Positions 1 through 42,822 of a DNA stretch of 42,822 bases are shown here, in pieces. Origin of the DNA: an uncultured Bacilli bacterium (lineage in GTDB: Bacteria > Bacillota_I > Bacilli_A > RF39 > UBA660); the NCBI GenBank assembly GCA_947629135.1, contig CANRCN010000003.1, forward strand, positions 1-42,822, read 5' to 3'. The notes beneath the pieces were generated by a model. It was given only the letters and a program-made list of their open reading frames with translations, did no database searches and was not told where the DNA came from. The position numbers and the translations under genes are program-made. Each line of letters opens with the position of its first letter. The first letter of the stretch is position 1.

Positions 1-29
1 TATTACAACTAATATCAAAAAAGCAAGAG

Positions 30-89
30 TTAAGTACTCCACCTTAATGATACGGGACTTATTAGTTTTAAAATATATAGTTTGCCCAT
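30..89 (-). CDS. Putative 19-aa small ORF (MGKLYILKLISPVSLRWST), or the 5' part of a frameshifted gene running off the window edge
   Basis: Very strong SD (GAGGAGGTGA) just before ATG at 89 and a consensus promoter upstream; stop TAA at 32-30; the -1 frame stays open to position 1. Confidence 0.3.
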   Translation of the reverse strand: MGKLYILKLISPVSLRWST

Positions 90-182
90 ATTATCACCTC
101 CTCTAAACTATATACAAGAATAAAAATATTTGAAAAAGTTTTGGAGGCTAACACCTAACTTATAGGTTACATCTCTAAAATA

Positions 183-211
183 ATTATATAGTTATGATAC
201 AATATTGTCAA
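183..211 (-). promoter_or_regulatory. Perfect sigma-A/70 promoter TTGACA-N17-TATAAT, firing leftwards
   Basis: The + strand has ATTATA at 183-188 and TGTCAA at 206-211, with a 17-nt spacer. Confidence 0.8.
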
Positions 212-390
212 TAATTTATTTGTAAAAAAAGTATAAAAATATCATTTCAATTTTTATAATTCTAATTTGTTATGATTGTGTGTGATTTTATAAAAAATGG
301 AAACACTTTTGGGAATGAAATGTGTTTTTTGTTCATTTTTGCTTTAATATATTTTTAGTAAATTTATAAAACATAACTTATAAAATACAA

Positions 391-419
391 TTTACTTTTT
401 TTAGTTTTTTATGTATAAT
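391..419 (+). promoter_or_regulatory. Sigma-A promoter of dusB
   Basis: TTTACT(391-396)-N17-TATAAT(414-419). Confidence 0.6.
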
Positions 420-436
420 ATGTCTTGGTGATGGAG

Positions 437-1423
437 ATGTATATAGGTAATGTTTATATAGATGGAAAAACAGTGTTAGCGCCAATGGCTGGAATTTGCA
501 ATAGTGCATTTAGAAAAATTATTAAAGAGATGGGATGTGCGTTAATCTATGCTGAGATGGTAAGTGATAAAGCTCTTTTTTATGGTAATGAAAAAACTAA
601 AGAAATGCTTTTTATGGAGCAAATAGAAAGACCTATTGTTCAACAAATATTTGGAAGTGATAAAGAATCTTTTGTTTATGCAGCTAAATACATTGAAGAA
701 GTTATGCATCCAGATATAATTGACATCAATATGGGATGCCCTGTTCCAAAAGTTGCATTAAGAGCTCAAGCAGGAGCAGCTCTTTTAAAAAATCCATCTA
801 AGATAAAAGAAATAGTTGAATCTGTAGTTAAAGCTGTATCAGTTCCAGTTACTGTTAAGATTAGAAGTGGTTGGGATCAGAATAGTATTAATGCCGTAGA
901 AGTTGCTAAAATCTGTGAAGAAGCAGGAGCAAGTGCTATTTGTATTCATCCAAGAACAAGAAGTCAAGGCTATAGTGGAAAATCCGATTGGAGTTTAATT
1001 AAGAAAGTAAAAGAAAGTGTTAAGATACCTGTAATTGGTAATGGTGATATAACAGATATTTATAAAGCCAAACAAATGCTTGATGAAACAGGATGTGATT
1101 TAATAATGATAGGACGAGGTGTTTTAGGAAATCCTTGGCTTATAAAAGAAATAAATGCTTATTTAAAGGATGGAACAATTCTTCCTAAGCCAACACCAAT
1201 TGAAAAAGTTGATATGTGTTTAAAACATTTAGATTATTTAAGTAAAATAAAAGAAGAAAAAGTTGCTTGCTTAGAAATTAGAAATCATATTGCTTGGTAT
1301 TTAAAAGGAATAAAAAATAGTAATCAAGTTAAAGAAAAAATATATCAAACCAAAAAATTATGTGATATAATAAAAATATTAAATGATTTTAAGGAGGAAT
1401 TAAATGAAACCAGCAAGTTATAA
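437..1423 (+). CDS. dusB: tRNA-dihydrouridine synthase DusB
   Basis: LAPMAG, QQIFGS, DINMGCP, TVKIRSGW, HPRT and IGNGDI motifs; ATG 437 follows GGTGA (track start 425). Confidence 0.93.
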   Translation: MYIGNVYIDGKTVLAPMAGICNSAFRKIIKEMGCALIYAEMVSDKALFYGNEKTKEMLFMEQIERPIVQQIFGSDKESFVYAAKYIEEVMHPDIIDINMGCPVPKVALRAQAGAALLKNPSKIKEIVESVVKAVSVPVTVKIRSGWDQNSINAVEVAKICEEAGASAICIHPRTRSQGYSGKSDWSLIKKVKESVKIPVIGNGDITDIYKAKQMLDETGCDLIMIGRGVLGNPWLIKEINAYLKDGTILPKPTPIEKVDMCLKHLDYLSKIKEEKVACLEIRNHIAWYLKGIKNSNQVKEKIYQTKKLCDIIKILNDFKEELNETSKL

Positions 1424-2207
1424 AAGAATATTTGCATATTTAATTGATATTTTAATGATTGCCTGTATTGGTGTTATTATTGGAGGATTTATACCTGTAA
1501 GCGAGAAGTATGAGGCAGCAAGTGTTGAATTAACAGATACTTTAACTGATTATACTGAAAAGAAAATTAATGAAGAGACTTATATCAAGAAAGTAAATGA
1601 TATAAATTATACTTTAAGTAAAGAAAGTATTGCAACAAGTATTATCACGGTTGTTGTTTATATTGGTTATTTTGTTATTTTACCTTATTATTGGAATTCT
1701 CAAACAGTTGGCAAAAAAATAATGAAAATAAAAATAGTATCACTTGATTCAGATAAGAAACTTACAATGAATAATTATTTAATAAGAGCTTTAATAATTG
1801 ATTCTATTTTATCTAGTATAATTAGTATTGTTTTACTTTTAACTTTAAATAAATCAAACTATATATTGGTTGATAATTATGTATCTAATTTCTTTATGTA
1901 TTTCTATATTATTTCATTTATCATGATATTATTTAGAAAAGATGGAATGTCTTTACATGATTTTATAGCTAGAACTAGAGTTGTTATGGTTGATGATAAA
2001 GGAGAAGTTGTAAAAGAAGCAGATGTAGTCAATGAAGTTAAAGAAGAAATTAATGAAACAAAAGAAATAGAAGAAACTAAAGAAGAAAAGGAAGAGGTTA
2101 AGAAACCTTCTAGTAAGAAAAAAAATACTAATAAAAAGACAGTTAAAAAAGAAGAAAATAAAAAAACAGAATCTAAGAAAACCGAAACTAAAAAAAGAAC
2201 TAATTAG
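1404..2207 (+). CDS. RDD family membrane protein with a long charged C-terminal tail
   Basis: KRIFAYLID, QTVGKKIMKIKIV and SLHDFIARTRVV motifs; several TM segments. Confidence 0.85.
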   Translation: MKPASYKRIFAYLIDILMIACIGVIIGGFIPVSEKYEAASVELTDTLTDYTEKKINEETYIKKVNDINYTLSKESIATSIITVVVYIGYFVILPYYWNSQTVGKKIMKIKIVSLDSDKKLTMNNYLIRALIIDSILSSIISIVLLLTLNKSNYILVDNYVSNFFMYFYIISFIMILFRKDGMSLHDFIARTRVVMVDDKGEVVKEADVVNEVKEEINETKEIEETKEEKEEVKKPSSKKKNTNKKTVKKEENKKTESKKTETKKRTN

Positions 2208-2304
2208 CTTAAATAAGTTAAAAGTTCTCTAATGACAACGATTTAATATCATTGTCATTATTAGTATAAAGAAAATTTTAAAATTATACAGAAAGGATAA
2301 AAAA

Positions 2305-3409
2305 ATGGAATTAAATGAAATTAAATTAGAATTAAAAAATATTAAAGAAAAGCAAGAAGAATTATGGAGGTTACTTTGACATCTCTAAAAAAGAAAGTAG
2401 AATAGAAGAATTAGAAGAAATTACTAAAGATTCTAATTTTTGGCTTGATAAAAATAAAGTTCAAGAAACAATGGATGAATTAAATAATTTAAAAGATATT
2501 GTTCATAATAATAAAGAAATAAAAGATCAACTTGAGAATGATTTAGTTCTTTTAGAAATTTTAGAATTAGAACCTGATGTTAATACTCAAGAAGAGATAG
2601 AAAAAGATGTATCTATTTTAAATGATAAATTACAAGCTTTAGAAATGTTTACTTTATTAAATTCTGAATATGATAAGAATAATTGTATTTTAGAAATTCA
2701 TGCTGGTGCTGGAGGAACAGAAGCTTGTGACTGGGCTAGTATGTTATATAGAATGTATCAGAGATATATGGAAAGACATAATTTTAAATATGAGGTTATT
2801 TCTTATTTAGAAGGTGAAGAAACAGGTATAAAAAGTGCTTCTATGAAAGTTACGGGAATGTATGCTTATGGTTATTTAAAATGTGAAAAGGGAGTTCATA
2901 GATTAGTTAGATTATCTCCATTTGATGCTAATAATAAAAGACATACTTCTTTTGCCTCAGTTGATGTAACACCAGAATTTACTGAGGTTTCTGATATTGA
3001 AATTCAAGAGAAAGATTTAAAAATAGATGTATATAGGAGTAGTGGAGCAGGAGGACAGCATATTAATACAACTGATAGTGCAGTTAGAATAACTCATTTG
3101 CCTACAAAAATTGTTGTATCATGTCAAAATCAAAGAAGTCAGATTCAAAATAGAGAAGAAGCTCTTAATATGCTTAAAAGTAAATTAAAACAATTAAGTA
3201 TAGAAAAACAGGCTAAAACTTTGAATGATGTTAAAGGAGAAAGTTTAAATATAGAATTTGGATCTCAAATAAGAAGTTATGTAATGCATCCTTATTCAAT
3301 GATAAAAGATCATAGAACTAATTATGAAACAGCAAATGTAGGTAAAGTCTTAGATGGGGATTTAGATGAATTTATAAAAAGTGAATTAAAAAATAATGTT
3401 AGTAATTAA
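2305..3409 (+). CDS. prfB: Peptide chain release factor 2, with a programmed +1 frameshift at CTT-TGA-C (2374-2380)
   Basis: SD GAAAGGA plus ATG 2305; 24 codons then CTT TGA C preceded by internal SD GGAGG; the +1 frame joins the 2471..3409 ORF, which has SPF and GGQ motifs. Confidence 0.97.
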
Positions 3410-3436
3410 AGTAGTATCAAAACTACTTTTCTTTTT
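3408..3436 (+). terminator. Intrinsic terminator after prfB
   Basis: AAAGTAGT-atcaaa-ACTACTTT followed by a T-rich tract. Confidence 0.6.
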
Positions 3437-3446
3437 GAGGTGATTT

Positions 3447-4031
3447 ATGAAAAAAATAAAAAAATATATTTATTTATTATTTGTTTTATTAGTTGCAGCC
3501 TTAAATTTTAATTTAATTTTAAAACCATTAAAGTTAGTAGTAGGAGGGACTCAGGGTGTTGCCGTTATTTTAAATCATTTATTCAAATTAAGTCCATCTT
3601 TTATTATCTTAATTATTAATGTTTTAATGTTAATTATTAGCTTTTTAACCTTAAAGAAAGAAACAACATTTGGAACAATTGAAGCAACTTTTATGTATCC
3701 AATTTTAGTTAAATTAACAAGTTTTATTCCTAATATCAAAGTTTCTAATGAATGGGTAATTATATTAGTAATATTAGCAGGTATTGTATGTGGAGTAACA
3801 GGAGGTTTAGTTTACAAGCTTGGTTTTTCAAATGGTGGTATAAGTGTTATACCTTTGTTAATTGAAAAATATTTTTCTATTCATGTTTACTTTTCAACTT
3901 TTGTTATTAATGGAATAATTGTTTTATTTGGAATAATTTACTTTGGAATTATAAAAGGCATTTATTCAATTATAATTATTTTATTACAAAGTTATTTAAT
4001 TAAGAAAGTATTAGGATTTAAAAGAAATTAA
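3447..4031 (+). CDS. YitT (DUF161) family membrane protein, without the usual C-terminal soluble domain
   Basis: LVVGGTQGVAVIL and GFSNGGISVI repeats; about 5-6 TM helices. Confidence 0.8.
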   Translation: MKKIKKYIYLLFVLLVAALNFNLILKPLKLVVGGTQGVAVILNHLFKLSPSFIILIINVLMLIISFLTLKKETTFGTIEATFMYPILVKLTSFIPNIKVSNEWVIILVILAGIVCGVTGGLVYKLGFSNGGISVIPLLIEKYFSIHVYFSTFVINGIIVLFGIIYFGIIKGIYSIIIILLQSYLIKKVLGFKRN

Positions 4032-4050
4032 TATAAAATAATTATTTTAT

Positions 4051-4079
4051 TTGAAAAAAAAGAGCAAACATATTATAAT
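4051..4079 (+). promoter_or_regulatory. Sigma-A promoter
   Basis: TTGAAA(4051-4056)-N17-TATAAT(4074-4079). Confidence 0.6.
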
Positions 4080-4118
4080 TAATTAATAAAGAATATATAT
4101 TATTATAAGGTGATGCTT

Positions 4119-4937
4119 ATGAAAAGAAAAACTTTAGCTGGTTATTTAATTGGATGTGTTTTAGCAATTTTATTAGTTTGTTATGTTTTATTATCAGTTA
4201 TTAGAACTACAATATTTAATGAAACTTATGTTAGAAAGATGTTTGATGAAAATAATTATTATAAGCTTATTTATAATAAAATTTTAGATAATATGGAAAT
4301 TTATCTTGAAAAATTTGATGTTCCTAAGGATATATTAGATAATATTTATACTGAGAATGAAGTTAAAAATGATATAGATAATATGATAGGAAGCATCTTT
4401 GAAAATGAAAAGTTTAAATATGATGAACAGATAATTGAAAATAGAATAAAAGGAAATATAAATAAATATATAGATGAATATAATGTTAAGCTAAATAATA
4501 TAGAAAAGTTTGTTAATGAAATAGTAAGTATTTATAAAAAAGGCATTAATGTTTTTAATGTAATTGAAAATTTTATTGATATATTTCAAAAAGTGGGAGG
4601 ATTACTTGGAATAATAACTACTTTATTGTTAGTTATGAGTGTAATTTTATTTATATCAATTATTTTAATTAAAGTAAAGTGTATTGGATTTACTAGTTTA
4701 TTAACTGGGATTATGTTATATATATTAAAATTTGGTTTATTTAAAGTAATAAATATTAATAAATTAAATATAATTACTAATGAATTAACTAAAGTAGTTA
4801 AAGATATTTTAGAAAAAATAAATAGTTTGTTAACAACTTATACAATTGTTTTTCTAATTTTAGGTATAATTTTTGTATTAATAGAGATATTAATAATAAT
4901 TAGAAATAGAGAGACTAAAAAGAAAATTAAAAACTAA
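4119..4937 (+). CDS. Hypothetical membrane protein (1 N-terminal TM, large helical loop, 3 C-terminal TM); paralog of 6202..7044
   Basis: Hydrophobicity pattern; shared TTI-NE...DENNYY block with the 6202 gene; SD AAGGTGA before ATG 4119 (track start 4110). Confidence 0.8.
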   Translation: MKRKTLAGYLIGCVLAILLVCYVLLSVIRTTIFNETYVRKMFDENNYYKLIYNKILDNMEIYLEKFDVPKDILDNIYTENEVKNDIDNMIGSIFENEKFKYDEQIIENRIKGNINKYIDEYNVKLNNIEKFVNEIVSIYKKGINVFNVIENFIDIFQKVGGLLGIITTLLLVMSVILFISIILIKVKCIGFTSLLTGIMLYILKFGLFKVININKLNIITNELTKVVKDILEKINSLLTTYTIVFLILGIIFVLIEILIIIRNRETKKKIKN

Positions 4938-4992
4938 TAATAAATTGTTTTACTCTTTTTTGGAAAGTATCGTAAAATAACAGAAAAAAATC

Positions 4993-5021
4993 TTGCATTT
5001 CAGAAAGTACTAAGATATAAT
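4993..5021 (+). promoter_or_regulatory. Sigma-A promoter of the sortase-substrate operon
   Basis: TTGCAT(4993-4998)-N17-TATAAT(5016-5021). Confidence 0.65.
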
Positions 5022-5043
5022 ATGTATTGAGAGGAGAAAAAGT

Positions 5044-5574
5044 ATGAAAAGATTCATGATGATGTTATTAGCAGTTCTTTTAGTATTTTTTGTTGTAAGT
5101 CCTGTAAGTGCTTTAACCGAAAGACAAGTTCTTGATAAGTTAGAGAAAACTTATACAATTAATGGAGCTGAATTTAAAATTTCACCAGCTTTAAAGAAAA
5201 TAATAGAAGATTATGCTAATGAATTTGAAGTTTCAAATGATGATTTAAATGCTATTGATCTTGCAATAAAAAATGCAGTTGAAATAGTAGAAAAAGACAA
5301 AGTAAAGAAAATTGAAGATCTTTCTTCAGCTGCAAAAGAAAGATTATTAGATTTACTTGCTGACTTCCGTGTTAATACTTCAATTAATGTTACTTATACT
5401 AATGGAGTATTGACTATTTACACTCCAGATGGAGAATTATTTGATAAAGTTACAGATTTAGTAAAACAAACTGGAACTGAAACAAATAGTATTGCTATTC
5501 TTGCTGGTGTATCATTTGTAGTTATGTTAGCAGGTGCATTTGTAGTAGTTAGAAAAGTAAGAGTTACTGACTAA
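5044..5574 (+). CDS. Secreted protein with an LPXTG-like sorting signal (VKQTG + TM + basic tail); putative sortase substrate
   Basis: Signal peptide ending VSA; C-terminal VKQTG, hydrophobic SIAILAGVSFVVMLAGAFVVV, then RKVR; strong SD GAGGAG. Confidence 0.75.
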   Translation: MKRFMMMLLAVLLVFFVVSPVSALTERQVLDKLEKTYTINGAEFKISPALKKIIEDYANEFEVSNDDLNAIDLAIKNAVEIVEKDKVKKIEDLSSAAKERLLDLLADFRVNTSINVTYTNGVLTIYTPDGELFDKVTDLVKQTGTETNSIAILAGVSFVVMLAGAFVVVRKVRVTD

Positions 5575-6209
5575 TGAATAAAATGAAATTTATAAAGACA
5601 TTTGCTACTAACGTAGCAATTTCTTTTTTCTTTGCAGCAATTTTTGTTTTTACGACTTATATGTTATTTGATAAGAAAATAAACTATTATACTTCACTTA
5701 TAAATTCAATTGCAATTAAACAATCAGATGATGTAGAAAATAAACAATCAGAATATAATCATACTTCTAAAAAAATAACTAATAGACCAAGATATGGTAA
5801 AAAATTTGCAACTTTAAAAATTCCTGAAATTGATATGAATTTACCTATTTATCATGGAGATACTCTTGATATTATGCGTTATGGGGTTGGGCATTATGGA
5901 GGTTCTTACTTTCCTGGTGAAGTTGGAACAATTATTTTAGCAGCTCATAATGATGTTGGTTTTTTTCATGAAATAGATAGATTAGTTGAAGGAAGTAAGA
6001 TTACAATTGAAGCTGATTATGGAACTTTTGAATATGAAGTTGATAGTTATAAGGTAGTTAATGAAACAGATTTAGATGCTTTTCAAATTCAAGAAGATAA
6101 AGAATTGTTAATAATGTATACTTGTTATCCAATAAGACATGGTGTTGTTGGAAGAAGAACTCAAAGATATATTGTCTATGCTAATAGAGTAGGTGATGAT
6201 AATGCATAG
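5574..6209 (+). CDS. Sortase, class D-like
   Basis: N-terminal TM; LKIPEI, GVGHY..S.FPGE, LAAHN (His), MYTCYP (Cys) and downstream R(Y)IV (Arg). Confidence 0.92.
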   Translation: MNKMKFIKTFATNVAISFFFAAIFVFTTYMLFDKKINYYTSLINSIAIKQSDDVENKQSEYNHTSKKITNRPRYGKKFATLKIPEIDMNLPIYHGDTLDIMRYGVGHYGGSYFPGEVGTIILAAHNDVGFFHEIDRLVEGSKITIEADYGTFEYEVDSYKVVNETDLDAFQIQEDKELLIMYTCYPIRHGVVGRRTQRYIVYANRVGDDNA

Positions 6210-7044
6210 AAAGACTCAAAGAATAATTAGTTATATATTAGGTTTCTTTTTGGTAATTTTTTTAGTACTATTAGCTATTTTAGCTATTCTTAAAACAACT
6301 ATTTTAAATGAAGTGGCTGTTAAGAAAGCTTTAGATGAAAATAATTATTATCAAATAATTACAGATAAAATATTTGAAAATATGAAAGATTATATGAGAT
6401 CATCTGGTTTAAATGTAGAAATTCTAAATGATTTGTTTACAGTTGAAGATGTTCGAAGTGATGTAAATAGATATCTTGATAAAATATATCAGGATAGTAA
6501 AATTGAGTTTGATGATACTAACTTAAAAGAAAAATTAACTAAGAACATAGAAATATCTTTAGAAAAACAAGATTTAAAAATAAATGATGAAGATGAAATT
6601 TCATCTTTTGTTACAGAAATGGTAAAGATTTATAAAAATGAAACAAATTTATACAATATAATAAATGGTTTCATTGAATCTATTCAGAAAGCAAATAATT
6701 TACTTAGCATTGTGGTTATTATTTTGTTAGTTATTTGTATAGCTTTAATTATTCCAATTGCTTGGATGAAAGTTAGATGTTTTGGTACAATTACTATAGC
6801 TGTTGGATTAATATTGTATTATATTAGATTTGCTATTTATGAAAAAATAGATTTTAAGAATATTCTTATTTTATCTAAAGAGTTTTCAGTAGTATTAACT
6901 TGGTTATTAACTAAAATTGCTAATTATATAGCTATATATGCGAGTGTTATAGTTGTAATAGGGTTAGTAATTGTTATTGTTGAGTCTTATATAACAATGA
7001 AGAAAAAAAGAAGGATACATCATCGAAGAAGTTTAGAAATATAA
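6202..7044 (+). CDS. Hypothetical membrane protein; paralog of 4119..4937
   Basis: Same topology and DENNYY block; start overlaps the sortase 3' end; SD AGGTGA before ATG 6202 (track start 6193). Confidence 0.8.
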   Translation: MHRKTQRIISYILGFFLVIFLVLLAILAILKTTILNEVAVKKALDENNYYQIITDKIFENMKDYMRSSGLNVEILNDLFTVEDVRSDVNRYLDKIYQDSKIEFDDTNLKEKLTKNIEISLEKQDLKINDEDEISSFVTEMVKIYKNETNLYNIINGFIESIQKANNLLSIVVIILLVICIALIIPIAWMKVRCFGTITIAVGLILYYIRFAIYEKIDFKNILILSKEFSVVLTWLLTKIANYIAIYASVIVVIGLVIVIVESYITMKKKRRIHHRRSLEI

Positions 7045-7055
7045 ATGTGTTTAAG

Positions 7056-7083
7056 AAAAGGAAAGTAAAAAAATCCTTTTTTT
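7056..7083 (+). terminator. Probable terminator of the sortase operon
   Basis: AAAAGGA...TCCTTTT followed by a T tract. Confidence 0.5.
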
Positions 7084-7143
7084 AGTATATAAAAATATTT
7101 AAAAATATGTTATACTATTAAAGATTTTAAAGAGGTGAATAGT

Positions 7144-9954
7144 ATGGATAAGATTGTAATAAAGGGTGCTAGAGAAAATAATTTAAAAAATATTAATTTA
7201 GAGTTACCTAAAAATAAATTAATTGTTATGACTGGATTATCTGGAAGTGGAAAAAGTAGTTTAGCATTTGATACTATCTATGCTGAAGGTGAAAGAAGAT
7301 ATGTTGAAAGTTTATCAGCTTATGCTAGACAGTTTTTAGGCGGTTCTGAGAAGCCTGATGTTGATAGTATTGAAGGTTTATCTCCAAGTATTTCAATTGA
7401 TCAAAAAACAACAAGTAAGAATCCTCGTTCTACAGTTGGAACAGTTACAGAAATTTATGATTATTTAAGACTTTTATTTTCAAGAATTGGAGTTCCATAT
7501 TGTCCTAATCACCACATTCCAATTAAGAGTCAATCAGTTGAAGAAATAGTTAATAAAGTTTTAGAATTTCCTGAGGGTACTAAGTTAATTATTTTATCAC
7601 CTGTTGTTGAAAGTGAAAAAGGAACACATAAAGATATACTTGATAATTTGAGAAAAGAAGGATACATCAGAGTTCGGATAAATGGAGAGATGGTTGATAA
7701 TACAGAAGAAATTACTTTAGAAAAAAATAAAAAAGATAAGATTGATGTTGTAATTGATAGAATTATTATTAAAGCTGGAATTAGAAGTAGATTGTATGAA
7801 TCAATTGAGGCTGCAACAAATCTTTCTAAGGGTAAGGTTTTAGTAAATATTCTTGGTGGTGAAGAAATTTTATTTTCAACTACTTATGCTTGTCCTTATT
7901 GTAATTATTCCATTAGTGAAGTTGAACCTCGAATCTTTAGTTTTAATGCTCCTTATGGCGCTTGTCCTGAATGTAAAGGACTTGGAGTCAAGTTAAAAAT
8001 AGATGTTGATTTAGTAATTCCTGATGATAGTTTAAGTTTGAATAATAAATGTATTAAAACTTTAAATGATGATCAAGATTCAATTGAATATAAAAGACTT
8101 AAAGCTGTATGTGATTATTATAAAATAGATATGGATAAACCTTTTCGGAAATTAAGTAAGAAAGAACAAGATATTATTCTTTATGGTTCTCCAGATATTC
8201 TAACTTTTAATATTACAAGTAGAAGTGGAAATGTTACTAAGAATAAAGATTATTTTGAAGGAGTAATTAATAATCTTGAAAGAAGATATATGGATACATC
8301 AAGTGAATGGATTAGAGATTGGCTTGAGCAATATATGATTGAACTTCCATGTGAAGTATGTCATGGAGCTAGATTAAATGATAGTGTTTTGAATATATTA
8401 ATTCATGATAAAAATATTTATGATGTTACTTGTATGTCAATTAAGGAAGCAATTACTTGGTTTGATAATTTAAAGTTAAGTAATGAAGAAATGAAAATTT
8501 CAGAATTGGTTATAAAAGAGATAAAAAATAGATTAAATTTCTTAAAGAATGTTGGACTTGAATATTTGACAATGTCTAGAATGAGTGGAACTTTATCTGG
8601 AGGAGAGGCTCAAAGAATTAGATTAGCAACTCAAATTGGTTCTAGATTAACAGGTGTTTTATATGTTTTAGATGAACCTAGTATTGGACTTCATCAGAAG
8701 GATAATGAAAAGTTAATTAATTCTCTCCTTGAAATGCGAGATTTGGGAAATACTTTAATTGTTGTTGAACATGATACAGATACGATGCTTGCAAGTGACT
8801 ATCTAGTTGATATAGGACCTGGAGCAGGAGATGCAGGTGGATATGTAGTTGCAGCAGGAACACCTGATGAGGTAATGAAAAATGATAATAGTATAACTGG
8901 TCGTTATTTAAGTGGAAAAGAATGTATTATGGTTCCAGAAAAAAGAAGAAAAGGTAATGGTAAACATATTGAAATTAAAGGAGCTAGTGAAAATAATTTA
9001 AAAGATATTGATGTTAAGTTTCCACTTGGAACATTCACTTGTGTTACAGGAGTATCTGGAAGTGGAAAAAGTAGTTTAGTTATGCAAATTCTTGCCAATG
9101 CTTGTATGAATCATATTTATAAATCAAAAGTTAAACCAGGTTCTCATAAAAAAATACTAGGTCTTAATAATTTAGATAAAGTAGTTATAATCACTCAAAA
9201 TCCAATTGGTAGAACCCCAAGAAGTAATCCAGCAACTTATACTGGAGTATTTGATGATATTAGAGATTTATTCACGAATACTAAGGAAGCAAAAATGCTT
9301 GGATATGGCAAGAATAGATTTTCATTTAATGTTAAAGGTGGAAGATGTGAAGCTTGTAGAGGCGATGGGGTAAAGAAGATTGAAATGCACTTTTTACCTG
9401 ATGTATATATACCTTGTGAAGTATGTCATGGTAGTCGTTACAATAGTGAAACTTTATCAATTAAGTATAAAGATAAGAATATTGCTGAAGTTTTAGATAT
9501 GCGAGTAACAGAAGCTTTAAAGTTTTTTGAGAATTTTCCAAAGATTAAAAACAAACTTCAAGTTATGGAAGATGTTGGACTTGGTTATGTTAAATTAGGT
9601 CAAAGTGCAACAACCTTATCTGGAGGGGAAGCAGGAAGAGTTAAGCTTTCTAAAGAACTTCAAAAGAAAGCTACAGGAAAGACCTTATTCATTTTAGATG
9701 AACCAACCACTGGTCTTCATAGTGCTGATATTAAAAGACTTTTAGCAATTCTTAATAGGATTGTTGATAATGGAGATACGGTTTTAGTTATTGAACATAA
9801 TCTTGACGTTATTAAATCAGCTGACTATATAATTGATTTAGGACCTGATGGAGGAGATGGTGGTGGAATGATAGTTGCCAAAGGTACTCCAGAAGAGGTT
9901 TCTAAAGTTAAAGAAAGTTATACTGGTGAATTTTTAAAAAAGATTTTAAATTAG
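7144..9954 (+). CDS. uvrA: Excinuclease ABC subunit A
   Basis: Two Walker A motifs (GLSGSGKS, GVSGSGKS), LSGGE signatures and Zn-finger CxxC pairs; SD GAGGTGA before ATG 7144 (track start 7135). Confidence 0.98.
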   Translation: MDKIVIKGARENNLKNINLELPKNKLIVMTGLSGSGKSSLAFDTIYAEGERRYVESLSAYARQFLGGSEKPDVDSIEGLSPSISIDQKTTSKNPRSTVGTVTEIYDYLRLLFSRIGVPYCPNHHIPIKSQSVEEIVNKVLEFPEGTKLIILSPVVESEKGTHKDILDNLRKEGYIRVRINGEMVDNTEEITLEKNKKDKIDVVIDRIIIKAGIRSRLYESIEAATNLSKGKVLVNILGGEEILFSTTYACPYCNYSISEVEPRIFSFNAPYGACPECKGLGVKLKIDVDLVIPDDSLSLNNKCIKTLNDDQDSIEYKRLKAVCDYYKIDMDKPFRKLSKKEQDIILYGSPDILTFNITSRSGNVTKNKDYFEGVINNLERRYMDTSSEWIRDWLEQYMIELPCEVCHGARLNDSVLNILIHDKNIYDVTCMSIKEAITWFDNLKLSNEEMKISELVIKEIKNRLNFLKNVGLEYLTMSRMSGTLSGGEAQRIRLATQIGSRLTGVLYVLDEPSIGLHQKDNEKLINSLLEMRDLGNTLIVVEHDTDTMLASDYLVDIGPGAGDAGGYVVAAGTPDEVMKNDNSITGRYLSGKECIMVPEKRRKGNGKHIEIKGASENNLKDIDVKFPLGTFTCVTGVSGSGKSSLVMQILANACMNHIYKSKVKPGSHKKILGLNNLDKVVIITQNPIGRTPRSNPATYTGVFDDIRDLFTNTKEAKMLGYGKNRFSFNVKGGRCEACRGDGVKKIEMHFLPDVYIPCEVCHGSRYNSETLSIKYKDKNIAEVLDMRVTEALKFFENFPKIKNKLQVMEDVGLGYVKLGQSATTLSGGEAGRVKLSKELQKKATGKTLFILDEPTTGLHSADIKRLLAILNRIVDNGDTVLVIEHNLDVIKSADYIIDLGPDGGDGGGMIVAKGTPEEVSKVKESYTGEFLKKILN

Positions 9955-9977
9955 TAACACAGGTTGCTAATTTTTTT
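9949..9977 (+). terminator. Intrinsic terminator after uvrA
   Basis: AATTAGTAAC-acag-GTTGCTAATT plus T7. Confidence 0.65.
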
Positions 9978-9997
9978 ATCCACATTTTTGTGGATAA
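9976..9997. promoter_or_regulatory. Inverted pair of perfect DnaA boxes
   Basis: TTATCCACA(9976-9984)-tttt-TGTGGATAA(9989-9997). Confidence 0.6.
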
Positions 9998-10007
9998 AAA
10001 TTAATGT

Positions 10008-10036
10008 TTGTAAAATCCTAATAATTGTTATATACT
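10008..10036 (+). promoter_or_regulatory. Sigma-A promoter of lgt-trxB-whiA
   Basis: TTGTAA(10008-10013)-N17-TATACT(10031-10036). Confidence 0.6.
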
Positions 10037-10052
10037 ATTGGTAGGTGAGATT

Positions 10053-10859
10053 ATGAATAGAGTGGCCATTGACTTGGGGTTTGTTCAAATATATTGGTAT
10101 TCAATCACCATATTATGTGGGGTTATTTTAGGCGGAACTATTTCCTATTTAGAATTAAAACGTTTAAAAAAAGATACCAAATTTTTTCTTGATATGCTTT
10201 TTTATGTTATTCTGTTTGGATTTATAGGAGCAAGACTTTATTATGTTCTTTTTAATCTGGATTATTATTTAGCAAATCCAAGTGAGATAATTGCTGTTTG
10301 GAATGGAGGACTTGCAATACATGGTGGAATAATAGGAGGAGTTTTAACTATTATTGTTTATAGCCGTATTCATAAGAAAAAGATATTGGATGTTGTTAGT
10401 TATATAGATGCATCAACCTTAGGCCTTATTTTGGGTCAAATAATTGGTAGATGGGGGAATTTCTTTAATGGAGAAGCTCATGGAGGGGCTACAACTAAAG
10501 CTTTTTTAGAAAGTATTCATATACCAGATTTTATAATTCAGGGAATGACAATTGAAGGAATTGTATATCATCCAACTTTTCTTTATGAATCCTTATTAAA
10601 TTTAATAGGTTTAATTATTTTATTAATTGTTAGAAAATTTAAAAAACTTAAAGTTGGTATGTTACTTTCTATTTATTTAATGTGGTATGCTGTTGTTAGA
10701 TTCTTTATTGAAAGTATGAGAACAGATAGTTTAATGTTTGGAAATCTAAAGATGGCTCAGATAATCTCTATTGTTTTCTTTATAGTAGGATTAATTGGTT
10801 TTATTATAAGTTTAGTTAAAAGTGTTAATTACAATAAGGAGAGTGATAAAAATGTATGA
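10053..10859 (+). CDS. lgt: Prolipoprotein diacylglyceryl transferase
   Basis: IGARLYYV, GGLAIHGG, GRWGNFFNGEAHG, HPTFLYES and RFFIE motifs (track start 10038). Confidence 0.97.
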   Translation: MNRVAIDLGFVQIYWYSITILCGVILGGTISYLELKRLKKDTKFFLDMLFYVILFGFIGARLYYVLFNLDYYLANPSEIIAVWNGGLAIHGGIIGGVLTIIVYSRIHKKKILDVVSYIDASTLGLILGQIIGRWGNFFNGEAHGGATTKAFLESIHIPDFIIQGMTIEGIVYHPTFLYESLLNLIGLIILLIVRKFKKLKVGMLLSIYLMWYAVVRFFIESMRTDSLMFGNLKMAQIISIVFFIVGLIGFIISLVKSVNYNKESDKNV

Positions 10860-11748
10860 TTGTATAATTGTTGGAGGAGGTATAGCTGGTATAACAGCAG
10901 CTATTTATTTAAAAAATGCTAATAAGAAAGTTTTGTTAATTGAAAAAGGAACAATGGGTGGAATTTTAAATAATATTAGTAAGATTAAAAACTATCCAGG
11001 TTTTACTGAAATAACAGGACCAGATTTAGCCTTAAATTTATATGATCAAGTTAAAAATAATAGTATTGAATATATATTAGATACTGTAATTGGTATAGAA
11101 TCTGGAACTTCAAATAAAGTTAAATTAAAAAATAAAGAATTAGAATGTAAATATTTAATTTTAGCAACAGGAAAAGAGGCTAGAAAATTAGGTCTTCCTA
11201 ATGAAGATAAATTATTAGGTAAGGGAGTTAGTTATTGTGCTCTTTGCGATGGGCATTTCTTTAAAGATAAAGATGTATGTGTTCTTGGAGCTGGAGATTC
11301 AGCAGTAGTTGAAGCTTTATATTTATCTAATATTTGTCATCATGTTACGGTTTTAAGCAAATATCCAAAATTTAAATGTCAAGAAGGAGTATTAAATGAA
11401 TTATTAAAGAAAGATAATGTTACAATTCTTTATAATAGTTTAACTTCTAGTTTAAATGAAGAAAACGGAAAATTAGTATCAATTAATTATAATCAAAATG
11501 GAGAAGAAAAAAATATTAAAACTAGTGCTGTATTTGTTTATATAGGTAGTACTCCTAATATTTTAAGTGGAATAGATTTAGAATTAGATGGTAAGTATTT
11601 AAAAGTTGATAATCAAATGCAAACAAGTCTTGATAGTATTTATGCTGTTGGAGATATTATAAGTAAAGATTTATATCAATTAGTAGGAGCAGCTAATGAT
11701 GGAATGATAGCAGCAACTTCAATTATAAAAAGATTAAATAAGGAGTAA
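10852..11748 (+). CDS. trxB: Thioredoxin reductase
   Basis: GGGIAG FAD motif, GVSYCALCDG redox CxxC, GAGDSA and YAVGD; ATG 10852 after an SD (track start 10822). Confidence 0.88.
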   Translation: MYDCIIVGGGIAGITAAIYLKNANKKVLLIEKGTMGGILNNISKIKNYPGFTEITGPDLALNLYDQVKNNSIEYILDTVIGIESGTSNKVKLKNKELECKYLILATGKEARKLGLPNEDKLLGKGVSYCALCDGHFFKDKDVCVLGAGDSAVVEALYLSNICHHVTVLSKYPKFKCQEGVLNELLKKDNVTILYNSLTSSLNEENGKLVSINYNQNGEEKNIKTSAVFVYIGSTPNILSGIDLELDGKYLKVDNQMQTSLDSIYAVGDIISKDLYQLVGAANDGMIAATSIIKRLNKE

Positions 11749-11751
11749 GCT

Positions 11752-12687
11752 ATGTCTTTCACTACAAGAGTTAAAAATGAAATAAGTAATGATTATAGTA
11801 ATAAAAATGCTAATCTAGCTGAATTATCAGCAATTATTAGAAATTCTTATCATAAAGAAGAAGGTTTAGATTTAGTAACTGAAAATTCAACAGTTTGTAA
11901 GCATTTGTATAATTTATTTAAAGAAATGTACAATATAAATATAAAAATGGAAATAAAAAAAAGTAAGACCAATAAAAATCGAATTTATAATATACTAATT
12001 AAAGATAAATTAGAAATTATATTAAAAGATTTAGGGGTTTTAGATGAAGAGAATAAATATAAAGATATACCAAGTGCTTATCTAATATCATCTGAAGATG
12101 AAAAAAGGGCTTATTTGAAAGGATGTTTTTTAGTAAGTGGAAGTGTAAATGATCCTAAAACTTCAATGTATCATTTAGAATTTACAGTAGATTATTTAAA
12201 AGAAGCTAAATTTTTATCTAATTTATTAAATGAATTTTATTTAAATAGTAAAGTAATAGCTAGAGATAAAGGTTATATGGTTTATATTAAAGAAGCCGAA
12301 AAGATTGGAGATTTTCTAAGAATTATTGGAGCAAGTGCGGCTGTTATGTATTATGAGGATATTAGAATATATCGTGATCATAAAAATATGACAAATCGTC
12401 TTAATAACTGTGAGCAAGCTAATATTGAAAAAAGTATTTTAACATCAAATAGACAAATTGAAGATATTAATTTGATAAAAGAAAAGTTGGGACTTGAAGC
12501 TTTAGACGAAAAATTATCAGAAGCTTCTGATTATCGTGTTAAGTATCCTGAATCATCTTTAGAAGAATTAAGTGAAATAATGTCTCTTGAAACTGGTAAA
12601 AGTATTACAAAATCAGGTCTTAATCATAGATTTAGAAAAATAAGAGAAATAGCAAATAGAATAAGAGAAAATGAAAATAATTCTTGA
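11752..12687 (+). CDS. whiA: DNA-binding protein WhiA
   Basis: MSFTTRVKNE start, GSVNDP..YHLE, NRLNNCEQAN and ITKSGLNHR motifs. Confidence 0.96.
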   Translation: MSFTTRVKNEISNDYSNKNANLAELSAIIRNSYHKEEGLDLVTENSTVCKHLYNLFKEMYNINIKMEIKKSKTNKNRIYNILIKDKLEIILKDLGVLDEENKYKDIPSAYLISSEDEKRAYLKGCFLVSGSVNDPKTSMYHLEFTVDYLKEAKFLSNLLNEFYLNSKVIARDKGYMVYIKEAEKIGDFLRIIGASAAVMYYEDIRIYRDHKNMTNRLNNCEQANIEKSILTSNRQIEDINLIKEKLGLEALDEKLSEASDYRVKYPESSLEELSEIMSLETGKSITKSGLNHRFRKIREIANRIRENENNS

Positions 12688-12712
12688 ATAATAATTTTAA
12701 CTAGAGTATAAT
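12684..12712 (+). promoter_or_regulatory. Sigma-A promoter of the lemA operon
   Basis: TTGAAT(12684-12689)-N17-TATAAT(12707-12712). Confidence 0.65.
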
Positions 12713-12738
12713 AATATTATATTAATAAGGAGGTTAAT

Positions 12739-12750
12739 ATGTGGGGATAA
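12739..12750 (+). other. Three-codon upstream mini-ORF (Met-Trp-Gly-stop) with a strong SD
   Basis: TAAGGAGGTtaat-ATG TGG GGA TAA in the lemA leader. Confidence 0.4.
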
Positions 12751-12784
12751 AATTAGATAAGTAAAAAATAGGAAGGAGAAAAAT

Positions 12785-13336
12785 ATGAATTGGGTATATA
12801 TTATTTTAGGAATAGTTGTATTATTATTAATTTATGTATTTGTAACTTATAATAGTTTAATTAAAGTAAGAAACAAAGTGGAAGAAGCTTTTTCAACAAT
12901 GGATGTTTATTTAAAGAAAAGATGGGATTTGATTCCAAATATAGTTGAAACTGTAAAAGGTTATGCTAAGCATGAAAAGGATACTTTAAATGAGATAGTA
13001 GAACTTCGAAATGGAGTTTATGAAAAGATGAATACAAGTGATAAAGTAGAAGTTAATAACAAATTATCTCAAAATATTACAAAGTTAATGGCTATAGCAG
13101 AAGCATATCCAGATTTAAAAGCTAGTGAAAACTTTAAAGATTTAAGTGGACAGCTTGCCAAAGTTGAAGAAGATATTGCAAATGCTAGAAAGTATTATAA
13201 TGGAGCAGTTAGAATTATGAATGATAAAGTACAAATGTTTCCTAGTAATTTAATAGCTTCAATGTTAGGATTTAAAAAACAACCAATGTTTGAAGTAACT
13301 GAAGCTGAAAGAGAAAATGTTAAAGTTGAATTTTAA
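12785..13336 (+). CDS. lemA: LemA family protein
   Basis: N-terminal TM, YNSL, KRWDLIPNIVETVKGY, EAYPDLKA and FPSNLIA motifs. Confidence 0.95.
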   Translation: MNWVYIILGIVVLLLIYVFVTYNSLIKVRNKVEEAFSTMDVYLKKRWDLIPNIVETVKGYAKHEKDTLNEIVELRNGVYEKMNTSDKVEVNNKLSQNITKLMAIAEAYPDLKASENFKDLSGQLAKVEEDIANARKYYNGAVRIMNDKVQMFPSNLIASMLGFKKQPMFEVTEAERENVKVEF

Positions 13337-13350
13337 GAAAAGGAGGGACT

Positions 13351-15114
13351 ATGATAAAAATATTTAAAAAGTCTCTTGTTTTCTTTTGTTTAGTATTTTT
13401 ATTATCTTGTTTAAATGTTAAGGCTTATGCTAATTATACAATTGATAAATTTGATATTGATATTAAAGTGAATGAAAATAATACTTATGAAATTAAAGAA
13501 ATAATTGATGTTAATTTTAAAGCTTCTGTTAAAGAATTTAATATAACAATACCTCGTAGTAATTATATAGATAATAAAATTAAAAGTAAAGTTAAAATAA
13601 CTAATTTAAAAGTAAATGATACATATGAATTGATAAATAATAAAGATAATTATCAAATAAAACTAGGTGAAGCTATAGAAGGAAAGAAACAATATATAAT
13701 TAGTTATACTTATGAGGTTTCTTATAATAATAGTATATATAATAAATTTGAAGGATTTTATTATAATTTAGTTGGGCAAGATTGGGATGCTTTAATATAT
13801 AACGTTGATTTTAAAGTTAGTTTACCAAATAATTATAGTGATTATAATGTTTCCTTTAAAAGTAAAGAAATAGTTCAATCGGATGAAGATAAATTTAAAT
13901 ATGAAATAAAAGATAATGTTATAACAGGTACTTCTACTAAGATATTTGCAGGAGATTTAATTTTAATAATTTCTTTACCAGTAAAACTTGCTTCTAATGA
14001 TTTAACTAAATTATGTATGTTAGTATTTTTTATTCCAATTATTTGTTTAGGAATTGCAATATTAATATGGTATAAAAAAGGAAAAGATGAAATAATAGAA
14101 ACAGTTGAATTTTATCCACCAAAAGAAATTAATAGTTTAGAAATGGGATTTTTAAATGATGGATTGGTTGATGAAAAAAATGTTTTATCACTTTTAATTT
14201 ATTTAGCAAATAAGGGTTATTTAAAGATAAAAGAAGAGAATGATGACTATAAATTTATAAAATTGAAGGAATATGATGGTAACAAAAAAGAAGAAAAAAT
14301 GTTTTTAGATGCTTTATTTGAAAAATCTCATAAGAATGAAGAAGAATTCGTTTATAAAAGTGAATTAGATACAGATTTTTCTTATAGAATAAAAGAGATA
14401 ATAAATAGTATGCATAGTAGAGCTAATTATAGAAAAATATATGAAAGAACAACATTTTGGCATTTCATAACAGTACTACTTTATATAATTTCGATTATAG
14501 CAACAGTTTTTCCTTTAATGAATATAATAGAATTTACTATTTTTGGATTTGATGAAATAAAATATATGGAAAATATTTTATTTATTATAATTGGTATTGC
14601 TATTGGTACTAGAATAATATGTATAGAAAATTTACTTCCTAAAGTAAGAAATATTTTTCTAATAATTGGGATAGGAATTTTTATGATTATATTTTTCAAT
14701 TTATATGAAATTTTGTTATATAATTCTTTTGTTATAATAGTATTTATAGTTGGTTTAATATCATCTATAGGAATAATCATTTGTTATTCATATCTTGATA
14801 AAAGAACAGAAGAGGCTTCTAAAATGGTAGGTAGAATCAGAGGATTCAAACGATTTTTAGAGACTGTAGAAAGAGATAGATTAGAAAGTTTATTAAACGA
14901 TGATCCTGATTATTTTTTTAAGATATTACCTTATGCTTATGTACTTGAATTATCTGATAAATGGATTAAAGACTTTGAAGACATTGTACTTCCTGAGTCT
15001 CCTCAATCTAAAGAGTTTGATATTTATGAAATTTTATTAGATGATTGTATGCCTAGTTTAATTTCACTTGTTGCAATTGCAGGAATATCACTTTTTAATA
15101 TAATTAAAAAGTGA
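13351..15114 (+). CDS. DUF2207 family membrane protein (copy 1, no Gly-rich tail)
   Basis: Signal peptide, YYNLVG.DW, VEFYPP, LIYLANKGY, GFKRFL and LPYAYVL motifs. Confidence 0.88.
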   Translation: MIKIFKKSLVFFCLVFLLSCLNVKAYANYTIDKFDIDIKVNENNTYEIKEIIDVNFKASVKEFNITIPRSNYIDNKIKSKVKITNLKVNDTYELINNKDNYQIKLGEAIEGKKQYIISYTYEVSYNNSIYNKFEGFYYNLVGQDWDALIYNVDFKVSLPNNYSDYNVSFKSKEIVQSDEDKFKYEIKDNVITGTSTKIFAGDLILIISLPVKLASNDLTKLCMLVFFIPIICLGIAILIWYKKGKDEIIETVEFYPPKEINSLEMGFLNDGLVDEKNVLSLLIYLANKGYLKIKEENDDYKFIKLKEYDGNKKEEKMFLDALFEKSHKNEEEFVYKSELDTDFSYRIKEIINSMHSRANYRKIYERTTFWHFITVLLYIISIIATVFPLMNIIEFTIFGFDEIKYMENILFIIIGIAIGTRIICIENLLPKVRNIFLIIGIGIFMIIFFNLYEILLYNSFVIIVFIVGLISSIGIIICYSYLDKRTEEASKMVGRIRGFKRFLETVERDRLESLLNDDPDYFFKILPYAYVLELSDKWIKDFEDIVLPESPQSKEFDIYEILLDDCMPSLISLVAIAGISLFNIIKK

Positions 15115-15131
15115 TTATAAAGGAGGGGTAA

Positions 15132-17024
15132 ATGAATTTATTTAAAAAAATAGTATTTGTATTTGTCTTGCTATTTTTTATATCTACTTACAATGTTAAA
15201 GCTCTTACAGGCTATACAATTGATAAGTTTGATATTGATATTAAAGTAAATAAAGATAATACTTTTGATATTAAAGAGACTATTACGGCTAATTTTAGTG
15301 TTCCAAAACATGGTATATTTTTAACAATTCCTTTAAGGAATGAAGTAAAAAGGGAAGATCGAACTAGTTATAAAAATAAAGCTATTATTACTAAGGTAAA
15401 AGTAAATGAAAAGTTTACTACTAGTAGAGAAAATGGAAATTATAAAATAAAAATAGGTTCTGATAACAAAACTTTAACTGGTTTAAAAGAATATATAATT
15501 AGTTATCATTATAATATAGGTAATGATAAAACAAATAAGTTTGATGAACTTTATTATAATTTAATTGGAATTGATTGGGATACTGATATTTCTAATATAA
15601 CTTTTAAAATTAGTATGCCAAAAGAATTTGATGAATCTAAATTAGGATTTTCAGCAGGGAGATATGGTGAAAGTGGAACGTCAGATATTACCTATCAAGT
15701 AGATGGAAACGTTATAACTGGAACATTTAATAGGATTTTATATCAAGGAGAAACAATAACAGTAAGACTCGAATTACCTGATGGATACTTTGAAAAACAA
15801 AAAGTTAATATAATTGATTATTTGATTTATTTAATTCCAATTATCTTTCTTGTAGTATCTATTCTTCTTTGGTATTTGTATGGTAGAGATGATCAAGTTA
15901 TTGAAACAGTTGAATTTTATCCTCCAAAAGGAAAAAATAGTTTGGAAGTAGGCTTTTTATATAAAGGAAAAGCTATTCAAGAAGATGTTACATCTTTATT
16001 AATCTATCTTGCTAACAAAGGATATGTTAAGATTGAAGAAGAAGGTAAGAAAGGTTTTAAAATTATTAAAATAAAAGAATATGATGGTAAAAATGAAGAA
16101 GAAAAAGAATTTTTAGAGGGTTTATTTAAAAAATCTAGTAAAACTAAAGATGGTATAGAGTTTGTAACTGATGATGATTTATATGATAGTTTTTATGTAA
16201 CTATGAATAAAATTTTAAAAAGTATTAATTCTAAGGAAAATAAAAATAGTATATTTGAAAAATCTGCATCAAATAAATCTTTTATAATTATTTTAATGAT
16301 AATTGCAACCTTTTGTATAATTACTATTCCTCCTTTTATAAAGTATGAAGAAATAGATATTATAATGTTTGCTCTTTTATTTCCTGGAATAGGATTTACT
16401 ATAATGCTTCAATCTTTTATTTGGGATAACTCACTTTATATAAATGGACAAGCTATTAATTCTAAAATTGCAGCAAGAATATTCGGAGTTATCTTTGGCT
16501 TACTATTTGGAGGTTTTCCTTTTATAGTTATGGTTTTACCAGTACTATCTCAAGAATTAATTTATTTAATTATGTATATAGTTGGTATTATATGTGTATT
16601 TGGAATGTTAATTTCTTTAAAATATTTGCCAAGAAGAACACCTTATGGAAATGAAGTATTGGGAAAACTTAAAGGTTTTAAAACTTTCTTAGAAACAGCT
16701 GAAAAAGAAAGATTAGAAGCTATGGTAAAAGATAATCCAACGTATTTCTATGATATTTTACCATTTACATATGTTCTTGGGGTATCTAAGACTTGGATTA
16801 AGAAATTTGAAGCAATTAATATAGAAGCTCCTACTTGGTATTATGGATCAGATACTTTTGATATAATTATGTTTAATAGATTTATGAATAATACAATGAA
16901 AGTTGCATCTAAAAGTATGACATCTAGTCCTAGTAGTTCTTCAGGTGGATTTTCTGGTGGAGGCTTCTCAGGAGGTGGATTTTCTGGTGGAGGCTCTGGC
17001 GGTGGAGGCGGAGGCTCTTGGTAA
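15132..17024 (+). CDS. DUF2207 family membrane protein (copy 2, canonical SSSGGFSGGG...GSW tail)
   Basis: Same motifs as copy 1 plus the Gly/Ser-rich C-terminus. Confidence 0.92.
   Translation: MNLFKKIVFVFVLLFFISTYNVKALTGYTIDKFDIDIKVNKDNTFDIKETITANFSVPKHGIFLTIPLRNEVKREDRTSYKNKAIITKVKVNEKFTTSRENGNYKIKIGSDNKTLTGLKEYIISYHYNIGNDKTNKFDELYYNLIGIDWDTDISNITFKISMPKEFDESKLGFSAGRYGESGTSDITYQVDGNVITGTFNRILYQGETITVRLELPDGYFEKQKVNIIDYLIYLIPIIFLVVSILLWYLYGRDDQVIETVEFYPPKGKNSLEVGFLYKGKAIQEDVTSLLIYLANKGYVKIEEEGKKGFKIIKIKEYDGKNEEEKEFLEGLFKKSSKTKDGIEFVTDDDLYDSFYVTMNKILKSINSKENKNSIFEKSASNKSFIIILMIIATFCIITIPPFIKYEEIDIIMFALLFPGIGFTIMLQSFIWDNSLYINGQAINSKIAARIFGVIFGLLFGGFPFIVMVLPVLSQELIYLIMYIVGIICVFGMLISLKYLPRRTPYGNEVLGKLKGFKTFLETAEKERLEAMVKDNPTYFYDILPFTYVLGVSKTWIKKFEAINIEAPTWYYGSDTFDIIMFNRFMNNTMKVASKSMTSSPSSSSGGFSGGGFSGGGFSGGGSGGGGGGSW
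16941..17021 (+). repeat. Gly/Ser-coding tandem repeats (SGGGF units)
   Basis: GGTGGATTTTCTGGTGGAGGCT occurs twice within the tail. Confidence 0.7.
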
Positions 17025-17035
17025 TAAAATAAATA

Positions 17036-17071
17036 AAAATAGGGAAAGTAATTTGTTACTTTTCCTATTTT
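17036..17071. terminator. Bidirectional terminator between convergent genes
   Basis: AAAATAGGgAAAGTAA-tttg-TTACTTTtCCTATTTT. Confidence 0.7.
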
Positions 17072-17283
17072 GTTTTCTTTTTATTTAAATCAAGTCCTAT
17101 TAATTCTAATTTAATTACTACTTGTTTAATATCATTATCAGATAATCCAATACTTTTTAGAAATGGACGATTCTTAATCCAAAGATCTTCAATTTTTAAA
17201 ATATTATTTTCTTGAAATAAACTATTTAATTTTGAATTTAATTTTAAATAACTAATATCTTCATCTAAATATTTATTACGCAT
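17065..17283 (-). CDS. Stand-alone RNA polymerase alpha-subunit C-terminal-domain-like protein
   Basis: LDEDISYLKL...NNILKIEDL...IKQVVIKLELIGLDL parallels the RpoA-CTD pattern (L..IEEL.LS.R..N.L...GI.TV.EL...SL.EV..KL.ELGL.L); ATG 17283 overlaps the carD end (track start 17298). Confidence 0.7.
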   Translation of the reverse strand: MRNKYLDEDISYLKLNSKLNSLFQENNILKIEDLWIKNRPFLKSIGLSDNDIKQVVIKLELIGLDLNKKKTK

Positions 17284-17767
17284 GATCCATTCCCTCACAT
17301 AATCTATTAATTACATACTCTTCAGTTTCATTTATACTCATTTCAAGAACAACAGAAAACTCAGGTATAATATATTTTTCAGCCATTTCCATATAGTTTT
17401 TATCTTTATCACTTATTTTTCTTTTGTTATCAAGTCTTTTCTTATTTCTTAAATAAGTAGTTTTTATAACTTTAATTAAATCTTCATAAGAACCACTAGC
17501 AATTAATTTTTTATATTCATTTTCAAGTAATTTATCATCATCTGTTAGTATTTCAATATTTTGCATATTATCAAGAATATTATTAACTTCATTTAAACTA
17601 AGTAAATTTCTAATTGCTTCATTTGTAATAGGAACACTTAATTTTAAAGATTCATCATTTATAGGAACTAAGATATAGTAATCAGTATCATTCATATATT
17701 TTTCTTTAATATCAAATATTTTACAAACATCCTTTAAATAAATAACATAATCACCTATTTTATACAT
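17276..17767 (-). CDS. CarD/CdnL family RNA polymerase-interacting regulator
   Basis: MYKIGDYVIY..VCKI.DI...YYIL.P...LSVP N-terminus and EFSVVL C-terminus; SD AAGGAGG before ATG 17767. Confidence 0.85.
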   Translation of the reverse strand: MYKIGDYVIYLKDVCKIFDIKEKYMNDTDYYILVPINDESLKLSVPITNEAIRNLLSLNEVNNILDNMQNIEILTDDDKLLENEYKKLIASGSYEDLIKVIKTTYLRNKKRLDNKRKISDKDKNYMEMAEKYIIPEFSVVLEMSINETEEYVINRLCEGMDHA

Positions 17768-17827
17768 TATAAACCTCCTTGTAGAACCAACAACTAATAA
17801 TGTACGTAGTCCTTTTTTTTCACATAT

Positions 17828-17892
17828 ATTATAACACTTTTTAATGAAAAATGTAAGAAAAATTTGCAATTTTTATGTATTTATGATATAAT
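17828..17892. promoter_or_regulatory. Divergent promoters for the carD-like operon and the 514-aa gene
   Basis: - strand: TGtTATAAT (17836-17828); + strand: TTGCAA(17864-17869)-N17-TATAAT(17887-17892) with an extended TG. Confidence 0.65.
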
Positions 17893-17915
17893 TAGAAACC
17901 AAAGAAGGGGTAGGT

Positions 17916-19460
17916 ATGTTTGATACTTTTTATATTGATTTAGATATTTTAAATAATGAAACAAGAAGGATATTTGATTATCATGATTTAGAAGAATTTA
18001 TTATTAATAAAGAAATTTTAGTTTATATTATTAATAACAAAGATATGTTATTAAAATTAATGGATATTATGTTAGATAAGACTAAATATTCTATTAAATT
18101 AGAAATAAAAAATAGAGAATCAAGTATTACTATTAGTAAGATGAGTTTGTTTCAAGAATTAATGAAAATAATTGAAGAAGATAATATTAAAATAGATAGA
18201 GAAGTATCTATAAAATTAAGTAATGTTTTTAGAAATACTAATTATAATGTTTCTGATATTAAACATGAAGTAATAATTGATAATGTTAAAGAAATCTATC
18301 CTGTTAATTTATTCTTTGAATTTTTATACTTAGATAAATTAAACTATAAATTAATAAGTAATATTAATATATTTAGGGGTTATGAACTTAGTCATTTTGT
18401 ATATGCTTTAATGGATTATTTAAAAAAGAATCATATTTTAGATTTATATGATTTTAATAGTGAAGTAATAGAAAAAATAAAAGATTTAGCAAGTATGCAA
18501 TTTGTTGATTATGAAGCATTTAATAAATATCAAGATACGGTTGATAATAATTTAAATTCAATAAAAATTAATAAAGAATTAGAAAGTATTTTAGATAAAG
18601 AAATGGAAAATGGTAAAGATACTTTTGATAAACTAATGAAAGTTTATTTAAAATTAGGTTCTTTATTTAGTTATGATATTAAGTTCTTTTTAGGAGAATA
18701 TACTCTTCATAAAAAAATAAAAAATATTTCTAAACTTAATCTTAGAAATAATAAAACTGTTTGTTTTGAAATGTATGGGATTCTTGCTTATTATTTAAAG
18801 AAATTAAATATTAATTATAAAGTTTATCCAGAAGATTATAAATATGGTTCTGACCATCCTTATATAGTATTTAGATATAATGAATATTTAATAAAAATAG
18901 ATTTAGTTAAAAGTACTCTTACATCAGATTTAATTAATATTAAATTAAATGATAATTTAAATGGTATTACTTGTATTAATAAGAATGAACAAACAAGATT
19001 ATCTTTTAATAATTTTTTAAATAGATATTATAAGAGAAAATTCTTTGATTATGAAGAGGTTATGTTACCTAGAACTAGATTTATATATGATAATCCTATT
19101 AATGATAACATTAAAGAATTATTAAGATATATTGATTTAGCTTATGCAAGAGTAAATGATGATTTAGATGTAATGGATAAAATGGGTATATTTTTATCAA
19201 GTTTAAAACAATTAAAAAATAAATATTATTTAGATAATATGGATATGCAAGTTGTTAGAGATTATAATAATAAATATGGTATTTCTATGTTAATATCTTT
19301 ATATGATGGTAATGATTACATGTATGTTTTATATGATTTAGATTATTTACAGATATTTAATAGAAAAGATATGAAAGAAATATTTGAAAATGCTAATATT
19401 ACTAGATTACAAGAGAAAGATATACCTGGGTTAGATAATAAAAAAATGATTACAAAATGA
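17916..19460 (+). CDS. Hypothetical protein with a putative transglutaminase-like/papain-like catalytic core
   Basis: VCFEMYGILAYYLKKLNI ... DHPYIVF ... IKIDL gives Cys-His-Asp in the typical spacing. Confidence 0.55.
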   Translation: MFDTFYIDLDILNNETRRIFDYHDLEEFIINKEILVYIINNKDMLLKLMDIMLDKTKYSIKLEIKNRESSITISKMSLFQELMKIIEEDNIKIDREVSIKLSNVFRNTNYNVSDIKHEVIIDNVKEIYPVNLFFEFLYLDKLNYKLISNINIFRGYELSHFVYALMDYLKKNHILDLYDFNSEVIEKIKDLASMQFVDYEAFNKYQDTVDNNLNSIKINKELESILDKEMENGKDTFDKLMKVYLKLGSLFSYDIKFFLGEYTLHKKIKNISKLNLRNNKTVCFEMYGILAYYLKKLNINYKVYPEDYKYGSDHPYIVFRYNEYLIKIDLVKSTLTSDLINIKLNDNLNGITCINKNEQTRLSFNNFLNRYYKRKFFDYEEVMLPRTRFIYDNPINDNIKELLRYIDLAYARVNDDLDVMDKMGIFLSSLKQLKNKYYLDNMDMQVVRDYNNKYGISMLISLYDGNDYMYVLYDLDYLQIFNRKDMKEIFENANITRLQEKDIPGLDNKKMITK

Positions 19461-19468
19461 TTACATAA

Positions 19469-20050
19469 TCATTTTCTTTTGTCTAATATTTTATCAATTA
19501 AACCATATTCTAAAGCTTCTTTACTATCTAAGAAATAATCTCTTTCTGTATCTTTTGTTATCTCTTTAATACTTTTTCCTGTATTTTGAGATAGTATAGT
19601 ATTTAGTTTTTCTTTTAATTTTAAAATTCGTTCAGCAACTATTTTTATTTCTGTTGCTTGACCTTGAACTCCTCCTAATGGTTGGTGGATCATCACTTCG
19701 GCATTTGGAAGTATGTATCTTTTTCCTTTTTTTCCGCATGAAAGAAGAAAAGCTCCCATTGATGCAGCCATACCTATACAAATAGTTGATACATCACTTT
19801 TAATAAAATTCATTGTATCCATGATAGCCATTCCAGCTGTTATAGAACCACCTGGTGAATTAATATATAAACTTATATCATCATGATTAATTGAATCTAA
19901 GTAAAGAAGTTCTGAGACAATTATATTTGATAAATTGTCATCAATTTCTCCACTTAATAATATAATTCTATCTTTTAATAATCTTGAAAAAATATCATAA
20001 CTTCTTTCTCCATTTGCTTCTTTATCTACTATAACTGGTACTAAACTCAT
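19469..20050 (-). CDS. clpP: ATP-dependent Clp protease proteolytic subunit
   Basis: [37 protein letters not shown] and DTERD motifs. Confidence 0.98.
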
Positions 20051-20190
20051 TTTATCACCTATAATTAAGATATGTTATAAGTTAAAAAATATACTAATAT
20101 TTTATTTTTCTTTAGATGTAAAAGTATGTAAATAATATTGATTAATAATATTTTAAATAATATAATATTGGACTAGGAAGTGATATTAGT

Positions 20191-20934
20191 ATGTTAACAG
20201 TTCAAAGAACTTATTATAAGAATTTTAATGTAGAAGAAAAAGAAGAATTAAAAAATTTATTAAAAAGATATGGTGATACTCTTAATAAACCAACTTTAGA
20301 ATATTTAAATGCTTTAATAGAGTTGGAGTTTTCAGTAATTAAAGATAATATTAGCAGTTCTAAGAAAGAAAATTTAATAGAATTAGAACTTTATAGAAGA
20401 ATAGCAATTTATAATATTTATAATAGAGTGTTAAATTTATTGAAATCACATGAAGGACTTGATATACATAGTAATAGTGGTGGATATGAAGGAATTTATG
20501 TAACTAGAAAGTTAGAAGATGATAGTACTTTAGAAGTTTTTAATTTTGATTATGATATAAATAGAAGTAGAGTAGGTAAAATTGATTTTTATGAAACTAG
20601 AGAAAAGACTTTAGATGAAAGAATGGCTGAAATAAATTATGCTAAAGGTGCTATAGAAAGAATAAGTAATGAAAAAAGTAATAATACTAATGATTTAGAA
20701 GCAATTGAATTAGACCGTAAGAGAAGAATAGAACATTATGAGAATATGTTAAAAGAGTTAGAAAGAGAAAGAACATTAAGTGATATAGATAAGAAAAAAA
20801 TAGAGTTTAGTAGATATTATTTAGAATTATTATTAGATGAATTTGGATTAACTAGAGAAGATTTAACAGATAATAAATTACTTGTTAAAAGGATGCCTAG
20901 ATTAACTATTAAAAACAATATTGAATGTTTATAG
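20191..20934 (+). CDS. Hypothetical soluble protein with a coiled-coil-like segment
   Basis: 247-aa ORF; own promoter TTGATT(20138)-N17-TATAAT(20161) and terminator at about 20933-20957. Confidence 0.75.
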   Translation: MLTVQRTYYKNFNVEEKEELKNLLKRYGDTLNKPTLEYLNALIELEFSVIKDNISSSKKENLIELELYRRIAIYNIYNRVLNLLKSHEGLDIHSNSGGYEGIYVTRKLEDDSTLEVFNFDYDINRSRVGKIDFYETREKTLDERMAEINYAKGAIERISNEKSNNTNDLEAIELDRKRRIEHYENMLKELERERTLSDIDKKKIEFSRYYLELLLDEFGLTREDLTDNKLLVKRMPRLTIKNNIECL

Positions 20935-21044
20935 AACAATTTAGTTGTTCTTTTTTATATATTAGGAAAGTGTGTTTCAAAATTCATATAAAAAAGTCTA
21001 TAGTTTAATTAAATATCAAAAAAATAAAATATATAATAATGTGT

Positions 21045-21140
21045 TAAGAAAGTGAGGATACAAAGTATCCTAAGAAGTAGAAAAGGGAAGCTGTGAGGCT
21101 TCCAAGTGATTTTGGTATTTATTCTAAAATTGCTTTTGTT
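21045..21140 (+). ncRNA. Candidate structured small RNA (three hairpins)
   Basis: AGGATAC-aaa-GTATCCT; GGAAGCT-GTGA-GGCTTCC (GNRA loop); 12-bp stem 21104-21135 with 3 G-U pairs, then U-rich; TATAAT at 21032-21037. Confidence 0.45.
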
Positions 21141-21152
21141 CATTAAATTCCC

Positions 21153-21181
21153 TTTACTTATTTTAGGTTACATGATATACT
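21153..21181 (+). promoter_or_regulatory. Sigma-A promoter of the nucleoside kinase gene
   Basis: TTTACT-N17-TATACT with an extended TG. Confidence 0.6.
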
Positions 21182-21203
21182 ATTAGTATGGTTGGAGGAT
21201 AAT

Positions 21204-22859
21204 ATGTTAGAAAGTATAAAAGTATGGGTTGAGGATAAAGAAACAATTGTTAAGAAAGGAATTACTTTGCTAGAACTTAGTAAAATGTATGATGAGTTAT
21301 TTTTACATAAAATAATTTTGGCTAAAGTAGATGGAGAATATCATGAATTAAATGATGTTATTACAAAGCCATGTCATATTGAATTTTATGATTTATCTTC
21401 TAGTTATGCAAACCGTGTTTATTTAAATGGTTTAGTTTTCCTTGTAAATTATTGCTTTCAGGATTTATTTAAGAAAAAAGGATATTTATTAACAAGACAT
21501 TCAGCTGATAAAGGATTATATATTGAAGCTACTTGTAATTTAACAAGGGAAATGGTATATGATTTAGAGAATAAGATGAATGAAGTTGTAAGAGATAATT
21601 TAAAGATTCATAAAGTAACTATTTTAAGAGAAGATGCTATTTCATATTTTGATGAAATAGGTGATACTAAAAAATCTGGATTATTAAAATATATGACTAA
21701 TACTTATGTTAATTTATATAGAATGGGTAATAGTTATAATTATATGTTTAGTTTAATGCCATGTGAGACATCTTGTTTAAATGAATTTAAATTAACTTAT
21801 TTAAATGAGGATGGATTTATACTAAGATTTCCAACTATTTATAGTGCAGGAGAGATTCCAAGATATAAACATCATGCTAAGTTATTTGAAGTATTTAGAG
21901 ATTCTAAAGACATGTGCAAACTTATGAATCTTGAAACATCGGTTGATTTAAATAATATAATTACAACTGGTAAAATTGGCGATTTAATTAAAGTTACAGA
22001 GACTTTATATAGTAATAGACTTTTAAATATTGCTAAGAAAATAGCTAGTGATAAGAAAGTTAAAGTTGTTCTTATTGCTGGACCATCTTCAAGTGGAAAG
22101 ACAACTACTACTAAAAAATTATCAATGTATTTAAGAAGTTTTGGATTAAATCCTGCTGTTATTTCAATGGATGATTTCTTTGTTGAGAGAGTTGATACTC
22201 CAAAGAAAGCTAATGGAGAATATGATTTTGAATGTTTAGAAGCAGTTGATAGTAAGTTATTTAATAGTACACTTGATAAATTATTAAAAGGCGAGAAAGT
22301 AATTTTACCAGTATTTAATTTTGTAACTGGTAAAAAAGAATTTGATAAGGCTAATACAATGAAGTTAGAAAAGAATGATATTCTATTAATAGAAGGAATT
22401 CATTGCTTAAATCCAACTATACTATCAAATATTGATTCAAGTCGTAAAATGAAGATTTATTTATCAGCTTTAATGGAGATTAATATTGACAAGGATAATA
22501 GAATTCCAACAACTGATAATAGATTAATTAGAAGAATTATTAGAGATTATTATACAAGAAATTATACTCCAGAGGAGACTCTAGAATTATGGAGTAGTGT
22601 AAGAGACGGAGAAGAGAGACATATTTTTCCATATCAAGATGAAGCAGATGTTACTTTAAATACAGGTCTTGTTTATGAATTCCCAGTTTTAAAAGTTTAT
22701 GCTCTTCCACTTCTTTATACTGTTAAAGCTGATAGTCCATATTATGAAGATGCAAAAAGACTTATTAGATTATTGGATATTTTCTTACCAGTTCCAAGTG
22801 AAGAAGTTCCAAATGATTCTATTTTAAGAGAGTTTATTAGACATAGTTATTTTGATTAA
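21204..22859 (+). CDS. Uridine kinase/PRK-family nucleoside kinase with an N-terminal ThrRS-like (TGS/editing-like) region
   Basis: IAGPSSSGKTTT Walker A, ISMDDFF, IEGIH, RLIRRIIRD and GEERHIFPYQ; SD GGAGG before ATG 21204 (track start 21192). Confidence 0.88.
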   Translation: MLESIKVWVEDKETIVKKGITLLELSKMYDELFLHKIILAKVDGEYHELNDVITKPCHIEFYDLSSSYANRVYLNGLVFLVNYCFQDLFKKKGYLLTRHSADKGLYIEATCNLTREMVYDLENKMNEVVRDNLKIHKVTILREDAISYFDEIGDTKKSGLLKYMTNTYVNLYRMGNSYNYMFSLMPCETSCLNEFKLTYLNEDGFILRFPTIYSAGEIPRYKHHAKLFEVFRDSKDMCKLMNLETSVDLNNIITTGKIGDLIKVTETLYSNRLLNIAKKIASDKKVKVVLIAGPSSSGKTTTTKKLSMYLRSFGLNPAVISMDDFFVERVDTPKKANGEYDFECLEAVDSKLFNSTLDKLLKGEKVILPVFNFVTGKKEFDKANTMKLEKNDILLIEGIHCLNPTILSNIDSSRKMKIYLSALMEINIDKDNRIPTTDNRLIRRIIRDYYTRNYTPEETLELWSSVRDGEERHIFPYQDEADVTLNTGLVYEFPVLKVYALPLLYTVKADSPYYEDAKRLIRLLDIFLPVPSEEVPNDSILREFIRHSYFD

Positions 22860-22899
22860 AATCAAAATATTGGATAAATTAATAAGGAGAGGAGAAAAA

Positions 22900-23907
22900 A
22901 TGAAAGTAGCTATTAATGGGTTTGGTCGAATAGGAAGATTAGTTTATAGAATTATGAATGAGGAGTATCCAAATTTGGAAGTTGTTGCAATTAATGATTT
23001 AACAGATGCTGAACAACTTGCATATTTGCTAAAGTATGATACCAATCATCGTAATTATAGAATCGATGATATTAAATATGATGATGAAAATATTATAGTA
23101 GGAGATAAGAAAATCAAAGTTCTAGCTGAAAAAGATCCTGTTTTACTTCCATGGAAGGAATTAGGAGTTGATTTAGTTTTTGAATGTACTGGTCATTTTA
23201 CAAGTTATGACAAAGCTCTTGCTCATATTAATGCTGGTGCTAAGCACGTAATTGTTTCAGCTCCATGTAAAGGTGATGTTAAGACAGTAGTTTATAATGT
23301 TAATAATGAAATTTTAACAGGTGATGAAGATGTTATATCAGCTGCTAGTTGTACGACAAATTGTCTTGCTCCAGTGTTAAATATAATTGAAAAGGAGTAT
23401 GGAATTGAATCTGGTTATATGACAACAGTTCATGCCTATACTAATGATCAAGTAACACTTGATGTTGCACATAAAAAAGGAATTAAGGCAAGACGTGGTA
23501 GAGCTTGTGCTGCTAATATAGTTCCAACATCAACTGGTGCTGCATCTGCTATAGGAGCAGTTATTCCAAGTTTAAAAGGAAAGATGAAAGGAATTGCTAT
23601 GCGAGTTCCTGTTCCAACTGGTTCAGTTGTTGATTTGGTATTAAAGTTAAAGAAAAAAGTAAGTATTGATGAATTAAATGATACTTTTGAAAATAATCAA
23701 AATGAAACAATTAAATTGACTTATGATCCAATTGTATCAAGTGATGTTATTGGAAGCAGTTATGGAGCTATAGTTGATGGGTTATCAACTGATGTATTAG
23801 AAACTGAAGATGGTGATTTAGTTAAAGTAATTGCTTGGTATGATAATGAAATGGGATACTCTTATCAAATGGTAAGAACAGCTAATTATTTTGCTAATAA
23901 AGAATAA
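22900..23907 (+). CDS. gap: Type I glyceraldehyde-3-phosphate dehydrogenase
   Basis: AINGFGRIGR, ASCTTNCLAP, RVPVPTGS and WYDNE; SD GAGGAG before ATG 22900 (track start 22852). Confidence 0.98.
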   Translation: MKVAINGFGRIGRLVYRIMNEEYPNLEVVAINDLTDAEQLAYLLKYDTNHRNYRIDDIKYDDENIIVGDKKIKVLAEKDPVLLPWKELGVDLVFECTGHFTSYDKALAHINAGAKHVIVSAPCKGDVKTVVYNVNNEILTGDEDVISAASCTTNCLAPVLNIIEKEYGIESGYMTTVHAYTNDQVTLDVAHKKGIKARRGRACAANIVPTSTGAASAIGAVIPSLKGKMKGIAMRVPVPTGSVVDLVLKLKKKVSIDELNDTFENNQNETIKLTYDPIVSSDVIGSSYGAIVDGLSTDVLETEDGDLVKVIAWYDNEMGYSYQMVRTANYFANKE

Positions 23908-23930
23908 AAAAATGAAAGGAATGGTAGGTT

Positions 23931-24494
23931 ATGCTAGATGCAATTATATCTTTATTTCGTGACTTTTTAAGTGGAACACGTTATATTATATATGTATTGA
24001 TATGTTTAACTTTACTATTCGCAATTGTTGGATATATGTTTAAACAAAAGTATGGAAAAGTTGAGTTTAAAATGTCTACAGGTAAACCTGCAGATGATCA
24101 AGAAAAAGTTCCAACAGCTTCTCCAAAAGATAAAAAAGTTAAGAAATCTAAAAAGGAAAAAAAGAGTAAAAATGAAACTAAGCAAGTTGCCCCAACACCT
24201 CAAGCTACACCAAACGTGGCAGCAGCTCAAAAACCAGCTGTTCAAACTCCACAACCTGTACTTCAATTAGCTAAGGTTCCACTTCAACAATCAGCAACAC
24301 CAGCAACTTCAAGTCCAAATGTTTCAAAAGCAACTTCAATTCAAGAGCCAACACCAGTTGCTAAACCTCCTGTTCAAGTAGCTCAAAGTCAACCTCAAAC
24401 TGGAACTTTACAACAACCAACTGCTATACCAGATTTTGGACAGAAAAAAACTGGTAATCCAGTTATAGATGATGATATAACAACAATTATTTAA
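23931..24494 (+). CDS. Single-TM protein with Lys-rich then Pro/Gln/Thr/Ala-rich disordered region
   Basis: N-terminal hydrophobic helix, low-complexity body, terminator at 24493-24515. Confidence 0.75.
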   Translation: MLDAIISLFRDFLSGTRYIIYVLICLTLLFAIVGYMFKQKYGKVEFKMSTGKPADDQEKVPTASPKDKKVKKSKKEKKSKNETKQVAPTPQATPNVAAAQKPAVQTPQPVLQLAKVPLQQSATPATSSPNVSKATSIQEPTPVAKPPVQVAQSQPQTGTLQQPTAIPDFGQKKTGNPVIDDDITTII

Positions 24495-24562
24495 GAGTTT
24501 AAGACTCTTTTTTTTGATTTTTAATTAAATATATTATATAATAAATTTGAAAAGGTGATATT

Positions 24563-25036
24563 ATGTTTAAAATAGAAATACCCAAAATTGAAGATTTAAA
24601 AGAAATAGATAGAATAGCTCTTCAAGTTCATGAATGTCATGTAAAATGGAGACCAGATATATTTGTTCATACTGATTATATTTTAGATAAAGAAGAATTA
24701 CAATATTTAATTGATGAGAATAGAATCTTTGTTTTTAAATTAGATAATTTAATAGTAGGTTATATTTCAGTATTTTATAAAAATAGTATTAAAAATGGAT
24801 ATAGGCATCAAAAAGAAATTATAATTGATGCAATTGGAGTTTTAGAAGAATATCGAAATCAAGGAATTGGTAGAAAGTTATTAGAGTTTATAAAAGAATA
24901 TGCTATTAAGTATGGTTATACTAATTTAAAGTTAAGTGTTAACGAAGAGAATGAAAATGCTAGACATTTATATGAAACATTAGGATTTAAAGTTAAAAAT
25001 ATTTCTTATTCGATGTCTTTAAATAACAAAAAATAG
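24563..25036 (+). CDS. GNAT family N-acetyltransferase
   Basis: V..EYRNQGIGRKLL motif A and N..A..LYETLGF. Confidence 0.92.
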   Translation: MFKIEIPKIEDLKEIDRIALQVHECHVKWRPDIFVHTDYILDKEELQYLIDENRIFVFKLDNLIVGYISVFYKNSIKNGYRHQKEIIIDAIGVLEEYRNQGIGRKLLEFIKEYAIKYGYTNLKLSVNEENENARHLYETLGFKVKNISYSMSLNNKK

Positions 25037-25105
25037 TTGTTGTAATACAATTATTATAATTAAAACTATAATTTTTACATTAAATTTACAAAATATAGGT
25101 GATTT

Positions 25106-25753
25106 ATGAAAAAAGGAAGTATTATTATTTTAATTTGTTTGTTATTAATTATTTCAGGTATTATTAGTCTGTTATATTTTTATAATTATTTACCTCATAA
25201 GAAGTATACAAATGATGATTTTGATATAATAACTTATAAAAGTAAGATTGATAAAGATAATGATGGAATAGATGATCAAACTGATATTTTAAATAATGTG
25301 AGAAAGTATCTTGATGCAAAACCTAAATATAAAAGCAAATATTATGAAAATGGATATCCTGATGATAATTATGGGGTTTGTACTGATGTTGTTGCCTTTG
25401 GGCTTAAAGAGGCAGGCTATGATTTAAGAGAATTAGTTGATTATGATATTAGAAATAATAAGAGTAATTATAATATAGATAAGATAGATAAAAATATTGA
25501 TTTTCGAAGAGTTAAAAATTTACAAGTTTATTTTAAAAATAATGTGATTAATTTAACAACTGATATAAAAGATATAGAAAACTTTCAAGGTGGGGATATT
25601 GTTGTATTTAAAAATCACATAGGAATTATATCTGATAAAAGAAATTATAAAGGAATACCTTTCTTAATTCATCATGCAAATCCTTATCAAAGATATTATG
25701 AAGAAGATGTTTTAGAAAGATATGAAATAATTGGACATTATAGAGTTAGTTAG
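25106..25753 (+). CDS. DUF1287 (YijF-like) membrane-anchored protein
   Basis: GVCTDVV, NIDFRRVKNL, GDIVVF..HIGIISD and GHYR motifs; N-terminal TM. Confidence 0.85.
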   Translation: MKKGSIIILICLLLIISGIISLLYFYNYLPHKKYTNDDFDIITYKSKIDKDNDGIDDQTDILNNVRKYLDAKPKYKSKYYENGYPDDNYGVCTDVVAFGLKEAGYDLRELVDYDIRNNKSNYNIDKIDKNIDFRRVKNLQVYFKNNVINLTTDIKDIENFQGGDIVVFKNHIGIISDKRNYKGIPFLIHHANPYQRYYEEDVLERYEIIGHYRVS

Positions 25754-25760
25754 GTGAATT

Positions 25761-26639
25761 ATGATATTGATGGTAAGTGGTAGAACTGATATTGTAGCTT
25801 TTTACACAGAATGGTTTATGAATAGATATAGGGAAGGTTATGTTGACGTTAGAAATCCTTTTAATCCTAAGTTAGTTAGCCGTATTAATTTTAATAATGT
25901 TGATGCCATCTTGTTTTGTACTAAAAATCCTATTCCAATTTTAAAATATTTAAAAAGAATTGATAAACCAATTATTTTTCATGTTACTTTAACTCCTTAT
26001 AAAGAAGATATTGAACCCAATGTAAAAGGAAAATCTCAAATAGTTGATGATATTAAAGAATTATCGAGGTTGGTTGGAATAGATAATTTATATGTAAGGT
26101 ATGATCCAATTTTAATTAATAAGAAATATAATTTAAATTATCACAAAAGAGCATTTGATAAAATGTGCAATCTATTAGATGGTTATGTAAAACATATAAT
26201 AGTTTCTTTTATAGATGATTATAAAAATGTTAGAAAAAACAAACGTATTTTAGATTATAAAGAATTAGATGAATTTGATTATAAGGAAATAGGAATTAAT
26301 TTTAGTAATAGTGCTAAGATTCATGGAATGACGGTTCAAACTTGTTTTGAAGAAAGAAATTTAGTTGAATATGGTTTTATTAAGGGTGAATGTTTATCAA
26401 GAGAAATGGCTTTTAAATTAACTGGAAAAGTTTTTAAAAAATGGAAAGCCAGAGGTTGTAGTTGCACGGAGATGGTTGATATTGGAGTTTATAATTCTTG
26501 TAAACATTTTTGTAAATATTGTTATGCTAATTATGATGAAGTGAAAGTAAAATCTAATTATTCTAAGCATAATCCTAATTCTTCTTTATTAATTGGAGAG
26601 TTAGAAAGTGATGATATAATTAAGGAAAGAGTAAAATAG
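25761..26639 (+). CDS. DUF1848 family protein (C-terminal CxxxCxxC Fe-S motif)
   Basis: MILMVSGRTDIVAFY..WF, VRNPFN, RYDPI and DIGVYNSCKHFCKYCYAN. Confidence 0.9.
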   Translation: MILMVSGRTDIVAFYTEWFMNRYREGYVDVRNPFNPKLVSRINFNNVDAILFCTKNPIPILKYLKRIDKPIIFHVTLTPYKEDIEPNVKGKSQIVDDIKELSRLVGIDNLYVRYDPILINKKYNLNYHKRAFDKMCNLLDGYVKHIIVSFIDDYKNVRKNKRILDYKELDEFDYKEIGINFSNSAKIHGMTVQTCFEERNLVEYGFIKGECLSREMAFKLTGKVFKKWKARGCSCTEMVDIGVYNSCKHFCKYCYANYDEVKVKSNYSKHNPNSSLLIGELESDDIIKERVK

Positions 26640-26687
26640 TTTATTGATTAATTTAATTTATAATGATATAGTTATATTGGGAGATTT

Positions 26688-27143
26688 ATGAAAAAAATAT
26701 TAATAGTAATAATTAGTTTAATTTTAATTATAAGTATTATTTTAGTAATTATTTTTAATAAAAAAGGAGAGTCTATGGAAAAAATTAAGTTAGTTGTTAA
26801 TAATCAAGAATTTATAATTAAATTAGAAGATAATTCTTCAAGTAGAGCATTTTTAGAAAAATTAAAAAATAATGATATTATAGTAAATGCACATGATTAT
26901 GGTAATTTTGAAAAAGTAGGAGATTTAGGATTTAGCTTGCCTACTAATGATACTAAAATAACAACTAAACCAGGTGATTTGATATTATATCAAGGAAATC
27001 AGATAACTTTATATTATGATACAAATACATGGGAATTTACAAAACTTGGTGAGATAGAAAATATCGATGAAGATTCTTTAAAAAGTGTATTAGGAAATGA
27101 TGATGTTACTTTATTATTTAAGGTATATAAAGGAGATGAGTAA
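26688..27143 (+). CDS. Cyclophilin-like fold protein with an N-terminal TM
   Basis: LEDNSS, DYGNFEKVG.L...LP, GDLILYQGNQITLYY and TKLG motifs. Confidence 0.8.
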   Translation: MKKILIVIISLILIISIILVIIFNKKGESMEKIKLVVNNQEFIIKLEDNSSSRAFLEKLKNNDIIVNAHDYGNFEKVGDLGFSLPTNDTKITTKPGDLILYQGNQITLYYDTNTWEFTKLGEIENIDEDSLKSVLGNDDVTLLFKVYKGDE

Positions 27144-27788
27144 ATGAAATTATATTTATCATCATATAGAATTGGCAATAAAAGTGAAGAGTTAATAAAT
27201 TGGATAAAAGAACATGGTAATAAAATATTAATTATTCCTAATGCTTTAGATATATATTTAGATTCTAAAAGAAAAAATGATGGTATTTTAGAAAAGTGTC
27301 AGGATTTAGAAAATATAGGTTTTAAAGTAGAGATATTAGATTTAAGAAATTATTTTTCTAATAATGATTTATTAAGAGAAAAATTAGAAGAATATAGAGC
27401 TTTTTATGTTTTAGGTGGTAATGTTTTTGTTTTAAGACAAGCTATGTTTTTAAGTGGATTTGATAAATATTTAAAAGAAATAAGTGATAAGAAAGATTAT
27501 TTGTATGCAGGCTTTAGTGCTGGAGTATGTGTGTTAGCTTCTGATTTACATGGTTTTGAATTAGTTGATAATCAATCAGAAGATCCTTATAATTATGGTA
27601 AAACAATTTGGACAGGGATAGGTTTAATCGATTATAATATTGTACCTCATTTTGATACCCCTAGCCATCCTGAATCTCCTTTGATGTATAGTTTAGTTAG
27701 TTATTTAGAAAAAGAAAATAAAAAGTATAAAACTTTAAGGGATGGAGAAGTAATTATTTCAGATATTACTTATGATAAAATAATTTAG
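27144..27788 (+). CDS. Peptidase S51 / class I glutamine amidotransferase-like protein
   Basis: GGNVF.L, YAGFSAG (nucleophile Ser), VPHF and LRDGE. Confidence 0.85.
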   Translation: MKLYLSSYRIGNKSEELINWIKEHGNKILIIPNALDIYLDSKRKNDGILEKCQDLENIGFKVEILDLRNYFSNNDLLREKLEEYRAFYVLGGNVFVLRQAMFLSGFDKYLKEISDKKDYLYAGFSAGVCVLASDLHGFELVDNQSEDPYNYGKTIWTGIGLIDYNIVPHFDTPSHPESPLMYSLVSYLEKENKKYKTLRDGEVIISDITYDKII

Positions 27789-27795
27789 AGGTGTT

Positions 27796-28464
27796 ATGAA
27801 AAAATATTATTTATATGAAATGAAGGGAATGTTTTTACAAGTATTTTCAATTATAATTTTTATTTTTATGGGATTGTTAACATATTTTTTATGTAATGAT
27901 TTTAAGATAACTTATAATGATTTTATTATTATTTTTCTTTTGATGTTACCTTATTTAATATTACATGAGATATTACATAGTATTTCTTATGTAGTAAATG
28001 GAGCAAAGTTCAAAAATATTACTTATGGAGTTCATATTGAAAAAGGAATACTTTGTTGCTTATGTAAGCAAAATATTAGTAAACGAAATATTTTAATTTC
28101 TTTAATAACCCCTTTTGTAGTAATTGGAGTTATAACTTATATAATTGGAATAATTTTAAATAATTCTATATTAATTTCTTTATCTATTATAAATATATCA
28201 GGTTGTTCTGGAGATTTAGTCATGTTTTTTGATTTTTTAAGACTTAAAGATTTTCAATATTCAGAGTATGATAATCCTATGGCTTTTGGTATTTATACTA
28301 AGAATGATTTAAGTAAAAAAGAAATGTTTGGATTGAAAAATCTTGGAAGTTGTATGAAGTTAGAAATAAAAGATTTAAAGAAAATTAAAGTTAGTAAATT
28401 AAGTATTGTTTTTTTAATTATTTATTATTTAACAGGTATTATGAATTTATTATTAATTAAATAA
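27796..28464 (+). CDS. DUF3267 family putative membrane metalloprotease
   Basis: LHEILH (HExxH) next to a TM helix; TPF; N..G..GD. Confidence 0.8.
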   Translation: MKKYYLYEMKGMFLQVFSIIIFIFMGLLTYFLCNDFKITYNDFIIIFLLMLPYLILHEILHSISYVVNGAKFKNITYGVHIEKGILCCLCKQNISKRNILISLITPFVVIGVITYIIGIILNNSILISLSIINISGCSGDLVMFFDFLRLKDFQYSEYDNPMAFGIYTKNDLSKKEMFGLKNLGSCMKLEIKDLKKIKVSKLSIVFLIIYYLTGIMNLLLIK

Positions 28465-28531
28465 CTCTACACTTCGTTTGGTAAATAATTTTAATTTTAG
28501 ATTATAATTATTCTACGAAAGGAGAAAGTTT

Positions 28532-29395
28532 ATGGAACAAGATAAGATAGGTAGGTTTATTCAAAGTTTGAGAAAAGAAAAGAATTTAACTCAACAAGAA
28601 CTTGCTGATATAATTGGAGTAACGGATAGAGCTATTTCTAAATGGGAAAATGGAAGAGGATTACCTGATTATTCTTTACTTAGACCTTTAAGTGATGCTT
28701 TAGGAATAAGTATAAATGAATTATTAAATGGAGAAAGAATAAAGAAAGAAGAGAAAGAAAAAAGGTATGAAGATACAATTATTAATACAATTCGTTATAG
28801 TAAAAAGAAAATTAAAAATACTAAGTTGATTTTTGGAGTTATATTGAGTTTAATAATTATTTTTCTTATAACTTTAATAACTTTATTTGGAATAGATATA
28901 ACTAGAATGAGAAATAATAAACCTGTTTTTTTTAGTACATGGGGATTTAAATATGCACCACCTATAAATATAGATGATATTAATATTGAAAAAGCAATTG
29001 AAGAATATTTAATAGAAAAAGATGAAAAAAATAATCATTATAATAATGAGAAATCTTTTGTTGCAATGAGAACCTATTTAATAAAAGAAGATTTAAAAGA
29101 TAAATATTATGTTTATTCATGGATATTACAGGAAAAATATTATCAAGATGGCGAAAAAATAATTAAAGATACAGGCTCATCTATTCCTTATAAGTTTGAA
29201 TTAATAAAAATAGATAATGAGTTTTTGGTAAATGATTATACAATTCCAAGAGATGGTAGTTATTATACTAGAGATATGAAATCTATATTTCCAAGTAGTG
29301 TCTTAAAAGATATGAATAACATTCATACTGATGGAACAATTGAAAGATTAGCTTCTAAGATAAATGATGAAGTAAAATTATATTTTCATGAATAA
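28532..29395 (+). CDS. XRE-family HTH regulator with a TM helix and a C-terminal extracytoplasmic domain
   Basis: LRKEKNLTQQELA..IGVTDRAISKWENGRGLPD; TM at about residues 100-120. Confidence 0.88.
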   Translation: MEQDKIGRFIQSLRKEKNLTQQELADIIGVTDRAISKWENGRGLPDYSLLRPLSDALGISINELLNGERIKKEEKEKRYEDTIINTIRYSKKKIKNTKLIFGVILSLIIIFLITLITLFGIDITRMRNNKPVFFSTWGFKYAPPINIDDINIEKAIEEYLIEKDEKNNHYNNEKSFVAMRTYLIKEDLKDKYYVYSWILQEKYYQDGEKIIKDTGSSIPYKFELIKIDNEFLVNDYTIPRDGSYYTRDMKSIFPSSVLKDMNNIHTDGTIERLASKINDEVKLYFHE

Positions 29396-29460
29396 TTATT
29401 TGGATATTATTGACTTCAAATTAAAAAAAAGTTATACTGAAATAAAGGAGAAGATATAAA

Positions 29461-30105
29461 ATGAATTTGGATTGTTATAATGATATTATAAAGCAAAACT
29501 TTGAGATAACAAGTTATAATCAATTTAATTATAATGAATACTTTACAAAAACATTTATATATAATTTTTTAAAGAAAAAGTTTCCTAATATGAGAAGAGT
29601 TTTAGAACCAAGATCTCCAAGAAGTTATGAAAATGATGGAAAAATTTATTCTGTAAAAAATGTTGCTAGAGGAAGAGTTGTAATTGAAACTAATGATGGA
29701 CAATATGTAAGTAAACTTATATTTAGTCCTGAAAATCCTTATTCACCAATTAGTTATACTATTAATGAAAAAGGACTTATTGTTGAAAAACATGATTATT
29801 ATGGTGTTGAGAGATGCACAATTGAATATTATGATCGAGCAGCAACAGATTTTATTTTAAATGGTGTAGATGCAAATATGTTTTTAGAAGGAATTGTTGA
29901 AGGAAAAATTAGCCTTGAAAGAATTTTAAATGATGAGAGTCTTAATCCAGATGCAAAAATGAGAATAAAAAGAGTTGCTGGAGATAAGTTTGCTTTGGTG
30001 GATACAGAAAATAATGCTATATCTGAATGTGATTCACCTTATTTACCTGGTTCAGAAATAGAAGAATGTGTTGATAGTATGGTAGAACATAGTAAAATAA
30101 GATAA
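29461..30105 (+). CDS. Hypothetical soluble protein
   Basis: 214-aa ORF; own promoter TTGACT(29410)-N17-TATACT(29433), SD AAAGGAG and terminator at about 30115-30141. Confidence 0.75.
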   Translation: MNLDCYNDIIKQNFEITSYNQFNYNEYFTKTFIYNFLKKKFPNMRRVLEPRSPRSYENDGKIYSVKNVARGRVVIETNDGQYVSKLIFSPENPYSPISYTINEKGLIVEKHDYYGVERCTIEYYDRAATDFILNGVDANMFLEGIVEGKISLERILNDESLNPDAKMRIKRVAGDKFALVDTENNAISECDSPYLPGSEIEECVDSMVEHSKIR

Positions 30106-30341
30106 AAATAAGTTAACAAGTATTTTAATGCTTGTTTTTTTGTTTTAATTTTATATTAAAAATAGCAAAAAAATTAATAATTTTTTTTAGAAAATAAAAG
30201 TGATTATAGTAATAAATATTTTTTTAAATAAAAAAATAATAAAAAAGTGTCAAGTACAGCAAAGATACAAATTATATTATAAATAAAAGAAATACAAATA
30301 ATGACTATTGATTTATTAAGAAAAATAATGAAATTTAAGAT

Positions 30342-30356
30342 ACAAAAAATGTGGTG
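30342..30356. promoter_or_regulatory. Possible degenerate NrdR box
   Basis: ACAAAAAATGTGGTG resembles acaCwAtATaTwGtg, upstream of nrdD; several mismatches. Confidence 0.3.
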
Positions 30357-30396
30357 AAATTTTCAAAAAAAAATTAATTTGTAAAAATTTTTAAAA

Positions 30397-30439
30397 TGTT
30401 GCAATTGCAACAATACTAAGTTCTAGAATTTGTTATAAT
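30397..30439 (+). promoter_or_regulatory. nrdDG promoter: perfect 16-bp palindrome plus extended -10
   Basis: TGTTGCAATTGCAACA (30397-30412); TGtTATAAT (30431-30439). Confidence 0.55.
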
Positions 30440-30470
30440 GGATTTATCGTAAGAGGTAGGAGGAAGTAAT

Positions 30471-32663
30471 ATGAAAATAATTAAACGTGATGGTAAATTC
30501 GTCGATTTCGAACCTGAAAAAATCGTAAATGCCATAGAAAAAGCTAATGCAGAAGTTGATGAGGAAGAGAGAGTATCCGATATTCAAATTAGAAATATCG
30601 TTAAATATATTGAAAAATTAGGAAAAAAGAGAATATTAGTTGAAGATATTCAAGATATAATAGAAAAAAGAATCATGGCTCTTGGTAAATATGAACTTGC
30701 TAAGAAATATATTACTTATAGATATACAAGAGAACTAGTAAGAAAGAGTAATACAACTGATAGAACTATCAAAGAGTTAATTGATGGTGAATCTGAATAC
30801 TGGAATACTGAGAATTCAAATAAGAATGCTAAGATTGTTACAGTTCAAAGAGATTATCTTGCTGGTATTACAAGTTCTGATATTACTAGAAGATTCTTAT
30901 TACCAGAAGATATAGTAACAGCTCATGATTCTGGAATTATTCATTTTCACGATGCTGATTATTTTGCTCAAAATGCTCTTCATAATTGTGATCTTATTAA
31001 TCTTGAAGATATGCTTCAAAACGGAACTAATATAAATGGAGTAATGATTGAAAAACCTCATAGATTTTTAACAGCTATGACAATTGCAACTCAATTAATT
31101 ACAGCTGTTTCATCTAGTCAATATGGAGGATGTACAATTTCTCTTACTCACTTAGCTCCTTTTGTAAGAGATAGTTATAATACATATTTAGAAAAGTATA
31201 AAAAACGTAAATTTAAAAAAGAAGATTGTGAAAAGTATGCTAAAGATGATTTAAGAAAAGAAATAATTGATGGAGTGCAAACATTCCAATATCAAATTAA
31301 TTCAATGACAACAACAAATGGACAAGCACCTTTCTTAAGTGTTAATATGTATCTTGGAGAAACTGAAGAATATAAAGAAGAACTTGCTATGATTATAGAA
31401 GAAGTATTAAAACAAAGAATTCAAGGTATGAAGAATGAAAAAGGTGTTTATATTACACCTGCTTTTCCTAAACTTTTATATGTTTTAGAAGAAGATAACA
31501 TTCATAAAAATAGTAAGTATTATTATTTAACAGAACTTGCTGCTAAATGTACTGCTAAGAGAATGGTTCCTGATTATATATCAGAAAAAGTAATGAAAGA
31601 ATTAAAGAAAAATGAATATGGAGAAGGAGAATGCTATCCTTGTATGGGATGTAGGAGTTTCTTAACACCAGATAGATCTATTTCTTTAGGAAATATTGCT
31701 AAAGCTAAAAATTATGTAGAAGGAAAAGGTAAATATTATGGTAGATTTAATCAAGGTGTTGTAACTATAAATCTTCCTGATGTTGCATTATCTTCTGAAA
31801 AAGATATGGATAGATTCTATGAAATATTAGATGAAAGACTAGAACTTTGTCATAGAGCTTTAAAGATTAGACATGAAAGATTAAGCCATGCTTTAAGTGA
31901 TGTTGCTCCTATTTTATGGCAACATGGAGCTTTAGCAAGACTTGAGAAGGGTGAATCAATTCATGAACTTTTACATCATGGTTATTCAACTATTTCTCTT
32001 GGATATGCTGGTTTATATGAATGTGTTAAATATATGACAGGACATTCTCATACAGATGGTGGTAAAGGACACGACTTTGCAATTGATGTAATGGAAAGAT
32101 TAAATGCAGCTTGTAAAAAGTGGAAAGAAGAAGAGGATATTGATTATTCAGTATATGGTACTCCAATTGAATCAACAACTTATAAGTTTGCTAAAAAATT
32201 AAAAGAGAGATTTGGTGTAATCAATGGTATTACCGATAGAGATTATATTACTAATTCTTATCATGTTCCTGTATTTGAAGAGATTGATGCTTTTGAAAAA
32301 TTAAGACTTGAAAGTGAATTCCAAAAGTTATCACCAGGTGGAGCCATTTCTTATGTTGAAACTCCTAATTTACAAAATAATATTCCAGCTGTTCTTGAAA
32401 TAATTAACTTTATATATGATAACATTATGTATGCTGAACTTAATACAAAGAGTGATTATTGCCAAGCTTGTGGATATGATGGAGAAATTTTACTTGATGA
32501 TAATTTAGAATGGTATTGTCCAAACTGTGGTAATCGTGATCATGATACATTAAATGTTGCAAGAAGAACTTGTGGTTATATTGGAACTAATTTCTGGAAT
32601 AAAGGTAGAACTCAAGAAATTAAAGAAAGAGTTTTACACGTAGATAATAAAGTTGATGAATAG
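30471..32663 (+). CDS. nrdD: Anaerobic (class III) ribonucleoside-triphosphate reductase with an ATP cone
   Basis: IIKRDG ATP cone, IHFHD, MGCRSFL, Zn site CxxC...CPNCG and RRTCGY glycyl-radical loop. Confidence 0.98.
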   Translation: MKIIKRDGKFVDFEPEKIVNAIEKANAEVDEEERVSDIQIRNIVKYIEKLGKKRILVEDIQDIIEKRIMALGKYELAKKYITYRYTRELVRKSNTTDRTIKELIDGESEYWNTENSNKNAKIVTVQRDYLAGITSSDITRRFLLPEDIVTAHDSGIIHFHDADYFAQNALHNCDLINLEDMLQNGTNINGVMIEKPHRFLTAMTIATQLITAVSSSQYGGCTISLTHLAPFVRDSYNTYLEKYKKRKFKKEDCEKYAKDDLRKEIIDGVQTFQYQINSMTTTNGQAPFLSVNMYLGETEEYKEELAMIIEEVLKQRIQGMKNEKGVYITPAFPKLLYVLEEDNIHKNSKYYYLTELAAKCTAKRMVPDYISEKVMKELKKNEYGEGECYPCMGCRSFLTPDRSISLGNIAKAKNYVEGKGKYYGRFNQGVVTINLPDVALSSEKDMDRFYEILDERLELCHRALKIRHERLSHALSDVAPILWQHGALARLEKGESIHELLHHGYSTISLGYAGLYECVKYMTGHSHTDGGKGHDFAIDVMERLNAACKKWKEEEDIDYSVYGTPIESTTYKFAKKLKERFGVINGITDRDYITNSYHVPVFEEIDAFEKLRLESEFQKLSPGGAISYVETPNLQNNIPAVLEIINFIYDNIMYAELNTKSDYCQACGYDGEILLDDNLEWYCPNCGNRDHDTLNVARRTCGYIGTNFWNKGRTQEIKERVLHVDNKVDE

Positions 32664-32672
32664 GATTTAGAT

Positions 32673-33179
32673 ATGCATTATAATTTAATCAGAAAAATGG
32701 ACATTGCAGATGGTCCAGGGGTTAGGGTTTCAGTTTTCATGCAAGGTTGTGAATTTCATTGTAAGAATTGTTTTAATAAAGAAACATGGAGTTTTGATAA
32801 AGGTAAAGAATTTACTGATGATGTTATTGCAAGAGTTTTAGAACTTGCAGCACCAGAATACATTCAAGGTTTATCTATTCTTGGAGGAGAACCACTTCAT
32901 CCAAAAAATATAGAAGGAACAATTAAATTAGCTCGTGCCTTTAGAGAAAAATATCCAAGCAAAGATATTTGGATATGGACAGGTTTTCTTTATGAAAATA
33001 TAGTTAATAAAGATATCTTAAATTATGTTGATGTAATAGTAGATGGACAATATCAAGAGGAATTACATGATTTTAGATTACAATATAGAGGATCATCTAA
33101 TCAAAGAGTTATAGATGTTAAAAAGAGTGTTAAGAAAGATAAGATTTGTTTGATAGATGAAGCAATGCAAATATCATAG
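32673..33179 (+). CDS. nrdG: Anaerobic RNR activating radical SAM protein
   Basis: DGPGVRVS, GCEFHCKNC, LGGEP and RGSSNQRVID. Confidence 0.97.
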   Translation: MHYNLIRKMDIADGPGVRVSVFMQGCEFHCKNCFNKETWSFDKGKEFTDDVIARVLELAAPEYIQGLSILGGEPLHPKNIEGTIKLARAFREKYPSKDIWIWTGFLYENIVNKDILNYVDVIVDGQYQEELHDFRLQYRGSSNQRVIDVKKSVKKDKICLIDEAMQIS

Positions 33180-33207
33180 ATTAGTATAGAAATATGCTAA
33201 TCTTTTT
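33178..33207 (+). terminator. Intrinsic terminator after nrdG
   Basis: AGATTAGTAT-agaa-ATATGCTAATCT plus T tract. Confidence 0.65.
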
Positions 33208-33217
33208 ATATTAGAAT

Positions 33218-33329
33218 TATCTAAACTCCAAAAAAATACGAAATATATTGATTTTTTTGGAGTTATGGATATTTTTTTACAAGTTATCAACCATTTTCGG
33301 GCAAAAATATCCAAAAAGTGGTCGATAAC
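33218..33329. repeat. Interlocked inverted repeats upstream of the COG1373 ATPase
   Basis: AACTCCAAAAAAAT(33224-33237)/ATTTTTTTGGAGTT(33251-33264); GTTATCAACCATTTT/AAAAGTGGTCGATAAC; TGGATATTTTT/AAAAATATCCA. Confidence 0.7.
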
Positions 33330-33331
33330 GG

Positions 33332-33360
33332 TTGACTTTTGCTTATATATGCCATATAAT
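33332..33360 (+). promoter_or_regulatory. Sigma-A promoter of the AAA ATPase gene
   Basis: TTGACT-N17-TATAAT. Confidence 0.7.
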
Positions 33361-33375
33361 TTAATTGGTGATTAA

Positions 33376-34608
33376 ATGGAAAAGCTATATAAAAGAGAAG
33401 ATTACTTAAATAAAATAAGAGGTTTTTATGATGATACCATGATTAAAGTAATTACAGGTATTCGAAGATGTGGTAAATCTTATTTCTTAAAAACAGTAAT
33501 TGAAGAGTTAAAAGATAAAGGTATTAAAGATAAGGATATTATTTATATTGAATTGGATAGAAAAGAATATAAAGATATTGAAACTCCTTCTGAATTAGAA
33601 AAAATGATAGATAGTATGATCAAAGATAAAGATTTTAAATATTTATTTATTGATGAAATAGAAAATGTGAAGGGATTTGAAACTTTAATAAATTCTTATC
33701 GTGAAACTAATAATTATTCTATTTTCTTAACAGGATCTAATTCTTATTTGCTATCTGGAGAATTAATTACTAAACTTACAGGTAGGTATATTGAAATAGA
33801 GATGTTACCTCTTAACTTTTATGAATATGTTGATATGAAAAGATTCTTAGATAAAGAAGTTAATATTAATATTTATCTTGAATTTGAAGAATTTATCCGA
33901 AATGGTGGATTTCCTGGCTCTTTAAAATATGATTCTTATGAAGATAAATTATTATATACTAGAAATGTAATTGAGCAAATATTTGATAAAGATATAAAAG
34001 AGCATAAAAAGATCAAAGATAAAGCTTTATTTGAAGTAATTGAAAAGTTTGTAGTTAATAACTTTGGAAATATAATATCAGTTGGGAATATCTATGATTA
34101 TTTGATGAAAGAAAAAATAAATGTTGATAGAAGAACTATAAAAACATATATAGAAATATTAGAAAATGCTAAGATAATTTATCCATGTGAATTATTTGAT
34201 ATTAAGTCTAAGAAAGCTTTAGATAAATATAAAAAATATTACTTAGCTGACTTAAGCATTTATTTTGCTTTAAATACTGACAATAGAATTAATTATGGAC
34301 CAGTTTTAGAAAATGTTTTGTTTTCATATTTGAAAAGTAAAAATTATAGTTTAAGTGTTGGTAGAATTGGTGATTTAGAATGCGATTTTATAGCTAGAAG
34401 AGGAATTGATGAATATTTCTATATTCAAGTTACTAAGAATATTGATGATGAAAAAACAAAAGAAAGAGAATATAAACCTTTTTATACGATTAGGGAATTA
34501 TATCCTAGATATTTATTTGTTTCAGATTTAATATTAAAAAGAAATATAGATGGTATTAATAATGTTAATATAGTTGATTTTATTTATAATAAGGAAGATT
34601 TAAAATAA
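33376..34608 (+). CDS. AAA_14 ATPase with a DUF4143 C-terminal domain (COG1373)
   Basis: ITGIRRCGKS, FIDEIE, TGSNS, LTGRY, GGFP, KYYLAD, LEN and ECDFIA...YIQV. Confidence 0.92.
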   Translation: MEKLYKREDYLNKIRGFYDDTMIKVITGIRRCGKSYFLKTVIEELKDKGIKDKDIIYIELDRKEYKDIETPSELEKMIDSMIKDKDFKYLFIDEIENVKGFETLINSYRETNNYSIFLTGSNSYLLSGELITKLTGRYIEIEMLPLNFYEYVDMKRFLDKEVNINIYLEFEEFIRNGGFPGSLKYDSYEDKLLYTRNVIEQIFDKDIKEHKKIKDKALFEVIEKFVVNNFGNIISVGNIYDYLMKEKINVDRRTIKTYIEILENAKIIYPCELFDIKSKKALDKYKKYYLADLSIYFALNTDNRINYGPVLENVLFSYLKSKNYSLSVGRIGDLECDFIARRGIDEYFYIQVTKNIDDEKTKEREYKPFYTIRELYPRYLFVSDLILKRNIDGINNVNIVDFIYNKEDLK

Positions 34609-34720
34609 ATAATTATATATTGGATTAGTTTATCTAATCTTTTTCTTTACCAAAAAAACATTAATATTTCATAATTTATTCACAAAACTCTGATAAGATT
34701 TTAAAGGAAAGGAAGAGATT

Positions 34721-36142
34721 ATGTATATTTTAAAAAATGCTTGGATTTCAATTGTTAGAAATAAAGGAAGGAATATTTTAATTGGAATCATTATACTTAT
34801 TATTGCTAGTTGTGCAACAGTTACTTTGGCTATAAAAAATACAGCTAATGACTTGATTGATTCTTATGTAAGTGCTTATGATAAGGAGGTTACAATTGGG
34901 TTTGACAGAAGCAATATGATGAAAGATTTAAATATGGGAGATCCTACTGGCAGAGAAGAAGTAAAAGAAAGATTTAATAATATTGTTAATTTATCTTTAG
35001 ATGATGTAAAAAAGTATGCTGATAGTGATTATATAAGTAAATATTATTATACTTATAGTATTGGTTTAAATGGTCAAAGTATTGAAAAGGCTGAAGTGGA
35101 AACCAATAATTTTGGAAGAAAAGATAAAGTTAATACTCAAACAGATTTTACTTTAACTGGTTATAGTAATATAGATGCAATGAGTGAGTTTATTGAAGGA
35201 ACTTATGTAATTGAAGATATTACTGATAATGCTTGGGATATTGCTTTTGATGGAGATTATGTATTTATTAATTCTGAGTTAGCAAGTTTTAATAAATTAA
35301 GTTTAAATGATACAATTACTTTAGTAAGTGAAGATTCTAAAACTTACGAATTTAAGATAATTGGAATATTTAAAGAAAATGAAGATTCGAGTGAACCTAA
35401 TATGTCAATGTTTTCTAACTCAGTTAATACGATTGTTACTAATGCTACATCTTTAGTAAAAATAACAGATGCAAATACTAATATTAAAGGAGATATTCAT
35501 CCAACTTTTATAATTAATGATTATAATGATGTTGATAAACTTCAAACTGAATTTTATGAAAAAGGTTTAGACGAGAATTATATTCTTGAAACTAATGAAG
35601 AAATAGCTAATGCAGGAGTTTCCAGTGTTAAAAATGTTAATTCTTTTGCAACAACATTTTTGATTATTACATTAATTATAGGTGGAGTTGTCTTATTTGT
35701 AATTAATATGATTAATATAAGAGAAAGAAAATATGAAATTGGAGTATTAAGAACAATTGGTGTTAGTAAGTTTAAATTAACTATGCAGTTTGTTTCAGAA
35801 CTTTTAATAGTTGCTTTATTAAGTCTTTTAATAGGAATGGGAATCGGAACTTTATCTTCAAAAGGTGTTAGTAATTCATTATTAGCAAGTGAAATTAGTA
35901 ATAGTCAAAATAAAAATGATGAAATAAATAAAAATTTTGGAAGAGGAGATCATGGTAATCTTGGAAAGGGAAGAGGATTTGCAGTAGTTGAAGCTTATGA
36001 TTCTATTGATGCAGTTGTTGATATGAAAGTTTTAGTTGAATTATTAGGGGTAGGATTATCTTTAGTCTTGATTAGTTCTATTGCATCTATTACAAGTATT
36101 CAAAGATTTTCACCACTTACTATATTGAAAGAGAGGTCATGA
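34721..36142 (+). CDS. MacB/FtsX-type ABC transporter permease
   Basis: N-terminal TM, large extracellular loop, RERKYEIGVLRTIG and 3 C-terminal TM. Confidence 0.9.
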   Translation: MYILKNAWISIVRNKGRNILIGIIILIIASCATVTLAIKNTANDLIDSYVSAYDKEVTIGFDRSNMMKDLNMGDPTGREEVKERFNNIVNLSLDDVKKYADSDYISKYYYTYSIGLNGQSIEKAEVETNNFGRKDKVNTQTDFTLTGYSNIDAMSEFIEGTYVIEDITDNAWDIAFDGDYVFINSELASFNKLSLNDTITLVSEDSKTYEFKIIGIFKENEDSSEPNMSMFSNSVNTIVTNATSLVKITDANTNIKGDIHPTFIINDYNDVDKLQTEFYEKGLDENYILETNEEIANAGVSSVKNVNSFATTFLIITLIIGGVVLFVINMINIRERKYEIGVLRTIGVSKFKLTMQFVSELLIVALLSLLIGMGIGTLSSKGVSNSLLASEISNSQNKNDEINKNFGRGDHGNLGKGRGFAVVEAYDSIDAVVDMKVLVELLGVGLSLVLISSIASITSIQRFSPLTILKERS

Positions 36143-36804
36143 TGAAAGAGATATTACTTAGTGTTAAAAATGTTAGTTATCGTTATAATGATGCAGAAGA
36201 AGATGAATATGCTTTACGAGATGTTAGTTTTGAGTTTGAAAAAGGAAAACTATATGCTATTAAAGGAAGAAGTGGTAGTGGAAAAACAACTCTTTTATCC
36301 TTAATCAGTGGACTTGAAAGATGCAGTGAAGGTGAAATTATTTTTGATAACAAGAGCTTAAAAGATATTAATTTAGATAAATATAGAAGTAATGATATAG
36401 GAATAGTATTTCAAAGTTATAATTTATTACCGTTTATGAGTGCTTCGGAGAATATTATTTTATCGATGGATATTAATGGGAATAAAGATAAAAATAAAAA
36501 AGAGCAAGCTATTAAATTGATGGAAAAAGTAGGGTTAAAATCTAGTTATGCTAATAGAAGAGTCTTAAGACTATCTGGTGGAGAACAGCAAAGAGTTGCA
36601 ATTGCAAGAAGTCTTTCTTATAATCCTAAAATGATAATTGCTGATGAACCAACTGGAAACTTAGATAAGAAAACTGAAACTGAAATATTAGAAATATTTA
36701 AAAAACTTGCTCATGAGGAAGATAAATGTGTTATTATAGTTACCCATTCCGAAAATGTATGTAAAATGGTTGATAAAGTTTATGATTTAGATAAGAAAAA
36801 ATAA
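36139..36804 (+). CDS. ABC transporter ATP-binding protein (LolD/MacB type)
   Basis: GRSGSGKT, LSGGEQQRVAIAR and ADEPTGNLD; ATGA overlap with the permease. Confidence 0.95.
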   Translation: MMKEILLSVKNVSYRYNDAEEDEYALRDVSFEFEKGKLYAIKGRSGSGKTTLLSLISGLERCSEGEIIFDNKSLKDINLDKYRSNDIGIVFQSYNLLPFMSASENIILSMDINGNKDKNKKEQAIKLMEKVGLKSSYANRRVLRLSGGEQQRVAIARSLSYNPKMIIADEPTGNLDKKTETEILEIFKKLAHEEDKCVIIVTHSENVCKMVDKVYDLDKKK

Positions 36805-36806
36805 GA

Positions 36807-36834
36807 AATTCTGGCAATTTGCTGGAATTTTTTT
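36807..36834 (+). terminator. Intrinsic terminator
   Basis: AATTCTGGCA...TGCTGGAATT plus T tract. Confidence 0.55.
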
Positions 36835-36893
36835 GTAGTAATAATTTTGACTTTACATGAATAATTTGATAAAATTATATAGAGAGAGAAATT

Positions 36894-37604
36894 ATGGAAA
36901 AAATAATTAAAAATATTTTAATAGTTATAAGTTTAATTATTTATTGGTACTTATTATATATTGTTCATAAATGGTATTTTTTTGATAGTTCTTATTTAAG
37001 AGGAGTTATCTTAATAATATTAATATGTTTAATGTTATTCTTTTATGGATTAATAGAAAATAAAAATAAAACTTATAAAAGTAATATTAATTTATATATA
37101 ATTTTATATTGTATACTTTTGATAAGTGTAACGTTTATTATAGGTCGTGATAAGTTAAGATTTTATGATTGGTGGTATAGTGGTCAGTATAGATTATTTC
37201 ATACAATATCATCTCAGATAAAATATGCAACATTTAAAACCTTTTTTAAAAATATTATAGGAAATAGTATTATGTTAATACCTTTGTCATTTTTATTAAT
37301 GATAAAAGATAAAAAATATAATAATATTTTAAGACAAATGCTTATTATTTTACCTACTGTAGTTTCAATAGAAATATTGCAAGCTTTTACTCATACAGGA
37401 ACATTTGATATAGATGATATATTTTTAAATTATGTAGGAACTTTAATATTTACTTTTTTAATTACAAGATTTAATTTGATTGATAAGATTAGAAAGATAT
37501 TTTATAAGGATTATAAAATTAAAATAAAAAGCAAAAAAATATTATTTTATTTAAGTGTATGTTTATTAATAATATTTGAAGTTATTATATTAGTAGTAAG
37601 ATAG
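36894..37604 (+). CDS. VanZ-like family membrane protein
   Basis: NIIGNSIMLIP, IEILQ and GTFDIDDIFLN motifs. Confidence 0.85.
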   Translation: MEKIIKNILIVISLIIYWYLLYIVHKWYFFDSSYLRGVILIILICLMLFFYGLIENKNKTYKSNINLYIILYCILLISVTFIIGRDKLRFYDWWYSGQYRLFHTISSQIKYATFKTFFKNIIGNSIMLIPLSFLLMIKDKKYNNILRQMLIILPTVVSIEILQAFTHTGTFDIDDIFLNYVGTLIFTFLITRFNLIDKIRKIFYKDYKIKIKSKKILFYLSVCLLIIFEVIILVVR

Positions 37605-37616
37605 GAGAAATGAAAA

Positions 37617-38921
37617 ATGGGAATATTTAATTTTTTAAAGAATAAGGAATTAGAAGATTTAAAAGAAATGCCTCTTGGATATTGGGAAGAAAAGTCTTAT
37701 ATGATTGCTATTTTAAATAAGATAGAGGAGTGGACACCTGAATTAATAGTTGAAAGAATTAATAAGATAAATGGATTAGAAGTTTTAGAAAATAATTTTG
37801 TTGCAAATGAGAGAACTCTTAAAGTTAAATTAAAATATGAAGATGATATATATGATGTAGGAATAATACCATGTCCTTTTAATATAATTGAATTTTATTT
37901 GAATAATATCTTTTACTTTAGTGAAGAGGAAAAAGAAAAAATAAGAAGTGCTCATATGGGAATGACTATTTCTATGTCGTTTCTTTCTGATATTAAAAAA
38001 TCTTTTCATTTGCAAATAAAGTTAGCAGTTGCAATTGCACCTGATTTATTAGGATTAGTAGATGAAAGTGCTGAAAGGGTTTTACCAGCTAGATGGGTAA
38101 AACTTGCTGCATCTTCTTTAATTCCACCTGGACCAAACGATATAGTAAATGTTCAAGCTGTTACAGGAAAAGAAGAAGTATGGTTACATACTCATGGGCT
38201 TTTAAGATGTGGTATTACTGAACTTGAAATTTTAAAATCTGATAGAAATAATTTTTCTAATCATTGTAATTTACTTATGTCTTATGCTAGTTTTTTGATT
38301 GATAAAAAAGATGATTTGGATCCTCGTGAAAGTTTTTATTATATTGGTATTCTTGAAAATCATAATCCTATTCTTGTAACTTGTAGATCTTGGACCTTAG
38401 CTTTAAAAGAATATGATAATTTAAAAATAGGTGGTCTTAGCGATAGGAAAAATGGCCATAATACAAAGACTAGTCCAATCTTTATTTATAAAAATGAAGA
38501 AGATGCTAATAATAAAAAAATTGATAAAGTTTCAATTTATAATGACATGTGGGGTAAAAATCCAATTTATTTTATAAGTGATGCTGAAACAGATAGAATG
38601 AGTAAACTTGCAAGAGAAAGATTTGATTATTTAAAGAAAGTCAATCATGAAGATGGAACAATGCTTTTAGCAAAAGTTGCATTGAAAGTAAATGATGGTA
38701 AAGATTTAGAACATATTTGGTTTGAAATTTTAGAATTTAAAGATAATAAGTTTAAAGCTAGATTAACTCAAGAACCATATGGTAAATCCAATGTTAAAAC
38801 GGGAGATGAAGTATGGTTAACAAAAGATGAAGTAACAGATTGGGAAATTTATACAAATAAATTTAAGATTAATCCAGGAAATGTTTATTTATTGGAGGAG
38901 ATAGAAAATGAAGGAAAATAA
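37617..38921 (+). CDS. DUF4026/DUF2314 domain protein
   Basis: FHLQIK, DESAE, VWLHTHGLLRCGITELEIL and C-terminal EHIWFE...LTQEPY...VTDW. Confidence 0.8.
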   Translation: MGIFNFLKNKELEDLKEMPLGYWEEKSYMIAILNKIEEWTPELIVERINKINGLEVLENNFVANERTLKVKLKYEDDIYDVGIIPCPFNIIEFYLNNIFYFSEEEKEKIRSAHMGMTISMSFLSDIKKSFHLQIKLAVAIAPDLLGLVDESAERVLPARWVKLAASSLIPPGPNDIVNVQAVTGKEEVWLHTHGLLRCGITELEILKSDRNNFSNHCNLLMSYASFLIDKKDDLDPRESFYYIGILENHNPILVTCRSWTLALKEYDNLKIGGLSDRKNGHNTKTSPIFIYKNEEDANNKKIDKVSIYNDMWGKNPIYFISDAETDRMSKLARERFDYLKKVNHEDGTMLLAKVALKVNDGKDLEHIWFEILEFKDNKFKARLTQEPYGKSNVKTGDEVWLTKDEVTDWEIYTNKFKINPGNVYLLEEIENEGK

Positions 38922-39348
38922 AAAGAAAAAGAAAAATAAAAAAATATTAATAGGTATTGGAATAGGACTTGCAGTTTTAATATATTTGCTTCCATTTATT
39001 GCAATTACAGGAAGTATTACTTATAGTATATTTAATAAAACAAAGTATGAGGAAAAAGGTAATCAAATTATTGTAAATAAAGATCAAATTATTATTGATA
39101 ATATTAGTTCTTATTATAATAGTGATACTAAGGAATATATAATATCTGGATATATTAATAATTCTAAAAAAGATTATTCTATTTCTATAACATTTGATGT
39201 ATATGATGAAAATAACTATATAATTGGACAAGCATTTGCAAACTTAGAAATGAAAAAAGGTAATAATTATAAGTTTAAAGCTTTTTATTTAGATGATGAT
39301 GCTAATGAAGTAATTAAATATAAATTAAATGATATAGAACTATATTAA
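38908..39348 (+). CDS. Membrane-anchored FxLYD-domain-like protein
   Basis: N-terminal TM; ISGYINN...ITFDVYD.NN..IG.A pattern. Confidence 0.65.
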   Translation: MKENKKKKKNKKILIGIGIGLAVLIYLLPFIAITGSITYSIFNKTKYEEKGNQIIVNKDQIIIDNISSYYNSDTKEYIISGYINNSKKDYSISITFDVYDENNYIIGQAFANLEMKKGNNYKFKAFYLDDDANEVIKYKLNDIELY

Positions 39349-39365
39349 GATAAAAAATTAAAAAT

Positions 39366-39417
39366 AAAAGTCACATTATAAAAATTATAAAAATTAAATT
39401 TTATATGTGACTTTTTT
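39366..39417. terminator. Long inverted repeat or terminator before bsh
   Basis: AAAAGTCACAT...ATGTGACTTTT. Confidence 0.45.
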
Positions 39418-39465
39418 ATTGATAATTTTTCTTGTTTGTGTTATTCTTTAAATGGAGGTAATAAT

Positions 39466-40440
39466 ATGTGTACAGCAATAACTTATAAAACAAATGATCA
39501 TTATTTTGGAAGAAATTTAGATTTAGAATATTCATATAAAGAAACAGTTACTATAACACCTAGAAACTATGAGTTTAGATTTAGAAAGGTTGATGATATC
39601 AAAAGTCATTATGCTATGATTGGAATGGCTTATGTGCAAGATGAATATCCGCTTTATTATGATGCAGTTAATGAGAAAGGCCTTGGAATGGCTGGATTAA
39701 ACTTTCCAGGAAATGCTTTTTATAATGAACTAAGGGAAGATAAAGATAATGTTGCTCCTTTTGAATTTATTCCTTATATTTTATCTTCATGTGTGACTAT
39801 AGAAGAAGCTAAAGAAAAGTTAAAAAATATTAATTTAGCAAATATTAATTACAGTGATAATTTACCAGTTTCTCCTTTACATTGGATAATAGCTGATAAA
39901 GAAAAATCTATTACAGTTGAAAGTACTAAAGATGGTTTAAAGATATATGATAATCCAGTAGGTGTTTTAACTAATAATCCAACCTTTAATATTCATATGT
40001 TTAATTTAAATAATTATATGAATTTATCTGTAGAACAAGCTGTTAATAATTTTTCTAAAGATTTGCAATTAGAACCTTATAGTAGAGGAATGGGAGCAAT
40101 GGGATTACCTGGAGATTTATCATCAGCATCTAGATTTGTTAAAGCCGTATTTACAAAGATTAATTCAAAATCTGGAGAAAGTGAATCAGAAAGTATTAGT
40201 CAATTTTTCCATATTTTAGGTTCTGTGTATCAGCAAAGAGGATGTGTTCATATGGGAAATAATCAGTATGAAATAACAATTTATAGTTCATGCATAAATC
40301 AAGATAAAGGAATTTATTATTATACTACTTATGAAAATAGTCAAATTACAGGAATTGATATGTATAAAGAAGATTTAGATTCTTCTAAGTTAATTAATTA
40401 TGAATTAATTAAAGGCCAACAAATTAAAATGCAAAATTAA
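39466..40440 (+). CDS. bsh: Choloylglycine hydrolase (bile salt hydrolase)
   Basis: Starts MCTAIT (N-terminal nucleophile Cys); GRNLD, NEKGL..AGLNF, LTNNP and LPGD..S.SRF; SD GGAGGT before ATG 39466 (track start 39436). Confidence 0.92.
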   Translation: MCTAITYKTNDHYFGRNLDLEYSYKETVTITPRNYEFRFRKVDDIKSHYAMIGMAYVQDEYPLYYDAVNEKGLGMAGLNFPGNAFYNELREDKDNVAPFEFIPYILSSCVTIEEAKEKLKNINLANINYSDNLPVSPLHWIIADKEKSITVESTKDGLKIYDNPVGVLTNNPTFNIHMFNLNNYMNLSVEQAVNNFSKDLQLEPYSRGMGAMGLPGDLSSASRFVKAVFTKINSKSGESESESISQFFHILGSVYQQRGCVHMGNNQYEITIYSSCINQDKGIYYYTTYENSQITGIDMYKEDLDSSKLINYELIKGQQIKMQN

Positions 40441-40478
40441 GTTTGCTTAAAAAGCAGACTTTTTAAATAGGAGAATTT

Positions 40479-41498
40479 ATGAATATAGAAGAAGAAGTAT
40501 TTAAAAGATGTAAAATTTTATATGATAAGTTAATTCCCTTTGGATTTACTAAGAAGAATAATATTTATGAAATAGAAAAATATATACTTGATAAAACATT
40601 TTTAATAAAAGTACAAATAACTTTTGATGGTAAGATTAAAGGAAATGTTTTTGATTTAGCCTTTGAAGATGAATATTCAAACTTTAGAACTAGTAATCAG
40701 AAAGGATCATTTGTTGGTAAAATTAGAGAAAAGTTTACAGATTTTCTTAAAGAAATAAGGGATAATTGTACTACCAAAACAAATTTTATAACGAGTCAAG
40801 CAAATAGAATAACAAATTTAGTAGAAAAAGAATATGGAGATAAGCCTGAATTTCTTTGGGAAGGTGAGGCTCATGGAGTATTTAGAAATAAAGATAATCT
40901 TAAATGGTATGGAATTATCATGAATATAAATAAAAATAAACTCGATAAAGAAGATAGGGAAATAGAAATATTAAATGTCAAGTTAGATGAGAATAAAATA
41001 AAAGGCCTTTTAAAAAGACCAGGATTTTATAAAGCTTATCATATGAATAAGGAAAAATGGATAACAATTATTCTTGATGATACAATTGATGATAAAGAAA
41101 TAATGGAATATATTAAGGAAAGTTATCTATTTACAAGCAAACCTAGTGAGTGGATAATTCCAGCTAATCCTACTTTTTGTGATACTTTTAGTTTTTTTAA
41201 AGAAAAAGATACTATTATGTGGAAACAATCTAATAATGTTAAAGTGGGGGATATTGTCTATCTTTATATTGGAGTTCCTTACTCTTCTATCATTTATAAG
41301 TGTCAGGTTATAGAAACAGGTATTCCTTATAATTATGAAGATAAAAATTTAACAATTAAAAAAACTATGAAAATAAAGTTAATTAACAAGTTTGAATCTG
41401 GGAAATATTCTATTGCTTTAATGAGAAAATTTGGTGTTAAAGCTGTAAGAGGACCAAGAAGAATGCCTCTTGAATTAAGTAAAAAAATTAAAGATTAA
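40479..41498 (+). CDS. MmcQ/YjbR family protein with a C-terminal EVE/PUA-like domain
   Basis: PEFLW, KWYG, AYHMNKEKWITI; C-terminal WIIPANP...WKQ...VGDIVYLY. Confidence 0.82.
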   Translation: MNIEEEVFKRCKILYDKLIPFGFTKKNNIYEIEKYILDKTFLIKVQITFDGKIKGNVFDLAFEDEYSNFRTSNQKGSFVGKIREKFTDFLKEIRDNCTTKTNFITSQANRITNLVEKEYGDKPEFLWEGEAHGVFRNKDNLKWYGIIMNINKNKLDKEDREIEILNVKLDENKIKGLLKRPGFYKAYHMNKEKWITIILDDTIDDKEIMEYIKESYLFTSKPSEWIIPANPTFCDTFSFFKEKDTIMWKQSNNVKVGDIVYLYIGVPYSSIIYKCQVIETGIPYNYEDKNLTIKKTMKIKLINKFESGKYSIALMRKFGVKAVRGPRRMPLELSKKIKD

Positions 41499-41584
41499 AT
41501 AAAAAATAAAAAAAGTTTTTAAATGTAACTTAGTAGTAACCTTATATGTCGTATAATTAATTTGTGAAAAGGAGGAACTTTTAT

Positions 41585-42259
41585 ATGGAAATATTAAAAG
41601 TTGATAATTTAACTAAAATATATGGAAAAGATACGACTAAGGTTGTAGCTCTTGATCATGTATCTTTTAGTGTAGAGAAAGGCGAATTTGTTGCTATAGT
41701 TGGAGCTTCAGGTTCTGGAAAATCAACACTTTTGCATTTAATTGGAGGTGTTGATAGACCAACATCAGGTAAAGTGTATATAGATGGTCGTGATATTTTT
41801 CAACTTGATGATGATAAACTAGCTATTTTTAGAAGAAGACAAGTAGGACTTATTTATCAATTTTATAATTTAATTCCTATTTTAAATGTTGTTGAAAATA
41901 TTACTTTACCTCTTTCTCTTGATAATAGAGAAGCTGATAAAGAAACCTTAAAAGAATTATTAGAATTATTAGGTTTAGAAAATAGAAAAAATCATTTACC
42001 TAATGAACTTTCAGGTGGTCAACAACAAAGAACAAGTATAGGAAGAGCTTTAATTACCAATCCAACGATTGTTCTTGCTGATGAACCAACGGGAAATCTT
42101 GATTCTAAAGCAAGTGATGAAATTGTAAGACTACTTAAAAAGACTAATAAAGAGTTAAAGCAAACAATTGTTATGATTACTCATAATATGGAAATTGCTA
42201 AAGAAGCAGATCGAATAATAAAGCTTGAAGATGGTAAGATAGTTGGTGACTATGAATGA
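41585..42259 (+). CDS. ABC transporter ATP-binding protein (LolD/MacB type)
   Basis: GASGSGKST, LSGGQQQR and ADEPTGNLD; SD AAGGAGG before ATG 41585 (track start 41564). Confidence 0.95.
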   Translation: MEILKVDNLTKIYGKDTTKVVALDHVSFSVEKGEFVAIVGASGSGKSTLLHLIGGVDRPTSGKVYIDGRDIFQLDDDKLAIFRRRQVGLIYQFYNLIPILNVVENITLPLSLDNREADKETLKELLELLGLENRKNHLPNELSGGQQQRTSIGRALITNPTIVLADEPTGNLDSKASDEIVRLLKKTNKELKQTIVMITHNMEIAKEADRIIKLEDGKIVGDYE

Positions 42260-42822
42260 ATCTTTTAAATAAATTAACTATCAAAAATCTTAAGTTGAAT
42301 AAAAAAAGAACGATTGTAACAATTGTAGGAATTATGTTATCAACTGCCCTTATCTGTGCTGTTGCTTCCATATATGTTAGTTTTATTAATTCAATTATTG
42401 ATTATGAAAAAAAAATACAAGGTAATTTTCATGTTGCATTTTATAATGTTCCAAGTAATGATATTAAAAATTTTGAAAACAATCGTTTAATTACTGATAT
42501 TTATATAACTAAAGATATAGGATATGCTAAGATAAATACCAAAAATGATTATAAACCTTATGCATTTGTTAAAGGTTTTACTGCTTCATCTTTAAAAAAT
42601 CTTGCTATTAATTTAACAGAAGGAAGATTACCAGAAAAGGATTATGAAATAGTAATACCAACTCATTTAGAAACAAATGGAAGGGTTAAATATAAGCTTG
42701 GAGATGTGATAACTTTAAATGTTGGTAATAGAGTTACGGATGATGGGTATAAACTTGCTCAAAGTAATCCTTATTATCCAGATGATATTGTTGAAGATGT
42801 AGAAGGAGAAGAAACAATTTTA
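42256..42822 (+). CDS. FtsX/MacB-type ABC permease, 5' part (truncated by the window edge; not in the ORF track)
   Basis: ATGA overlap with the ATPase stop; MNLLNKLTIKNLKLNKKRTIVTIVGIMLSTAL...EGRLPEK..EIVIP. Confidence 0.88.
   Translation, partial: MNLLNKLTIKNLKLNKKRTIVTIVGIMLSTALICAVASIYVSFINSIIDYEKKIQGNFHVAFYNVPSNDIKNFENNRLITDIYITKDIGYAKINTKNDYKPYAFVKGFTASSLKNLAINLTEGRLPEKDYEIVIPTHLETNGRVKYKLGDVITLNVGNRVTDDGYKLAQSNPYYPDDIVEDVEGEETIL

Follow-up and report, generated by a model that had tools for sequence, protein, structure and literature searches.

The stretch of uncultured Bacilli DNA analysed here (42,822 nucleotides, hereafter the window) encodes at 4110-7044 a membrane protein (memA), a small secreted substrate, a sortase and a second membrane protein (memB), as read from its open reading frames and their translations. 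Comparison of the window with seven fetched loci, five with its Bacilli-type gene order and two labelled Clostridia, revealed that the conserved unit is substrate, sortase and memB, and not the bracket formed by memA and memB. We read this unit as a dedicated sortase-substrate module, with memB as a proposed new partner for the sortase in the membrane, and attach a probability of roughly 0.55 to this reading.

The usual view of sortases is of enzymes that work alone on LPXTG-like signals. In the mechanism proposed here, a conserved promoter of its own and a strong ribosome-binding site would drive expression of the substrate, which the Sec pathway would export and which its C-terminal signal, transmembrane (TM) helix and basic tail would retain in the membrane; there the membrane-anchored sortase (His125/Cys184/Arg198) would cut it between Thr143 and Gly144. 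It would then be passed to an amine nucleophile, by default lipid II or the peptidoglycan cross-bridge, and so become wall-anchored. memB, the gene of which would be translationally coupled to that of the sortase, may act as a non-enzymatic partner beside the sortase in the membrane, either stabilising or positioning it or presenting the substrate or the nucleophile.

Gene order and expression elements

The features of the locus are as follows, with nucleotide positions being those of the window.

4051-4079, forward strand: promoter-like site upstream of memA (TTGAAA, 17 nt, TATAAT; 11/12 matches, the best in the region)
4110-4937, forward strand: memA, 275 aa, 4-TM membrane protein and lineage-specific memB paralog; likely real start ATG 4119, after AAGGTGA
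4993-5021, forward strand: promoter-like element of the substrate gene, (C)TTGCAT at 4993-4998, 17-nt spacer, TATAAT at 5016-5021
5029-5036, forward strand: strong ribosome-binding site GAGAGGAG of the substrate gene, invariant in six aligned loci
5044-5574, forward strand: substrate gene, 176 aa, with signal peptide, acidic body and sorting signal
Substrate aa 1-23, forward strand: signal peptide, ending VSA before L
Substrate aa 24-143, forward strand: mature acidic body, 120 aa, pI 4.63, 23 D+E, 16 K+R
5461-5475 (aa 140-144), forward strand: VKQTG sorting motif
5491-5550 (about aa 150-169), forward strand: substrate TM, the hydrophobic stretch after VKQTG
5551-5571, forward strand: substrate basic tail, RKVRVTD
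5574-6209, forward strand: sortase gene, 211 aa, PF04203
5602-5629, forward strand: hairpin with 7-bp stem and loop TAAC, then a T-run, in the first sortase codons
5613-5669 (aa 14-32), forward strand: sortase N-terminal TM, its sole hydrophobic segment
5946-5948, forward strand: sortase catalytic His125
6123-6125, forward strand: sortase catalytic Cys184, in YTCYP
6165-6167, forward strand: sortase catalytic Arg198
6193-7044, forward strand: memB, 283 aa, 4-TM with a helical ectodomain, start GTG 6193 or, likely, ATG 6202; proposed sortase partner

The two gene overlaps recorded in the initial annotation were confirmed. Base 5574 is common to the substrate stop codon TAA (5572-5574) and the sortase ATG (TAATG), and the sortase stop TAG (6207-6209) lies within memB whichever of its two starts is used; ATG 6202 is better placed than GTG 6193 and is preceded by AGGTGA.

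A promoter scan of 3900-7250 returned 27 sites relative to a mean of 30.5 in shuffled sequences, and given this lack of excess the promoter-like site upstream of memA is regarded as a lead only. The element of the substrate gene was missed by the scan, since its -35 hexamer matches TTGACA at just three of six positions; its CTTG, -10 hexamer and spacing were invariant in all six loci of Bacilli-type order, whatever the position of the gene. Terminator-like sites numbered two (a single palindrome found on both strands) against 0.2 expected, and the hairpin at 5602-5629 may act as a partial terminator downstream of the substrate gene. It is kept in three fetched loci (L001-L003), with a z of just -1.67 in the window itself, and at the corresponding position L006 and L007 have another stem, of 12 bp (z -5.6 and -6.2). 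No comparable hairpin was found in L004 and L005, in which the substrate gene is not upstream of that for the sortase.

The sorting signal and the sortase

The signal peptide, small acidic body and VKQTG signal described for the substrate in the initial annotation were all borne out. The body, taken there as apparently helical, was not purely so, the structure model predicting helices together with two beta hairpins/sheets (core pLDDT 70-79, moderate confidence); this small alpha/beta domain had no significant match in the PDB. The C-terminus has the tripartite arrangement of LPXTG-type signals (pentapeptide, hydrophobic helix and basic tail) and scored 19.6 bits with TIGR01167 (LPXTG_anchor; cut-off 15.9), a model matched at E <= 0.01 by 13 of the 15 substrate family members. 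All 15 carry [V/A][K/Q][Q/N]TG (VKQTG in 12, and VKNTG, VQQTG and AQQTG in one each), and none has Leu or Pro at the P4-P3 positions. Thr143 and Gly144 are invariant, with a fixed spacing from the TM helix, in proteins with bodies down to 30% identity. Conservation of the signal, put forward for checking as [VI]KxTG, was supported in this form.

Since Leu and Pro, normally read by sortases, are both missing, the signal might go unprocessed, so that the substrate would simply stay in the membrane by its C-terminal anchor and the sortase would act on substrates encoded elsewhere; the in vitro resistance of the C. difficile CbpA signal NVQTG to cleavage (reported in the available part of PMC4155245) is in keeping with this. 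Such an arrangement is nevertheless very improbable given the invariant, evenly spaced Thr-Gly, the linkage to a sortase in 8/8 loci and the passing of the TIGR01167 cut-off, and the QTG[ST] portion also matches LPQTGS, which C. perfringens SrtD prefers according to the portion of PMC4498605 available.

The sortase itself matched PF04203 (E 1.4e-27, 96.3 bits against a cut-off of 26.6) and TIGR01076 (93.4 bits, cut-off 39.35), and its catalytic triad is intact, with His125, Cys184 (in YTCYP, a TLxTC-like motif) and Arg198 invariant across 50 aligned homologues. It had been labelled 'class D-like', which is apt insofar as the class D models were the best-scoring of the NCBIfam classes; membership of the class did not stand, as every class cut-off was missed, including those of SrtD (NF058671, 121.4 against 140), class_D (NF033746, 106.4 against 165) and class C (NF033745, 93.9 bits against 160). 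The class D substrate signal, LPxTA or LPxTATN (PMC8225981, as excerpted, and the NCBIfam description), also differs from the pentapeptide of all 15 substrates. Mean top-residue frequency along the sortase was 0.66 in the TM segment, 0.74 in the catalytic domain and 0.50 in the linker; conservation of the TM segment close to that of the catalytic domain is consistent with a specific intramembrane contact.

In class C sortases a DP[F/W/Y] motif lies in a lid and a TM anchor at the C-terminus, and their pilin substrates combine an Ig-like fold with a lysine motif of the YPKN type. The best-scoring solved structures for the sortase were 6ixz/7d6p (E about 3e-16), deposited as 'Sortase family protein' and which we take to be the pilus-type class C sortase of C. 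perfringens, and 8t28 (E 3e-15), which is named class C. These matches would suit assembly of a pilus-like oligomer, with Thr143 joined to Lys98 of the next substrate and memB serving as a platform. Lys98 is one of just two mature-body residues invariant across the 15 substrates, though a single invariant lysine among 13 in 120 residues is weak evidence, and the substrate's own promoter and possible attenuator could lead to its being made in surplus, as expected of a major subunit. Set against this, the substrate translation contains no YPKN and its predicted model is not Ig-like, as the initial annotation had maintained; the sortase translation contains no DPF, DPW or DPY, its hydropathy scan revealed no C-terminal TM, and the score lay below the class C cut-off. 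Pilus-like assembly is accordingly judged improbable.

The memB family and its linkage to the sortase

memA and memB share 34% identity over 250 aa (BLASTP, E 1e-46). That the genes flanking the substrate and sortase are paralogs with 1+3 TM segments around a loop of ~130 aa was upheld by BLASTP and a hydropathy scan, along with a structure model for topology. The memB ectodomain, a helical region of about 120 aa, lies between TM1 and TM2, the AF2 model of the protein being all-helical (pLDDT 94.8, pTM 0.87). The family comprised 1,757 representatives at E <= 0.001 and more than 1,000 representative clusters at E <= 1e-10; its profile matched memA at E 5.9e-71, memA itself being a row of the underlying alignment. 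memA and memB of the same lineage formed one clade (UFBoot 100 in a 35-sequence tree; FastTree 0.96), and on this phylogeny memA is a lineage-specific, recent duplicate of memB. It was present in just two of seven assessable loci, with an ortholog in L002 only, and the proposal that bracketing by two membrane paralogs is a feature of the system was consequently abandoned.

Neither memA nor memB has a Pfam match. Among 103 family members, DUF2207_C matched seven (E >= 3e-4), so that no common family emerged, and no NCBIfam model matched more than two. A PDB profile search gave a best E of 0.034, Foldseek of the memB model against the PDB gave no matches at E <= 0.001, and hhalign against the DUF2207 protein of the window returned a probability of 0.2. 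Nearly invariant positions of memB are Tyr52, Tyr53, Gly72, Tyr99, Ile119, Tyr147 and Ser232; as the family has no invariant polar or catalytic residues, a scaffold fits better than an enzyme.

The initial annotation had proposed a dedicated module whose three families would co-occur elsewhere, and this was the case in all seven fetched loci, with the membrane protein linked to the sortase in each. The sortase gene is immediately upstream of memB in 8/8 loci spanning two clades, and this adjacency is kept in the two loci labelled Clostridia, where memB identity to the window falls to 28-29%. The two genes overlap in the six loci of Bacilli-type order and are ~20 nt apart in the two labelled Clostridia; the substrate gene is upstream in six loci and downstream of memB in two. 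Among 398 stop-to-stop ORFs from the window and the seven loci, each locus had exactly one substrate, one module sortase and one memB. A sorting-signal-like tail was detected for the substrate ORF alone in each locus, that of L004, which is split by N-masking, being missed.

Prediction of a complex between memB and the sortase gave a median score of 0.46 (runs 0.43, 0.46 and 0.48; best of three controls 0.00), with at least 64% of contacts shared among runs and a partner pLDDT of at least 75. Of 157 solved complexes 116 scored high enough to pass, as did 2 of 215 mismatched pairs; just 18 of the 157 lay at 0.60 or below, where both passing mismatches also fell, although these counts apply just roughly here because the alignments used were our own. 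In this weak band a pass proves false more often than true, except where the pairing was already likely; the prediction weakly supports the possibility that the sortase binds memB and, with it, a scaffold or partner role.

Linkage was seen from eight loci in a family of 1,757 representatives, fusions to VanZ, and not to sortases, occurred in two of the best 150 of these, and in the loci labelled Clostridia memB is followed by an LCP gene (L006) or a VanZ gene (L007), then by sugar-transferase genes in both. A general envelope role for memB is therefore conceivable. Under that alternative memB and memA merely share a neighbourhood with a sortase and substrate that work without them, and might, for example, have a part in lipid-II-linked or glycopolymer processes together with VanZ or LCP. 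The fixed order of sortase and memB, overlapping in six loci and persisting at such low identity, argues against it, as do the conserved sortase TM and, weakly, the complex score; we consider it rather unlikely.

A further suggestion had been that the membrane proteins are themselves acceptors, with the substrate ligated to an ectodomain lysine of memB or memA, or to another non-peptidoglycan acceptor. The ectodomain loop is rich in lysine (13-15 residues), no mur or PBP genes occur within the 42.8-kb window, and lack of a wall is predicted for some related uncultured Bacilli orders (PMC10868615, in the part available). This idea gained no support because none of the lysines is invariant among 103 family members, the best being K166 (Lys in 75%) and K88 (70%). 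The module is also present in the loci labelled Clostridia, which carry SpoIIIAH (spore formation) and LCP (wall polymer) genes, and a LysM protein in the relative L005 was the sole hint of a wall. Ligation to the membrane proteins is thus highly improbable, and the wall would remain the default acceptor in the partner reading preferred here.

A stronger form of the partner reading, which we regard as doubtful, would make the memB family an obligate membrane co-factor defining a new sortase class that reads the Leu-Pro-less [V/A][K/Q]QTG, with memB conferring specificity or presenting the acceptor as one of the two components of the sortase. It might then hand over the nucleophile, with VanZ, repeatedly seen as a fusion partner or neighbour, hinting at lipid II, or be required for signal recognition. 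Should such a 4-TM partner be required, a function would be assigned to a large group of hypothetical proteins in Bacillota, the actinobacterial SafA would be joined by a second, unrelated membrane partner of a sortase, and recognition of a signal lacking Leu-Pro might be explained. Pattern searches for LPXTG, NPQTN or SPxTG would overlook such substrates in gut Bacilli and Clostridia. As the basis is purely computational and these gut commensals are uncultured, the practical importance is moderate.

Comparison with known sortase systems

The module resembles class C sortases in that the sortase is encoded beside its substrate (6ixz/7d6p and 8t28, E 2.5e-16 to 3e-15), and differs in lacking the lid motif, the C-terminal TM, a pilin-type substrate and a second pilin gene. 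NVQTG, the proposed C. difficile CbpA signal that the organism's SrtB failed to cleave in vitro, and GVDTG_CTERM (NF058571) likewise have xxxTG without Leu-Pro, then a TM helix and basic tail, and NVQTG also has Q-T-G in common with the signal here; the NF058571 match was weak and confined to 1 of 15 substrates (E 0.0033). Unlike NVQTG, uncleaved in vitro by the only C. difficile sortase (PMC4155245 and PMC5118464, in the parts available), the substrate here has a cognate sortase encoded beside it.

As far as the available part of PMC4498605 describes it, C. perfringens SrtD prefers LPQTGS, and its operon encodes one small 'hypothetical cell-wall anchor protein'. That system is likewise a single dedicated sortase with one small substrate, the signals have Q-T-G-[S/T] in common, and the sortase matched structures 4d70 and 4d7w (E 8e-14 and 3e-13). 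Differences are that V/A and K/Q here replace Leu-Pro, that the sortase falls under the NCBIfam class D cut-offs, and that a memB-type membrane gene goes unmentioned for the operon in that part of the paper.

Bacillus anthracis SrtC belongs to class D, the nearest NCBIfam class by score, and is likewise specialised, serving very few dedicated substrates; these, BasH and BasI, bear an LPNTA signal and are anchored to the wall cross-bridge, in a system with a role in sporulation (PMC8225981, as excerpted). The signal here is xxQTG as opposed to LPNTA, similarity to PDB 2ln7 is just E 2.5e-11, and the same excerpt describes no 4-TM partner.

No paper describing a memB-type partner was found in the literature, and SafA was the only sortase-partner membrane protein found there, as described in the available part of PMC9282373; the initial statement that no sortase system with such a membrane partner was known is hence outdated. 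By that description, SafA has a small TM protein architecture with an exoplasmic FPW motif and serves a class E housekeeping sortase, which sets it apart from memB, with its 283 aa, four TM helices, helical ectodomain and FPW-free translation. SafA is encoded immediately downstream of SrtA, binds the sortase and controls its membrane homeostasis (PMC9282373, same part), and memB resembles it in its position, immediately downstream of the sortase gene at every locus compared.

Gene arrangement and conservation of the module

The window has a G+C content of approximately 24% and carries nearly all of its genes on the + strand. A set of four genes lies between a YitT-family gene and uvrA, arranged as follows:

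3447-4031: YitT-family gene, flanking the four-gene set on the memA side
4110-4937, + strand: memA, four-TM membrane protein paralogous to memB (275 aa)
5044-5574, + strand: substrate, small secreted protein (176 aa)
5574-6209, + strand: sortase (211 aa)
6193-7044, + strand: memB, four-TM membrane protein (283 aa); best-placed start ATG 6202, preceded by AGGTGA
7135-9954: uvrA, flanking the set on the memB side

The stop codon of the substrate gene and the ATG of the sortase gene have base 5574 in common (TAATG), and the sortase stop codon (6207-6209) falls within memB. The overall observation of the initial annotation, namely four genes with overlaps, a paralogous pair and a sorting signal with VKQTG, was thereby confirmed. 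The uvrA, lgt, trxB and whiA genes of the window were named by eye only.

Elsewhere in the window, prfB (RF2; 2306-3409) has a programmed +1 frameshift site of canonical form (CTT TGA C, approximately 2373-2379), preceded by GGAGG, and TGA is therefore read as a stop in this organism (standard code 11). A LemA gene followed by two tandem DUF2207 membrane-protein paralogues of 587 and 630 aa occupies 12785-17024, and a choloylglycine (bile-salt) hydrolase family gene (39436-40440; PF02275, E 2e-107) fits a gut habitat. ORFs at 17916-19460, 20191-20934, 23931-24494 and 29461-30105 (187-514 aa) had no Pfam match at E <= 0.01.

A word-index search with memB retrieved 16 proteins, the profile of which was utilized to scan genome contigs; 186 pattern matches were obtained, with seven confirmed as loci (L001-L007). 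Four of these are titled uncultured Bacilli, two Clostridia (L006 and L007) and one 'uncultured Muribaculaceae' (L004). The gene order of the latter (dus, RDD, prfB, YitT, sortase, memB, substrate) is that of low-GC Bacilli MAGs, and mis-binning or mislabelling of this contig is probable. A PF04203 sortase was encoded directly upstream of the memB homologue in all seven loci, likewise in the window; sortase and memB genes overlap wherever the gene order is of the Bacilli type (six loci: the window and L001-L005), and a gap of approximately 20 nt separates them in both Clostridia-labelled loci. The window, L001, L002, L003, L006 and L007 each have a single substrate gene upstream of the sortase, whereas in L004 and L005 the single substrate gene is downstream of memB. 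HMM searches covering the 398 stop-to-stop ORFs of the window and loci returned one substrate, one module sortase and one memB per locus, the L004 substrate being in two pieces because a stretch of N splits its gene. The same searches detected memA in the window and L002 only, and a distant second sortase in L001 and L002. The co-occurrence of gene families anticipated in the initial annotation thus held for substrate, sortase and memB, together in 8 of 8 loci (the window and L001-L007, from two clades), but not for memA.

Identities to the window proteins in the Clostridia-labelled loci were 30-33% (substrate), 40% (sortase) and 28-29% (memB), which makes the linkage an old one. Another two contigs, both short (5,568 and 6,112 nt), appear, from matching sizes only, to carry memB and the substrate. 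In a tree of 127 sortases with the second L001 sortase as root, the window and L006 span only 13 tips, hence parsimony cannot extend the linkage to the remaining sortases of approximately 209 aa, which number more than 100. No match to memB was found among PLSDB plasmids (tblastn), and literature searches returned no description of this module.

Sorting signal and putative expression signals of the substrate

The substrate has a signal peptide ending VSA|L and a mature part of 120 aa, with VKQTG at residues 140-144, after which come a hydrophobic helix and a tail reading RKVRVTD. This tail scored above the curated cut-off of the TIGR01167 LPXTG_anchor model (19.6 versus 15.9 bits), and 13 of 15 aligned substrates matched the model at E <= 0.01. 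The pentapeptide was VKQTG in 12 of these 15, with VKNTG, VQQTG and AQQTG once each; T143 and G144 were invariant, and Leu or Pro occurred at the first two positions in none (0/15), so that the proposed conservation of a VKQTG-type signal is borne out. Precedents exist for signals lacking Leu-Pro. For instance, NVQTG has been proposed for Clostridium difficile CbpA, though it was uncleaved by C. difficile SrtB in vitro, according to excerpts of two reports (PMC4155245; PMC5118464), and NCBIfam holds a GVDTG_CTERM model. Full-text literature searches for VKQTG, VQQTG, AQQTG, QTGTE and QQTGS returned nothing relevant.

The body of the substrate had been described as acidic and apparently helical. 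The acidity stands (pI 4.63), but a predicted model of moderate confidence (mean pLDDT 60.5, core 70-79) shows an alpha/beta fold and not a purely helical one. Foldseek gave no PDB matches to this model at E <= 0.001, PDB profile searches with memB and the substrate found nothing significant, and the best ESM Atlas score for the substrate (0.78) was uninformative.

Directly upstream of the substrate gene is a promoter-like element, (C)TTGC(A/T)T, 17 nt and TATAAT, then a ribosome-binding site GAGAGGAG. Both are present in the six Bacilli-type loci wherever the substrate gene sits (4993-5036 in the window), and move with the gene even to downstream of memB. A hairpin with a T-run lies just within the sortase ORF, in its first codons (5602-5629); terminator-like sites numbered 2, versus 0.2 expected. 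The window-type hairpin, itself modest (z -1.67), is kept in L001-L003, and a different 12-bp stem occupies the same place in L006 (approximately 5396-5425) and L007 (approximately 5398-5427), with z of -5.6 and -6.2, respectively. L004 and L005, whose substrate gene does not precede the sortase, lack the hairpin. This structure may act as a partial terminator or may stabilise the 3' end of the mRNA, and as judged from sequence the promoter-like element and hairpin suggest that more of the substrate would be made than of the sortase and memB. Rfam scans gave no matches in 3900-7300 at E <= 1 or in the whole window at gathering score, and thus no riboswitch, such as one of the c-di-GMP type, was found in either. 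A c-di-GMP riboswitch controls sortase substrates in C. difficile.

The sortase and its proposed membrane partner

The sortase matched PF04203 (E 1.4e-27) and passed the generic sortase model TIGR01076. It had been termed class D-like; class D models are indeed nearest by score, but the protein falls below their cut-offs, as it does for every NCBIfam class model:

Scores of the window sortase against NCBIfam class models
SrtD, NF058671: 121.4 bits (cut-off 140)
Class D, NF033746: 106.4 bits (cut-off 165)
Class C, NF033745: 93.9 bits (cut-off 160)
Class E, NF033747: 72.5 bits (cut-off 160)

The closest solved structures were 6ixz and 7d6p (E ~3e-16), whose deposited name is 'Sortase family protein', followed by the class C sortase 8t28 (E 3e-15). 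Next came 4d7w (E 8e-14) and 4d70 (E 3e-13), both identified as C. perfringens SrtD in an excerpt of PMC4498605, and then 2ln7 (E 2.5e-11). A word-index search retrieved 227 homologues at E <= 1e-10; among the 120 listed, most were approximately 209 aa and 52-61% identical, and His125, Cys184 (YTCYP) and Arg198 were invariant in an alignment of 50 homologues. The N-terminal TM helix was nearly as conserved as the catalytic domain (mean top-residue frequencies 0.66 and 0.74, respectively; linker 0.50). The second, distant sortase gene of L001 lies between uvrA and lgt (5265-5912; PF04203, E 1.3e-27), and L002 has at this position a shorter, possibly decayed ORF (9875-10609); the corresponding position of the window (9955-10037) is empty.

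An exhaustive profile search with 50% clustering gave 1,757 memB family representatives at E <= 0.001, 1,018 at E <= 1e-10 and 350 at E <= 1e-30; the best 150 were nearly all full-length matches of approximately 265-290 aa. No curated Pfam or NCBIfam family stood out across 103 members: the commonest Pfam match, DUF2207_C, was weak and confined to 7 of the 103, and no NCBIfam model matched more than two. Kinship with DUF2207_C was rejected upon hhalign comparison with the window's own DUF2207 protein (probability 0.2). In the ESM Atlas, memB was closest to Bacillota clusters named 'hypothetical protein' (0.97). A confident AlphaFold2 model of memB, based on a 103-sequence alignment (pLDDT 94.8, pTM 0.87), comprises:

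Residues 6-35: TM1
Residues 40-151: helical ectodomain
Residues 158-191: TM2
Residues 197-218: TM3
Residues 229-282: TM4 and cytoplasmic helix

Foldseek returned no PDB match to this model at E <= 0.001; the one noticeable row, Bacillus cereus Lit (7b0o_A), was dismissed as a fold relative (TM 0.43/0.54, rmsd 11.6 A, E 2.1, not significant). Tyr52, Tyr53, Gly72, Tyr99, Ile119, Tyr147 and Ser232 are nearly invariant in the family. No lysine is invariant, K166 being Lys in 75% of members, and an obvious catalytic set is absent. That the membrane proteins serve as acceptors is a possible reading with little in its support.

Two of the best 150 representatives (P0105 and P0163) are fused C-terminally to VanZ. 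In L007 memB is followed, over 6839-8356, by a separate VanZ gene and then a sugar transferase gene, and in L006, over 6986-8966, by an LCP gene and then a sugar transferase gene. These neighbours and fusions are hints of a link between memB and lipid-II or wall-polymer processes. The long members P0070 and P0153 proved to have low-complexity tails only and were rejected as domain fusions, and no sortase fusion occurred among the six long or extended members scanned.

Complex prediction with paired memB and sortase alignments gave a median score of 0.46 (runs 0.43, 0.46 and 0.48), the best of three controls scoring 0.00; contact agreement between runs was at least 64% and partner pLDDT at least 75. 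Of 157 solved complexes, 116 attained the pass mark, as did 2 of 215 mismatched pairs; scores of 0.60 or below comprised only 18 of the 157 and both mismatches that passed. These counts hold only roughly here because our own alignments were supplied. The prediction lends weak support to sortase-memB binding and, the prior being favourable (genes coupled in all 8 loci, and conservation of the sortase TM helix), raises its odds modestly.

The genes flanking the substrate and sortase are, as initially annotated, paralogues: memA and memB share 34% identity over 250 residues (E 1e-46), each with a single TM helix at the N-terminus, then a loop of approximately 130 aa and three further TM helices, and their basic N- and C-termini fit a cytoplasm-in topology. 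Trees placed the memA proteins of the window and L002, together with the family member P0017, as sister to the memB of the same lineage (FastTree 0.96, 111 sequences; UFBoot 100 in IQ-TREE, 35 of the 111). No memA was present beside the module in L003, L004, L005, L006 or L007; L001 was left out of this count, its contig ending 152 nt upstream of the substrate gene. The bracketing by two paralogues, previously taken as part of the system, is therefore a local duplication outside it.

Nature of the module and known counterparts

No mur or PBP genes were found among the window ORFs (Pfam), 42.8 kb being too short to judge the presence of a wall. A module-bearing relative encodes a small secreted LysM protein (L005, 635-1063; PF01476, E 2.6e-10), a hint that the lineage has peptidoglycan, and among related orders of uncultured Bacilli some members have a wall and others lack one, according to an excerpt of PMC10868615.

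The genes most likely constitute a dedicated sortase-substrate module, which is of a known kind; a pilus-like reading is possible, with little to support it. What is unusual in the dedicated module is the conserved signal without Leu-Pro and the conserved, putative four-TM partner from a large unnamed family. For the concept of such a partner there is one precedent, actinobacterial SafA, from which memB differs in size, topology and motif, as far as SafA is described in the abstract of PMC9282373. The closest known examples of a dedicated sortase-substrate module are Bacillus anthracis SrtC with BasI/BasH and C. perfringens SrtD with its LPQTGS protein. The excerpted account of the latter (PMC4498605) places the SrtD gene in one operon with a hypothetical anchor protein and gives LPQTGS as the preferred signal, the Q-T-G-[S/T] part of which is common to the substrate signal described here.
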